NCBI RefSeq assembly: GCF_963921235.1 | Contig: NC_086108.1 | Coordinates: 49,602,001-49,666,000 of the forward strand | Reading direction: 5' to 3' | From: Mobula hypostoma | Taxonomy: Eukaryota | DNA length: 64,000 nt | In this document: positions 1 through 64,000 of the stretch, piece by piece | How the letters are laid out: every line of letters begins with the position of its first letter | Numbering within the stretch: position 1 is the first letter of the stretch | The notes under the pieces: generated by a model | Databases searched by the model: none | Told to the model about the DNA's origin: nothing | Seen by the model: the letters and a program-made list of their open reading frames with translations, nothing else | Position numbers and translations under genes: made by a program

Positions 1-993
1 GTACCAATGTTGTTTGTCATATATATTAATGCTCTGGATGATGGGGTGGTAAATTGGATTAGTAAGTATGCAGATGATACTAAGATAGGTGGAGTTGTGG
101 ATAATGAAGTAGGTTTTCAAAGCTTGCAGAGAGATTTAGGCCAGTTAGAAGAGTGGGCTGAAAGATGGCAGATGGAGTTTAATGCTGATAAATGTGAGGT
201 GCTACACTTTGGTAGGACTAATCAAATTAGGACATACATGGTAAATGGTAGGGCATTGAAGAATGCAGTAGAACAGAAGAATCTAGGAATAATGGTGCAT
301 AGTTCCCTGAAGATGGAATCTAATGGGGATAGGGTGCTGAAGAAAGCTTTTGGTTTGCTGACCTTTATAAATCAGAGCATTGAGTATAGGAGTTGGGATG
401 TAATGTTGAAATTGTACAAGGCATTGGCGAGGCCAAATTTGGAGTATTGTGTACAGTTTTGGTCACCAAATTATCGGAAAGATGTCAACAAAATAGAGAG
501 AGTACAGAGAAGGTTTACTAGAATGTTACCTGGGTTTCATCACCTAAGTTACAGAGAAAGGTTGAACAAGTTGGGCCTTTATTCTTTGGAAAGTAGAAGG
601 TTGAGGGGGAACTTGATAGAGGTATTTAAGATTATGAGGGGGATAGTTAGAGTTGACGTGGATAGGCTTTTTTCCATTGAGAGTGGGGGAGATTCAAACA
701 AGAGGACATGAGTTGAGAGTTAAAGGGCAAAAGTTTAGGTGTAACATGAGGGGGAACTTCTTTACTCAGAGAGTGGTGGCTGTGTGGAACGAGCTTCCAG
801 CAGAAGAGGTAGAGGCAGGTTTGATATTGTCATTTAAAGTTAAATTGGACAGCTATATGGACAGGAAAGGAATGGAGGGTTATGGGCTGAGTGCAGGTCG
901 GTGGGACTAGGTGTGAGTAAGAGTTCGGTATGGACTAGAAGGGCTGAGATGGCCTGTTTCCGTGCTGTAATTTTTATATGGTTATATGGTTAT
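1..993 (+). mobile_element. CR1 LINE 3' part (RT C-terminus, 3' UTR, (TATGGT)n tail), intronic in the laminin gene
   Basis: ORF 7-711 has YINALD...SKYADDTKIGG...LEYCVQFWSP, with a frameshift into 653-910; microsatellite tail at about 965-993. Confidence 0.93.
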
Positions 994-1378
994 AACAAAG
1001 GAGAACATACCAAGCCACTAAACAACAAAAACAGCCAAACAAGTTCCTTTCCTACCTCGCACTAAACCACATACACGGACATTCCTCCAGTCCAGGGTTC
1101 CATGCCTCCAGTGCCCAGGCTTTGACCTCGCTGAGACACCCTACTATGCTGTGCCTTTTCCAATAAATTGTGCTATAGAAATGTGCTATCAAATATACAC
1201 CGTGCTTATCAATAATCTCACTTTTGCTGGAGTTTCTTTTCAATTGTAGTATCACACTTTCATTCCTACTTATCTTGCTCCCATCACCCCTGCTTTTTGA
1301 AGGCCTCTTACCAAAAGCCTAAACTTTGTTATCCAAGCAAGGCTATGTTCAAACCACTCTCTGCTTTGGAAGCTTCAG

Positions 1379-1580
1379 AAACAAAAGGGATTCTCTGAAT
1401 GCTGGAAATTTTGTGCAACACACACAAAATGCAAGGACTCAGCAATTCAGGTTGAGGGTCTCGGCCTCTGATGTTGATCCTCTATACGTACTGCCAGACT
1501 TACTGAATTCCTTGGCCTGTAATGTCGATCCTCTATACCTACTGCCAGGCTTACTGAATTCCTCCAGCATTTTGTGTGTG
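1379..1580. mobile_element. Decayed fold-back Penelope-terminus insertion with 13-bp TSD
   Basis: TTGGAAGCTTCAG at 1366-1378 and 1581-1593; inverted CACACACAAAATGC/GCATTTTGTGTGTG ends; internal ~50-bp tandem duplication. Confidence 0.7.
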
Positions 1581-1677
1581 TTGGAAGCTTCAGTATTAAA
1601 CACCAAAATACCAGCAGCAGAGACAGCTGACTTCAATTGATAACATAAATTATACATGGTTTTCTTTGATATTACAG

Positions 1678-1877
1678 ACTTCAACACACGTGTGGTCATC
1701 AATAAAACAGCTGCTGAAGATGCCTTGAATAAAATACCGAATATTAAAAGGACCATTGACAGGGCCAACACACTGACTGACCAGGCTGAGAATAAACTGG
1801 GGAATGCGTTAACAACGTCCAAAGATGCCATGGGAAAAACTGAAATGGCAGATGATACTGTCAATGATATGCAGGAG
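1678..1877 (+). CDS. LAMC2: Laminin gamma-2-like chain, fourth-from-last coding exon (coiled-coil; DFNTRVVINKTAAEDALNKIP...NDMQE)
   Basis: ttacAG acceptor and GAG|gtaatt donor, 200 bp, phase 1 to 0. Peptide resembles laminin gamma domain I (cf. DFDRRVNDNKTAAEEALRKIP of gamma-1). Splices in frame with the next three exons. Confidence 0.85.
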
Positions 1878-1944
1878 GTAATTATTTAGCTAATTTCCAA
1901 CTCTGTAAAAGTCAGTGAAATTAAATCTTACAGCTTTTGCAATT

Positions 1945-2292
1945 AACACACATCAAAGTTGCTGGTGAACACAGCAGGCCAGGCAGCATCTCTAGGAAGA
2001 GGTACAGTCAACGTTTCAGGCCGGGACCCTTCGTCAGGACTAACTGAAAGAAGAGCTAGTAAAAGATTAGAGAGGGGGAGGGGAGATCCAAAATGATAGG
2101 AGAAGACAGGAGGGGGAGGGATGGAGCCAAGAGCTGGACAGGTGATTGGCAAAAGGGATACGAGAGGATCATGGGACAGGAGGCCCAGGGAGAAAGAAAA
2201 GGGGGAGGGGGGGAAACCCAGAGGATGGGCAAGGGGTATAGTGAGAGGGAGAAAAAGGAGAGAGAGAGAATGTGTGTATATAAATAAATAAC
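1945..2292 (-). mobile_element. Penelope-like element 3' terminal fragment
   Basis: Closely similar to the 3' end of the PLE at 35528-35930; contains a hammerhead motif. Confidence 0.85.
2006..2041 (-). ncRNA. Minimal type I hammerhead ribozyme motif (GUU triplet variant)
   Basis: Minus strand reads AGTC-CTGACGA-AGGGTCCCGGCCT-GAAA-CGTT-GACT. Confidence 0.6.
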
Positions 2293-2661
2293 TAAACAAA
2301 ATCCAGAATAGTTGTGGTGCATGGACACAATTCCAAGATTAAAACAGAGCACATCATGTTCTGTAAAATATTTGATCAATTTTGTGAGCTACATGAAGTA
2401 TGGCAGAATAATTTCTGCCATGTGTTTTTCCAGTCTTTGTTTTAGAAAAATGAGTCTACATCAGAAATATGACTGACATATTAAACAAATGTGACTGGGA
2501 AAATACTCCTGCACTATAATAATTCATCAATTTTTTTTTGTAGGATACATCTTTCACCTTAGTAATTGTCAATTGCTGCAAACAGAGTCATATTCTGTTG
2601 AAAGCCATTTCTATGTTTGTTAATAAATTTCAATGTGTTACTGTTTTAATCCCATTAACAG

Positions 2662-2820
2662 AGGGCACTTCAATCGCTACGTGATGCAGAACTTACATTA
2701 AATGATGCCATGCTATTGAATCAAGATGTGATGGATATAAGTGGACAACTCAAACAACTAGAGACTGAACTGGCAAACAAACAGAGAGCTGTGAATGAAG
2801 ATGCATTGACGGCTGAGTTG
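2662..2820 (+). CDS. LAMC2: Laminin gamma-2-like exon (RALQSLRDAELTLNDAMLLNQDVMDISGQLKQLETELANKQRAVNEDALTAEL)
   Basis: taacAG acceptor, TTG|gtaaga donor, 159 bp, phase 0/0, stop-free heptad-rich peptide. Absent from the ORF track. Confidence 0.85.
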
Positions 2821-3857
2821 GTAAGATTATTTTTCATGCCTTCTAACTGACATTCAATTTGGACTTGTAAATGTAATTATTGAGGTTAAATTCTTTCAGA
2901 GATTTCACTACTTCTTGCCTAAGAAGAGAAGTCTGTATTTCTGGGGAAGAAAATGCAATAAGCCTTAATAGTCTAGCAGTAAACTGTTGATAGGAGATAA
3001 TGAGTCCTGAAGTGTTGTAAAGTTTGCAGAAAGTAGGTTCTTCACTAATGCTTTCAGTCTGTTAACCCACTAGATTGTCTCTGAAAGCTGCAGCTCAGCA
3101 AAAATACCTAGGCAGAGCAAGGAATACCATAATTACAAATATACACCAAGAATTACAGTGGATGGAAATAATCTTTTGTTCCCATCTCCCCTTCTCCAAA
3201 GGAAGGTCTTACATGGAAAGCCTGCAACAAAAGGATTAAAGGTTCCCTGATATTTTCTCTGGAGCAGCATAACTTCCTTCCTGTACGTTATACTGCAGTG
3301 CCATTCTGTAATTGATGACATTCCTTTCAACTTTATTCTTCATCTAAGTCCCTGACAGAAAAGCACTGATGGGATATTGAAAACTGAGTAGCGTCACAGA
3401 AGGGCTTGCCTGAGGTCCTCGGCAATTTTTCAGTCAGTTTCATTGGGCATTCACAAATTTGTCTGATCTCTTCAAGAATGTAACAAGTGGAGTCAATGGA
3501 GGGGAACATGTAGCTGTAATGTGTTGTAGGTTTTCAGAAGTCATTTGACAAGGTGCCACATGGAAGGCTGGAGCTCAGGATATAAGCTTATGGTAATAGA
3601 AATACAATATGTTTACATAAAGGTCTGTTACTGTGCAGAAAATAGAGGTCAGAATATGGGTCTTTTACAAACCAAGGTCAGATCTTGATCCTCAATTGTT
3701 TATAATTCAATGAATATAAACTACATAGTGGAGGGGAAAAGAGTAAGGGATCCAAGTTTACTAATAACATGCTGATAGGAAGGCAAACAGTATTTTGATT
3801 TTCTTTAGAAAAAAGTCTGGAATTTATAAGTAGGAAAGGAATATTACAATTATTAGG

Positions 3858-4075
3858 AACCACAGTAGCAAAGTGGTTAGCATGGCACTATTACAGCAAG
3901 TTTACAAATTGGACATTCCTTCCCATGTGTGCTCCGGTCTCCCCCAAAGATGTATCTGTTAATAGGCTGATTGGTCATTGTAAATAGTCCCGTGAATAGG
4001 CTGGGGTTAATCGGTGGGTTGCTGGGTGGTGCGGCTCGAAGGCCCAGTTCCATGCTGTATCTCCAAATAAAATTA
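3858..4075 (+). mobile_element. tRNA-derived SINE, V-SINE/HE1-like
   Basis: A-box-like cacagtagcaaagtggttagc; V-domain-like ccaaagatgt...ggctgattggtcattgtaaatagtccc; CR1-like tail with aaataaaa. Confidence 0.65.
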
Positions 4076-4187
4076 AACAGATAAATGAAATGGACAGGAT
4101 ACTGGAGAGCCTACATCTGAAGTTCTGTGCATTTTGGGTCTATCATTGAAGAAAGGATATATTGGCATTTGGGCTGTTCCAAAGAGA

Positions 4188-4381
4188 AAAAAGAAGAGAA
4201 GAATAGCCCTTAACACGGCAGTGGCGTTATCGGGGCACCATCATGACAGTGTTTCCGTAGCAAGATATTCTTGTTTTTACAAGGCCAAGTCGCTAGCTCA
4301 ACGCTCATCCCGACTTGGATTTGAACTCGGGAACCTTCGCTCCGGAGTCCGGTGCTGATATTATTGCGCCACCAAGCGGGA
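4188..4381 (-). mobile_element. tRNA-derived SINE with 14-bp TSD
   Basis: Minus strand has A box TGGCGCAATAA, B box GAGTTCAAATCC and a (TTC)n-like tail. TSD CTGTTCCA(A/G)AGAGA at 4174-4187 and 4382-4395. Confidence 0.75.
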
Positions 4382-4956
4382 CTGTTCCAGAGAGATTCAG
4401 GGTTAATTGCTGGAATGAAATGGTTAGGTTATACTAGCAGTTAAGTAAATTGGATCTATATTCTTTGGAGTTTAGGAAAATGAAGGGCAATTTTCTTTCT
4501 TGAAGCATCTTAGATCTTAGGGGGAACATTACAGGGTAATTGAAGGCAGATATTCCCTCTAGAATCTCAAACATGGGGACATAGCTACAAGTTTGGGATT
4601 AATAATTTAAAACCAAGGTCCATGGACTATTATAGGGTGCATATCTCTGAAATTCTCTATCCAGGAGGGATTGTCAATGCAAGGCCAATAGAGATGCTTA
4701 AGAGGAAGTTGATATATTTTGGAAAATGAAAATATTGAGGGCTATTTGGAAACAGGCACAGAAAAGGAGATGAAGTTTGGGGCAGAGTAGTTATGATTTT
4801 GAATGGCAGGGCAGGTGTGAGAAGCCAGGTGGCCAACTTCTGAACTATCTTCTGTTTTTATGACTCTGGGAAAGAAATCACTTCCTTTATTGATTCCATC
4901 TTGTCTGAGACTATCTGCACCATTTAGATGTGCAGCCTGGGCCACAGTTGAGATAT

Positions 4957-5110
4957 TTAGAACCATAGAACGCTACAGCACAGAAAACAGGCCATTCAGC
5001 TCTTCTAGTCTGTGCTGAAACCTTACTCCGCTAGTCCCATTAACCTGCACCCAGTCCATAACCCTCCAGACCTCTCCCATCCATGTGTCTACCCAATTTA
5101 TTCTTAAAAT
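4957..5110 (-). mobile_element. CR1 3' tail fragment
   Basis: Reverse complement of a CR1 3' UTR (tagaaccatagaa...ggccattcagc...ccataaccctcc). Confidence 0.75.
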
Positions 5111-5190
5111 GGATTAAACTTGTAGCCTTTCTAATCTGTGAGCAGTTAAAATTTGAAACAGCGCATTTAACTATTTGTTTATTATTTCAG

Positions 5191-5290
5191 ACTACAGACA
5201 CTGTAAATGCAGCAATAAAGAATATAGCGAATGCAAAGGATTCTGTGAATGAAATGATGAAATTGATAAGTGATTTACTACTTTCAATGG
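5191..5290 (+). CDS. LAMC2: Laminin gamma-2-like penultimate exon (TTDTVNAAIKNIANAKDSVNEMMKLISDLLLSM)
   Basis: tttcAG acceptor, G|gtaagc donor, 100 bp, phase 0 to 1. Confidence 0.85.
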
Positions 5291-5823
5291 GTAAGCATGA
5301 CAACTTTATAAGAGAGTTAAACCTGTATCTTTATGAATCCTAAAAAGTTAATGAAAAATACTGTCAGAAAGATATCTCTGTTTTAAGTCTCAGAAACTCT
5401 ACTAGAATTGCAGTATAGTAAGTCTACAATTAGGGACTGGAAGATAATAGTACGGTCTAATGTAGAAAAAAAAGCTGGTTTTTAGGTAGCTTGGAGAGTA
5501 TGGAGAAGAACTATTCGCTTTGTGGGTTATCTCTAATAAGCCAAAAATAAGAAAGACCAATGTCCTTTGGGATTTAAGACATATGAGGCAAATAGGAATA
5601 AAATATATAATGTAAGCTATTCAGAAATAACATTTTGGAACACTGAGGTAAATGTGTGGGAACCAGATCTGAAATATCTTTTGTACTCTTGTTAACTTAA
5701 ATATCTGTTGCTTTTCTGGTATATTTTCTCTCCAACTGGTATCCACTTCTCCATATATACCAACAAAATTTCCTGATTTCTCAAGGAAGTATTGCTTACT
5801 CAATAATTGTGCTTCATTTATAG

Positions 5824-6074
5824 ATAACCCAGCCAAGATTGACACTATGAAGTTGGAACGTGTAGAGAATTCACTTGAAATCTTTAACACTCAATGGATT
5901 AATGAACTACAAATACTTCAACGGATGCAGGATGTTGCTGCTCAGTGGGAGTTCGAAGTTACAGTTTTTGACCAAGACATTGGTGGCATCCTTGCGGATA
6001 TCAGAAATCTTCAGCAAATCAAAGACAGTTTACCCAAAGGGTGCTTTAACACAGCAGCCGTTGAAAGGCCGTAA
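5824..6074 (+). CDS. LAMC2: Laminin gamma-2-like terminal coding exon (...DQDIGGILADIRNLQQIKDSLPKGCFNTAAVERP*)
   Basis: ttatAG acceptor, phase 1. C-terminus matches the laminin gamma tail (LPxGC[FY]N...ExP/Q). The GILAD motif and tail-to-tail position next to NMNAT2 favour LAMC2 over LAMC1. Confidence 0.88.
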
Positions 6075-7680
6075 TTGCTTTCTCTACCAAAAGTTACATT
6101 AAATCATGGAAATTTCCTGTTTTCAGAAGAAAACATCAAGAAGATCTGATAATTTATGTAATGCCCCAACCACTTGAAAGACTGACAAATGGAAAACAGA
6201 GCAACAACCTCTACAACTTTATCAAAGCATGGTTAATTCTGATATTATCTTATTTAATCACTGTTGACAATTTGGATGCTTGTTCCCAACAACCTATCCC
6301 TAGAAACCCTGTCCCCAACTTCCAGCACAAATGGGCTAAAATTAAAGATTTTGCTTCTATGGTATTTTTACAAAATTGACATTGACCTTGAACTTGAAGA
6401 GCGTAGAATATTATTGTTTACTTTTCAAATTCATAAAATCATTCAGCATTTCAAGTTACAATTTACAGTTTTAAAGTTGTCATTACCCTAAAAATATATT
6501 AAAGAGATGCAAGCTGATTTATCAATAGATTTTTTTTCATTACCAAAATGTAGAATTGCTTCTGACACAATTATTAATATTGGAAACGTTTTCATCCTTC
6601 AATGACATAAAACCAATATCTCCCACAATCATTATGGGGTGGGTCTTTTGCACACCCTTTTACAATTTAACTGACTGTTCAGATATTGCTATACCTCTGT
6701 AAATTATTAGCGTATATAGTACTAAATAGCTGACAATCCATTTCTGATTGCTACTTATATAAGTTTTCCTATGGGCTGACAACCCTAAAGACAACTTGTC
6801 ATGTGAGGAAGAACTGTTGCTGAATTAGTAGAAATCTATAGGTTTCTAGGAAGCAGGACCTAACCGAGATCCCACGCCTTTGGAAAAGAATAAGGTAACA
6901 TGAGTGAGGACTGGAGAAATTGCCAATGAATATGTGAAAAGGGGAGCAATGTGGCTACTGGAATGAATCTAGGTGACTGTTCCTCATTGTCAATAGGAAT
7001 TAAGTTTTTAAATCAGGAAAGTTGTCTAGAAGCTGAACACTTATTAAAGGCAATGCTCCAAACATGCAAAATTCAGCTGCTGTGTCAGCTCACATCTGTT
7101 TCTTCCTAATTCATTCTTTCTTTCCTGTGTGTAAACGTGGCAAAAAGATAAATGATCAGTTTTGATCTCTACTCCTTGCACAGAATTGTATGCTGCTGTA
7201 ACACCAACTCACACTTGCATAGAGTTATCAAGAGTTAATCCTTAATTATAGTATTGAGGGGAAATTAAGGACATAGAAGTCTAACCTTTTCCTCCTAAAC
7301 CAACTAAAGTCTCTTTTATTATCAGTAACTCAGATTTTTGAATTCTTGGTAGATTCTTAAATGTGTAGAAACAATATTGTTAATATTACTTATGGGCAAA
7401 GCACCAAAATCACCTCAAAATGAGTAATTTGAAGCCACTTCCTTTCTGCTGTCACGTGGAGTGTACCAGGTGAATCTATATGAAAACTTTATTTAGGGGA
7501 ACTAGGTTCATGAACTTGAATGTTATTTATTTTCATGTAACACCATTTGCTGATACAAGAGCACAGCCTTTGATAGTATTAACATTTTTCACAGCAGTTC
7601 TCTCAGATCCCAGACTTCCCACAGCCTTGATCACTGGGGACAGTCCTGATGTACTGCTATCCCTCAATGGCTATGGTGCA

Positions 7681-8880
7681 AATAAATTTAAGAACATCAA
7701 TAAATGATGCTGGAAAACTGAATGAATATGGAATAACTTGAAACTAGAATGATTTTGCCTCACAGACTGCATTTCTATGAAATTGTACAATTTGATAAAA
7801 AATATTTGGCATTTTTTAACTGTTCGTGCCTTTGAATGCCCAATTGTGCTTTACAATCTAAGACTATGAAGGCAAACAAAAGAGAAACTACTCCATGTAT
7901 CATCTCGGCCTGAAATGTCGAGTGTTTATTCATTTCCATAGATGCTGCCTGACCTGCTGAGTTCCTCCAGCATTTTGCGTGTGTTGCTTTGGATCTCCAG
8001 CATTTGCAGACTTTCTCGTGTTTATTTATATACTTGTTGCTTACAGACCATCGACATATACTTTGGCCTGGGAAGACTGGATTTTTTTTTTGCACCAAGT
8101 ACTTTTACTGTTGCAAGTTTTGTTTTAAGGGATAATGTGATTTATCCTAGTAGAATACTCGATATAGTATCTTTGCATATTTTTTATATATTTATACATT
8201 CATTTGGTTATGTGATGCTTAGTTATCACCCTTCTAGACTGTGATTTATCTGAAGAGCTGGACACTCTTCCACTGGTTCATTTATCTTACAACAGTGTGG
8301 CCTGGGCTTCCAGTATTGGTTGCCTGCAATAGAATTTCATTTGAATCAGTCTTTAGCTGGGAGTGCAAAGGATGGTCAATACAATGGCATCATTTAGTGA
8401 CAATGACCAGAAACAATCTTCTACTCACATCCTTCAGAAAAAATGTTTGGCTTATGCAAAATCACATTTATGAAATCACCATGCCAATTAGTATAAAACA
8501 TGCTACTGAACAATTTTTTGTGATGCCAATCTTATGAATATGGTCTTTCTCTATCCACAACGGCAGTCCCTCTATAAGTACTCTGAGATTTTCAGAACAT
8601 AATGTTAAAACACACTGGCTGTAAAACAGGTCTTTGCTCTTTTTTTGTTATTGATAGGTCATATATAATACAACCAAGCACCTATATTTGCACTTGAGTC
8701 TAACTATGTTGTGTTTTCTGCATGAAGTTTATATATTCCTTATTTAAGTGTCTCAGTATTAAAGCTGTGCTTTGAAGACACTTTTGCCTTGAAGTATTTG
8801 AAGTCATTCATATGCAATGGACTGTTCTTCCTATGTTTTGTCTGTCAATTTCATTCTACCAGTCAAATAGAATTAATAAA
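7681..8880 (+). promoter_or_regulatory. Candidate polyadenylation signals of the laminin gene (AATAAA at 7681, 7699, 8875)
   Basis: Hexamers in the largely repeat-poor region downstream of the stop codon; the site actually used cannot be determined from sequence. Confidence 0.3.
7903..8030 (+). mobile_element. Older Penelope terminal fragment
   Basis: tctcggcctgaaatgtcga...gatgctgcctgacctgctgagttcctccagcattttg matches the PLE 3' terminus. Confidence 0.75.
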
Positions 8881-9059
8881 AATAATTGTTTCTAAAAGGC
8901 ATTCTGAATTTTGATTTCAATTCTGGAACATTGAAAAAATGCAGTGCAATTGGCTTATTAAAGCTAATGCGTGATTTGGTTAATTACTGAAGCAAAGGGT
9001 TCAGGAAGATCCTTAGTTTGAGCCATATTGACACCAATATATTTCAATACATATGATAC

Positions 9060-9278
9060 TTAACTTTTCCAGTCTTGGCTGGAGTCTCCCAGGGCAACAC
9101 TAGGGAAAATTAGCCGTCTCCACTGGTCACCAATAATTTCCCCAATGAAGTGTGTGTCTTGTGCCTTCACTCTCTGTTGGGGAAATTAAAAGTGCCCATG
9201 TTATTGGTGCCCAGTGGAGGGCCCACTGGCTTTGCTAGTGGTCTATCTGGGAGATTCCATCCTAGATTGAAAAGTTAA
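9060..9278. mobile_element. ~220-bp imperfect palindrome flanked by TTAA (putative MITE)
   Basis: Left arm TTAACTTTTCCAGTCTTGGCTGGAGTCTCCCAG...CTCCACTGGTCACCAATAA...TTTCCCCAA pairs with the reverse complement of the right arm, which ends CTGGGAGATTCCATCCTAGATTGAAAAGTTAA. Confidence 0.7.
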
Positions 9279-10142
9279 ATAACAGGTGAACTGGCATATA
9301 TTGATGTCAACGTGGCTCAGATTGGGGATATTCCTGACATCCTACTCCCTGACTGCTGAGAACAGTTAAGTTCCTAGTTCATAACAATGGACCTCCATTC
9401 CGCGTGTATGGCCGCAGCTCCCGCCAAACTAGAGACACCCTCACTTGTAACATTTGCCAAGGACAGAATTGCACTGTTAGATGCCATGTGACTGTAGGCC
9501 AACTGTCATGTGATCAGACTGAGCGGGTTGGGCAGCCACGGATTGTGATTGGCTGCACTGCAGCTGGGCAATAGGGTTGGCCAGTTACTGGTCACCACTG
9601 ACTGGCTAAACCAGGTCATGGGGTGTGGCCACATGGGCAGGAGTACTCCCGTGAGTAAATCTTCTCATAAGTTGGCAGGTTCGAAGAAATAAGAAATTAA
9701 TGAAAAATTGAGAGCCATCATGACCCCTGGCCAAGGAAAAGTTCATTCGTCTTTCTGTAAATCACCCTGATTTTTATGTTAATATACGCTATTAACTTAA
9801 GAACAATTCCCTCAAGTGTGGAGCCTCTTTACTTTATTTTTGTAAAAGTTAATGAGATTCAGGAACATTTTATAAAGCTCTTCAAAATGAAAATATCATG
9901 AGGTTATTTATGGCCTTAGGCATTTTTATATTCATTGCTGGATCTACTTCTGTTACCATTGCAGTATAAATTCCAAACTGTCACTTTCATGGATTGGGTT
10001 AGCACAATATTGCTTCATCTCCTTCAACAAATTTGTTCAACAGTGGTAGATATCAATATAGTTTTGAACTGCTGGATTTTCTCTTCCTCTTTTTTACTGA
10101 GTTGGGGAGCAGTTCCACACAAGCAACAATAAATAGTGTTAC

Positions 10143-10830
10143 ATTCAGGGCCCCAAACAGTTCTCCGAGGTGAAGCAACACTTCACCTGCAAATCCGCTG
10201 TGGTCATCTATTGTAGCTGGTGCTCCCGACGGAGCATCTTCTACACTGGTGCAACTTGTGATAAATTGGAAAAGCAGAATTTCCCAGTGGCCAATCATTC
10301 CACGTCAGTCTATAACCACCTCTTGCACCACTCTCAGGACACTCTCAATTGAGGCCACTCTCAAGGTGGAGGAGCAACACCTCATATTCTCTCTGGGTAG
10401 CATCCAACCTGATGGCATGAACATCGATTTCTCCTTCTGGTATTTTTTTCTTTCCTCCTTCCCTCTTCTTCTATTCCCCACTTTGGCCTCTTACATCTTA
10501 TCACCTGCCTGTGAACCCCCCCCCCCCTGCCGTGCCCTTCCATCTCACCTTTCCCCTATGGTCTACCCTCCTCTCTTATCAGATTTCTTCCTCTGGCCCT
10601 TTACCTTTCCCACCCACCGAGCTTCACCTATCACCATCTGGCTATCCGCTCCCCTCCCCCAATCTTTGATATTCTGTTGTCCTCCTGATTCCTTTCCAGT
10701 CCAGAAGAAGGGTCCCAAAATGTGGACTACTTATTCGTTTCCATAGATGCTGCCTGACCTGCTGAGCTCCTCCAGCATTTTCTTGTGTTGCTTTGGATTT
10801 CCAGCACTTTCAGAAACTCTTGTGTTTATG
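10143..10830 (+). mobile_element. Decayed Penelope-like element 3' part (GIY-YIG endonuclease remnant and terminus)
   Basis: HFTCKSAVVIYCSWCSR and EATLKVEEQHLIFSLGSIQPDGMNIDFS match the PLE at 35957-36330; degenerate hammerhead near 10700. Confidence 0.85.
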
Positions 10831-11582
10831 TAAATAGACACACAAACATCCCTCTAAACCTTTCCTGTCCATATATCTGTCCAAGTGTCTTCTAAAAGTT
10901 GTTAATCAAGACTTTAGTTTTAAATACAAGACTTTAATTAAAAACTCTGTCATAAGTTTCTTGTTGATAGGTACTACTGAGATCCCAAAATATCTGACAT
11001 CAAACATCTGCCCAGGTTTGGCTGGAACTGTACCACCTGCCACATTTGGTAAGAACAAATTAGAAGCATCCTTAACCCAGACCTGATGCTGCTGTTGACT
11101 CCTTTGTAAAGAGTAAGATTGCTAGATTAACATAATTTTTTTTGGCTTGGTATTAATGTAATGAATGTTTCTTCATGCTCCTTCATGTTTTTTTTCTGTC
11201 AATAACCCCCTGGTAAATAAATGATTGATTAACTATCCTACCACCAAGTGTTGAATTAACTGCAAATTCCTTTCTACTTAACATTAAAGGGCAATTTTCA
11301 GATCATGCTATTGGCAGGTATACTTGCTTGTTAGGAATGTTTTCTTTCCATTATTTTGGATCTGTGTGCAAAATATATTACAAGGTTAAAAAAATATGTT
11401 CTGTAGTAAATACAAAATAGCTACAAAAACCAAAGGTGAAAACATCAGTACTTGTGAAAAACCTTGTCCCATCCATATCAGGTGTAGATACTGGTGATGT
11501 TGAAATCTGAAGTAAAAACTCAACATATTAACAAATCAGACAGCATCTGTAGAGAGGGAAAAGAATAATGGTGGGCTTTTCA

Positions 11583-12028
11583 TCTTGGGTACTAGCTACA
11601 AAGTACACAGAACATCTTCAAGGAGCGGTGTCTCAGAAAGGCTGCATCCATTATTAAGGACCCTCAGCACCCAGGGCATGCCCTTTCCTCACTGTTACCA
11701 TCAGGTAGGAGGTACAGAAGCCTGAAGGCACACACTCAGTGATTCAGTAACAGCTTCTTCACCTCTGCCATCCAATTCCTAAATGGACAATTGAACCCTT
11801 GAACACTACCTCACTTTTTTAATATATATTACAGTATTCCTGTTTCTTGCATGATTTTTAATTTAATATACGTATACTGTAATTGATGTATTTATTTATT
11901 TTTATTATTATTTTATTTATTTTTTTCTTCTCTATTATGTATTGCACTGAACTGCTGCTGCTAAGTTAGCAAATTTCACGACACATGCCAGTGATAATAA
12001 ACCTGATTGTGATTCTGATTCTGATTCA
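11583..12028 (+). mobile_element. Rex1/Babar-type LINE 3' fragment with (GATTCT)n tail
   Basis: Closely similar to 49255-49683; ends aataaacctgattgtgattctgattctga. Confidence 0.8.
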
Positions 12029-12774
12029 GATATTGCTGGCAATGGTCTATCATCCACTGTCCAGAGCCACCCCATATCTGGTTGCCTACCTTTCAGGCTT
12101 GGTGTAGTCCAAGTGGCATTAATCTCAAGAGTGCAATGAAGAAGTCCGCCTCCAGAACAGCCGTGTAATAAAGTTCCAACTACAATATTGTCAGCTATTA
12201 GAGGTACCAGGGTTTATTAAAATATAACATATATTCTAAACAACAAACTTGCCACCTGCTTACCTGTCTATCTCCTCACCATCTCCAGCCCTGCAATGTA
12301 CAAAGGGTTTCCTAATCTGGCATTAGCCCTAAACTGATGTAGAATTGGAGAGACAATTTCTAAGCATAAACGTCACGGATTCACAGCAAGACCCATTGAC
12401 TGCTGTAGTACAGTGTAGCAAAATGTTCCCCATTGACTTATGCCAGAAAAATTTGGAACTGTTGCCTTAACCACCAAAATCTGAAACAATATTTCTGATA
12501 AAAAGTCATCAGGCCAGAAACTTTACTCCGTTTCTCTTCTCAAAGGTGCTAATTGATCTGCACTTTAATATGAATTTAAGATAGATTGCTTTTGTCATCT
12601 CGAGGGTAATGTTAAATATAACTGCTGTCCAGTTCAGTAATGTTTGTGTAAAATGGCATGTTACATTTATTGTCTGCGTGATGGGGAGACTTTACTTTCT
12701 GTTGAAGCAAAAATAAATTTTGCTTGCAGTTCCATGATTTTGTTGCAGCAGAATTCGGAGTACATTTAATTGAC

Positions 12775-13204
12775 ATCATTTAAACAAGGATGCCAAAAGT
12801 TTTTTTTTCAGATACATAAAGAGAAAAAGAGAGATGTGAGAGGACATGAGACCACTGGAAAATGATATAGCAGTATACCAGAAATTCAATAGTGTTCGGG
12901 GGCAAAAGTGAGTATAGCTGCTATCACTAAAGTGAAGGTGCTTGGGAAGTGGAAAGGCCTGAAAGTAGGTAAGTTTCTTGGACAAGATGGACTACAGCTC
13001 AGGGTTCTGAAAGAGGTAGCTGACTAGATTGTGTTGGCATTGGTAATGATCTTTCAAGAAACAACAGATTCTGGAATGGCTCTGAAGGACTGTAAAATTG
13101 CAAATGTCACTCCACTGTTTAAGAAGGCAGGGAGGCAGAAAGAGGGAAATTATAAGCTTATTAGTCTGACTTCAGTGTTTAGGATGATGTTAGAGTCCAT
13201 TATT
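12775..13204 (+). mobile_element. Older CR1 ORF2 fragment, left part of the host interrupted by the full-length CR1
   Basis: KIANVTPLFKK...NYKLISLTSV; reading continues at 17635. Confidence 0.85.
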
Positions 13205-13636
13205 TGGATCGGGACTACAGAGCGGCGTGGGAGCTGAATTCTGAAGGAAGGCAGTTTTTAAAAAAAACTTCTTTGAGTGCAAGAAGGATGAGACTGTGCA
13301 GGCACGTGACGTAACAGGACAGCACGGAGAGTTTAAAAAGGAGACCACCCTATACAGCGGGCAGCTGTCGGAGCGGGCAGCAGAGTGAGTGGTAGCAGAG
13401 TGTAGGGCTTTGGTTTCAACGGGCTTCGGCGGTAAATGGGAAGAGGCAAGAGCAAAGCGCCAACTCTTTTTTTTCTCCCCCTCCCCCCCTTTCGCAAATA
13501 GGCCCGGACAGACAGAAACAGCAGGGCTCTCACAGCTAACGGTATGAGTTAATGGTTTTAAAAGTTCATCTGTTTGGCGAGGTAAGTGGGTGAGTAGACT
13601 TATTTTTCCTGTTTCATTCCTGTAGAATTAGATAGC

Positions 13637-14956
13637 ATGCCTGCAGGGTTAGTGCTTTGTTCAGGGTGTCAGATGTGGGAATCTTGGAAGACCTCCAGCC
13701 TCCCTGATGGCCACATCTGCGCCAGGTGCACCGAGATGCAGCTCCTCAGAGACCGTGTTAGGGATCTGGAGCTGCAGCTTGATGACCTACTGCTTATCAG
13801 GAAAAGTGAAGAGGTGATAGACAGGAGCTACAGAGAGGTAGTCATCCCTACGCTACAGGGGTCAAAAAACAGGGTCACTGTCAAGCGAGGGAAGGGAAAT
13901 GCCAGGATAGTGGAGAGCACACCTGTGGCTGTCCCCCTCAGCAACAAATATCTTGTTCTGGATGCTGTTGAGGGGGATGACCTGACAGGGGACGCCCACG
14001 GTGACCAGGTCTCTGGCACTGAGCCTGGCGCTGTTGTGCAGGAGGGAAGGAGGGAGAAGAGGAATGCGGTAGTCATAGGGGATTCCATAGTCAGGGGAAC
14101 GGACAGGAGATTCTGTGAGCCTGATAGAGATACCCGCATGGTGTGTTGCCTCCCAGGTGCCAGGGTACGGGATGTCTTGGATCGGGTCCAGAATATTCTG
14201 AAGGGGGAGGGTGAGCAGCCAGTTGTCTTGGTACATGTTGGTACCAATGACATAGATAGGACAACGGAGGAGGTCCTGAAGAGAGATTTCTGGGAGTTAG
14301 GAAGGAAGCTGAGAAGCAGGACCTCCAGGGTAGTAATCTCGGGATTGCTACCTGTGCCACGTGCTAGCAAGGGCAAGAATGGTAGGATCAGGCAGATGAA
14401 TGTGTGGCTGAGAGACTGGTGCAGGGGGCAGGGCTTCAGATTCTTGGATAATTGGGATCTCTTCTGGGGGAAGTATGACCTGTTCAAAATGGACAGGTTA
14501 CACCTGAACCCGAAGGGGACCAATATCCTGGTGGGAAAGTTTAATAGAGCTGTTAAACTAATTTGGCAGGGGGATGGGAACCAGAATGATAGAGTGGAAG
14601 AAGGAGAAAACAGAAATAAATCTAAGATAGTGAGCAGTAAAGATGTCAGGAAAGACAGGCAGGTGATGGGGCAAATTTGTAGCCATTGGGATGAGTTGCA
14701 GTGCAATAAAGTTGCAGTGAAATCAAAGCAAAATGTCCCAAATACTGGTCTTAAGGTGTTATACCTAAATGCACGCAGCATAAGGAATAAAGTGGATGAT
14801 CTTGTTGTACAGCTACAGATTGGCAGGTATGATATTGTGGCCATTACTGAGACGTGGCTAAAGGATGCATGTCTCTGGGAGGTGAACGTCCAAGGATACA
14901 CAGTGTATCTGAAAGATAGGAAGGTACCAGAGGGGGAAGTGTGGTTTTATTGGTAA
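13637..14956 (+). pseudogene. CR1 ORF1 (zinc finger, leucine zipper, SGNH/GDSL esterase) fused in frame to the ORF2 N-terminus
   Basis: CSGC...CARC, LRDRVRDLELQL, VIGDSIVR, CLPGA, HVGTND, DRLHLN, then reads on into LKVLYLNARSIRNK...ITETWL. Confidence 0.9.
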
Positions 14957-17547
14957 GAAATGATATTAAATCATTAGAAAGAGGTGATATAGGATTGGAA
15001 GGTGCAGAATCTTTATGGGTTGAGCTAAGAAATTGCAGGGGTAAAAGGACCCTGATGGCAGTTATTTATAGGCCTCCAAACAGCTGCAGGGATGTGGACT
15101 ACAAATTACAACAGGAAATAGAAAAGACTTGTCAGAAGGGCAGTGTTATGATAATCGTGGGGGATTTTAACATGCGAGTGGATTGGGAAAATCAGGTCGG
15201 CACTGGATCTCAAGAGAGAGAATTTGTAGAATGTCTGCGAGATGGCTTTTTAGAACAGCTTGTTGTTGAGCCCACTAGGGGATCGGCTGTACTGGATTGG
15301 GTATTGTGTAATGAACCGGAGGTGATTAGAGAGATTGAGGTGAAGGAACCCTTAGGAGGCAGTGATCATAACATGATTGAGTTCACTGTGAAATTTTAAA
15401 AAGAGAAGCCGTAATCTGATGTGTCGGTATTTCAGTGGAGTAAAGGAAATTACAGTGGCATGAGAGAGGAACTGGCCAAAGTTGACTGGAAAGGGACACT
15501 GGCGGGAAAGATGGCAGAGCAGCAGTGGCTGGAGTTTATGTGAGAAGTGAGGAAGGTGCAAGACAGGTATATTCCAAAAAAAAAGAAATTTTCGAATGGA
15601 AAAAGGATGCAACCGTGGCTGACAAGAGAAGTCAAAGCCAAAGTTAAAGCAAAGGAGAGGGCATACAAGGAAGCAAAAATTAGTGAGAAGACAGAGGATT
15701 AGGAAGTTTTTAAAAGCTTACAGAAGGAAACTAAGAAGGTCATTAAGAGGGAAAAGATTAACTATTAAAGGAAGCTAGCAAATAATATCAAAGAGGATAC
15801 TAAAAGCTTTTCCAAGTATATAAAGAGTAAAAGACAGGTGAGAGTAGATATAGGACCGATAGAAAATGATGCTGGAGAAATTGTAATGGGAGATAAGGAG
15901 ATGGCGGAGGAACTGAACGAGTATTTTGCATCAGTCTTCACTGAGGAAGACATCAGCAGTATACCGGACACTCAAGGGTGGCAGAGAAGAGAAGTGTGTG
16001 CAGTCACAATTACGACAGAGAAAGTACTCAGGAAGCTGAATAGTCTAAAGGTAGATAAATCTCCTGGACCAGATGGAATGCACCCTCATGTTCTGAAGGA
16101 AGTAGCTGTGGAGATTGCGGAGGCATTAGCGATGATCTTTCAAAAGTCGATAGATTCTGGCATGGTTCCGGAGGACTGGAAGATTGCAAATGTCACTCCG
16201 CTATTTAAGAAGGGGGCAAGGAAGCAAAAAGGAAATTATAGACCTGTTAGCTTGACATCGGTGGTTGGGAAGTTGTTGGAGTCGATTGTCAAGGATGAGG
16301 TTACAGAGTACCCAGAGGCATATGACAAGATAGGCAGAACTCAGCATGGATTCCTTAAAGGAAAATCCTGCCTGACAAACCTATTACAACTTTTTTGAGG
16401 AAATTACAAGTAGGCTAGACAAGGGAGATGCAGTGGATGTTGTATATTTGGATTTTCAGAAGGCCTTTGACAAGGTGCCACACATGAGGCTACTTAACAA
16501 GATAAGACCCTATGGAATTGCGGGAAAGTTACCTACATGGATAGAGTGTTGGCTGATTGGCAGGAAACAGAGAGTGGGAATAAAGGGATCCTGTTCTGGT
16601 TGGCTGCCAGCTTCCAGTGGTGTTCCACAGGGGTCCGTGTTGGGGCCACTTCTTTTTACATTGTACATGAATGATTTGGATTATGGAATAGATGGCTTTG
16701 TGGCTAAGTTTGCTGATGATATGAAGATAGGTGGAGGGGCCGGTAGTGCTGAGGAAACGGAGAGTCTGCAGAGAGACTTGGATAGATTGGAAGAATGGGC
16801 AGAGAAGTGGCAAATGAAATACAATGTTGGAAAATGTATGGTTATGCACTTTGGCAGAAGAAATAAACGGGCAGACTATATTTAAATGGGGAGAGAATTC
16901 AAAGTTCTGAGATGCAATGGGACTTGGGAGTCCTCGTACAGGATACCCTTAAAGTTAACCTCCAGGTTGAGTCGGTGGTGAAGAAGGTGAATGCAATATT
17001 GGCATTCATTTCTAGAGGAATAGAGTATAGGAGCAGGGATGTGATGTTGAGGCTCTATAAGGCACTGGTGAGACCTCACTTGGAGTACTGTGGGCAGTTT
17101 TGGTCTCCTTATTTAAGAAAGGATGTGCTGACGTTGGAGAAGGTACAGAGAAAATTCACTAGAATGATTCCGGGAATGAGAGGGTTAACATATGAGGAAC
17201 ATTTGTCTGCTCTTGGACTGTATTCCTTGGAGTTTAGAAGAATGAGGGGAGACCTCATAGAAATGTTTTGTATTTTGAAAGGCATGGACAGAGTGGATGT
17301 GGCAAAGTGTTTCCCATGATGGGGGAGTCTAGTATGAGAGGGCATGACTTAAGGATTGAAGGACGCCCATTCAGAACAGAAATGCTAAGAAATTTTTTTT
17401 AGTCAGAGGGTGGTGAATCTATGGAATTTGTTGCCACGGGCAGCAGTGGAGGCCAAGTCATTGGGTGTATTTAAGGCAGAGATTGATAGGTATCTGAATA
17501 GCCAGGGCATCAAAGGTTATGGTGAGAAGGCGGGGGAGTGGGACTAA
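14749..17547 (+). pseudogene. CR1 ORF2 (AP endonuclease + reverse transcriptase), disrupted
   Basis: Consecutive ORF fragments 14941-15399, 15838-16398, 16433-16885 and 16912-17319 carry APE and RT motifs. Confidence 0.92.
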
Positions 17548-17634
17548 ATGGGAGAATGGATCAGCTCATGATAAAATGGTGAAGCAGACTCGATGGGCCG
17601 AATGGCCGACTTCTACTCCTTTGTCTTATGGTCT

Positions 17635-19010
17635 ATTATTAAGGATGAGATTTCTGGATACTTGGAGGCACATGATAATTTAGGTTAAAAACAGCATTTG
17701 TTCCTTAAGGGGAAATCTTGCCAGACGAATCTGTTGGAATTCTTTGAGGAAATATGAGACAGGATAGACAAAGGAATGTCAGTGGATGTTGTTTATTTGG
17801 ATTTTCAGAAGGCATTTGACAAGGTGCTGCACATGAGACCATTTAACAAGATAAGAGCCTGTGGTATTACAGGAAAGATACTGGCATGGGTAGAAGATTG
17901 ATTGTCTGCCAGATGTCAAAGAGCAGGAATAAAATGGGCCTTTTCTGGATGGCTGTAAGTGACTGGCGGTGTTCTGCAGGGTTCAGTGTTGGGCCTGCTA
18001 CTTATCACGTTATATGCTCATAGTCTGAGTGATTTACTGATGATACCAACACATGTGGAGGGGTAGGTAGTGTTGAGGAAGCAGGGAATCTGCAAAAGGA
18101 CTTAGATTGATTGGGAACATAGAAGTGGCAGATGATATGCAGCGTAGGGAAGTGTGTCATCATGCATTTCGGTAGAAGGAATGAAGCCGTAAGCTGTTTT
18201 CTAAATGGGGATTGAATTTAGAAATCAGAGGTGCAAAGGGATTTGGGAGTCTAGTGCAGCATTCCCTAGAGGTGACCTTGCAGGCTGAGTCGGTAGTAAG
18301 GAAAGCAAATGCAATGTTAGCATTCATTTTGAGAGGACAAGAATACAATGCAAGGATGTATTGCTAAGGCTTTATAAAGCATTGGTCAGACCACGTTTGG
18401 AGCATTGTCAGCAGGTTTGGGCCCCATATCTAAGACAGGATGTGCTGCTATTGGAAAGGGTGCAGAAGAGGTTTATGAGGATGATCCTAGGAATGAAAGG
18501 TTTAACATATCAGGAGTGTTTTATGGCTCTGGGCTTGTACTCACCAGAGCTTAGAGGAATGAGGAAGGATCTCATTGAAACCTATCAAATATTGAAAGGC
18601 TTAAATAGAGTGGATGTAGAAAGGATGTTTCCAATAGTGGGGGAGTCTAAGACCAGAGGGCACAGCCTCAGAATAGAAGGACCTCTATTTAGATCAGAGT
18701 TGAGGAGGAATTTTTTAGCTGGATGGTGATGATTCTGTAAAATTCATTGCCAAAAATGGCTGTTGAGCCATGTCTTTGGGTGTATTTAAAGTGAAAGTTG
18801 ATATATTCTTGATTAGTAAGAATGTCAAAGATTACAGAGAGAAGGCAGGAAACCATGAGACATAGAAGCAGAATCAGGCCATTCAGCCCATCATTTCTGC
18901 TCTGTCATTCAAGCATGGCTGATTTATTTTCCTTTTCAATCTCATTCTCCTTCCTTCACCCCTTAGCCAGACTCGAACTGAATTGCCTAATTCTTCTCCT
19001 GTGTCTTAAA
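17635..19010 (+). mobile_element. Right part of the older host CR1 (RT to 3' end), with an inverted CR1 tail fragment at ~18850-18960
   Basis: Resumes ATTATTAAGGATGAG (IIKDE); ORF 18361-18729 MLRLYKALVRPRLEHC. Confidence 0.85.
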
Positions 19011-20114
19011 ATTATAGTGTATCCCTTCTCCAGCTAACAAGTAGTTTAATTATCTTTTGTTAAACAGTAAAATATTTCTCCCTCTAAAACTTTTGTTCAT
19101 GTAATTTGTATGTGGACTAGTTTTGGACACAAATTTGCATATTTCCCAAAGGCTACTAAATGCAGCTGCTTTGAGTAATTGTAACCAATTTTGATCATAA
19201 AGCTGCAGATAGTACTAGAGGAAATACAGTCTGGATTAGCAATTGGAATTACCCTGTTGGCCTTTATCAATTTTTATCAATGTACCATAGAAAGCATTCT
19301 ATTTGGATGCACAACTGCTTGGTATGGTAACTTGTGATTTATTTTGCTATCCCTCAAATTAAAGGCATCAAAATATCCATACATATTCCATTTTAATTAT
19401 TATTTGGCTGCCCCTAATTTTCATAGGCTGTAAAGGAAGATAATATGGCCACACCATAATTTCCATCAACTCTTTCACAACTTACAGCTTTTAAGAATTC
19501 TCAGAAGTACCCTACATAAAGTCCACTCTATGGCATCCTCAGCAAAGATTTTCAAATGGTTTTCAATTTGTTCCAAATTATCCATGAATTTTGTCTGGAC
19601 GTTCCTTTCTATTGAAAGTGAACATCGATGGAGAACTTGAGCTGACTCAGAGGAAGCATTACGTTACAAAGCTCAGGTTTTTGAGTTAGATGCCATCAAA
19701 GAGAGGGAATTAGGGTGAACACCCAGTGTCAGGCTAGTGACATCCATCCCCTGGACACCCAGTTATCACTTTAAAGGTGAACTTTAAGCATGTGTTTACC
19801 ATATCCACTAAAAGGGGTGAAACTGAAATTCCTCTGTATTGAGGGGAAGCTTAATGAAGGAAGTGGTTATTAAGAGCTCGAGCATCTCCCAATCCTCGCT
19901 ACAAGGTAGGAATCAGCACAATGGCACTAGATTGCAACACCACAGTTGGGGCCAGGTCTAAATTCTTCTTCATCAGATCTCCTGGTTTTGATTCATGCAC
20001 ATTCCTACCTGGTCAGTTTTCCCTTTCCCTTTTCTCCTTACGCATTTTATTTGAAAACATATGTTATACAGATACATTTAAATCTTAAATAAATTTAAAC
20101 CCCATTAATGACCT

Positions 20115-20415
20115 CTGTCACCCAGGACATGGTCTCTTCTCATTGCTACCATAAAGGAGCCTGAAGATACACACTCAACATTTTAGGAACAACTTCTTCC
20201 CCTCCACCATCAGATTTCTGAATGGACAATGAATCTACAGTATGTACAGTACCTACCTCACTATTTTTTCTTTTTTTGCTCCCTTTTTGCATTAAAAAAT
20301 ATACTTCTTATCGTAATTTATAGTTTCTTTTATTATATGTATTGTAATGTACTGCTGCCACAAAACAACAAATTTCACAATATATGCCAATGATATTAAA
20401 CCTGATTCTGATTAT
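20115..20415 (+). mobile_element. Rex1/Babar-type LINE 3' tail fragment
   Basis: aggaacaacttcttcccctccaccatcag...attaaacctgattctgatt. Confidence 0.75.
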
Positions 20416-21879
20416 GACTTAAAGCCACAAAATTGAAGCATTACATAGATACACTAAAATTAACGGTTGCAGAACTTGTTTATAGCAATAAAAGTTCAAT
20501 TATCACAAGTTTTTAATATCATGCAATTCCTTTAGCAGGGGATTCACAATGTTTACATTTCCCAACCAGCCAGACAAAATTGATTAAAAATACGCAAACT
20601 GTGGAAATGTACGTTACAAGACAGGCGAAATCTGTGGGTAATTGATTTTCAAGTTGAAAAGTGAATCTTAAACGTAAAAGCTCTTTGAATAATAATTGGC
20701 TTGAAGTTAATAGTCAGCAAATGTAATAATGAGTAAACTTAAAAGGGCAGCATTTTTGGCTGCATCACGTTGTAAGTAGCTGTGCTAGGGACATTTGCCC
20801 TGTTCATTGCTGACACTCTACTTAATGAAAATTCCCATTGTTAAATGGGGATCCAGTATCACACTCTGAACATCCATTCAGTCGGAACCAATTTGCAGTA
20901 AATTACAAATAGCCTTGTGGGACACTTATTAGAGCATAAACCATCAAGACTACTGGAATCAAAATTGACTTAAACATAATGAAGATTATCACCAAGGCTT
21001 AAATGTATACGGTCAAGTAGGAGTAGGTAGGTTTTTTTTATATGAAGGCAAACATTGTGGGGGTAGTATTTCCATCCATTAATATTTATATTTGGCTCCG
21101 GCAGTATCATTAGAGACACTGCTGCTGTGGAGAATTTCCAACAGTGAAAGTGAGAAGCAGTCTAGACAATTCCTGTGGCCCAAACGGAGAAAGCGAGGTA
21201 CCCCCCCAAATCTTCTTCCCTTTGCCAGAGGTGGCCTGTCTTTGTTGCACGATCACCCTCCTCCCATACTAGCTTTGAAGATTATGTTTCTTCCTGCCAC
21301 TTTTGCAGATATCACTTCCTTCACAGCCCTCTCCTCACCTGTCTGGATGGTATTTCTCTCTACCAGAATTTCTGACGTTTCCATCCTATCCTTCATCTTC
21401 CTGACCATTTCTTGCTGAATGGTCTGCTATTTGACTGCCACTTGGGTCGAAGGAAAACTGATTTAAACAAAAGATATAGGGTCTCTACCTTAAAGTTCAG
21501 CAGAATAACTGTACTTACAATCTTTTGGGGTTCATCAGCTGTATGCTCATCCAGCTGCATTCTCCCCAATCTCTCCATGAATATTGGTGTCCTTGCCTTC
21601 ATGTCTTTTGCAACTATCAGTTACTATCATTTACCATTACGAGTCCTGAGCTTACAATGGCCTAAAGCTTTCCTCATCCATTCCTCCACAAACAGCTTGG
21701 ACTCCTCTTTGTCTGTCTGTCTTTATTCCCAATCTTTTAGCTTTACCTAAAATGCAAGTCTGAGCAAGACTGGAATAGCTTGGAAGAGTAGTTTAACATC
21801 TCAGACATTTGGAATGGATACAAAAAAGCACTTACAGAATATTCTCTCTCCCTTTCTTTTATTTCTGTTGAACCCTTTA

Positions 21880-21990
21880 TTCTCTGATGAAAAGATATTG
21901 ACCTGAAAATGCTGTCTGACCTGTTGAGAATTTACAACATTTTCTGTTTGGATTTCAGATTTCCAGAATGTGCAATATTTTTATTTTGTA
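21880..21990 (+). mobile_element. Old Penelope terminal remnant with a degenerate hammerhead core
   Basis: ctgatga-aaagatattgacct-gaaa followed by tgctgtctgacctgttgag...ttccag. Confidence 0.55.
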
Positions 21991-22993
21991 CTGCCATTCA
22001 TAGAGTTATACAGCAAGAAAATACTTCTTACCTCAGACCAAGTCTTCTTCAAGTATCAACTACCCATTTACACCAATACTACACAAATTCTATCTTTCTT
22101 TACTGCACCCCCATGTCCCTTAGATTGGACCACAAACCTACAGACTAATGTGATTCATGGTGGCCTTTTAATGTCTATTTGTAATCTATAACTTTAAGTC
22201 AGCTTTCTGTTTCCCTTCTTGAGAAACAAACAATGGCAATTATACAGAAGATTTGAAGGATACTGTGTGCTTTTTGTCCAGAGACAGCAACAGTCTAGCT
22301 CATGTGTACATTTTTCTAGCTCTAGCTCCTGATTCATGGCAGTCCAAAGACACCACCAGAGAGAACAAGAAAAAATGTGTATCTGTAGGAGGAGATCGTG
22401 CGATGAGCATTCATTTGCTTCTCTGTTCCTATACTTGGTAATCTGTTCCTGAAAATTATAGTCCATATTAGTTTCAGAAACATTTACAAGACTGTACAAT
22501 AAATACTAATATTTTTCTAAGTATCTTAGTGCAATATTTGTAGTGGTGTGTGTCTTATAATATATTTGATTTCAGCCACAGTCCTTTGATTTCAGACTGA
22601 GTTATGAGCCACATCTCAAATAAAATACATCCAGTTACCGAGGCTTCCACTGTTTAAAATATGGGTCTGTTCTGGTTCCAAAAACACTTGGCTTACTTCT
22701 GCTTGATATGGTATAAATAGGCCCATTCATGCCAGATATTGATGAATAGAACTTGTTCAAATTCCTTCTTTTTTACTGAAGGAAATCATAGATCAAGTTA
22801 TGTACTCTTGGGATTGCCTGAAACCATGCAAAACTCGGCTCAGCACTGGTTGGCGGGTTGAACTGCAGAAGACTGCAAATCTCGGCTTGCCATCCAGAAC
22901 AGAATCCCATCTCGGAAATACCCATGTAACTATGAGGGCTTGCCTTCTTACCAATGGAGGTTTTAGGCAGATCGCTTGAGAATTTTGTAGACC

Positions 22994-23059
22994 TACAGTA
23001 CTGTGCAAAAGCCTTAGGCACATCTACGTATATAGCTAGGGTGTTGTTGTCAGTACTGT
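22994..23059. mobile_element. Tiny Tc1/mariner-like palindromic MITE, copy 1
   Basis: TA-CAGTACTGTGCAAAAGCCTTAGGCAC...TATATAGCTAGGGTG...CAGTACTG; right arm partly deleted. Confidence 0.6.
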
Positions 23060-23265
23060 TGTAATGATCAATAAACCGATTGATTGGAATCAAATGACCT
23101 TGCCTGGTGTCTCAGGGCTGGGTGTGTCTGTACTCACCCCCTCCCCCGACACTCCTCCTCTGCCACCTGTCCCACACCCTGCCCGCAGCACTCTGCCCTC
23201 ATCATTCCCAGCATCCTTTGCTTCTACCAGATTTACAGGCTCACTCTCCGCTCCACGTTGACAAA

Positions 23266-24625
23266 TACAGTACTGTGCAAAAATCGTAGGCACCCTAGCT
23301 ATATATATAGAAACATAGAAACATAGAAAATAGGTGCAGGAGTAGGCCATTCGGCCCTTCGAGCCTGCACCGCCATTTATTATGATCATGGCTGATCATC
23401 CAACTCAGAACCCAGCCTTCCCTCCATACCCCCTGACCCCTGTAGCCACAAGGGCCATATCTAACTTCCTTTTAAACATAGCTAATGAACTGGCCTCAAC
23501 AGTTTGCTGTGGCAGAGAATTCCACAGATTCACCACTCTCTCTGTGAAGAAGTTTTTCCTAATCTCGGTCCTAAAAGGCTTCCCCTCTATCCTCAAACTG
23601 TGACCCCTCGTTCTGGACCTCCCCAACATCGGGAACAATCTTCCCGCATCTAGCCTGTCCAATCCCTTTAGGATCTTATACGTTTCAATCAGATCCCCCC
23701 TCAATCTTCTAAATTCCAACGAGTACAAGCCCAGTTCATCCAGTCTTTCTTCATATGAAAGACCTGCCATCCCAGGAATCAATCTGGTGAACCTTCTTTG
23801 TACTCCCTCTATGGCAAAGATGTCTTTCCTCAGATTAGGGGACCAAAACTGCACACAATACTCCAGGTGTGGTCTCACCAAGGCCTTGTACAACTGCAGT
23901 AGTACCTCCCTGCTCCTGTACTCGAATCCTCTCGCTATAAATGCCAGCATACCGTTCGCCTTTTTCACCGCCTGCTGTACCTGCATGCCCACTTTCAATG
24001 ACTGGTGTATAATGACACCCAGGTCTCGTTGCACCTCCCCTTTTCCTAATCGGCCACCATTCAGATAATAATCTGTTTTCCTATTTTTGCCACCAAAGTG
24101 GATAACTTCTCATTTATCCACATTAAATTGCATCTGCCATGAGTTTGCCCACTCACCCAACCTATCCAAGTCACCCTGCATCCTCTTAGCATCCTCCTCA
24201 CTGCTAACACTGCCACCCAGCTTCGTGTCATCTGCAAACTTGGAGATGCTGCATTTAATTCCCTCATCCAAGTCATTAATATATATTGTAAACAACTGGG
24301 GTCCCAGCACTGAGCCTTGCGGTACCCCACTAGTCACCGCCTGCCATTCTGAAAAGGTCCCGTTTATTCCCACTCTTTGCTTCCTGTCTGCTAACCAATT
24401 CTCCACCCACACCAATACCTTACCCCCAATACCGTGTGCTTTAAGTTTGCACACTAATCTCCTGTGTGGGACCTTGTCAAAAGCCTTTTGAAAATCCAAA
24501 TATACCACATCCACTGGTTCTCCCCTATCCACTCTACTAGTTACATCCTCAAAAAATTCTATGAGATTCGTCAGACATGATTTTCCTTTCACAAATCCAT
24601 GCTGTATGTCCCTAAGACTTTTGTA
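23266..24625. mobile_element. Tiny Tc1/mariner-like MITE, copy 2, split by a CR1 insertion
   Basis: Left arm TACAGTACTGTGCAAAAATCGTAGGCACCCTAGCTATATA (23266-23307); right arm TATGTCCCTAAGACTTTTGTA (24605-24625). Confidence 0.6.
23308..24604 (-). mobile_element. Young 5'-truncated CR1 LINE (RT to tail (TTCTATGT)n)
   Basis: ORFs 24110-24661 and 23405-24034 carry QHGFVKGKSCLTNL, GVPQGSVLGP, FADDTKL, LEYCVQFWSP. Confidence 0.95.
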
Positions 24626-25849
24626 TCTTTCTAAAATCCGGCAGAATTCTTTCACATGCACCAGCTCATTGAGGGCAGGCTTAGTCTACAGTCTCAGGTG
24701 TTATGCAAAGAAAGGATATGGAAAATGTGAAAATTTGTTGCTAAATTGAAAGTCTTGCTAATGATATGCAACAAAATCAAATTAAGTGTATAATTCCTGA
24801 AACAAGTCAATGTATCTTTAAGAAAGCTCAACGTGGAAGTACAGGAATTGTAATTTGAATCTCACCTGGGATTTAGCTAATTTGATGACATTGCTTCTGG
24901 GCGAACACTGCAAAATTAAAAGAACGCTGTCCTGATCTTCACATGTAATCTTCAACCTGGGCTGAATAGTGTATCTGTAATTGGCAGTAAGGGTGGTGGC
25001 TTAATGCTATTTGAAAAAGCAAGTAGCTAGTGCACTCTTGATCCTGTAGAAAAAGCAAGGCAGATTCCTGGGAGTTTTTGTCAACTCCATTTCCCTTGAA
25101 TACCACTGCCAATTCATGCACGTAATCACAAATAGCACACCAACTAAACACCCAGTGTATTTCAGGGTTAAATGGCCTGATGGGCATTATAGCCAAAAAT
25201 TCTGATGCGTATCCTAGTATTCAGAAGCTTCATTAGTGAAACTTTTACATTGATTATTACTGATTGAATGTGATTAATCATTTCTAAATCAATTCTTTAA
25301 AAAAATTAATAAGCACAAATATGTTTATTGCGTCCATCATTCATGCTTGCCAATCCAATTTCAATCTCTTAACCATGTCCTCATAGAGATTTATCTGCTA
25401 TTCCTTTGCCATCTGCTATTTCTCTCCCATCTGCTTAACAATCAAAGGCATCTGGGTAAACTGGCTGTTTTCTTCACAACAGAATCCCCAAAATGTCGAA
25501 TGACCCTGTCAGCATTCTTGAATGTGTTCCATTTGAACATATTGCTGCATGAATATTCAGATCTTTATTTTCTCATTTACATTGTACTTTTTAATTATCA
25601 TCCCCATCAGTTCAAATGTCACATTGACACCAGATGGTAGAATTTCACCGAGCAGTGAGAAACACATGGATTTGGTTCTCATATCATAGATTGAGCTTGC
25701 AATCTGTCCTTAAATTCACCTTTGATAGTTTTCCATGGATCAGTTTGGGTGAATTTTTACAGAGTGGTGGTAACGGGTTTGCTGTTCGCAAAGTTCGGAA
25801 CTCAAACAAAAATCTCAAGCCCTATCTGATATAGATAGCGATGGGTACC

Positions 25850-27230
25850 CTCTCTAATTAGCCAAGATGAGTAACTTCAGTAGAATTTGGAGGTGGTACA
25901 CACTACTGTCACTGGAAGTTGGCGTGCCAACCAATAGGCTGCTCTATTCTGGGCAAATGCAGTGTATGCAACCATACTCTGGACTCTGCCTTCCGAATAG
26001 TGAAAAGGGCTTTGGTGGATTGGGGGAGGTGCCTTACAACCTACACTTGATGCCAGGGCTTTTATATGTCTCATCCATTGTGTTATTTGTGCTTCTGGTC
26101 GGTGGTAATCCCAAGGATGATGATGATGAAAGGCTTGGTATTCATGTTGGCATTGAATGTCATGTGTAGATGTCTGGTCTGTTATTAGAGTCGGTCATTA
26201 TTATCATTTTTATGGTGCAAATGACATTTGTTACTTACTAGTCCATGTATGAATATTATCTCCGCCTTGCTGCATGCAAGCAAGACTCCTCCATTTGCTG
26301 AGGAGTTGTGGTTGGAATTAAGTACTGTACAGTCATCACCGCAGAAGGAAGGTGATTAACGCAGCAGTTGAAGATCATAAGAGCTTAAGACATAGGAGCA
26401 GAATTGGGCTATTTGCCTCATTCCATCAAGGCTGATTTATTATCTCTTGTAACCCCATTCTCCTGCCTTCTTCCTGTAACCCTTGATTCCCTTACTAAGC
26501 AGGAAACTATCAACCTCCACTTTAAATATACCCAGTGACGTGACCTCTGCGGCTGTCTGTGACAATGAAATCCTCAGATTCACCACCCTCTGGCCAAAGA
26601 AGTTCCTCCTCATCTCTGCTTGAAAGGGGCATTCTACTATTCTGAGGCTGTGCCCTCTGGTCCTAGACTCCCCCACTATAGGAAACATCCTCTGCACAAT
26701 GCTGTCTGATTTCATGGCTTTGGCACATTGTGCTCTCGGCTGGAATGAATGAACTTGGCTGAAGACCAGCTTCTCTGGAAATAAGGAATTTACAGAATAA
26801 CATCTGGGGTTTAGGTATGCAAGCAACACCCATATCCCTGAGGGAAGAGGCAATGAGATGGGTTAGTAAGCCAGGAGTTTGATCATGTATGATGCTTACA
26901 CAGAAAGGGTGGTCCTGGCAGTGACAGTTAAAGGGATACTTCATTTATTGAGGAATATGTGATCGCAATTACGGTTCAGGTCAAGTGTGCTCAATGCTGG
27001 AACGACAGAATGCAGGTCATTATTCAGACTTGATCTTTTCTTTTCAGGCACATACTGAGTGGATTCATTTTCTACGTGAGTGTCCAGCTCCTCCACCACA
27101 AATCCAAAGCAATTTTTTTTGAAAAGCAGAGTGCCCACTCCCAAGTCTGTCCTGCTACTTTTCTGAACAGTGTAACCCCAAGTTACATTAAACATTAACA
27201 CCACAGGCAACTGCTTCAAGTCGTCCAGGT
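25850..27230 (-). mobile_element. Ancient CR1-group LINE remnant, interrupted by a younger CR1 3' fragment at ~26375-26695 (-)
   Basis: Minus strand atcttcaactgctgcgttaatcaccttcc...gatgactgtaca...gcatgcagcaag resembles a decayed RT core. The younger tail encodes RMFPIVGESRTRGHSLRI. Confidence 0.55.
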
Positions 27231-27237
27231 TTTAAAA

Positions 27238-27630
27238 GATCATAACAAACAGGGGCAGAGTTAGACCATTCAGCCCATCAAGTCTGCCCTGTCATTTGAG
27301 CATGGCTGATTTATTTTCCCTCTGAACCCCATTCTCCAGCCTTCTTCCCATAACCTTTGACACCCTTATTAAGGAAGAACATTTGTTAACATATGAGGAA
27401 CATTTGATGGCACAGAACTTATAATCACTCATGTTTAGAAGAATGGGAGGGGTGGGGTAATACCATTAAAACCTACAGAAAATATTGAAAGACATAGAGA
27501 GAACATGTTTCCAATAGTGTGAAAGTCTAGGACTCAGGGCACAGCCTCAGAATAAAAGGAACAGGGTGGATTTTAGAACAGGAGGGATTTGTTTAACCAG
27601 AAGGTGGTGAATCTGTGGTATTCATTGCCT
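27238..27630. mobile_element. Two decayed CR1 3' fragments in opposite orientation
   Basis: 27238-27380 is a minus-strand tail; 27385-27630 is a plus-strand ORF2 C-terminal remnant. Confidence 0.65.
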
Positions 27631-27720
27631 TGATCAGAGTAATTTTTGCTCTAATAGCATTGGAATAATATTCCATGCTCATAGGTTCACCACCCCATCC
27701 ATCACAAAACCACTTTAGAC

Positions 27721-27750
27721 TATATATATATATATCTGTCTGTCTGCCTG
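27721..27750. repeat. Compound microsatellite (TA)n(TCTG)n
   Basis: tatatatatatatatctgtctgtctgcctg. Confidence 0.85.
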
Positions 27751-27819
27751 ACTGTGTGATTGAATTTTGGTCCTAATATTCATGATGCATTGATTAATAG
27801 GCAAGAGTAGATAAACAAT

Positions 27820-28215
27820 AAATTTGAGGGGGGATCTGATTGAAATGTATAAAATCCTAAAGGGATTGGACAGGCTAGATGTTGCCCGATGTTGGGGAAG
27901 TCCAGAACGAGGGGTCACAGTTTGAGGATAAAGGCGAAGCCTTTCTGGACTGAGATTAGGAAAAACTTCTTCACACAGAGAGTGGTGAGTCTGTGGAATT
28001 CTCTGCCACAGGAAACAGTTGAGGGCAGTTCATTGGCTATATTTAAGAGGGAGTTAGATATGGCCCTTGTGGCTACGGGGATCAGGGGGTATGGAGGGAA
28101 GGCTGGTGCAGGGTTCTGAGTTGGATGATCAGCCATGATCATAATAAATGGCGGTGCAGGCTCGAAGGGCCGAATGGCCTACTCCTGCACCTATTTTCTA
28201 TGTTTTCTATGTTTT
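27820..28215 (+). mobile_element. Young CR1 3' fragment, same subfamily as 23308-24604
   Basis: Near-identical to the reverse complement of 23310-23715. Confidence 0.93.
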
Positions 28216-28299
28216 TCTAATTTTCTAATAATCTAATTTTCTGTCAATGCACCAAAGAACAATGTTTTAAAATGACCAATAATCAGTTCTTTCAGCAAG

Positions 28300-31200
28300 G
28301 AATTTTATTAGCAATTTAAGAAATAATTTGAAAGTTTATGATACACAAAACAGAATATTTGATTTCTGATTATTAAATCCATCATCACATCATCTTCAGT
28401 ATCAATAATTAAAGATAATACACAGGAAATGTTCTATAATTAATCATATTTTAAGATATGTGAGATTACTAAGGGGTCACTTAGTGGTTAATGCATATCC
28501 TCTCACCAAAAACGTCTAGACAACAATGTGCAGACGACCCAATCGGTGATCAGACACAAGTAAGTGGCATGCTGTGAACAGTGCAAAATTTAATGGGTTC
28601 CACATCAAATAGGAAAGGAAAACAAAACACCAACTGTTTTAATTCAATTACAGCTCACCAGCTCAGCGCACAACCACACGCTTAATCATGTAGAATAAAT
28701 ACCACCCTCAGCTACTCCTGGCTTGTTTAGTTAAAGATATTACACCTACACAACAGTCTCAATCTTATATGCTTTGAGGCCATTACCATATCACTTTTGC
28801 CTGCCAACAATTTAAAGTGGGTCAGTGGATTTGCTTTCATAACAATGATAGAAGCAATAGTGAAATTCCTGAAGCAAAATGTCAGAGTGTGATGGACAGG
28901 TGAGAGCCAATAACCATGCCTTATTATGACAATGTGGCATATAACATAAAAGTTACAGATACAGCTGATTTGGCCCATCTTAATTCAAAAAGGTGTCCGA
29001 AGGTATCTCGCTCATTGAGCTCATTTTGTCAAACAAGCATCCTTTCTAAATGCTCTGAAACATTAAATAACAGTCAACAGCTTATTCCTATGCAGCATGC
29101 CCTTTTGTTTCTTGAATGCACTCTGCATAAAAGTTTATACACATCTGATTGCATTATGCATGCATTTGTGCCATCCAGAACCAGACCCAAGGAAACTGTT
29201 AGCTTTTAGCTAGTGAATACTGTATTCAAAAACTCCTTTAAATGTTGGAGTGATAGAGAAAGGTTGTTGTTAATTAAGAAATTTAATGATATATTGAATA
29301 TTACACTGGATGCATTTTTTCCACATTGATTCACACCTACACATATTTCAATCAAGTCATTACATCAAGGAGAATGTCACAAATATCAGTAGCACAATAA
29401 AAATATGTTATCGACTAAATCTGACTCATTTGCACTGTATATTTAAAGAAAGGGGTAACTAATACAGATGTACACACTGACCTCTGAATGACCACCAGAA
29501 CAGGGGAGGAGGTTGGGTTTACACGTGTGGTGGCTACAAGGGTTTTTTTGGAATCACTTAATTAATCTGTAGAAATTCCTTGATTCATTTTGCAGAACAT
29601 CACTGGCTGAGTGTTGCCAAACAATATAGTTAAATTATCCCACGCCAGGGTGTAACAGCATCTCATTAGGTTATAATTTTACTTAACAAATTCCATTGTG
29701 CATTATTTACTAACAGCATACATTTTCCAGGTCCAAATAATACTGCTAATCATTCAAATTAGTTTAGTAAAAAGAATTCTAACTTCTAGATTATTATATC
29801 AGGCTTGTATAGAAAAAAAGATTATAAAAGTGGAGTCTGTTTTCTAAAACAGTGCAATTTAGAAACAGAAATACATTTCAAGCGCTTGGGAAAGAATTGC
29901 CATACATGAAACTATTTACTTTTTGTTTGCATTTCATTTGTGAACAAAGACTGTAATGTTGGTCAGGAGAAATGGTATTTTGATAACTTTTTACAGAAAA
30001 GTGTTATTACATTGAGATTTCAGATTGAGGAATTAGAATTTGTTTCTTAAAAGATATGGGATTCATATAGATCTCAGCCAGCATTATGCCAGCAAGAAAC
30101 TATTTTGTTTAATTTTTTTCATAAAAATGGCATCTAGCTGGAGAATCTTGAAAGCATGCACTTGGATAATTTACAGCTCGTAAATTGAGCACACATCACT
30201 TTAGTATTATACTTGAATGACAGTAAAATGAAAGCATCATGGAAATGATATAGAATCCTTTCATTACATGTGCCTAGTATCTGAGCATCAGAGACAATCG
30301 TGCAACATTAAAGGTTAAACTACTAGTGGAGATGGACACTAGACAATGCTGAACGAGATCAGTCACACACACCGTACATTAAAGGATACATCTGACAGTT
30401 TTGTGCAATTATTAACAGAAGGTGGGTACTTTCGACAAGAATCTGCATCAATTCAAATCTGTAAAGTTTTTATAGCACGACATTTCAGAGACGACTGAAT
30501 GAGCAGGCTCATTGCTAATGTAAGCTGATCCTGTAATAAAATGATAGGGTGTGTTTAACACAATGGTGGTCAGAATAATAAAAACATTTGTTAAAGAGGT
30601 TCTCCGTTGTCAGTTGAAGATATTGCTAAGATAAAATAATTAAATATAGCAAGATCCAGTAATCAGCTAGAGACACAAGAGACAGCAGATGCTGAAATCT
30701 GGAGCAACAGGCAATCTGCTGGAGGAACTCAGTAGGTCAAATAGCATCGGTGAGGAGGACAAGGAATTGTTGATGTTCCTTTCTTCCCACTGAAAGTGTT
30801 CAACTTACTGAGTATAATAACTCATTCTTGTATTATTTTAATTTTAATTTCAGTACTTTGTTCAAAATTTTTATCATAAGATTCACAACATCTTCAGAAG
30901 TGACACACTTCCAAAACTGATCATTGTTTCAAATTGGGCTAAACCTAGCCAAAATAAATTTGAACTAGAACCCGAGACGTTTACAGTCTTATAAAATCAT
31001 AAAGAGCTTGGATCAAAAACAATTAAAAATTCCCTACAATACTAAGATGAACTGGTCTTAAAAAAAAATCACCTTTTGGATCTCTTGCAATATGCAATGC
31101 TCTGAGAATATCAGTTAACATGAATATGTCCACAGCAGAATTGGACAAAAGAGTAATAAAATAAATCTCAATTTACAATGACATTTTACAAAATTAAATT

Positions 31201-32425
31201 TATTACATGTTAAAGAGGCATTACATCTGAAAGATTTGGATCCAGGGAGTAAAGTAGATGTCAACTCTCAATGTTACTGATGTTGTATGTTTGGATTACT
31301 TAGGCAATGGAGGGAACCACAACAGCTGGAAGATAATCCTAACTCACTCATAAAGTAAGTAAATGAAATAAGTTAAGCAAAAAAGAACACAGACTTCTTT
31401 GCTTCAACTTCTAACTACCAAGGGTGAAAGTATTGCTGTGGCTTACCAGGCAGATAATTTTAATGATTATGATTCTATTCTCAAACTTTCTTGAACATTT
31501 TGTGTTCCAACATTATAGTAGTCAATTTATTTGTAAAAAAAATGTAGCTACTTCTTTGATCATCAGCTGTTAAGCAGTGCAGAACCTACAATTTCTGATT
31601 ATTTTTCTGTGTTTTCTACTTCTACATAGAAACTTAAATACATACCTAAATCTTAGTGTGATCTTAATCACACTTATTTGAATTTTACCATTAATACCTG
31701 GCAAAGTTTACTGATAATAGACTGATGAAGCATGGACAAAGTATTGCTTTAATTTTGAATATTGAGGGAGGTTCTACTTATTTTGCTTTTATGCCTATTT
31801 TACCACAGCAACTAAAATATAATTCTGAGATGGAGACTAATATTATTGTCAATTTGTTTTTTCTCCAAACATTGATGGATTTTTTTTTAAGTTTTCCTTT
31901 TTGTGATATGAAGAATACCTGCAATATTGTCCAGGTAATTATTTTGTTCCAAAGGAAAACAATTGATTGCTTGAACATATAACATTTATTAAACACAGAA
32001 GCAGTTCTTTGAAATAGACATGCTACTAACTGCAAGTCCTTGATCACAAACCCAGAAGGCACACAACCAGGTTGCGTTGAAGTTGAAAACAGCACAGAGA
32101 GGGTAGGAACTTGCTGCAAAGAAACATACATAAATCTACTGTAGTGAAAAAAGAGGGAATAGTTATACTGATGTTTGGTAACCTGGAATAATAGGAAGAT
32201 TAGCACAAGAATCAAAACTGGGCAGCACAGAGGAAGAGACACGGGTAGACATTGATAAGTCGTATGCAGTTCACACAGTGCATTCTGTCAATAGTGCTTC
32301 TACTTTGATTGTACAGTGGAAACGGCAGACACGAGAAGCTCTGTACATGTAAGCAGAAGAGCAGTGGTACAGTTTTACTGAGAGGGAGACTGTAAGCTGT
32401 GCTTTCTGGTCTTCACAGCAGAACT
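28300..32425 (-). other. NMNAT2: Probable long NMNAT2 3' UTR
   Basis: About 4 kb, AT-rich and nearly repeat-free, directly after the stop. Minus-strand poly(A) candidates: AATAAA at 31985-31990, 31199-31204 and 28304-28309; ATTAAA at 29282-29287. Confidence 0.5.
30670..30813 (-). mobile_element. Old Penelope terminal remnant within the putative NMNAT2 3' UTR
   Basis: acacaagagacagcagatgctgaaatctggagcaac...ctgctggaggaactcag. Confidence 0.65.
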
Positions 32426-32528
32426 TTATCCAGATGTCTTGATGTAGAGCTGATTCTGCAGGATGTAATCAATAACTGGCTGGCTCAAATATTCCACCAC
32501 ATGTCCATCACCATGTTGCAAAGCAAGT
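32426..32528 (-). CDS. NMNAT2: NMNAT2 terminal coding exon ([33 protein letters not shown])
   Basis: gatAG acceptor, phase 2, TAA stop. Matches human [33 protein letters not shown]. Confidence 0.96.
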
Positions 32529-32754
32529 CTATCAGATACAAATAAAAATAATTTAGTCATAATCTAATTTTGCAATCTAAGCATGTCCACCTACTTTACT
32601 GTTGTTTTTTTCCAGTTGTAATTGAGGGTAAAAGAAAGAAGGTTTGAAATGAAGTTACCATTAGCTATTCAATTGCAAACCTTTCCAGTTCAAGATTGGG
32701 GTTTTCATCCAGCATATGCAACAGATGATTGAGGTTCTAAATTGGCTATTCTGT

Positions 32755-33600
32755 TATTAGTTTGTTATTGTTATCACCACACGTACTGAGGTACAGTGAG
32801 AAACTTGTCTTGCATGCCATCCTTACAGATTTCTTCATTACAACAGTGCCTTGAGGTAGTACAAGCATAAAGTGTTGCAGAAAAGTTGCAGAAGAGTACA
32901 GAAAAAGTGTACAGCAAGTAAACAATAAAGTGGAAGGTCACAATGAGGTAGATTGTGAAGTCAAGAGTCCATCTTATTGCATTGGGGCAACATTAACTGG
33001 TTTTATAGTAGAGGGACAGAACCTATTCTTGAGACCAGCGGGACATGCTTTCATATCTTCTGCCCAATGTAATGCGGCAGAAGAGAAAGTATACAAGATT
33101 GGTGGGATCTTTGATAATGCTGGCTGCTTTACTGAGGCAGTGAAAAGTGTAGGCAGAATTGATGTGTGGGAGGCTAGTTTCCGTGATATGTTGAGCTGTG
33201 TCTACAACTTTCTGCAGTGCATTGCGGTCATGTGCAGACCAAGCCATGATGCGTCCGGATCGGATACTTTCTATGGTGCTTTGATGAAATTGTTGAAAGT
33301 CAAAGAGGTCATATCAAATTTCTTTAGTAGAGGTGCTGGTGAGCTTTCTTGACTGTGGCATCAAAGTGGTTGGCTAGGGCAGTTGATTGGTGATGTTCAT
33401 TCCTGGGAATTTAAAACTCTCAAACCTCTGATGTCAGCAGTGTTGATGCAAACAGGAATGTGTGCATTGCCCCCACTTTCTGAAGAAAATTACCAGCTCT
33501 TTTGATTTGCTGACATCGAGGGAAAGGTTGTTGTGATGACACCATGTCACTAGGCTCTTATCTCCTTCCTGTACTCCGACACAATGTTCTTTGAGTTACA
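32755..33600 (-). mobile_element. Decayed Rex1/Babar-type LINE 3' part
   Basis: ORF 33023-33247 DRNALQKVVDTAQHIT...CLSKAASIIKDP. Confidence 0.8.
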
Positions 33601-35527
33601 GCTCAAGGTTCAACGTTCATACTGATACTGTACCATAATGATATCAGCATAAAAGATTAGAAAATTCCACTGATATGCTTTATGAATAGCTTATCAGTGC
33701 TCTTATGACTCATTAGAAAGGGTGAGTCAAAACAAGGCAGGAAAAAGTGGAATGGCCATTCGTGGAGTGGCATTGTTGTAAGTGGGACAGTGTTGGAGTG
33801 GCTTTGGCTCACCAGGCTTGGGCGAAGTAAGTATCTGGTAAGTTTTACTTTTTCTTTCTTCTTTATTCTCTTTTCTTATCTGTTAGGGCACAATTAGTGC
33901 AGTGAGAATGGCTCCAGGGGCAGTGTTTTGTTCTGTGTGTGAGATGTGGGAATTCTGGGAGGCTTCCAGCCTCTTGGATAACCACATCTGCGCCACATGC
34001 ACCAAGCTGCAGATGTTCAGAGAACACATTATGGAACTGGAACTGCAGCTTGATGACCTTCGGTGAGGAGTTACAGGGAGGTTGCTCAAGGCAGGTGACT
34101 GGGTGACTCTCAGGAGAAGGAAGGTAAATGGGAAGCCAGTGCAGAATGCCCCGTGGCCGTTTCCCTCAATAATAAGTATACCACTTGACAACTTACCAGG
34201 GCAGAGCCGCAGTGTCCAGGTCTCTGGCACTCACTGGCTCAGAAGAGAAGAGGGGTGAAGAGAACTGCAGTAGTGATAGGAGATTCCATAGTCAGAGGAA
34301 CAGAGGAGACTCTGTGGGCACAATGGAGACAGGAGGATGGTATGTTGCCTCCCAGGTGCAGGGATCAGGGATGTCTCGGGTTGGGTACACAGCATTCGAA
34401 AGGAGGTGGGGAAGCAGTCAGATCTTGCTACATATCAGTACCAATGACACAGGCAGGAAAGCAGATGAGGGCCTGAAGAGAGATTTTAGGAAGCTAGGTG
34501 GAAAGCTAAAAGCATTACCTCTAAGGTAGTGATCTCCGGATTGCTGCTTGTGCCACGTGCCAGTGACGGTAAGAATAGGATAACTTGTCAGATGAATGCA
34601 GGGCTGAGGAACAGGGGTTAAGATTTATGGATCATTGGGATTTCTTCTGGGGGAAGAACAATGTATACAAAAGGGAAGGGAACCTAGGGGGACCAATACC
34701 CTTGCAGGTAGGTTTGCTAGAGCTGCTTGGGAGGGTTTAAACTAATTTGGCAGGGTGATAGGGCTGAGGATGGGGCAGTTGCTTTACAAACAGAGGCAGT
34801 GCATAGTGAGACTGCTAGCAAAGACAAGCCGATGACAGGGCACAAGTGCAGTCAACAGGATGAGCTGCAATGTAAAAGGGGGACAAAATCAGTAAGGGTG
34901 ATGAATACAGTACTGAAGGTGTTATATTTGAATGCACACAGTATACGAAATAAGGTAGATGAACTTGCACAGTTAGAGATTGACATGTAAGATGTTGTGG
35001 GCATCAGTGAGTCGTGGCTGAAAGAAGATTATAGCTGGGAACTTAATGTCCAAGGAGGCATATTGTATTGAAAGGACAGGCAGGTAGTCAAGAGAGGGTG
35101 GGATGGCTCTGTTGTTAAAAAAATGAAATCAAATCATTAGAAGAAATAATGTAGGATTGGAAGGCGTAGAATAATTTTGGGTTGAGCTAAGAAACTGCAA
35201 AAGGTAAATAAACGTTGATAAGAGTGATATACAGACCTCCAAACTGTAGCAAAGATGTGGTTTACAAATTACAATGAGAGATAGAAAATGCATGTCAAAA
35301 GGATAACATTATGATAATCATGGGGGATTTCAACATGCAGGTAGATTGGGAAAATCAGGTTGGTGCTGGATCCCAAGACGGGGAATTTATAGAATGCCAA
35401 TGAGATGTTTTTTTAGAGCAGCTTGTGGTAGAGCCTCAGCTATTCTGGATTGGCTATTGTGCAATGAAGCAGAATTGATTAGAGAGCTGAAGGTGAAGGA
35501 AGCATTAGGAGACAGTGATCATAATAT

Positions 35528-37072
35528 AACAACAGGAATTCTGCAGCTGCTGGAAATTCAAGCAACATACATCAAAGTTGCTGGTGAACGCAGCAGGCCA
35601 AGTAGCATCTATGGGAAGAGGTGCAGTCGACGTTTCAGGCCGAGACCCTTCGTCAGGACTAACTGAAGGAAGAGTGAGTAAGGGATTTGAAAGCTGGAGG
35701 GGAAGGGGAGATGCAAAATGATAGGAGAAGACAGGAGGGGGAGGGATAGAGCCGAGAGCTGGACAGGTGATAGGCAAAAGGGGATACGAGAGGATCATGG
35801 GACAGGAGGTCCGGGAAGAAAGACAAGGGGGGGGCGGTGACCCAGAGGATGGGCAAGAGGTATATTCAGAGGGACAGAGGGAGAAAAATGAGAGTGAGAG
35901 AAAGAATGTGTGCATAAAAATGAGTAACAGATGGGGTACGAGGGGGAGGTGGGGCCTTAGCAGAAGTTAGAGAAGTCAATGTTCATGCCATCAGGTTGGA
36001 GGCTACCCAGACGGAATATAAGGTGTTGTTCCTCCAACCTGAGTGTGGCTTCATCTTTACAGTAGAGGAGGCCGTGGATAGACATGTCAGAATGGGAATG
36101 GGATGTGGAATTAAAATGTGTGGCCATTGGGAGATCCTGCTTTCTCTGGCGGACAGAGCGTAGATGTTCAGCAAAGCGGTCTCCCAGTCTGCGTCGGGTC
36201 TCACCAATATATAAAAGGCCACATCGGGAGCACTGGACGCAGTACATCACCCCAGTCGACTCACAGGTGAAGTGATGCCTCACCTGGAAGGACGGTTTGG
36301 GGCCCTGAATGGTGGTAAGGGAGGAAGTGTAAGGGCATGTGTAGCACTTGTTCCGCTTACACGGATAAGTGCCAGGAGGGAGATCAGTGGGGAGGGATGG
36401 GGGGGACAAATGGACAAGGGAGTTGTGTAGGGAGCGATCCCTGCGGAATGCAGAGAGGGGGGGAGGGAAAGATGTGCTTAGTGGTGGGATCCCGTTGGAG
36501 GTGGCGGAAGTTATGGAGAATAATATGTTGGACCCGGAGGCTGGTGAGGTGGTAGGTGAGGACCAGGGGAACCCTATTCCTAGTGGGGTGGTGGGAGGAT
36601 GGAGTGAGAGCAGATGTACGTGAAATGAGGGAGATGCGTTTAAGAGCAGAGTTGATAGTGGAGGAAGGGAAGCCCCTTTCTTTAAAAAATGAAGACATCT
36701 CCCTCGTCCTAGAATGAAAAGCCTCATCCTGAGAGCAGATGCGGCTGAGATGGAGGAATTGCGAGAAGGGGATGGCATTTTTGCAAGAGACAGGGTGAGA
36801 AGAGGAATAGTCCAGATAGCTGTGAGAATCAGTAGGCTTATAGTAGACATCAGTGGATAAGCTGTCTCCAGAGACAGAGACAGAAAGATCTAGAAAGGGG
36901 AGGGAGGTGTCGGAAATGGACCAGGTAAACTTGAGGGCAGGGTGAAAGTTGGAGGCAAAGTTAATAAAGTCAACGAGTTCTGCATGCGTGCAGGAAGCAG
37001 CGCCAATGCAGTCGTCGATGTAGCGAAGGAAAAGTGGGGAACAGATACCAGAATAGGCACGGAACATAGATT
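35528..37072 (-). mobile_element. Young 5'-truncated Penelope-like retroelement (RT C-terminal part, Zn finger, GIY-YIG endonuclease, hammerhead-bearing terminus)
   Basis: ORF 36384-37067 LFLRYIDDCIG/LPFLDL/YYKPTDSHSYL. After a frameshift in a C-run: PCKRNKCYTC and VMYCVQCSRCGLLYIGETRRRLGDRFAEH to the stop at 35957. 13-bp TSD GTGATCATAATAT at 35515-35527 and 37073-37085. Confidence 0.95.
35625..35660 (-). ncRNA. Minimal type I hammerhead ribozyme motif, intact core
   Basis: Minus strand reads AGTC-CTGACGA-AGGGTCTCGGCCT-GAAA-CGTC-GACT. Confidence 0.75.
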
Positions 37073-38291
37073 GTGATCATAATATGATAGAATTCACCCC
37101 TCAATTTGAGAAGGAGAAGCTAAAGTCAGATGTATCAATATTACAATAGAGTAAAGAGAATTGCAGAGGTACGAGGGAGAAGCTGACCAAAACTGATTGG
37201 AAGAGAACCCTAGCACGGATGACAGCAGAGCAGCAATGGCTGTAATTTCTGGGAGCAATCGGAAGACACACAATAGATACATCCCAAATAAGAAGAGGTA
37301 TTCTGACGGCAGGATGACTCAGCTGTGGCTGACAAGAGAAGTCAAATCCAACATAAAGCCAAAACGAGGGCAAATAACAGAGCAAAAATGAGTGGGAAGT
37401 TAGAGGATTGGGAGGCTTTTAAAAATCAGCAGAAGACGACTAAAGAGTCATAAAGAAGGAAAAGATGGAATATGAAGGAAAGCTGGCCAATAATATTAAA
37501 GAGGATACCAAAAGTCTCTTCAGATATATAAAGACTAAAAGAGAGGTGAGAGTAGATATTGGACGCTGGAAAGGTAGTAATAGGGGAAAAGGAAATTGCG
37601 GACGAACTGAATAAGTATTTTGCATCAGCCTTTACTGTAGAAGACACTTGCAGTACGACGGAGGTTCAAGAGTGTCGGGGGCAGAAGTGAGTGCAGTAGC
37701 CATTACTAGGGAGAAGGTACTTGAGAAACTGAAAGATCTGAAGATAGTTAAGTCACCTGGACCAAGATTTCTGAAAGAGGTGGCTAAAGAGATTGTGGAG
37801 GTATTATTAATGATCTTTCAAGAATCAGTAGATTCTGGCACAGTTCCAGAGGATTGGAGAATTGCAAATGACACTCCACTCTTCAAGAATGGAGACAGGC
37901 AGAAGAAAGGAAATTACAGGCCAGTTAGTCTGACCTCAGTGGTTGGAAAGATGTTTGAGTCGATTGATAAAGATGTGGTTTTAGGGTACTAGGAGTCACA
38001 TGATAAAATAGGCCAAATTCAGCATGGTTTTCCTATAGGAAAATCTAGCATGACAAATCTGTTAGAATTATTTGAAGAAATAACAAGCAGGAGAATCGGA
38101 TGTTGTGTACCTGGGTTTTCAGAAGGCCTTTGACAAGGTGCCACACGTAAGGCTGCTTAACAAGTTAAGCTATTACAGAAAAGATACTAGCATGGATAGT
38201 GCATTGGCTGATTGACAGGAGGCAAGGAGTGGGAATAAAGGGAGCCTTTTCTGGTTGGCTGCCAGTGACAAATGGTATTCACTTCTTTTTA

Positions 38292-38523
38292 GCAACACAC
38301 ATCAAAGTTGCTGGTGAACGCAGCAGGCCAGGCAGCATCGATAGGAAGAGGTACAGTCAACGTTTCGGGCTGAGACCCTTCATCAGGTTAGTCCTGACGA
38401 GGGGTCTCAGCCCGAAACGTCGACTGTACCTCTTCCTATCGATGCTGCCTGGCCTGCTGCGTTCACCAGCGTTTTTTGGTGTGTGTTGCTTGAATTCCCA
38501 GCATCTGCGGATTTCCTCGAGTA
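38292..38523. mobile_element. Fold-back Penelope-terminus mini-insertion with 12-bp TSD
   Basis: CACTTCTTTTTA at 38280-38291 and 38524-38535; ~95-bp inverted arms joined at 38387-38393. Confidence 0.9.
38390..38425 (+). ncRNA. Minimal type I hammerhead ribozyme motif, intact core
   Basis: AGTC-CTGACGA-GGGGTCTCAGCCC-GAAA-CGTC-GACT. Confidence 0.75.
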
Positions 38524-39601
38524 CACTTCTTTTTACATTGTATGTCAAAGATTTGGATGAAGGAATAGATGGCTTTGTAGCCAACTTTGTGGATGATATG
38601 AAGATAGGTGGATGAGCAGGTAGTGTTGAGGATGCAGAGTGACTACCGAAGGACTTAGACAGATTAGGAGAATGGGCAAAGATGCGGCAGATGGAATACA
38701 GTGTCAGGAAGTGTATGGTTATGCACTTTGGTAGAAAAAATAAGCATAGACTATTTTCTAACTGGAGAGAGAATTCACAAATCTGAGGTGTAAAGGGACT
38801 TGGGAGTCCTCGTGCAGGATTTCCTAAAGGTTAATTTGCAGGTTGAGTCAATGGAGAGGAAGGCAAATGCAATGAAATGAAATGTACTCATTTCAAGAAG
38901 ATTAGAATATAAATGCAATGCTAAGGCTTTATAATGCACTGGTGAAGCTTCATTTGGAGTATTATGAGTAGTTTTGGGCCCCTTATCTAAGGAAGGATGT
39001 GCTTACATTGAACAGTGTTCAAAGGAGGTTCATGAAAATGATTCTGGGATTGAAAGGCTTGTCATATGAGAAACTTTTGATGGTTCTGAGCCTGTACTCA
39101 CTGGAATTCAGAAAAGTGAGGGGGGATCTCATTGAAAGCTATCGAATGTTGAAAGGCCTTGATAGAGTAAATTTGGAGAGGATGCTCCCTTTCGTAGGGG
39201 AGTCTAAGGCTAGAGCACACAGCCTCAGAATAGAGGGATGTCCATTTAGAAAGGTGATGAGAGGAATTTTTTTTAAGCTAGAGAGTGGTGAATCTGTCAA
39301 ATTAGTTGCCACAGATGGCTGTGGAGGCCAAGTCATTGGGCTTATTTAATGCACAGGTTGACAAATTTTTATTAGTCAGGGCAAGAAGCGATACAGGGAG
39401 AAAGTGGAAGACTGGAGCTGAGAGGGAAATGGATCAGCCATGATGAAATAACGGAGCCAAGTGGTCAAATTCTGCTCCTATATCCTGTTGTCTTAAGGAA
39501 TAAGACACCAGAACTAATTCAACCTGCTGATTTCTATCCCATCAGTCTACTGACAACTATCAAATCAATAGATGTTACTGCTATCATGTCAAATTTCCTT
39601 A

Positions 39602-40770
39602 AGACCATAAGAAGTAGGAGCAGAATTAGGCCATTCAGCCCATCAAGTCTGCTCTGCCATTTATCATGGCTGATCCTGGATCCCACTCAACCCCATTCAC
39701 TTGCCTTCCCACTGTATCCTTTGATGCCCTGACCAAGCAGGAAACAATCAATTCCGCCTTAAATATACCCACGGACTTGACCTCCACCGCAGTCTGTGGC
39801 AGAACATTTCACAGACCCACTACTCTCTGGCTAAAAAAAAATTCCTTCTTACCTCTGTTCTAGAAGGTTTTGAGGCTGTGCCCTCTAGTCTTGGATACAC
39901 CCACCACAGGAAACATCCTCTCCACATCCACCCTATCTAGTCCTTTCAACATTCGGTAGATTCCAATGAGATCACCATGCATTCTTCTAAATTCCAGTGA
40001 GTACAGGTTCAAAGCTGCCAAGCGCTCCTCGTATGTTGATCCTTTCATTCCCAGTGAACTTCCCCTGGACTCTCCAATTACAACACATCCTTTCTGAGAT
40101 ATGGGGCCCAAAACTGTTGACGTTACTCCAAATGCAGCCTGACTAGTGTCTTATAAAGGGTCACCATTCTTTCCTTGTTTTTATATTCGATTCCCCTTGA
40201 AATAAATGCCAACATTGCATTTGCCTCCTTTACCACAGACTCAACCTTTAAATTAACCTCCTGGGAGTCTTGCACAAGGACTCCCAAGTCCCTCTGCACC
40301 TCTCATGTTTGACCCTTCTCCCCATTTAGATAACAGTCTGCACTACTGTTCCTTTTACCAAAATGCATTATCATACATTTCCCAATATTGTATTCCATCT
40401 GCCACTTTTTTGCCCATTCTTCCAATTTGTCTGTCCTGCTGCAATCGCATTGCCTCCTCAGCACTATCTACACCCCACTTTTCTTCGTATCATCCACAAA
40501 CTTTGCCACAAGGCCATCAATTCCATTATCAAAATCAATGACAAACAATGTGAAAAGTAGCGGTCCCAATACTGACCCCTGAGGAACACCACAAGATATC
40601 GGCAGCCAACTAGAAAAGGCCCCTTTTAAACCCAGTCGCTGTCTCCTGCCTGTCAGTCCATCCTCTATCCATGCCAGTATCCTTCCTGTAACGCCATAGG
40701 ATTTTACCTTGTTAAGTAGCCTCATGGGTGCCACCTTATCAAATGCCTTCTGAAAATCCAAGTAAATGAT
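39602..40770 (-). mobile_element. 5'-truncated CR1 LINE, tail-to-tail with the preceding CR1
   Basis: ORF 40468-40761 DFQKAFDKV...GVPQGSVLGP...FVDDTK. Confidence 0.9.
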
Positions 40771-41006
40771 GTTCTCCTCCCTTCCTCACTGGGCTATGTT
40801 TATATCAATACAATATGCTTGACCTTTATACTACAAACAGAATGGACAAACATGCTGCTCTAACCAATAATACTCACATCCTGACAAAAGTATAAATATA
40901 ATAGCATCCTCATAGAAAATGCAGGTGATTTGAAAGATCCATTACATTTATTAAACCCACATTAAAATAGGCCAGTTGCTATCTAAATGTAAAGAATGTT
41001 GCATAC

Positions 41007-41074
41007 CTGCTTTTGGTAGAACTCACAACAGACATTGGGTGATTAGTATCATCCTTTACTGCCAGTATATTATC
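41007..41074 (-). CDS. NMNAT2: NMNAT2 exon 10 equivalent (DNILAVKDDTNHPMSVVSSTKSR)
   Basis: aacAG acceptor, AG|gtatgc donor, 68 bp. Contains the VSSTxxR nucleotidyltransferase motif. Confidence 0.95.
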
Positions 41075-42389
41075 CTGTTTAAGAACAGAAAAGATGAATG
41101 CTTTTTACCAGTACAGCATCTAATAAGAAGGTACAAATGCCATACAAATGTATAATCTAAGCAAAACTGCAAAACGAGTTTGTTACCACTATTACTAAAG
41201 ATCATTGGGAATACAGAATTAACAGGCTTGTTCCCTCTCTCTCATCTCAAGGACCTGGATGTGAAGTGACTTTGTGTCCTTTTCTCTCAGTCTTTAAAGG
41301 CTTGGTAAGAATCTGCAATTGAATGTAACCCAGAAGCACTAAGCTCCTTTAGTTTGACTCTATTTTAACTCAGTATGATAAAAACTAATTGGAAAATGCA
41401 AAGGTTCATGTGATTCCATAGTCTAGACTCTTATGAAGTGTCAATTTATAGCACTTTGTTTAGACAAAGTAGCTGGAGCACAACATTTCCCCTTTCACTG
41501 AGTGATCTTTGCTGGCAAAATGTGTCCACCTACTTCACAGTTGCTTTGGTTTTTCTTGTGACTGGGGATAAAAGGGAAGGGAAAGGAAATGAGATGGTAT
41601 CATCCTCAGGCATTTAATTGCCAACAATTCCATTGCAAGGCTGGGAATTTCTGCCAGCATGAACAGGTGATTGATCTCTCTGTGAAGGAGGGGAGGGTAG
41701 AATAACAAACCTTAGCTGGGCAACTTTCCTCCAATTTGGTATCCTGCTATTAAAGGGAGAGTGTTACAGCAATTTCCTGTACTAATCCTTAGAGATTTTG
41801 TGACTGTTATTTCTTTTGGGGAATACTTTTTACAACAAAATACTGTATCAATATAGAAGACACACAGAAACTGTAGAATTTAAGAGTTTTTACCGTTTAT
41901 TCCTTGTAACTATACAAATTTGGTTCTGTTTCCCCTCAGCATCTATAACGGCTGTTGAAAACATACTATACTAAAAATTGTATTAAAAATTTTCCAGATG
42001 CCGTGTCCATAATGAGAGAACAGAGGAGTGATCCGTCTGAGACGTTATGTTCTACCTAACTTAGAACCCTGCATCAGATATTGACTGCTGGCAACAGATC
42101 CTGGACAGAGTTAGTTGATTTTTATTCCATTACACTATTGTTCATTGTATCTGGGTGTTGTGGTGCAGATGTAAATGTATAAAAAATTCTGATTAATTGG
42201 CATTGGTTAGCAGTGTATGATGCACGTATTGTGACTTTGGGACTGTTAATAGCACCAAACTGTTTGGGGAACATTCATGGCTATGCATTCACCTTAAATA
42301 TTTCACCTGTTGCACAAATTAACATATGAAATAACAAAAGGCGCACGACCCCATCTGATCTGTTCAACAGTGCATCATATAACAGACAC

Positions 42390-43345
42390 AGTTCAAAGTA
42401 AATTTTATTATCAAAGTACGTACTGTATATATCACTTTATACCAACCTAAGATTAATTTTCTTATGGCATACTCGAAAAATCTGTAAAATAATATTTATA
42501 ACAGGATCAATGAAAGATCAACCAGTGCAGAAGACAGCAAACTGCGCAAGTATAAATAAATTGCAATAGATAACATGAACGTGAGATGACGAGTCCTTGA
42601 AAGTGAGTTCAATGGTTATGGGAACATTTCAATGATGGGACAAATGGAGTTGGGTGTAGTTATCTCCTTTTGTTCAAGCCAGATGGTTGAGGGGTGGCAA
42701 CTGTTCTTGAACCTGGTGATGTGAGTCCTGAGGCTCTTGTACCTTCTACCTGATGGCAGCAGCAAGAAGAGAGCATGACCTGGGAGGTGAGGGTCTTTGA
42801 TGATTGATGCTGCTTTCCTACGACAGCGTTGCATTTAGACGTGCTCAATGGTTGGGAGAGCTCTAACCATGATGTACTGGGCTAAATCCACTACTTTTTG
42901 TAGGATTTTTCATTCATAGGCATTGGTGTTTCCATACCAGGCCACGATGCATCCAGTCAATACAGTCTCCACTGCTGATCTATAGAAGCTTGTCAAAGTT
43001 TTCGGTGGCATGCTGAATCTCTGCAAATTCCTGAGGAGATAGAAGTGCTGCCGTGCTTTCTCTGCAATTGCACTAACGTGCTGGGCCCAGGACAGATCCT
43101 TTGAAATGGTAACACCTGGGAATTTAAAGCTGTTAACCGTCTCTACCTCTGATTCTCCAATGAGGACTGGCTCATGGACCTCTGGTTCCCTCTCCTGAAG
43201 CCTATAATGAGTTTCTTGGTCCTGCTGACATTGAGTGAGATCTCAGTGAGCACACCAGCCAGTTGGTCAGCACAGTTCTTTAGTATGTGGCCAGGTACCT
43301 CATCTGGTCCGTATAATCTCCATGGATTCACCTTACTGAAGTCAG
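42390..43345 (-). mobile_element. Decayed, internally deleted Rex1/Babar-type LINE
   Basis: GPDEVPGHILKNCADQLAGV joined directly to LNVSRTKKLIIGFR; RCRRKAASIIKDPHLPGH. Confidence 0.8.
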
Positions 43346-44472
43346 ACGACATTGTGCAGTGTTGTGAGCACTTGATTAGAGTTGGCTGTTGGTGGTATGT
43401 AAACTGTGGTTCAGATTATAGATGAGAACTCCAGAGACAGATAGAACAGGAAACCTTTGATCATTAGGTGCTCAAGTTTGGGGGAACCCGAGTTCATCAG
43501 AATTGCCATGTCAGAGCACCTACGAGAGTTAACCACAAAACACACACCTCCTCCTTTTGCCTTTCCCGAGTCAGCAGTTTGGTCCATTCTGTGAATGAAG
43601 AATCCTGGTTTGACTGCGACACCTGGTGTGCCCGGAAAAAGCCACGTTTCAATAATGCATACAATTGAGTCTCTGATACAGCAGTCTTGCCCTCAATTCC
43701 TCACTTTTGCTCTCCAGCGACTGCACATTTGCTGACAAGATGCTGGGTTGAGGAGGCCTCATCCTTCTGCATTTCAGCTTGCCTTAGAGTCCCCCTCTCC
43801 TTTCTCGCTTTCAGTCATGGTGATGAACCTTAGAGTGCCATGCCTGACTGGTCCGGGTTCTTCACTCCATCTTGAGATATGAAGATCAATGAGTTGATTT
43901 CAAAGTCCAATACTTGAACAGAAGTCATGTGCTGCAGAGTGCAGTGAAAGTAATCCAAAAGAAATATATTTAAGAGAAACTTTGGATCAATTTTCTGCAG
44001 CCCATAGAACGTCACCGAAGATCATTGACGTCATCTTGAAAGAGTGGAATTGTTGGATATTCATTAATTACTTATTGGAATTTCAGAGATTCACCTTATC
44101 TCTTAATGACCAGTTCATATTGTTGAGACATTGTTGGCAATGGTCTCCAAGTACACCAAATTACATCATTTGATAGGCTAATAAAGATTAAATATCCCAA
44201 GTTTAATAAATTATATAATCTTTGGACAAGCAAACAGAACCTGCTCACTGAAGCATTAACGGAGTTTCCCTTAGTTATTGTCTATTTCTAATTGGTTTGA
44301 ACTCAATGCAACCAACAATGGTTTTGTCGTTTGAATATTTGTTATCAAAATAACAAGTCATACTACAAGTCATACAGTAGCACTTTATTGTAAAATCAAT
44401 TTCTGCATCCAAACCAGCCGGGCAAATAATTTTAGGGGAAAAAACTCTCAGAATTAAATAGCTAAGACTTAC

Positions 44473-44574
44473 CTTGTACTTGCGAAGTATTGAGGAATGA
44501 TTGAGGATCCTGTCTGTGTCTACACTGTCACGTGGGACGACCACTATTCCAAAATCACCCACTATAACTTCCAC
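44473..44574 (-). CDS. NMNAT2: NMNAT2 exon 9 equivalent ([34 protein letters not shown])
   Basis: cctAG acceptor, AAG|gtaagt donor, 102 bp, near-identical to the human peptide. Confidence 0.96.
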
Positions 44575-44869
44575 CTAGGGAAGGAATTTTCAAGATACAA
44601 TAGTAATCACAATGATATAGCCATGATTTGTGAATTCAGATGGATGATTTCTTTTCCCCAAGCTGCTATAATGTGTGAGTCACCTGTGTTAAGGACTGGA
44701 TGCATGAGGAACAGAAGGAAGCTAATGGCCAAAATAATTCACAACTTTTAATGAATTCCCATTTTTTGTCTTGTACTTATATAAGTGGATAAACCCCAAA
44801 TTAAACAAGTGCATCATGAAGAATCTCTGAATGAACTCAGTGACTGATGAAAGTAGCTTGAAAGAGAAG

Positions 44870-45452
44870 CGCAAAATGGGTTCTTACAGTTATATGAGAC
44901 CTTGGTCGGACCCCACTTGGAGTACTGTGTTCAGTTCTGGTCACCTCACTACAGGAAGGATGTGGACTGTATAAAGAGAGTGCAGGGGAGATTCACAAGG
45001 ATGTTGCCTGGATTGGGGAGCATGCCAAATGAGAATAGGTTGAGTGAACTTGGCCTTTTCTCCTTGGAGTGACAGAGGATGAGAGGTGATTTAATAGAGG
45101 TGTAGTAGATGATGAGAGGCAATGATAGTGTGGATAGCCAGAGGCTTTTTCCCAGGGCTGAAATGACTAACACAAGGGGGCATAGTTTTAAGGTGCTTGG
45201 AAGTAGGTACAGAGGGGATGTCTGTTTTTCACTCAGAGTGCTGGGTGCGTGGAATGCACTGCCGGCGACAGTGGTAGAGGTGGATACAATAGGGTCTTTT
45301 AAGAGACTCTTAAATAGGTACATGGAGCTTAGAAAAATAGAGGGCAATGCGGTAGGGAGATTCTAGGCAGTTTCTAGAGTAAATTACATGGTCAGCACAA
45401 CATTGTGGGCCGAAGGGCCTGTAATGTGCTGCAGATTTCTATGTTCTATGTT
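44870..45452 (+). mobile_element. CR1 3' fragment in the NMNAT2 intron between the exon 8 and 9 equivalents
   Basis: LYETLVGPHLEYCVQFWSPH; tail ttctatgttctatgttc. Confidence 0.9.
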
Positions 45453-45696
45453 CATACCTCAGATGCTTCTCATCTTGTCTCATCCAAGGAAAGCCAGACA
45501 ACTTGCAGGCAGGAAGCATTTTTATACACTTCATTTTGTTTTCAGTACAATACTTACAGTTTTATTTCTAAACTCATTCTTTTAACATGAACTGCCAAAG
45601 TTATAAAAACATCTCTACAGTAAAGTCAACCATTATTAGCCGTGAACTCCGCAAATATAAACAGCAAAATAAGTTATAGCAGGAAGATATACTTAC

Positions 45697-45773
45697 ATCT
45701 TCCTCATTCCATAGGCCAGGGATACAAAAGGATTCCAGCAAATCACTGCCACACAGCAACAAGATCCGGAGCT
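45697..45773 (-). CDS. NMNAT2: NMNAT2 exon 8 equivalent ([26 protein letters not shown])
   Basis: ttcAG acceptor, GAT|gtaagt donor, 77 bp. Contains the NMNAT motif LLCGxDLLESF. Confidence 0.96.
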
Positions 45774-46163
45774 CTGAATGGGTGGAAGATGAACAATATT
45801 TTACACTGAGAAAGGTGTCCTTCCAAACACAGGGGGTTTACATTGAATTAAGAACTATCACACAATATGTGGAGCAGAAGTTCTACTTGGGACAGAGAAG
45901 ATAAAGGAATTTTAGCCAATACTTTCACTGAATACACAATATCCTTTCTGCCACATTTACTTCTCTTTCTCTTTTGTGCACTAAATGAAATTGGAGAACA
46001 GTGAAATGGCAGCTAACAATACAAAGAATATACTTGTTTCAACGATGAGACTATTGTTTTCTGTATGGCAAAGTGGAAGCTGGAATAGGCAAGGGTTAAA
46101 GATACACACATCAAAGTTGCTGGTGAACGCAGCAGGCCAAGCAGCATCTATAGGAAGAGGCGC

Positions 46164-46199
46164 AGTCGACGTTTCAGGCTGAGACCCTTCGTCAGGACT
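46164..46199 (-). ncRNA. Minimal type I hammerhead ribozyme motif, sense to NMNAT2 pre-mRNA
   Basis: Minus strand reads AGTC-CTGACGA-AGGGTCTCAGCCT-GAAA-CGTC-GACT. Confidence 0.75.
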
Positions 46200-46599
46200 A
46201 ACTGAAGGAAGAGTGAGTAAGGGATTTGAAAGCTGGAGGGGGAGGGGGAGATGCAAAATGATAGGAGAAGACAGGAGGGGGAGGGATAGAGCCGAGAGCT
46301 GGACAGGTGATAGGCAAAAGGGGATACGAGAGGATCATGGGACAGGAGGTCCGGGAAGAAAGACGGGGGCGGGGGGTGACCCAGAGGATGGGCAAGAGGT
46401 ATATTCAGAGGGACAGAGGGAGAAAAATGAGAGTGAGAGAAAGAATGTGTGCATAAAAATGAGTAACAGATGGGGTACGAGGGGGAGGTGGGGCCTAGCG
46501 TTCTCGGCTCTATCCCTCCCCCTCCTGTCTTCTCCTATCATTTTGCATCTCCCCCTCCCCCTCCAGCTTTCAAATCCCTTACTCACTCTTCCTTCAGTT

Positions 46600-46635
46600 A
46601 GTCCTGACGAAGGGTCTCGGCCTGAAACGTCGACT
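46600..46635 (+). ncRNA. Minimal type I hammerhead ribozyme motif
   Basis: AGTC-CTGACGA-AGGGTCTCGGCCT-GAAA-CGTC-GACT. Confidence 0.75.
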
Positions 46636-47962
46636 GCGCCTCTTCCTATAGATGCTGCTTGGCCTGCTGCGTTCACCAGCAACTTTGATGTGTGTTGCTT
46701 GAATTTCCAGCATCTGCAGAATTCCTGTTGTAAGGGTTAAAGATATGCAGGCCAGATTGACTGTGGCAGTATGCAGTCAAACTCAGACAAGGGAGGTCAT
46801 TGAAGGGAGACTGCCAGAGCCAATCTACTGCAGACAGACAGGTGAGAATCACTGGCAGTGTGTAATCAACCAGGAAGAACATAGCTTCCCATTGCACAGT
46901 AGGGGGTGCCGGAGACAGACAATATAGGAATACCGGAAGGGTGTGAACTACACCCAACAAGTAAGGGACAATTGATTCACAAACTTCAAAGTACCACCCG
47001 TTGTCAGCTTGTAGTTCCTTTTGAGTTTGAGCATCTCCATTGTGAAAGGCGGTTGATCTTGCAAGTAAGGAATTCAAACTACGCAATTTACCACATGGCC
47101 AACATCTGTAACTGATAAGCCAATTCCGTATAAAAACAACAGTTTTCTGTTCAGACTTCAGAACAGTGTGAGTGACAGGGGCCACGCTGTTCTCCTTGTG
47201 CACGAGGAAAATAAAGTGTGCGTGTTCAGGGCCCAGCTATTCTATTTTATTTTTGGCGATAACAGTTACTTGGGGGTTCTGTCAAGGTGCCTAACACTTG
47301 GCTCCATTATATGGCAGAAAGGAATTCAGCCCTGGTAACCGATCAGTCCTAAATCCTAGGCTGCTCATACTTGAGAAAGGGACTGAGTCTGCTGTTGGAA
47401 TGCAAATTCCCTCCTGTGTGGAGTGGTCAAGGTATGCCGACACCTAGTCAGGGTCATTGACAAAGGACTCGCATTGTGTGGGAGTTGTGAGAGTGCCTGT
47501 GTTCTGGGCCCAGTTACTTTATATTATTATCCATCACAACATGACATTGAGTTCTTTAGTTAAGTTCATCATTGTCTAAACCAGCACTTGATGCTCCTCC
47601 TGCACGCCCTGATGCTTTACCAAATTGCTGCAGTCCTTGTGGTGTTTGTTTTGCCATTGGAAACGACACTAATGAATGGCATCCTTAACCATTTTAGAAT
47701 CAAAGTTTTTAAAAGCAGCTTTAGTTTACAAACAAAAAAAAAATCATTACTCTCATTTTCTAGCCCTATCCTCCCTTACCTGGCATAAATGTAACTGTGA
47801 AGAGGGACAAACAGTCAGGTTGTTCAATCCAGGACCAAAATGCCACCATGGCTTAGCCCAAAGTAATTGGGCATGAAAATTTTCTGTGGATTTGGAATCA
47901 CTTATTGACTGGACAAGCTGAGGGCATCAGAGTTTATCCCTAACTGACATAGATGAACTAGA

Positions 47963-48179
47963 ACAACAAACAACAGGAATTCTGCAGATGCTGGAAATTC
48001 AAGCAACACACATCAAAGTTGCTGGTGAACGCAGCAGGCCAGGCAGCATCTCTAGGAAGAGGTACAGTCGACATTTCAGGCAGAGACCCTTCGTCCTGAC
48101 TAAGGATCTCGGCCTGAAACGTCGACTGTACCTCTTCCTAGAGATGCTGCCTGGCCTGCTGCGTTCACAAGCAACTTTG
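47963..48179. mobile_element. Fold-back Penelope-terminus mini-insertion with 14-bp TSD
   Basis: ATAGATGAACTAGA at 47949-47962 and 48180-48193; arms join at GTC (48093-48095) within the hammerhead region. Confidence 0.9.
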
Positions 48180-48445
48180 ATAGATGAACTAGATTGATTT
48201 TGATTTCCCATGGTCACAGCATAGGTAACAAATCTATATTTTAAAATTCTGGGATATTTAAATAACTAAATTTAAAATTATGTCTCCAGTTAGACCTGGA
48301 CTTATCTATATAACCACAATCCTTAAACATAATACATTCAAGGCCATCTCCACTGCATTCATGATTAATGTTTAGAGGAGTCAAATACTTGTACAAAACT
48401 GAGTACAAAGTTTGTGTATATGCATGGCTGTTTAAATTTGATGGT

Positions 48446-49683
48446 TCAATCTCACTGGCTCTCCACATGGCTTTAGACCACCTGGACAACACAAACACCG
48501 ATGTCAGGATGCTGTTCATCGACTATAGCTGAGTATTTAATACCGTCATTCCCACAATCCTGATTGAGAAGTTGCAGAACCTGGACCTCTGTACCTCCCT
48601 CTGCAATTGAATCCTCAACTTCCTAACCGGAAGACCACAATCTGTGCGGATTGGTGATAACATCTCCTCCTTGCTGACTATCAACACTGGCGCACCTCAG
48701 GGGTGTGTGCTTCGCCCACTGCTCTACTCTCCGTATACACATGACTGTGTGGCTAGGTATAGCTCAAATACCATCTATAAATTTGCTGATGATACATCCA
48801 TTGTTGTCAGGTGGCGATGAGAGGGCGTACAGGAGTGAGACCTGCCAACTAGTGGAGTGGTGCCACAGCAGCAACCTGGCACTCAACGTCAGTAAGACGA
48901 AAGAACTGATTGTGGACTTCAGGAAGGGTAAGACAAAGGAACACATACCAATCCTCATAGAGGGATCAGAAGTGGAGAGAGTGTACAGTTTCAAGTTCCT
49001 GGGTGGCAAGATCTCTGAGGATCTAACCTGGTCCCAACATATCGATGAAGTTATAAAGAAGGCAAGACAGCGACTGTACTTAATTAGGAGTTTGAAGAGA
49101 TATGGCATGTCAACAAATACACCCGAAAACCTCCATAGATGTATCGTGGAGAGCATTCTGATAGACTGCATCACTGTCTGGTATTGGGGGGGGGGCAGGG
49201 TGCGTACGCACAGGACTGAAAGGAGCTGCAGAGGGTTGTAAATCTAGTCAGTTCCATCTTGGGTACTAACCTACACTAACCTTCAGGGAGCGGTGTCTCA
49301 GAAAGGCAGCGCCCATTATTAAGGACTTCCAGCACCCAGGGCATGCCCTTTTCTCACTGTTACCATCAGGTAGGAGATACAGAAGCCTGAAGACACACAC
49401 TCAGTGATTCAGGAACAGCTTCTTCCCCTCTGCCATCCGATTCCTAAATGCATTGAACCCTTAGACAGTACCTCACTTTTTTTTATATACAGTATTTCCG
49501 TTTTTTGCAAGTTTTTAATCAATTCAATATACATATACTGTAATTGGTTTACTTACAGTATTTATTTATTATTATTTTATTTTATTTTTTTCCTCTTCTC
49601 TATTATGTATTGCATTGAACTGCTGCTGCTGAGTTAACAAACTTCACGCCACATGCCGGTGATAATAAACCTGATTCTGATTC
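48446..49683 (+). mobile_element. 5'-truncated Rex1/Babar-type LINE
   Basis: [45 protein letters not shown]; tail aataaacctgattctgattc. Confidence 0.88.
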
Positions 49684-52330
49684 GCATTCGCATTCTCATT
49701 CAGCATGTTAACTGGGGTTCCATGCTCAGAGACCAAAGCTCGGCAGACCAAACTGCAATCAGCCCCAAATCATCCAACTCTCACTGAAGGCAACTTTCCT
49801 CTTGTTGCAGATGAAGGAATTAATCTTTTGAAATCAGTGAGAGCCAGGATCAACAAGCCACAAAGATGGTGATCTCGATGTGCAATTAATGTGTGCTTGT
49901 TTAACATGCTGATTACATTCAACGTTGTGATGTTCGCCAAGCCTGGCAATTAACTCGCAGGCATTTCATCATCAGTTGAGGTGACATTGATGCTGAAAGT
50001 GCCGCCCCCGCATTCTCCCTGACAACTGAATATCCTCTGTTAGGTTTTTTTAATGTAGCATTGCTGTCAACCTACAACTTTCCTATGCAGGTTGTTGTAA
50101 AGACCTCATCAGAAACCTCTGCGGGAGAATACCCGCACAATTTCTCCCTCTGGCAGTCTGGCAACACCCTGTCCTACTTGCAGGCCACATAGGCCCAATG
50201 TTTCTACATACATGGGGCCTATTTCTATGCTGTTCATTCCCTCACCATGTGCTCATGGTTGTGATGGTGAGAAAGAGAAATAGGTTTGAGATTTAGCTTC
50301 AGCCTCTCTACTGGCCACATCTGAGGTACCATCTTCTCCATGGAAATTGTATCTGCAGCTGTTCCTGCCCGTTATGGGCCAATATTTTGTCAGTAAGTTC
50401 CTGCAGTGTGTTGGGTGACATGGTTGTCAGGTGTGTGCAAATGATGGGATGAAGGCAAGGTGTTGTACATTGTTATGAATGAATGAGACCTAATTGAGAT
50501 TGCTGATGGAGTATGGTACTGTCTCTATATTCAGCAAGAAGTTTGAGTGTGGCTGGTTGGATATGGCATTTGAAGATAGAGCTATCTGTGTGTAATGATG
50601 TGTGCTGACTTAAATTTAGTGGGTTGTCACTGTGTTACACAGCTATAGTTGCAAAACTGTACCAAGCCTGCTGATTGACTGAAGACCAACTGCTTCAAAT
50701 AATTTTTTTGTGTGTACGTAATCTTCTCAGTCATGCTGACTTTGTCTGAATCATGAACACAGGGACCTCTTGAAGCATTATATCCAGGATGTTGCCTTGA
50801 AAGCTGGCATTGACATCCATAGCAACCAGCTCCTGTGTCAGTACAAAGCTTGTCTCCTCCCATGCATCTTCTCTTATAAGGGCTCAGGTGCTGTGTACAT
50901 AAACCTTGCTGAATCCCATGTACTGTATAACATGATTACGCATTCCCCAGGGACTGTTAGCTACTGCTCCAATGACCTGCTCCTGGAAGAGATGTAGACT
51001 GATTTTAGGCGCTATAGACTAACTTAAGCCAAACACAAAAACTCTGTCATTGACCCCTTTGATGCATCCAATGATCACATTTCTCTCGTTGGCACTATCT
51101 AAATGCAGCAACCCTTGGCATGAACAAGCAAGGTGAGATCAGTTGGTGAATATTGGTAGCTAGGTTTGAGGCATTTGATGTTGCGGTGTTAACTACAGAA
51201 CTGAGAGCCCACTCTTTCCTCTGTGGAAGTGGGGACCAAATCTCCTCTCAAACTGAGGACAGAGCAGTACTTAATGCTGTCATTACCATTCCAACAAAAG
51301 CAGCAGTTTCCCTGCTGTCTGGCTACTGCAGTACAAGTTCAGACAGTTGCCATCATGGATTACCGTGTGTGAAATAACATGCAGGGAATCAGAGAAATCC
51401 AGCCAACGTCTGAGGCTGAGCTGAGTCATCCTCCTGGCGAAGCATGAACTTGGTGCCCCTCCACAAGGCACTATTAACAGTCTACCAGAGGATTTGCTAT
51501 TGCCAGCACAGACCTCTGCCGCCTGGCTAGACAATGTATAATCCACTGCTCATTCTTCCGGGCCTGCAGCAGCTTGATGTCATCCCTCGGGGCTATCAGC
51601 AGTCTGCTCTACCAGACATGCTCCAACCATACAAGGAGAATCACTGAGACAGGCAGAAGTGCATCGATTGTGTGATACTTTGACAGTGTACAGTGGAAAG
51701 AAATTTCATTTACCAACGTTGCTTAGGATATTGATTTTGTGTTTGTTTTTAAGTCCAAAAGTGATGAAGCAGATGCTATAAAAGGTCAATAACTCTGATA
51801 AGAAGTACTTAAACAAAAATAGTTCCCTTTGAATTGAGAGCTTCCATTACAGACAAGCAAGTGGCAAACACATAGGTGCTGAAGCATCTCCAGCTCCAGC
51901 ATAGAAGGTGAAGCCACTTACATCATCTAGCAGACTTTAGGGATGCCTTCCTTACAAAAGTTATGCCACACATTGAGTTTCCTACCTGACGAACAATCTC
52001 TCAAATTCCTGGCCTTCAGGCTGAAGGCCTTCCTCCGTTTTGTGCCCAATGTGCCTTCTGCTCATGCTAGATTCCAAGGAGAATGAGGACTAATATATAC
52101 AGGTGTGGTGCCAACAATCAAGTTGGCAATATGTGCATTTGCACCATTCACATATCACAGGATTGAAAGTTAAACCATTTCTAGAAAGTAGAAAATACTT
52201 GGGACTGTAGCAAATGCAAGCAGGAATGAAACAGCAGATAAATTATGAGTGATGGATCATCCCTTTAAGTAACACTGATATGAGGTTCTTCCTGCAGCTG
52301 AAACCATGTTGAGCCATTCGAAGAGGATTA

Positions 52331-52837
52331 CAGTTGTCCCCCGCTTTCTGAACGTTCTCTTTACGACATTTCGCTTTTACGAAAGACCTACATTAGTACC
52401 TGTTTTCGTTAACCGAAAGAGGATTTCCGCTTTTACGAAAAAAGACGCTCGCTTTAAACTCGTGTTTACCCTGAGAAAGAGTACCATGACCATGAAGCCT
52501 TACGCAGGCAGGTGTGTGCACATGCATGACGTGCAAATGCGTGTACGTGTCAATTTTTTCAACAAATCGATTTTGGCTCAAATTTCCCGATTCTGTTAAG
52601 TGAATACTACACTGTACATACATTATTTCTGCTTTATATAGGCTGTGTTTATCATATCATTCCTGCTTTCACTATATGTTAGTGTTATTTTAGGTTTTAT
52701 GTGCTATTTGGTATGATTTGGTAGGTTATTTTTTGGGTCCATATAAATTAATGGTAATTGCTTCTTCACTTTACGCCATTTTGGCTTACGAATGGTTTCA
52801 TAGGAACGCTCTACATTCGCATAGCGGGGGAAACCTG
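52331..52837. mobile_element. Non-autonomous Tc1/mariner (Tigger/pogo-like) DNA transposon
   Basis: Imperfect TIRs CAGTTGTCCCCCGCT / AGCGGGGGAAACCTG, flanked by TA at 52329-52330 and 52838-52839. Confidence 0.8.
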
Positions 52838-53358
52838 TAGACATCAAAAATGGTGTTGTCTCAAATCATTGTTCCTCTTCTCTCTTCAGTATTAGATCCC
52901 TAATACCCTTCCCCATTACAACATCTGATTCATCCAAAAACATGAATTGGAACCTCTAAGTCTAGATGAAATGAAGTATCTAATCATTGGGCATTAGACA
53001 CTCCAGAGTTCTGAGAGTTTGCAACTTATTTACTTAGTGGAAGTAGCTTTCTCAGCATTGGGGTCATTTAGAACGCAAGGCTTGACAAACTACATTAACA
53101 GCCTATGGCAAGCAGGTGTATGTTTTTTAATAATCATTCATTCTGCACATAGCCTGAACGTAGGACCTCAACAATATGTGAAACTGTTTCGTCCACAGTG
53201 CTATCTCGCAGTCTGAGGACATCCAATGGGAAATCATGTCGAGGATCCTGGTATTGAGTCAGTGTTTTTATAGACACCATTCTCATAATTACAATATTTC
53301 TTAAAAGTAAAATTGAGAAATTTAACACAAAAGGTCAGATGGAAATTATTACACTCAC

Positions 53359-53403
53359 CAATCTCTTCATATCTCATTGCTGTACCCAGGTTCGCATTTT
53401 CAT
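53359..53403 (-). CDS. NMNAT2: NMNAT2 exon 7 equivalent (DENANLGTAMRYEEI)
   Basis: ttcAG acceptor, G|gtgagt donor, 45 bp. Matches human DENANLGTVMRYEEI. Confidence 0.95.
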
Positions 53404-53999
53404 CTGAAGCAGAGATACAATCAATGAAAGACTGATTTGAAAGATTGTTTGCATTAAAAATAATGATCCTTCTGCAATCTATTGCCTATGGACAAATGCC
53501 TCAGATAATGTATGGGTAATGCAGATTTATCCATTCTTCTTGTACTCCCAACAAGAGAAATGTGTAGTAGGGAACTGGCCTCAGTGCTTTAAAGTTACAT
53601 TCTCAAACAAGTGTTCATTGGTCTCAAGGGCTCACCCACCTATAGTCAGCTCCCTCTGTTTTTACTGATCACATACTTTTCCTCGCATCCCTTGGCTTCC
53701 CGGACTTCACTAATCTTGGTTCTCAGAGTTTAAACTCCTAATCCTCATTACTCACATACTGCTGATTTCAGACACAACTCCTGTCCATCTAGTTTTGAAT
53801 CAAACTTTGCCAGCTTGGTTTTCAACTGCATTGATTATCGGCAGCTGGGTATGTGACTTCTTGATAAATTGGTGAATATTTTGAAAGCATGGTACTTTGT
53901 AAGGCAAGACTGAAATCAATCAAACCTCCGGTGCAGAATCAAATATGTAGGTAGGAGTTTCAGTAAACTTCTAGAAAGTTGTTTATAAGGCTTATTGGA

Positions 54000-54660
54000 G
54001 GAGGTGTGAATAAATAATATTGATTAAGTGCAAATCTACATAAGTACATCGGCTGCAGAAAGTAATAATGCAGGTGTAGGAAATGGTATGTTGGTTGTCG
54101 GAGAGATACTCTAGGTTGTAATTATGGAAGCAAGGATGACTTGCTATAATTATGCTGACCTTGGTGAAATCATGCCAGCAGAATTATCTGTAGATTTGGT
54201 CTCTAACAGTCGATACGGTGTACTTGCCTTAGACAGAATGTAACAAAGGTTCATCAGATTTATTTCCAGGATAACATCACCGTATGAGAAGCGATTATGG
54301 GATTAGGTTTGTATTCATTTGAGTTTAGAAGAATGAGAGGGGATCTAACTAAAATTTACAACATTCTGACAAGGCTGGACTGATGCAAGACAATTTTTCT
54401 CCTGACTGGAATGTCTAGAAGTGAGGGGGCAGGGGAAGAGTGTTAACTATCTCAGATTACCAGACATGAGATTTAGTACTCAGACCTGGAGGAAGTGATG
54501 AACCTATGGAATCCACTGTCACAGGGGGCAGTAGAGGCCAAGTAGTTGAATATATTTAAGGATACAGATAAATTTCCTTGGACCAAAAGGCATTAAGAAA
54601 CATTGGGAAGTACGAGCAATGTGTTGAGGTTGACGATCAGCCTTGATTGTATTGAATGAC
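54000..54660 (+). mobile_element. Heavily decayed CR1 3' fragment
   Basis: gtattcatttgagtttagaagaatgagaggggatcta (YSFEFRRMRGDL). Confidence 0.7.
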
Positions 54661-54741
54661 CTCAACACCTCTTTCCTATCAGCTAAAATGAATGTCAGAG
54701 CAATTTCCCATTCTGCATTACTGGCAAATACTATTATAATA

Positions 54742-57290
54742 CTGGCCATATTACTTGCCAAGGGAAATCTCGCATGCAATTGTGGTTGTTGTGTACATCC
54801 CTCCCTCTGCCAACCCGACGTCAGCGTGTAACATCATTTACACCATCATAGCCAGATTACAAACCCAGCACCCGAGTGTCCTCATTACCATCTCGGGTGA
54901 CTTCAACCATGTTACCATGGTTAGAACACTGCCCAACTTCACGCAGTATGTGAGCTGTACAACCAGAGGGGGGAGGACTCTGGATTTGATGTACGCTAAT
55001 GTTAAGGATGCATAAAGCTCCTCTCCCCTCCCCCCACTGGGAAGGTCAGATCACAACCTGGTGCATCTAAAACCCTGCTACGTGCCTCTGGTGAAGAGTA
55101 AACCTGCAACCTCGAGGACAGTGAGAAAATGGTCGGAGGAGGCTTATGAGGCGCTCCAGGGTTGCTTTGAGGTGACAGACTGGCAGGCACTCTGTGAGCC
55201 ACATGGAGAGGATATTGATGGGCTCACAGAGTGCATCACCGATTACATCAACTTCTGTGTGGACTGCAATGTTCCGACAAGAACTGTCTTTTGTTATTCA
55301 AATAATAAGCCATGGGTGACAAAGGACATTAAGGACATCAAGGACATCCTGAACACCAAAAAGAGGGTGTTAAGAGATGGAAATAGGGAGGAGCTGAGGG
55401 CAATACAGAGGGAACTGAAAGCCAGGTTCAGGGAGGCTTGAGTGGAAACTCCAGCAGAACAACATGAGAGAGGTCTGGAGGGGGATGAGGACCATCACTG
55501 GGTTCCGGCAAACTAGCAACAGAGGAGCGGAAGGCAGTGTGGACAGGGCCAATGAACTTAACCTGTTCTTTAACAGATTTGACATTGAAGCCCCTGCCCA
55601 TCGCCCACATGAGTCATCTGTTGTCGGCCCCCAACCAACACATATTCCACTCTCCCCTCCTACCCCTCCTCACAGTCCCTGACCCTGCTCTTATGACTAT
55701 ACCCCTTCCCCACACGAAACCACCATGGTGGGCTTCACAGCTGAACAGGTGAGAAGACAGCTGAAACGTCTCAACCCAAGCAAGGCTGCAGGACCGGATG
55801 GTGTCAGTACCAGGGTGCTCAAAGCCTGTGCCCCTCAGCTATGTGGAGTACTTCGCCATGTCTTCAACCTGAGCCTGAGGCTCCAGAGGGTTCCTGTGCT
55901 GTGGAAGACATCCTGCCTCGTCCCTGTGCCGAAGACGCCGCGCCCCAGCGGCCTCAATGACTACAGACCGGTGGCATTGACCTCCCACATCTTGAAGACC
56001 CTGGAGAGACTTGTTCTGGAGCTGCTCCGGCCTATTGTTAGGCCACACTTAGATCCCCTCCAGTTCGCCTACCAGCCCCGACTAGGAGTTGAGGATGCCA
56101 TCGTCTACCTGCTGAACCGTGTCTATGCCCACCTGGACAAGCCAGCAAGCACTGTGAGGGTCATGTTTTTTGACTTCTCCAGTGCGTTCAACACCATCCG
56201 CCCTGCTCTGCTGCGGGAGAAGCTGACAGCGATGCAGGTGGATGCTTTCCTGGTGTCATGGATTCTTGATTACCTGACTGGCAGACCACAGTACGTGTGC
56301 TTGCAAGACTGTGTGTCCGACAGAGTGATCAGCAGCACTGGGGCTCCACAGGGGACTGTCTTGTCTCCCTTTTTCTTCACCATTTACATCTTGAACTTCA
56401 ACTACTGCATAGAGTCTTGTCATCTTCAGAAGTTTTCGGATGACTCTGCCATAGCTGGATGCATCAGCAAGGGAGATGAGGCTGAGTACAGGGCTACGGT
56501 AGGAAACTTTGTCACATGGTCTGAGTAGAATTATCTGCAGCTTAATGTGAAAAAGACTAAGGAGCTGGTGGTAGACCTGAGGAGAGCTAAGGTACCAGTG
56601 ACCCCTGTTTCCATCCAGGGGGTCAGGGTGGACATAGTGGAGGATTACAAATACCTGGGGATACAAATTGACAATAAACTGGACTGGTCAAAGAACACTG
56701 AGGCTGTCTACAAGAAGGGTCAGAGCCGTCTCTATTTCCTGAGGAGACTGAGGACCTTTAACATCCGCCGGACGATGCTGATGATGTTCTATGGGTCTGT
56801 GGTGGCCAGTGCTATCATGTTTGCTGTTGTGTGCTGGGGCAGCAGGCTGAGGGTAGCAGACACCAACAGAATCAACAAACTCATTCGTAAGGCCAGTGAT
56901 GTTGTGGGGATGGAACTGGACTCTCTGATGGTGGTGTCTGAAAAGAGGATGCCGTCCAAGTTGCATGCCATCTTGGACAATGTCTCCCATCCACTACATA
57001 ATGTACTGGCTGGGCACAGGAGTACATTCAGCCAGAGACTCATTCCACTGAGATGCAGCACAGAGCGTCATAGGAAGTCATTCCTGCCAGTGGCCATCAA
57101 ACTTTACAACTCCTCCCTTGGAGGGTTAGACACCCTGAGCCAATAGGCTGGTCCTGGACTTATTTCCAGCATAAATAATTTACATATTACTACTTAACTA
57201 TTTATGGTTTTATTACTACTTATTATTTATGGTGCAACTGTAATGAAAACCAATTTCCCCCGGGATCAATAAAGTATGACTATGACTACT
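54742..57290 (+). mobile_element. Young Rex1/Babar-type LINE (APE C-terminal part + RT), 5'-truncated, (TATGAC)n tail
   Basis: VYIPP/SGDFN/TLDL/SDH; ORF 55725-56528 KAAGPDGV...FFDFSSAFNTI...GAPQGTVLSP...KFSDD; 56547-57146 KTKELVVD; aataaagtatgactatgac. Confidence 0.93.
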
Positions 57291-58999
57291 AAAGCACAAA
57301 AACTCCCCGTTTATGTTTATGATAGAACAAAAGGGTGGTTTTGTTGTTATGATTATTATGAGATTTTTCAAATACTTTCTGATCCCTACATCCAGTGTGA
57401 AAATGAATATTGTAACTGAGTTTAGACATGGATATCACTGCAGCATCGTTTGACCTACACCACAGTTTTTCTTGTTACAGTTCAGTCTAATCTGTCAGTG
57501 TCTGTTGCATCAGAGGGAGAAAAGAATCTGCTCTGCTTCAGTATTGTGAGTGTGATGGGAAATTCATCACTTCTTATTAGACACGCTGGATCAAATCAGT
57601 TTTCTTCCTAGGTTCCAGAGCGCACATTTCGCAGCCAAACACAGCCTGTGCTTCAGCTGCTTCTGAACCTATTACACTTTTATCATCCAGTGTACCTTAC
57701 AGGAGTGAACCTGATGTTTAACATCATTTCGCAGGACGGCTCCTGCAGCTCTCTGAGGTGTATTCCTATAGCTCGATAACATTTGTGAGAAATTTAAACT
57801 CTTACTATCAGGCTGCTAGAATTGGCCTTTAATTTGATAATGCTCCATTGTGACGTCACTGGGACTATGCTACAAATTCTAAAAATGCGAAAATAAACCA
57901 CCCCCCAAAGGCCTGTCTTATAAAACTTGAACAAATCCAGAAATTTTACAATGGCATCAAATGATATCAAGATATAATTTTTATGATGCTTCTGTGAGCT
58001 TGACTTCCATAAAACCAGCAGCCAAAAGCTAATGCAATTTAATGCCCTGCTTTCAGTATTATATTAGACTGCAAAACCAAAACCAAAGCAATAAAAGGCT
58101 TTCCTTTGTTTGATAAATAGCATGGAAATGCTATTTAGGAATTTCACTTGGTGACCTAATCACAAGAAATCAGTACATTGATTGTGGATTGGCCAACTGC
58201 TTGCACTTTGGTTGAGATTTCAGTCAAAAGGCCGATAATATTTCTCTGAGGCTTATTGTCAGTCCTTAACTCACAACTGTCTGTTCTCCAAAATGCCTCC
58301 TTGTATATCACTGACTCGTCTCCATGGCAATAGTTAAGCAAATCAACAGCACACATTTCCTATTTTGTGTGGAATATTTTCTGAATATGTTGCTAATCTC
58401 AGTGGAATTGCTGAGTGAGTCAGAGGATGTGTTTCTTATATTAATAGGGACATTATGTTATGCTACTGCTTTCTCTTTCTCTGTTCTGGATATTCCTTCT
58501 ACCTTGAGTTCTTATTGATTGTAGTTCTAAAAATGATAAATAAATTTAGACTGTTAAAATACAGAATTGGGGGAACAGCTGGGATCATTTGGCAGAGTTG
58601 GGTAGGGAGAGGCAGATTTGGAGCACTAGGAAAATTATGGTAGATTATCAGTGAACCATGAGCAGGTTAATAGTACCTGTTCTGGCAGAATTTAGTTCAA
58701 CATTCTGCATGCCAACCATGCTCCAGGAAACTATTTATTTTCCTTTTCTAATTATCAAACCAATGATCTTTAACCATAATCACAAGACTTCATGTGCAAT
58801 AAAATCTCAAGAGCTAATTAAAAACACAGACAGCTTGGCAAAACACATTTCAGAATGAGTTTTTCATGATCTTGGAACTTTCAACTTGGCTCTGATTGTG
58901 TTTGGTGTTACTAGCACTGTAAGGTAATTTTGCATGCTGAAGTGCATATATGTTTGTCTGATGAGGAGTGTGACTTTATGCCAAAAAAGATGCACATAC

Positions 59000-59080
59000 C
59001 CACAAAGGTGAAGTGTTCAACGTGTGGGCGGACACAGCAGATTCTCCCAAGACTTTCGCTCACCTTCCCCAGGATTCGAA
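59000..59080 (-). CDS. NMNAT2: NMNAT2 exon 6 equivalent ([27 protein letters not shown])
   Basis: ttacAG acceptor, G|gtatgt donor, 81 bp, phase 1/1. Matches human [27 protein letters not shown]. Confidence 0.95.
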
Positions 59081-59175
59081 CTGTAAAGCAAATCCAATAG
59101 AAAACCGGTAAGTGAAAGGCAACTATAGACGTAGCTCAGTGGCAAACACAACATAGAAACAACAGCTTCATAGAA

Positions 59176-59520
59176 GAATCAGAATCAGGTTTAATATCCC
59201 GGCATGTGTCGTCAAATTTGTTAACTTAGCAGCAGTTCAATGCAATACATTATATACAAAAAAGTAAAAATAAATTAGTAAATCAATTACAGTATATTAT
59301 GTATATTGAACAGATTAAAATCGTGCAAAAACATAAATAATAAATATTAAGAAAGTTAAGTAGCATTCATGGGTTCAATGTCCATTTAGGAATTGGATGG
59401 CGGAGGGGAAGAAGCTGTTCCTGAATCGCTGAGTGTTTGCCTTCAGGCTTCTGTACCTCCTACCTGATGGTACCAGTGAGAAAAGGGCATGCTCTGGGTG
59501 CTGGAGGTCCTTAATAACGG
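59176..59520 (-). mobile_element. Rex1/Babar-type 3' tail fragment ~95 bp upstream of the NMNAT2 exon 6 acceptor
   Basis: agaatcagaatcaggtttaatatc...gaagaagctgttcctgaatc. Confidence 0.8.
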
Positions 59521-61335
59521 AAAGGGAATTCCAGAGGCAGGAGAGAGGTACCGGTCAAAGATGATTGTAAGGGGACCCTAGCAGGGATGACATCAGAACA
59601 GCAATGGCTGATGCTTTAGGGAGCAGGTCATAAGACGCAGGAGAGGTACATCCCAAGGATGAAGGAGTATTCTAAAAGGAAGATGATGCAACTACAGCTG
59701 ACAAGGGAAGTGAAGGACAGCATAAAAGCAAAAGAGAGGGCATATAATATGGCAAGATTAAGTGGGGAATTAGAGCATTAAGAAGCTTTTAAAAACCAAC
59801 AGTTGGTAACTGCAACAGCCGTAAGGAGAGAAGAGGTGAAATGTGAAGGTAGGCTAGCCAATAACAGAAAGGAGGATACCAAATTTTTTTTCTGAAATAT
59901 AACATAGAAGAGAGGTCAGAGTGTCTATTGGATCACTGGAATATGACACTGGAGAGGTAATAATGGGGACAAAGAAATGGCGGACGAACGTACTAAGTAT
60001 TTTATGTCAGTCTTCACTGTGGAAGGTAGTAGCAGTATGCCAGAAATTTGAGAGTGTCAGGGGACAGCAGTGAGTGTAGTTGCTATTACTTCAGAGAAGG
60101 TGCTTGGGAAGCTGAAAGGTTTGAAGGAAGATAATGACCTGGACTTGATTGACTACATGTATCTGAAAGAGTTAGCTGAAGAGATTGTGGAGACATTAGC
60201 AACGATCTTTCAAGAATCACTAGATTCTGGAATGGTTCTGCAGGACTGGAAAATGGTAAATGTCACTCCATTCTTCAAAAAGGAAGGAGACAGAAGAAAG
60301 GAAATTATAGGCCAGTTAGCCTGATTTCAGCGGTAGGGAGGATGATAAGGTCCATTACAAAGGATGAAATTTTGGAGTACTGTACTTGGAGTCATGTGGA
60401 GTCATAGGCCAAGTGCTGCACGTGAAGACATGAAGGTAGAGCCCATGGTATCACAGAAAAGTTACAATCACAGATAAGAGATTGGCTGACTGGCAGGAGG
60501 CAAAGAGTAGGAATAAAGGGAACCATTTCTGCTTGGCTGCCAGTGACAAGTGGTGGTCTGCAGGGTCCAATGTTGAGACCACTTCTTTTCGCATTATATG
60601 TCAATGTTTGAGTGCCAGAATTGATGGTCTGCTAATGATATGAAGAAAGGAGAGGGGTAAGCAGTGTTGAAGAAGCAGGAAGCCTGCAGAAGGACTTAGG
60701 CAGTTTGGGAGAATGGACAAAGAAGTGGCAGATGGAATATAGAGGAGGGAAGTGTATGGTCCTGCACTTTAGTAGAAGAAATATTGGTGTATACTATTTT
60801 CTAAAAGGGGAGAAAATTCTAAAATCAGATGTGCTTGCATTTTAATGGGTCCAGAGGAGGTTCACAAGAATGATTCCAGGAATTAAAGTGTTAATGTATG
60901 AGGAGCAATTGGTGGCTTTGGGCCTGTATTCACTGGGGTTTAGAAGAACGATGGGGATCTCACTGAAACCTATTGAATATTACAAAGGCCTAGATACAGT
61001 GGATGTGGAGAGGATATTTCCTATAGTGTGAGAGTCTATGACCAGAGGGCACAACCTCAGAATGGAGGGTTGTCCATTTAGAACAAAGTTGAGGAGGAAT
61101 TTCTTTAGCCAGAGGGTAGTGAATCTGTGGAATTCATTGCTACAGACAGCTGTGGAGACCAAGTCATTATGTATACTTAAAGCAGAGGTTGATAGGTTCT
61201 TGATTAGTCAGAGCATCAAAGGTTACGGGGAGAAGGCAGCAGAAAAGCGTCGAGAGGGATAATAAATCAGCCATGATTGAATGACAGAGCAAACTCGATG
61301 AACTGAATGGCCTAATTCTGTTTAATATCTTATGG
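59521..61335 (+). mobile_element. Decayed CR1 ORF2 and 3' end with internal deletions
   Basis: EKVLGKLKGLK...DWKMVNVTPFFKK; TRGHNLRMEGCPFRT. Confidence 0.85.
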
Positions 61336-61799
61336 TGTATCTTAATCTGCATTCAATCAACAATAAAACAATCTTTACATGAATTGTTTTAGTGGATGGT
61401 AAATGTGGTCAGGTTGTAAAGAGCTTTTTATTTCCCAATTAACACTATGTCAATATCTTTTAGAAATTATTCTGCTCCCTAAATTGAACAGAAGTTGAAA
61501 CTGTTCTTAATAAAACAATGGAACTTTGACAGAAAAAAAGGACTTTGAAAGACTGATTGGGAGAAGTTGTTTTCAGGTAAAGGGATTTCTGGCAAGTGTG
61601 AAGCTTTTAAAAGTGAGAAAATGAGAAGTCAGGGATGAGAAGGTTAGAAAAATGAATGAAGCAGAAATGTCAGTGACGGGTAGCTGGGATTGAGCAAGTA
61701 CCTTGGAGAGTGTAAGTGATGTAGGAGCGCACTCAAGAGGGAAATGTGGAGGACAGGAGACAGCTTTGGCAGAAAAGGCAAAGGAGAATCACAAAATAT

Positions 61800-62410
61800 T
61801 TTATCAGAGCAAAAGGCCTGATCCAGCACTGATCCCTGCACCATACTGCTAATCACAGACCTCCAGTCCAGATGAGAATGGAGTTGCATGGCTGCTAAGT
61901 TTGCAGACAACACCAAAATTGGCAGTACACTGGGCAGTGAAGTTTACCATAGACAAGCGCAAAGTGTTGCATTTTAGGAATAACTCAGGAAGTTAAGCCA
62001 GAGCACAAGTTGCACAGTAAAAGGCAGGACCCTGAAGTGTATTGTAGATTAGGAAGACCTAGGTGTAAAGGGGTGTATAGGTAGAAAGTTCCCTGTAAGT
62101 GGTGACACAGATTAGATTGGGTAGTGTGGAAGGTGTTGGGGCATTTGTCTTGCTCCGTCTGTTAGGGCATTGAATAGAAGGGCTGGGATGTCATGTTACA
62201 GTTGTACAAAGCACAGGGGAGAATGCACTTGTGCAGTTCCCATCACCTAACTATTTGAAGGACGCCATGAAGCTAGAAAAGGAGCAGAGAACTTCACAAG
62301 GATGTTACTAGGACTGGAGGGCTAGAGTTATCAGTAGAAACGGCACAGCCTAGGGCTTTTTTCCTGGAGTGTAGGAAGTGTAACCTTACAGATATATATA
62401 AAACATTCAG
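61800..62410 (+). mobile_element. Heavily decayed CR1 RT fragment (with a small inverted piece at ~61810-61875)
   Basis: gctaagtttgcagacaacaccaaaattggc (AKFADNTKIG). Confidence 0.65.
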
Positions 62411-62804
62411 GGGCTATCAAAAACAGAATAAACCTTGGAATTCCACAGTGCATGTGACACAGAACTGTGTGGGGCACAAATTAATCTTCAGATAGTGAAA
62501 CAAAACTGATTGTTCTTTTGGCACTCTGAGAAATAAAATCAAGTGGTTTAATGAGCTGCTGACTGACCACTAGCTGGTACACACAACCACTTAAATTGAA
62601 TTTATATCCCAGTATTTGATTGGACCACAGAGGAAAGTTTCGTTATATGCATGATGAGTCTTTAGCTTGTGAGTTGAGTTTCTAACCTTTAGACTGGTTT
62701 TGGCTCTCAATCATCTTTCCGTGTATGTGGTTCACTTTGTCCTAACAGCTATATACAGCCATTGTTCAGTAGCAGAATACAATTACACCCGAAAGGGGGT
62801 AAAG

Positions 62805-63270
62805 AGGTGAATTGCCAGGATGCTCCTTGGATTAGAGAATATGTCTTATAGGGAAAGTTGTGAAAGCTAGTTTCCTTTGGAGTGGAGGAGGATGAGAGGC
62901 AACTTGATAGAGGTGTACAAATTTATGAGAGGCAGAGATAGGGTAGATAGCCAGCGCCTTTTTTTAATGCCAGGGCAGCACTGGCTAATACCAGAAGACA
63001 TTTGTTTTAGGTGAGTGGAGGAAAATTTAGGGGAAGTGTCATAGGTAGGTTTTTTTGTTACACAGAGTGGTGGGTGCCTGGTACACACTGCCGGAGCTGG
63101 GATGTGATGGAGGTTGATACAATAGGACTCTTCAGCAGGCACATGGATGTACAAAATACGGAAGGTTATGGACGCGTAGGGGGAAAGGATTAAATTGATC
63201 GGGGAGTAAGTTTATATAGGATGGCACCACATCATGGGCCATAGGGTGTATACTGTTCTGTATTGTTCAG
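62805..63270 (+). mobile_element. Decayed CR1 3' fragment
   Basis: ttggagtggaggaggatgagaggcaacttgatagaggtg (LEWRRMRGNLIEV); CR1-like tail. Confidence 0.75.
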
Positions 63271-63408
63271 TGGAGGGAGCCAAAAATAGCACCTGATCAT
63301 TCTACACACAAATGCCTATGTTATCAATAATCCACATACACTTTTCACAAAGTGGAATGTGCTCCAGTGACAGGAATACAAATTCAGTATTAGTTAAAAT
63401 TATGGAAT

Positions 63409-63715
63409 AGAATCAGAATCAGATTTAATATCACCAGTCTACTTCATGTTCTGCAGCAGCAGGACATAATAATTAAAACTACAAATTACTGTGAGAAGTG
63501 TATATTTTAAAAGAAATTAAATTACATAAGTAATGCAAAAAGACAGCAATAAAAAAAATAGTGAGGTAGTGTTCTTGGGTTTATTGTCCATCCAGAAATC
63601 TGATGGCAGAGGGGAAGAGCTGTTCCTGAAACACTGAATGTCTGTCTTCAGGCTCCTGTGACTCCACCTTGATGGTAGCAATGTCCTGGGTAACTGGGTC
63701 CTGAATGATGGATGA
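63409..63715 (-). mobile_element. Rex1/Babar-type 3' tail fragment
   Basis: agaatcagaatcagatttaatatc...ggggaagagctgttcctgaa. Confidence 0.8.
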
Positions 63716-64000
63716 AGAGTACTTACCGTAGAATTTTACTGTGATTTGGCTTGCTGAAGCCACATCATTGTTATCCTTGCTGACAAATCCTTGCCAAAGT
63801 ATCACTTCTCAAAGATTAACTGATTACTGTTATATATATTAGGAATAGGAAGCAGGAAGTTGTCTTGGGCTCTGTCTTTGCAGTGTTACAGCCCAGTTAT
63901 CAGTGGGCATTGTGAGTAAATGTGCAGCGTTGTTACCCTCAGCGGTTTAAATCCCACTACCTAAGGTTGCAGCCCTACCCAAATTCAGCAGTTAGAGCAT

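What the first reader, a model, noticed from the sequence alone, without database searches (positions are those of the whole stretch)
34731..34990. Candidate programmed -1 ribosomal frameshift at the CR1 ORF1/ORF2 junction (G_GGU_UUA_AAC_UAA)
Seen in sequence: ORF1 of this CR1 ends ...AGA GCT GCT TGG GAG GGT TTA AAC TAA (RAAWEGLN*). Two overlapping in-phase X_XXY_YYZ heptamers, G_GGU_UUA and U_UUA_AAC (34733-34742), sit immediately before the stop. The -1 frame (GFKLIWQGD...) has no stop for about 60 codons and runs into the first endonuclease motif of ORF2 (LKVLYLNAHS). The divergent CR1 at 14553-14790 keeps the same linker frame open (KLIWQGDGNQ...LKVLYLNARS), and the AUGs inside the linker are not at identical positions in the two copies. 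A G-rich tract follows the stop in both. Established: U_UUA_AAC is the coronavirus 1a/1b slippery heptamer, and mammalian L1 ORF2 is made by termination-reinitiation. Inference: this CR1 family may make a gag-pol-like ORF1-ORF2 fusion by -1 frameshifting. I am not aware of this being established for CR1 LINEs, but could not check the literature.
Basis: partly seen in the sequence, partly recalled or inferred. Interest (0 to 1): 0.85.

Follow-up and report, generated by a model that had tools for sequence, protein, structure and literature searches.

The report
Conserved frameshift signal in CR1 LINEs
A family of jumping genes (CR1-type LINEs) keeps the same seven-letter 'slippery' site, stop codon and G-rich stretch at the junction of its two genes, from cartilaginous fish to bird-type elements, which most likely lets some ribosomes slip back one base and make the second protein as a fusion with the first.

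Summary
ORF1 (esterase type) ends ...NNT TTA AAC + stop. ORF2 (endonuclease/RT) lies in the -1 frame and opens only 13-58 nt upstream.

T_TTA_AAC + stop recurs in all 8 CR1 families sampled in this genome and in 3 unrelated metagenome contigs. A run of four or more G starts exactly 10 nt after the heptamer in 13 of 14 representatives.

The codon before TTA changes amino acid (G, T, A, S, C, D, V) but always ends in T, so the constraint is on nucleotides. 82 of 120 ORF1 homologues, from sharks to a bird, end in -LN.

The -1 linker has 0 stops in 8 of 8 families; the other two frames have 2-9 each. Three families have no AUG before the endonuclease. In the youngest family (>100 copies, 98-100% identical) the first Met lies inside the endonuclease domain.

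No conserved hairpin was found.

Best reading (about 0.7): programmed -1 frameshift giving an ORF1-ORF2 fusion. Main rival: AUG-independent termination-reinitiation. No description for CR1 was found in the searchable literature.

The parts
34689..34745 (+). 3' end of ORF1 (esterase-type ORF1p) of the decayed family-A copy, ending ...EGLN + TAA
   Evidence: translation. The intact family relatives are Lipase_GDSL_2 proteins.
34736..34742 (+). Conserved slippery heptamer T_TTA_AAC, in phase with ORF1
   Evidence: It recurs in 8 of 8 families here and in L061, L066 and L067. Codon -3 is always NNT (GGT, ACT, GCT, AGT, TGT, GAT, GTT).
34733..34739 (+). Second, overlapping heptamer G_GGT_TTA. It is specific to families with GGT at codon -3 and is not conserved.
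   Evidence: present in families A, B and E only.
34743..34745 (+). ORF1 stop codon directly after the heptamer
   Evidence: A stop (TAA, TAG or TGA) abuts the heptamer in all 14 representatives.
34746..34752 (+). 7-nt spacer (TTTGGCA). Its length is fixed across lineages but its sequence varies.
34753..34755 (+). Remnant of the G-run element (family form G5-AT-GGG), cut down here by a 15-nt deletion private to this copy or to a few copies
   Evidence: alignment. The G-run starts 10 nt after the heptamer in 13 of 14 representatives.
34736..34990 (+). -1 frame reading from the heptamer (FKLIWQGD...) through the linker into the start of the endonuclease (LKVLYLNAHS at 34913-34942). It ends at a stop because the copy is decayed.
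   Evidence: Exo_endo_phos domain in intact relatives.
13598..14956 (+). Family-B copy in which a private 11-nt deletion (between 14552 and 14553) removes the first T of the heptamer and joins ORF1 to the ORF2 frame (452-aa open frame). TTAAAC is at 14553-14558 and the G-run at 14569-14578.
   Evidence: the deletion is in 1 of 30 aligned copies.

Best explanation
The ORF1/ORF2 junction of this CR1-group LINE carries a programmed -1 ribosomal frameshift signal that is ancestral to esterase-ORF1 CR1 elements.

Proposed mechanism. Most ribosomes translating ORF1 terminate at the stop that directly follows ...NNU UUA AAC and release ORF1p. A minority slip back one base on U_UUA_AAC (tRNA-Leu UUA to UUU, tRNA-Asn AAC to AAA). 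They then read CUN... in the ORF2 frame, giving an ORF1p-linker-endonuclease-RT fusion analogous to Gag-Pol. This would set a low, fixed ORF2:ORF1 ratio.

The G-run that begins exactly 10 nt after the heptamer (7 nt after the stop) is the likely 3' stimulator.

Shown: the anatomy, its nucleotide-level conservation, the open -1 frame, and the lack of a usable ORF2 AUG in several families.
Inferred: the slip itself, its efficiency, the role of the G-run, and that the fusion is the active ORF2 form.
For: 1. Canonical in-phase heptamer with ORF2 in the -1 frame. The ORF2 frame opens only 13-58 nt before the ORF1 stop, so any frame change must occur in a window that contains the heptamer.

2. Recurrence. 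T_TTA_AAC + stop is present in 8 of 8 families of this genome (A-H) and in 3 of the 13 metagenome loci that carry both an esterase ORF1 and an endonuclease ORF2. The other 10 are different LINE kinds.

3. Nucleotide-level constraint. Codon -3 encodes G, T, A, S, C, D or V but always ends in T. Leu is always TTA and Asn always AAC.

4. Protein echo across vertebrates. 82 of 120 listed ORF1 homologues (rays, sharks, bichir, mormyrid, frogs, turtles, lizards, a bird) end in -LN. Counting the query, 81 of 83 have a residue before LN that can use an NNU codon. Predicted stork and ray proteins carry FKL + G-x-G at the start of the ORF2-frame part.

5. Open -1 linker. There are 0 stops in 46-77 codons in 8 of 8 families, against 2-9 stops in each other frame. 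Shuffles are open in 0.2-4% of trials.

6. No usable AUG. There is none before the endonuclease in families C, D and E. In family C the first Met is residue 207, at the GDFN motif, in 6 of 6 copies whose ORF2 frame is open to the end of the locus. Family C has 127 scored ORF1 copies, 98-100% identical and without stops, so this layout belongs to a recently active element.

7. Fixed spacing. A run of four or more G starts 10 nt after the heptamer in 13 of 14 representatives, while the 7 nt after the stop vary in sequence.

8. Other organisms. Contigs from 4 runs of 4 other coded organisms show no variant at 10% or more between L119 2424 and 2459 (heptamer, stop, spacer, G-run). There are 20 variable places in the 63 nt before that block and 5 in the 40 nt after.

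9. Selection on the linker. dN/dS is 0.20-0.49 in 6 of 7 computable family pairs.

10. Precedent. [quoted passage not shown]
Against: - No translation evidence of any kind (no Ribo-seq, peptide or reporter data).
- No conserved hairpin or pseudoknot downstream. MFE z-scores against shuffles range from -2.0 to +1.5, and a G-quadruplex is predicted at the G-run in only some lineages.
- The 10-nt spacer is longer than the usual 5-9 nt for -1 sites (usual range recalled, not from a call).
- A stop abutting the site, plus an AUG close by in some lineages, also fits termination-coupled restart. Family G has TAATG with the ATG in the ORF2 frame, and L061 has an ATG two codons after the stop.
- Families A, B and H keep an in-frame AUG 35-39 codons downstream, at nearly the same place in A and B.
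- dN/dS of the linker is 0.97 for the pair C-G.
- The -LN C-terminus could be kept for ORF1p function.
- The lineages are related, so the counts are not independent events.
- No lineage with a hard-wired in-frame fusion was found. All 19 longer proteins are single-member, mostly chimeric gene models.
Confidence: 0.7

Rival explanations
1. Termination-reinitiation. Ribosomes finish ORF1 at the stop, stay on the RNA and restart in the ORF2 frame nearby, at an AUG where one exists or at a non-AUG codon. This would resemble mammalian L1 or the UAAUG coupling of SART1. The G-run would help hold the ribosome.
For: The ORF1 stop has an invariant position next to the conserved block. Family G has TAATG with the ATG in the ORF2 frame. 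L061 has an ORF2-frame ATG two codons after the stop and family F has one at codon 11. Odon et al. 2013 (PMC3708506, passages read) describe SART1 UAAUG coupling as dependent on downstream RNA structure. The Atkins et al. 2016 review (PMC5009743, passages read) describes L1 ORF2 initiation as independent of the AUG.
Against: Restart does not require an in-phase X_XXY_YYZ heptamer, yet that is the most strictly conserved part, including the silent T of codon -3. No AUG or shared near-cognate codon follows the stop in families C, D, E or L066. The G-run lies 7 nt downstream of the stop, inside the mRNA channel of a terminating ribosome, unlike upstream tethering motifs of caliciviruses (geometry recalled, not from a call). 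ORF2 is in the -1 frame in all 8 families here and in L066, whereas restart would work in any frame.
Confidence: 0.17
2. The conserved block is not a recoding signal. -LN would be a functional ORF1p C-terminus and the G-run an RNA element (packaging, protein binding or localisation). ORF2 would be made independently, by internal entry, leaky scanning or a separate transcript.
For: -LN is conserved in ORF1 proteins only 30-35% identical overall. Families A, B and H have an AUG 35-39 codons downstream. No stable structure typical of frameshift stimulators was found.
Against: Protein function does not explain why Leu is always TTA, why codon -3 always ends in T across seven different codons, or why the ORF2 frame is always -1 and open across the site. 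Family C has no Met before residue 207 of the ORF2 frame.
Confidence: 0.08
3. Chance pattern in decayed repeats, with no function.
For: The two window copies are both defective. In old family A only 16 of 30 copies still read TTTAAACTAA.
Against: Majority sequences of 8 families, 3 foreign contigs and a family with >100 near-identical intact copies all share the layout. The decay seen in old copies is what neutral post-insertion mutation predicts.
Confidence: 0.02

Closest known systems
Coronavirus ORF1a/1b -1 frameshift site (U_UUA_AAC plus pseudoknot)
   Same: Identical heptamer, in phase with the upstream frame. The downstream enzyme ORF is in the -1 frame.
   Different: The viral stimulator is a pseudoknot a few nt downstream. 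Here no conserved helix is found; instead a G-run sits at a fixed 10 nt and a stop directly abuts the heptamer. This is a cellular retrotransposon, not a virus.
Gag-Pol -1 frameshifting of retroviruses and LTR retrotransposons
   Same: The same logic: an abundant first protein and a rare fusion carrying the enzymes, from a short overlap with a heptanucleotide shift site. The Atkins et al. 2016 review (PMC5009743, passages read) says 28 of 51 animal LTR retroelements surveyed have pol in the -1 frame.
   Different: This is a non-LTR element. ORF1p is an SGNH-type esterase protein, not Gag. No protease is known that would separate the fusion.
Dictyostelium TRE5-A / TRE3-A LINEs
   Same: [quoted passage not shown]
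   Different: A protist LINE clade with another ORF1 type. I did not see their shift site or any stimulator. The present case is a vertebrate CR1-group element with a signal conserved across very distant hosts.
Mammalian L1 and silkworm SART1 ORF2 translation (termination-reinitiation; UAAUG coupling)
   Same: They solve the same problem of making ORF2 from a bicistronic LINE RNA. Family G here even has TAATG at the stop. Sources: PMC3708506 and PMC5009743, passages read.
   Different: Those mechanisms need no slippery heptamer and give a separate ORF2p. Here the heptamer is the conserved core, and several families lack any AUG.
Protein-dependent or linear 3' stimulators (arterivirus C-rich motif, cardiovirus 2A)
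   Same: The stimulator lies further from the shift site than usual and need not be a stable helix. The Atkins et al. 2016 review says a minority of stimulators start 12-15 nt 3' of the shift site, may be 'linear' mRNA and act with trans-acting factors (PMC5009743, passage read).
   Different: Here the motif is G-rich, starts at 10 nt, and no binding factor is known. The virus examples are recalled.
Luteovirus and dianthovirus shift sites followed directly by the 0-frame stop
   Same: A stop codon immediately 3' of the heptamer (recalled, from no call).
   Different: These are plant RNA viruses whose stimulators are long-range structures.

Membership tests
Canonical -1 programmed ribosomal frameshift site | X_XXY_YYZ heptamer in phase with the upstream (0) frame | tested here: met
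   T_TTA_AAC is in the ORF1 phase in the window, in 8 of 8 families, and in L066, L061 and L067.
Canonical -1 programmed ribosomal frameshift site | Downstream ORF in the -1 frame, open across the heptamer, with only a short overlap | tested here: met
   The ORF2 frame is -1 with an overlap of 13-58 nt. The linker has 0 stops in 8 of 8 families.
Canonical -1 programmed ribosomal frameshift site | 3' stimulatory RNA structure (hairpin or pseudoknot) 5-9 nt downstream | tested here: inconclusive
   No shared helix; z-scores -2.0 to +1.5; G-quadruplex predicted in only some lineages. However, a G-run sits at a fixed 10 nt in 13 of 14 representatives.
Canonical -1 programmed ribosomal frameshift site | Conservation of the heptamer beyond what the encoded protein needs | tested here: met
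   Codon -3 takes seven forms, all NNT. Leu is always TTA. The block is invariant in contigs from 4 other organisms.
Canonical -1 programmed ribosomal frameshift site | A trans-frame protein is actually made | not testable with these tools
   No Ribo-seq or proteome data were at hand. No run on record as RNA held the stretch.
CR1-group LINE with esterase-type ORF1 | ORF1p with an SGNH/GDSL esterase domain | tested here: met
   Lipase_GDSL_2, E 3e-12, above the curated cut-off.
CR1-group LINE with esterase-type ORF1 | ORF2 with an apurinic-type endonuclease followed by a reverse transcriptase | tested here: met
   Exo_endo_phos. RVT_1, E 2.8e-22, in window 16376-16885.
CR1-group LINE with esterase-type ORF1 | Placement in the CR1 clade rather than L2 by RT phylogeny and 3' end | not tested
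No reference RT set was held. PMC13343379 (passages read) says both CR1 and L2 carry esterase ORF1s.
Termination-reinitiation (SART1/L1 type) | Restart codon at or near the ORF1 stop, shared by the lineages | tested here: not met
   An ORF2-frame ATG within a few codons of the stop occurs only in family G and L061. There is none before the endonuclease in families C, D and E.

The most novel reading that the evidence does not exclude
CR1-group LINEs, the dominant retrotransposons of most non-mammalian vertebrates, have used one -1 frameshift signal since before cartilaginous fish and birds diverged. Its stimulator would be not an RNA helix but a linear G5-N(1-2)-G3 motif at a fixed distance. 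It could work through a bound protein (a host G-run-binding protein, or ORF1p itself, which would make the ORF2:ORF1 ratio self-regulating). Alternatively it could act while the stop codon sits in the A site, giving a termination-coupled -1 slip with UUA and AAC in the E and P sites; in that case the G-run lies at the classical 7 nt.
Probability: 0.25. Interest if true: 0.85.

Novelty: new member of a known kind. Interest (0 to 1): 0.72.

Why it matters
How LINEs translate ORF2 from a bicistronic RNA is a long-standing question. It has been answered only for a few elements (L1, SART1), and by mechanisms other than frameshifting.

CR1-group elements are the main LINEs of birds, reptiles, many fishes and cartilaginous fishes. 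The reviews and CR1 papers I could read describe only 'two ORFs' and give no translation mechanism.

A conserved U_UUA_AAC-stop-N7-G-run module gives a concrete and cheap experiment. It predicts an ORF1p-ORF2p fusion as the active enzyme, which would change how CR1 particles are pictured. It also gives annotators a rule: 'intact CR1' should be judged across the -1 junction, not by an ORF2 AUG. Finally, it may add an unusual, helix-free stimulator to the known range of frameshift signals.

Tried and rejected
- Downstream hairpin or pseudoknot. Fifteen natural junctions were folded (90 nt from the stop). No shared helix; z-scores -2.0 to +1.5.
- G-quadruplex as a universal stimulator. It is predicted at the G-run in some lineages (B, C, F, one of three family-A copies, L061) but not in D, L066 or L067.
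- G_GGU_UUA as the conserved site. Rejected: present only where codon -3 is GGT.
- The window's second copy as an independent intact example. Rejected: private 11-nt deletion.
- dN/dS of the linker. It mostly supports coding (0.20-0.49) but is 0.97 for C-G. The alignments were protein-guided, so this is weak. Four of the 11 pairs gave no value: three involving D returned nothing, and B-H was saturated.
- Hard-wired single-ORF fusions. The 'longer' protein search gave 19 single-member, mostly chimeric gene models and no family.
- RNA evidence. No RNA holder is listed for the family-C junction. The four runs laid are contigs of unknown library type, with no joints, so nothing can be said about expression or splicing.
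- Genome-contig scan. 13 loci, of which only L140 has an endonuclease downstream. It is a different LINE without the motif.
- Ten of the 13 metagenome LINE loci are other kinds of element without TTTAAAC.
- Literature. Nine full-text searches and passages of PMC5009743, PMC13343379, PMC4120745, PMC3708506, PMC3905857, PMC4255032, PMC4316615, PMC11835228 and PMC8665684 gave no statement on a CR1 frameshift.
- Papers not held and not seen: Kapitonov & Jurka 2003 and Kajikawa et al. 1997 (searches failed) and Haas et al. 1997 (no look-up made). They, or Repbase notes, may already describe the overlap.
- The search of earlier findings by eight words and by sequence gave nothing.
Full report
**What is at the coordinates.**
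- Window 34733-34745 reads GGGTTTAAACTAA.
- Window 34689-34745 translates to GTNTLAGRFARAAWEGLN*. Both G_GGT_TTA (34733-34739) and T_TTA_AAC (34736-34742) are therefore in phase with ORF1, and TAA (34743-34745) follows directly.
- From the heptamer the -1 frame gives 85 residues, FKLIWQGD...LKVLYLNAHSIRNK..., before a stop at 34988-34990.
- This copy is old. The 39 other copies scored, out of 6330 first-look candidates, are 77-84% identical to it. It also lacks 15 nt of the G-rich tract found in most relatives.

**The second window copy.**
- Window 13598-14956 is one 452-aa open frame running from ORF1 through the linker into the endonuclease.
- This is an accident. Its family (B) has copies 94-95% identical to it. 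In an alignment of 30 copies, only the window's copy lacks the 11 nt; the others read ...GTT AGG GAG GGT TTA AAC TAA TTT GGC AGG GGG ATG GG.
- The 12-mer GGTTTAAACTAA is intact in 26 of 30 rows of family B.
- In old family A it is intact in 10 of 30 rows, and TTTAAACTAA is intact in 16 of 30. That is what neutral decay after insertion predicts.

**What the element is.**
- An intact family-B ORF1 (311 aa, L037) is a Lipase_GDSL_2 / SGNH esterase protein.
- The -1 frame from the heptamer carries Exo_endo_phos.
- RVT_1 follows in the window copy.
- This is the esterase-ORF1 architecture of CR1-group LINEs. PMC13343379 (passages read) says CR1 and L2 both have it. I did not resolve CR1 versus L2 by RT phylogeny.

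**More lineages in the same genome.** Searching the genome with ORF1 proteins from other species gave six further families.

| Family | Loci | Codon -3 | Stop |
|---|---|---|---|
| C | L112-L121 | ACT | TAG |
| D | L123, L125, L126, L130 | GCT | TAG |
| E | L122, L124, L127, L129 | GGT or AGT | TAG |
| F | L128, L131 | AGT or TGT | TAA |
| G | L132-L135, L139 | GAT | TAA |
| H | L136-L138 | GTT, GCT or ACT | TAA |

- Together with A and B, 8 of 8 families read NNT TTA AAC + stop in the ORF1 phase.
- In all of them ORF2 is in the -1 frame, and the -1 peptide begins FKL.
- The amino acid before Leu changes repeatedly, yet its third base stays T. Leu is always TTA and Asn always AAC. That is a nucleotide-level constraint, not a protein-level one.

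**Outside this genome.**
- A profile of 76 ORF1 proteins found 51 metagenome loci, of which 13 carry both an esterase ORF1 and an endonuclease.
- Three of those 13 have the same junction:
 - L066: ...RALN, GCT TTA AAC TAG, ORF2 frame -1 opening 13 nt before the stop.
 - L061: GCT TTA AAC TAG, with a decayed ORF1.
 - L067: GCT TTA AAC TGA.
- The other 10 are different LINE kinds without the motif.
- At the protein level, 82 of 120 listed ORF1 homologues end in -LN. They come from rays, sharks, a bichir, a mormyrid, frogs, turtles, lizards and a gull. Most of the rest are truncated or chimeric models. Counting the query, 81 of 83 have a residue before LN that can use an NNU codon.
- Gene models that happen to read across the junction show ...GGFKL... 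in a ray and SFKLDSKGEGD at the head of the ORF2-frame part in a stork.
- Contigs from four runs of four other coded organisms, laid on the family-C junction at 80% likeness or more, show no variant at 10% or more between L119 2424 and 2459. That block covers the heptamer (2427-2433), the stop, the spacer and the G-run. There are 20 variable places in 2361-2423 and 5 in 2460-2499.
- Loose ends from other families again end in GGCTTTAAA, AGAGTTTAAA or GGGTTTAAAC.
- Caveat: these are contigs, not reads, and more divergent copies simply fail to align.

**The ORF2 frame and its start.**
- From the heptamer to the first endonuclease motif (46-77 codons), the -1 frame has 0 stops in 8 of 8 family majority sequences. 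Frames 0 and +1 have 2-9 stops each. Shuffled linkers are open in 0.2-4% of 2000 trials.
- The first in-frame Met lies at codon 38 (A), 39 (B), 35 (H), 11 (F) and 4 (G). It is absent before the endonuclease in C, D and E.
- Family C is the key case:
 - 127 scored ORF1 matches are 98-100% identical and free of stops.
 - 6 of 10 fetched loci have ORF2 open to the end of the locus.
 - In 6 of 6 of these the first Met of the ORF2 frame is residue 207, at the GDFN motif and after the N-terminal catalytic motifs.
- A protein started at that Met could not be a working endonuclease. Conventional AUG initiation is therefore excluded for a recently active family.
- In family C's 342-codon ORF1 frame, the terminal TTTAAAC is the only in-phase X_XXY_YYZ heptamer.

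**The downstream element.**
- No shared hairpin or pseudoknot exists. The region is purine-rich (4-24 C in 90 nt, 4-17 in all but one junction), MFE z-scores run from -2.0 to +1.5, and G-quadruplexes are predicted at the G-run in only some lineages.
- What is shared is geometry. After the stop come 7 nt of variable sequence, then G4-11, 1-2 nt, then G3-5. The first run starts exactly 10 nt after the heptamer in 13 of 14 representatives (12 nt in family F).
- A fixed-length spacer of variable sequence in front of a conserved motif is how spacer and stimulator behave at frameshift sites.
- The Atkins et al. 2016 review (PMC5009743, passage read) notes a minority of stimulators that lie 12-15 nt from the site, may be linear RNA and act with trans-acting factors.
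- If the slip happens with the stop in the A site (UUA and AAC in the E and P sites), the G-run sits at the classical 7 nt. Both ideas are inference.

**Mechanism proposed.**
- Most ribosomes terminate and release ORF1p.
- A fraction slip -1 on U_UUA_AAC and continue into linker-endonuclease-RT, giving an ORF1p-ORF2p fusion.
- ORF1p of the related ZfL2-1 self-associates through its N-terminal coiled coil (PMC3905857, passage read). A fusion could therefore join ORF1p assemblies the way Gag-Pol joins Gag; this is inference.
- Linker dN/dS of 0.20-0.49 in 6 of 7 computable family pairs fits translation of the linker, but C-G gives 0.97.

**Rivals.**
- *Termination-reinitiation* is the serious one. 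The stop always abuts the block, family G has TAATG with the ATG in the ORF2 frame, and L061 has an ATG two codons after the stop. However, it does not explain the in-phase heptamer with its silent-site conservation, the universal -1 frame, or the lack of any shared restart codon.
- *A non-recoding role* for -LN and the G-run fails on the same silent-site evidence and on family C's lack of an AUG.
- *Chance* is excluded by the recurrence.

**Known or new.**
- Frameshift-made fusions are standard in retroviruses and LTR elements.
- Within the 300,000 of about 449,000 characters held of the Atkins review, the passages retrieved for non-LTR elements name only HeT-A, TART and L1, and 'CR1' occurs 0 times.
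- Nine full-text searches, and passages of the CR1 papers I could open, gave no CR1 frameshift.
- The founding CR1 papers (Haas 1997, Kajikawa 1997, Kapitonov & Jurka 2003) were not available. Prior mention cannot be excluded.
- This scan noted a similar 'heptamer beside the ORF1 stop, no usable AUG' junction in a LINE of another genome (e1-7350016). I did not examine that DNA.

**Verdict.** It is a new member of a known kind, possibly with an unusual stimulator. Confidence is about 0.7 and interest 0.72.

Noticed in passing
window 13598-14956: The family-B CR1 copy has a private 11-nt deletion that turns the two-frame junction into a single 452-aa open frame. It is a natural 'hard-wired fusion', but in a copy that is otherwise broken (stop inside the endonuclease).
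   Followed up: yes
L112-L121 (own genome, family C): A very young CR1 family. 127 scored ORF1 copies are 98-100% identical with no stops, and ORF2 is open to the locus end in 6 of 10 loci. This suggests current or very recent activity. Its linker carries an extra stretch of about 20 codons that repeats the G-D-G-N region, while a G-run is kept at +10.
   Followed up: partly
L132-L135 (own genome, family G): The ORF1 stop and an ORF2-frame ATG overlap as TAATG, the arrangement described for SART1 translational coupling. This family could use either route to ORF2.
   Followed up: no
L115 (own genome): One family-C copy has lost one G from the six-G run, which puts the rest of ORF2 in the +1 frame relative to ORF1. 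The homopolymer G-run is a likely hotspot for such indels.
   Followed up: no
L072, L080, L090, L104 (metagenome contigs): Other esterase-ORF1 LINEs, partly from insect-gut metagenomes, have ORF1 and ORF2 in the same frame separated by a single stop (TGA, or TAG in L072). The ORF2 frame opens at the very next codon, which suggests stop-codon readthrough rather than frameshifting.
   Followed up: no
window 35957-37076, minus strand: A 310-aa open frame inside the decayed CR1 copy has a weak GIY-YIG match (E 0.0027, below Pfam's cut-off). It is probably a fragment of a Penelope-like element inserted into the CR1.
   Followed up: partly
P0019, P0034, P0075/P0076, P0124, P0125 (protein database): CR1 ORF1 sequence appears inside records named as a Pseudomonas aeruginosa SGNH hydrolase, a ribosomal protein S24 isoform, TMEM204 isoforms, hydroxyacid oxidase 2 and others. 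These are likely contamination or chimeric gene models.
   Followed up: no

What the first reader, a model, noticed from the sequence alone, without database searches (positions are those of the whole stretch)
35625..46635. Multiple intact minimal hammerhead ribozyme motifs in Penelope termini inside NMNAT2 introns
Seen in sequence: AGUC-CUGACGA-(stem II)-GAAA-CGUC-GACU at 35625-35660(-), 38390-38425(+), 46164-46199(-) and 46600-46635(+), a GUU variant at 2006-2041(-), and broken copies near 48095, 10700 and 21885. Stem I is AGUC/GACU. Stem II is AGG/CCU or GGG/CCC, a compensatory change between copies. Stem III is reduced to the palindrome ACGU. Established: Penelope-like elements carry minimal type I hammerheads that lack a stable stem III and are thought to cleave as dimers. 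Inference: two intact copies are sense to NMNAT2 pre-mRNA and could in principle dimerise and cleave the introns.
Basis: partly seen in the sequence, partly recalled or inferred. Interest (0 to 1): 0.7.

Follow-up and report, generated by a model that had tools for sequence, protein, structure and literature searches.

The report
Penelope retrotransposon hammerheads in NMNAT2 introns
The small self-cutting RNA motifs are real, but they are a few of about 46,000 near-identical copies spread by a young Penelope-type jumping gene in what is likely a ray genome, and the two that face the same way as NMNAT2 are predicted to fold shut and likely do not cut the gene's RNA.

Summary
The motifs are at the stated coordinates. 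They are the known minimal type I hammerhead in the terminal repeat (pLTR) of a Neptune-type Penelope-like retroelement, with 46,145 pattern matches genome-wide. NMNAT2 runs on the minus strand, so two intact copies are sense. They lie 10.5 kb and three exons apart. One is locked in a 202-bp foldback; the other prefers an inactive hairpin. Sense copies are not depleted in the gene (4 sense, 2 antisense, 3.8 expected). The claimed stem II compensation is a register error; real compensation appears only between subfamilies. Intron cleavage is not supported. The side result is more interesting: 31 of 82 arms stop just 5' of the motif on first passage, but only 5 of 88 on second passage, and the repeated part mostly matches its own downstream copy. 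That fits a circular template, proposed in 2014 and not shown in the papers I read. The scan noted this family and this reading before, on other DNA of this and other genomes.

The parts
35625..35660 (-). Intact minimal type I hammerhead, sense to NMNAT2, last intron; predicted cut between 35629 and 35628
35529..37065 (-). 5'-truncated Neptune-type Penelope-like element (RT C-terminal part, CX4CXXC linker, GIY-YIG with CCHH, frameshifted), long 3' terminus, 13-bp target-site duplication, inserted into a LINE remnant
   Evidence: (PF01541, E 5e-4, below cut-off); LINE remnant read from repeats and translations
35957..36889 (-). 310-codon stop-to-stop frame ending in the GIY-YIG endonuclease domain
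38291..38517 (.). Head-to-head foldback insertion: short-terminus arm 38291-38387(-) with broken motif, long-terminus arm 38387-38517(+); 12-bp TSD
38390..38425 (+). Intact motif, antisense to NMNAT2; carries a private A-to-G change at the unpaired position after A9
46096..46731 (.). Head-to-head foldback insertion: short-terminus arm 46096-46496(-), long-terminus arm 46502-46731(+); 202-nt arms 98% complementary; 14-bp TSD
46164..46199 (-). Intact motif, sense to NMNAT2, predicted to be fully paired with the opposite arm
46600..46635 (+). Intact motif, antisense to NMNAT2
47970..48181 (.). Foldback insertion, both motifs broken at the junction; 14-bp TSD
2006..2041 (-). GUU-variant motif in a solo arm (1945-2292), outside NMNAT2
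10698..10815 (+). Decayed pLTR end of an older subfamily (B), with endonuclease remnants upstream (about 10140-10440); outside NMNAT2
21880..21990 (+). Decayed pLTR end of the most diverged subfamily seen (C); outside NMNAT2
45697..45773 (-). NMNAT2 coding exon (AG/GT bounded)
44473..44574 (-). NMNAT2 coding exon
41007..41074 (-). NMNAT2 coding exon (68 nt)
32426..32528 (-). NMNAT2 last coding exon to the stop codon

Best explanation
The motifs are passenger copies of the minimal hammerhead in the terminal repeat of a very abundant, young Neptune-type Penelope-like retroelement, and in NMNAT2 introns they are predicted to fold shut and likely do not cut the pre-mRNA. Shown in sequence: reverse-transcribed copies end at two fixed sites about 65 and about 100 nt downstream of the cut site, insert with 11-16-bp target duplications, and about half of sampled arms are in head-to-head pairs with one long and one short end. 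Inferred: such pairs arise when both nicked target strands prime, one at each start site. Inferred (about 0.4): in the element's own cycle the ribozyme is switched on by the element's protein and cuts the tandem transcript at two pLTRs; the unit-length RNA is ligated into a circle, and reverse transcription runs more than once round it, rebuilding the upstream pLTR. Short stubs would come from uncut RNA or from a first-pass block at the motif's 5' edge. Outside that complex, as in a host intron, the motif would stay inactive.
For: Copy number 46,145. Full-length units of about 3.5 kb with a 1,043-codon frame (1,016 aa from Met) carrying RT and GIY-YIG, the motif in both pLTRs and ATG at +139. 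Linker CX4CXXC and CCHH as in Neptune/Nematis (PMC8557442). 37 of 38 foldbacks pair a long and a short end. 33 of 38 share an 11-16-nt flanking repeat, against 0 of 200 random pairs at 10 nt or more. Folding penalties of 68 and 8-9 kcal/mol for the two sense copies. 4 sense and 2 antisense pattern matches in 289,880 bp of NMNAT2, 3.8 expected. Contigs from RNA-like runs start matching at the last splice acceptor, and one joins across the last two introns. Neutral-like decay within the family; conservation and compensation between subfamilies. Literature: the S. mansoni monomer was inactive and the dimer weak (PMC4209133); the anole PLE hammerhead did not cleave without protein and no RNA-seq reads ended at its cut site (PMC11167929). 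Circle step: 88 of 91 second-pass arms cross the cut site; 5 of 88 end at -20..-49 against 31 of 82 on first pass (p = 1.8e-7), with no wall seen out to -3370; upstream and downstream copies agree at 366 of 401 polymorphic sites, 252 expected.
Against: No cleavage assay and no raw RNA reads were available; energy models omit tertiary contacts and proteins. The orientation count in NMNAT2 is tiny (n = 6) and cannot exclude weak selection. Against a single clean circle: 19 of 42 two-pLTR insertions differ between their copies at one or more polymorphic sites near the pLTR, some as linked blocks, in either copy (48 of 408 sites). That needs template switching or gene conversion. In the anole system ribozyme mutants inserted normally in vitro, and unprocessed RNA was the main substrate. 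There is no sharp peak of ends at the cut site (8 of 94 arms end within 9 nt of it).
Confidence: 0.85

Rival explanations
1. One reading: sense copies dimerise through ACGU, in cis or with any of the many other transcribed copies in trans, and cut NMNAT2 introns often enough to affect splicing or mRNA level.
For: Two intact sense copies in the window and five in the gene. Family sequence is abundant in RNA-like contigs, so partners exist. Conserved intronic hammerheads are known in amniotes, for example in RECK (PMC6155905).
Against: The copies are in different introns; folding penalties are 8-68 kcal/mol; the inactive dimer is favoured by about 19 kcal/mol. No depletion of sense copies. The insertions are young and TSD-flanked, with neutral-like decay. 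A spliced form across the last two introns exists in a relative's RNA-like contig.
Confidence: 0.07
2. Long copies come from uncut, more-than-unit linear transcripts (read-through of tandem copies) with template jumps. The hammerhead is not needed to make the template, and no circle is formed.
For: In vitro, ribozyme mutants of the anole element insert normally. Foreign haplotype patches near the pLTR occur in part of the insertions. Near-full tandems exist (upstream copies reach -3073 and -3370).
Against: Second-pass ends fall at a smooth rate of about 0.001 per nt, like the rate inside the ORF, with no wall where a fixed start site would lie. A linear RNA carrying the same structure at both pLTRs should show the -20..-49 pile-up on both passes, and it does not. 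Near-full tandem parents are a minority even among these long copies (3 of 42 beyond -2500).
Confidence: 0.4
3. In the young subfamily the motif no longer catalyses and is kept as a structural or protein-binding signal next to the reverse-transcription start sites.
For: G10.1-C11.1 is a G.U wobble in 86 of 113 arms. With C at N7, GACG pairs with CGUC and closes the core in the monomer. There is no sharp peak of ends at the cut site.
Against: All 11 non-CpG core positions are the same in subfamilies A and B while the flanks differ. Subfamily C changes stem I on both sides (C2.1-G1.1 to U-A) and also has U at 11.1. This is the pattern of a catalytic fold under long-term selection.
Confidence: 0.15

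Closest known systems
Minimal type I hammerheads (min-HHR) in pLTRs of metazoan Penelope-like elements, including fish Neptune, Poseidon and Xena (Cervera and De la Pena 2014, PMC4209133)
   Same: Type I core, 4-5-bp helix I, an unpaired base between 9 and 10.1, palindromic 15.2-16.2 with no stem III, location in pLTRs, many dispersed single copies and close opposite-strand pairs.
   Different: Stem II is 4 bp rather than the 7-8 bp of S. mansoni, and 10.1-11.1 is mostly G.U. There are at least 46,145 copies, against about 4,000 in coelacanth and 9,000 in Xenopus there, and the copies here are very homogeneous.
EN+ PLE insertions of the Neptune/Nematis type with pLTR, inverted 5'-truncated copy and 30-40-bp tail (Craig et al. 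2021, PMC8557442; Arkhipova et al. 2013, PMC3846280)
   Same: RT plus C-terminal GIY-YIG with CCHH and a linker Zn finger, partial tandems, head-to-head inverted copies, tail on one end only, TSDs.
   Different: No qualitative difference. Here the long/short pairing (37 of 38) and the pass-dependent truncation are counted.
Poseidon_Ac of the green anole (Frangieh et al. 2024, PMC11167929)
   Same: Two internal reverse-transcription start sites downstream of the hammerhead that define the tail. That paper shows nicking and extension of both strands, which would explain the foldbacks here.
   Different: Different clade. There the ORF starts inside the ribozyme; here the ATG is at +139, beyond both start sites.
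Conserved intronic hammerheads of amniotes (RECK, CTCL, DTNB; passages of PMC6155905)
   Same: Type I hammerhead inside a vertebrate intron, of retroelement origin.
   Different: Those are conserved at one site across species and drawn with tertiary contacts. These are young, TSD-flanked members of a 46,000-copy family with no stem III.
Metazoan non-LTR retrozymes (bioRxiv 10.64898/2026.07.22.740005)
   Same: Type I hammerhead, PLE-related pLTR sequence.
   Different: The window's copies are not head-to-tail arrays of short units; they are truncated ends of an autonomous element.

Membership tests
PLE minimal type I hammerhead | Core CUGANGA, GAAA and UH in type I order with helix I of 4-5 bp | tested here: met
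PLE minimal type I hammerhead | Unpaired base between 9 and 10.1 | tested here: met
   A at that position in 111 of 113 arms whichever base is at 11.1; lower energy
PLE minimal type I hammerhead | G10.1-C11.1 pair | tested here: inconclusive
   G-C in 24 of 113 young arms and C at 11.1 in 13 of 22 subfamily B copies; G.U in 86 of 113
PLE minimal type I hammerhead | Palindromic 15.2-16.2, no stem III | tested here: met
   ACGU
PLE minimal type I hammerhead | Located in both pLTRs of the element | tested here: met
   (for example L232, L233, L244)
PLE minimal type I hammerhead | Self-cleavage as a dimer or with protein help | not testable with these tools
   needs an assay
EN+ Penelope-like element, Neptune/Nematis type | Single ORF with RT and C-terminal GIY-YIG bearing CCHH | tested here: met
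   (RVT_1 E 4e-5, GIY-YIG E 1e-3, both below Pfam cut-offs; motifs read directly)
EN+ Penelope-like element, Neptune/Nematis type | CX2-5CxxC finger in the RT-EN linker | tested here: met
   CKRNKCYTC in P0001; definition
EN+ Penelope-like element, Neptune/Nematis type | Partial tandems, inverted truncated copy, 30-40-bp tail at one end, TSD | tested here: met
EN+ Penelope-like element, Neptune/Nematis type | RT tree placement in Neptune rather than Nematis | not tested
   no reference set fetched; Neptune is preferred because it is the one reported widely in vertebrates
Domesticated intronic hammerhead (RECK type) | Canonical fold able to act as a monomer | tested here: not met
   no stem III; inactive folds preferred
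Domesticated intronic hammerhead (RECK type) | Conserved at the orthologous site across species | not testable with these tools
   no related genomes held
Non-LTR retrozyme | Head-to-tail tandem short units, each with a hammerhead | tested here: not met
   window copies are solo or head-to-head

The most novel reading that the evidence does not exclude
The genome holds a fossil record of ribozyme-made circular templates. Copies that have already crossed the ORF run through the hammerhead and on into a second unit with no end wall and without the first-pass pile-up, and they repeat their own lineage's variants. So the minimal hammerhead works in vivo only inside the element's own protein complex, where it makes the RNA circle that regenerates the pseudo-LTR, and tens of thousands of intronic copies stay silent. 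This family is young, has many intact ORFs and gives large counts, so it would make the open question of pLTR regeneration directly testable.
Probability: 0.35. Interest if true: 0.62.

Novelty: new member of a known kind. Interest (0 to 1): 0.25.

Why it matters
For NMNAT2 it probably does not matter: the motifs look like inert insertions. If a sense copy did cut, thousands of introns in this genome would carry latent RNA cutters, which would be a notable burden or regulatory resource. The better use of the family is mechanistic. How Penelope-like elements rebuild their pseudo-LTR was called unexplained in 2008 (PMC2377424), and the circular-template idea of 2014 was a proposal. The pass-dependent truncation pattern narrows the models and points to a simple RNA experiment.

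Tried and rejected
Rfam scan: no hammerhead family hit, only a weak mir-3926 hairpin match on the 48031-48162 foldback and two chance-level matches. A DNA search of G000 with the pLTR gave no match because common words are skipped; patterns were used instead. The first fuzzy-match script timed out. Pfam on the whole window frames gave nothing at E<=0.001. PDB searches with two NMNAT2 exons gave no match. Sequencing runs: no RNA holder listed on record; the laid contigs are 'RNA?' guesses and cannot show ends, strand or level. Rejected: CCU as simple CpG decay of CCC, because U is the majority allele and tracks subfamily markers. Rejected: a sharp peak of cDNA ends at the cut site. Not supported: a spliced pLTR intron ending at the CAG just 5' of helix I; no recurrent upstream exon in stubs and no CT..AC joint among the 15 joints shown of 35. 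Not resolved: which copy carries the foreign patch in discordant tandems; both directions occur. A genome-wide orientation test was not possible without annotation. Search by sequence of earlier findings gave nothing. Lunse et al. (PMC5785218) is not held; I saw only its title in a reference list.
Full report
Observation. The four intact motifs and the GUU variant are at the stated coordinates, and broken copies lie near 48095, 10700 and 21885. Each reads AGUC, CUGANGA, a 13-nt stem II segment, GAAA, CG, UC (UU at 2006), GACU. That is a type I hammerhead with ACGU in place of stem III. A 35-nt pattern has 46,145 exact matches in G000 (3.48 Gb) and the reversed control has 0. A flank 25-mer at +31..+55 from the cut site has 86,985 matches. 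A 25-mer at -60..-36 has 26,007, but it spans subfamily-variable sites. Rfam does not call these motifs.

Stem II. In 113 arms covering both positions, A/U occurs 86 times, A/C 23 times and G/C once, with three other single cases; the G/C arm is the window's own 38390 copy. The A therefore does not covary and is best read as the unpaired base between 9 and 10.1 described for these motifs (PMC4209133, parts 1-2 of 4 read). The stem is then GGGU/GCC(C/U), which is also 1.4 kcal/mol more stable. Real compensation exists between subfamilies. I fetched 30 copies of an older subfamily B by a downstream anchor (7,875 matches) and 29 relatives of the 21885 copy, subfamily C. I kept 22 and 12 of them, chosen by eye as spanning the motif. 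B matches the young family at 33 of 36 motif positions and 11 of 11 non-CpG core positions, but at only 10 of 33 upstream and 3 of 16 downstream positions, compared without gaps. In C, whose loop II is one base longer (so the printed labels from 11.4 on are shifted by one), position 2.1 is U in 11 of 12 and 1.1 is A in 7 of 11, replacing C-G with U-A. C copies are much decayed, so this is suggestive, not clean. Within the young family, core, stem and flank positions decay alike: 6/765, 13/1190 and 56/3767 (core vs flank p = 0.17).

Host gene. The exon at 44473-44574(-) matches NMNAT2 proteins; the best named hit is a ray protein at 97%, so the genome is likely a ray's. That protein maps ten exon matches on the minus strand over C50:49,634,429-49,924,501. 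Exons in the window are 45697-45773, 44473-44574, 41007-41074 and a last exon from 32528. Contigs from four RNA-like runs begin to match exactly at 32528, and one from another organism also covers 44472-44572 with a gap fitting the 68-nt exon (RNA status is a guess). The sense copies are therefore 35625(-) in the last intron and 46164(-) three exons upstream. The 2006, 10700 and 21885 copies are downstream of the gene.

The element. 35529-37065(-) is a 5'-truncated element with RT and GIY-YIG remnants and a 13-bp target duplication. Longer relatives give a 679-aa stretch with RT motifs, a CX4CXXC linker and a CCHH GIY-YIG, the Neptune/Nematis signature (passages of PMC8557442). Full units are about 3.5 kb with a 1,043-codon frame, Met at +139 from the cut site, and the motif in both pLTRs. 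38291-38517, 46096-46731 and 47970-48181 are single head-to-head insertions with 12-14-bp duplications. In 665 kb of fetched DNA, 148 arms at 84% identity or more were scored out of 172 hits. Their 3' ends fall mainly in two classes, about +57..+78 and +95..+100 or a few bases beyond. Of 38 foldbacks, 37 pair one of each, and 33 have an 11-16-nt flanking repeat, against 0 of 200 random pairs at 10 or more. The tail on one end and the inverted copy are known (passages). Two internal start sites and extension of both strands were shown in vitro for the anole element (PMC11167929, parts 1-2 of 4). Priming from both nicks, one at each site, is my inference.

Can the intronic copies cut? For 46164(-), RNA polymerase passes the complementary arm first; forcing the hammerhead fold costs 68 kcal/mol. 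For 35625(-), an upstream CCUUCAG captures the core and the penalty is 8-9 kcal/mol. Even the bare motif prefers to pair GACG with CGUC (-10.0 vs -6.0). The active dimer scores -9.5 against -28.3 for the best inactive dimer. These are nearest-neighbour energies without tertiary contacts or protein. Across 289,880 bp of NMNAT2 the genome-wide pattern occurs 4 times sense and twice antisense, with 3.8 expected in all. By a stricter motif test five sense copies are intact, four of them solo. The numbers are small but show no purge. Published relatives are inactive as monomers and weak as dimers, or need the element's protein. I judge meaningful intron cleavage unlikely (0.07).

What the truncation points say. 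In 100 arms selected only by the downstream flank (the first 100 matches on C1), ends are rare near the cut site (8 of 94 at risk, 0.0045 per nt), peak at -30..-39 (16 of 73, 0.022 per nt) and fall to about 0.001 per nt beyond -100. Earlier scan notes read this pile-up as the start of the RNA, which prompted a test. I took 103 copies that contain the ORF's N-terminus and so have already crossed a whole unit: 90 fetched from the top 94 of 150 listed hits and 13 picked for long frames, four of which are among those 94. Of 91 that reach the cut site of the upstream pLTR, 88 cross it, and only 5 of 88 end at -20..-49, against 31 of 82 on first pass (Fisher p = 1.8e-7). The contrast holds for young first-pass arms alone (17 of 45, p = 6e-6) and for long-end and short-end arms separately. 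Second-pass ends continue smoothly to -3370. In 42 of 46 insertions where both copies could be read, upstream and downstream copies agree at 366 of 401 polymorphic sites (252 expected) and share 73 of 197 rare variants. So long copies were not made on an RNA that starts at about -35, and the pile-up is not a plain sequence stall met at every passage. A circle made by cutting at two pLTRs and ligating, as proposed in 2014, explains this most simply; on a second round the RNA would already be paired with cDNA and lose its structure. Against it, 19 of the 42 insertions show one or more differences at polymorphic sites near the pLTR, some as linked blocks in either copy (48 of 408 sites, 134 expected at random), and uncut multi-unit RNA with template jumps is not excluded. 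I put the circle at about 0.4. Schostak et al. called pLTR regeneration unexplained (passages of PMC2377424), and a 2019 review still treats the circle as a possibility (passages of PMC6765202). My searches listed no paper reporting this pass-dependent pattern or hammerhead counts for a ray. A 2026 preprint sampled one chondrichthyan for retrozymes (part 1 of 5 and passages). I did not open the supplements of any paper; those of PMC4209133 and the preprint may list such motifs. A note from this same genome (e1-9819010), seen after my test, reaches the same reading; it is not independent support.

Verdict. The motif is real and belongs to a known kind of system. The compensation claim is wrong as stated, and the NMNAT2 cleavage idea is unsupported. 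The scan has reported this family many times, including sense copies in other introns of this genome. Interest 0.25; new member of a known kind. The most novel reading, genomic evidence for a ribozyme-made circular template, has probability about 0.35 and interest about 0.6.

Noticed in passing
window 35645-35669 (-): Just 5' of the motif, CCUUCAG can pair with CUG-AC-GAAGG and sequester the CUGACGA core. This predicted off-switch hairpin coincides with the zone where first-pass copies stop, and two independent foldbacks (48090 and C1:2811861) have nearly the same junction inside it.
   Followed up: partly
window 35661-35690 (-): A polypyrimidine tract and CAG sit directly 5' of helix I, like a splice acceptor; subfamilies B and C have the same kind of tract. 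No spliced form was found.
   Followed up: partly
G000, one search list: Many copies keep the whole 1,043-codon frame and are 96-100% alike in protein, so the family is very young and may still be active.
   Followed up: partly
L350, L355, L356, L360, L380, L244: Within one insertion the two pLTR copies differ by a linked block of family variants between about -380 and +27 while more distal sites mostly agree; ORF haplotypes across copies look mosaic. This suggests frequent template switching or gene conversion.
   Followed up: partly
L362, upstream copy -456 to -322: The upstream and downstream copies differ by a cluster of seven A/G differences in about 135 nt, unlike the scattered differences elsewhere; RNA editing or local conversion are possible.
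   Followed up: no
G000:C1:601692, C1:3315537: Some apparently solo stubs carry about 10 nt of the long terminus in reverse just inside the TSD, that is, a foldback with a tiny second arm.
   Followed up: partly
window 1644-1886, 2659-2847, 5062-5340 (+): Open frames with coiled-coil-like sequence on the plus strand, probably exons of a convergent neighbour. Laminin gamma-2 is recalled from human synteny; Pfam gave only weak unrelated matches.
   Followed up: partly
window 13600-17560, 37100-39340, 60160-61300 and others: Numerous LINE (CR1/L2-like, label recalled) remnants; the 35529-37065 element is inserted into one of them.
   Followed up: no
G000:C50:49634429-49924501: NMNAT2 coding exons span about 290 kb on the minus strand; the small exon for residues 177-190 was not located.
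   Followed up: partly
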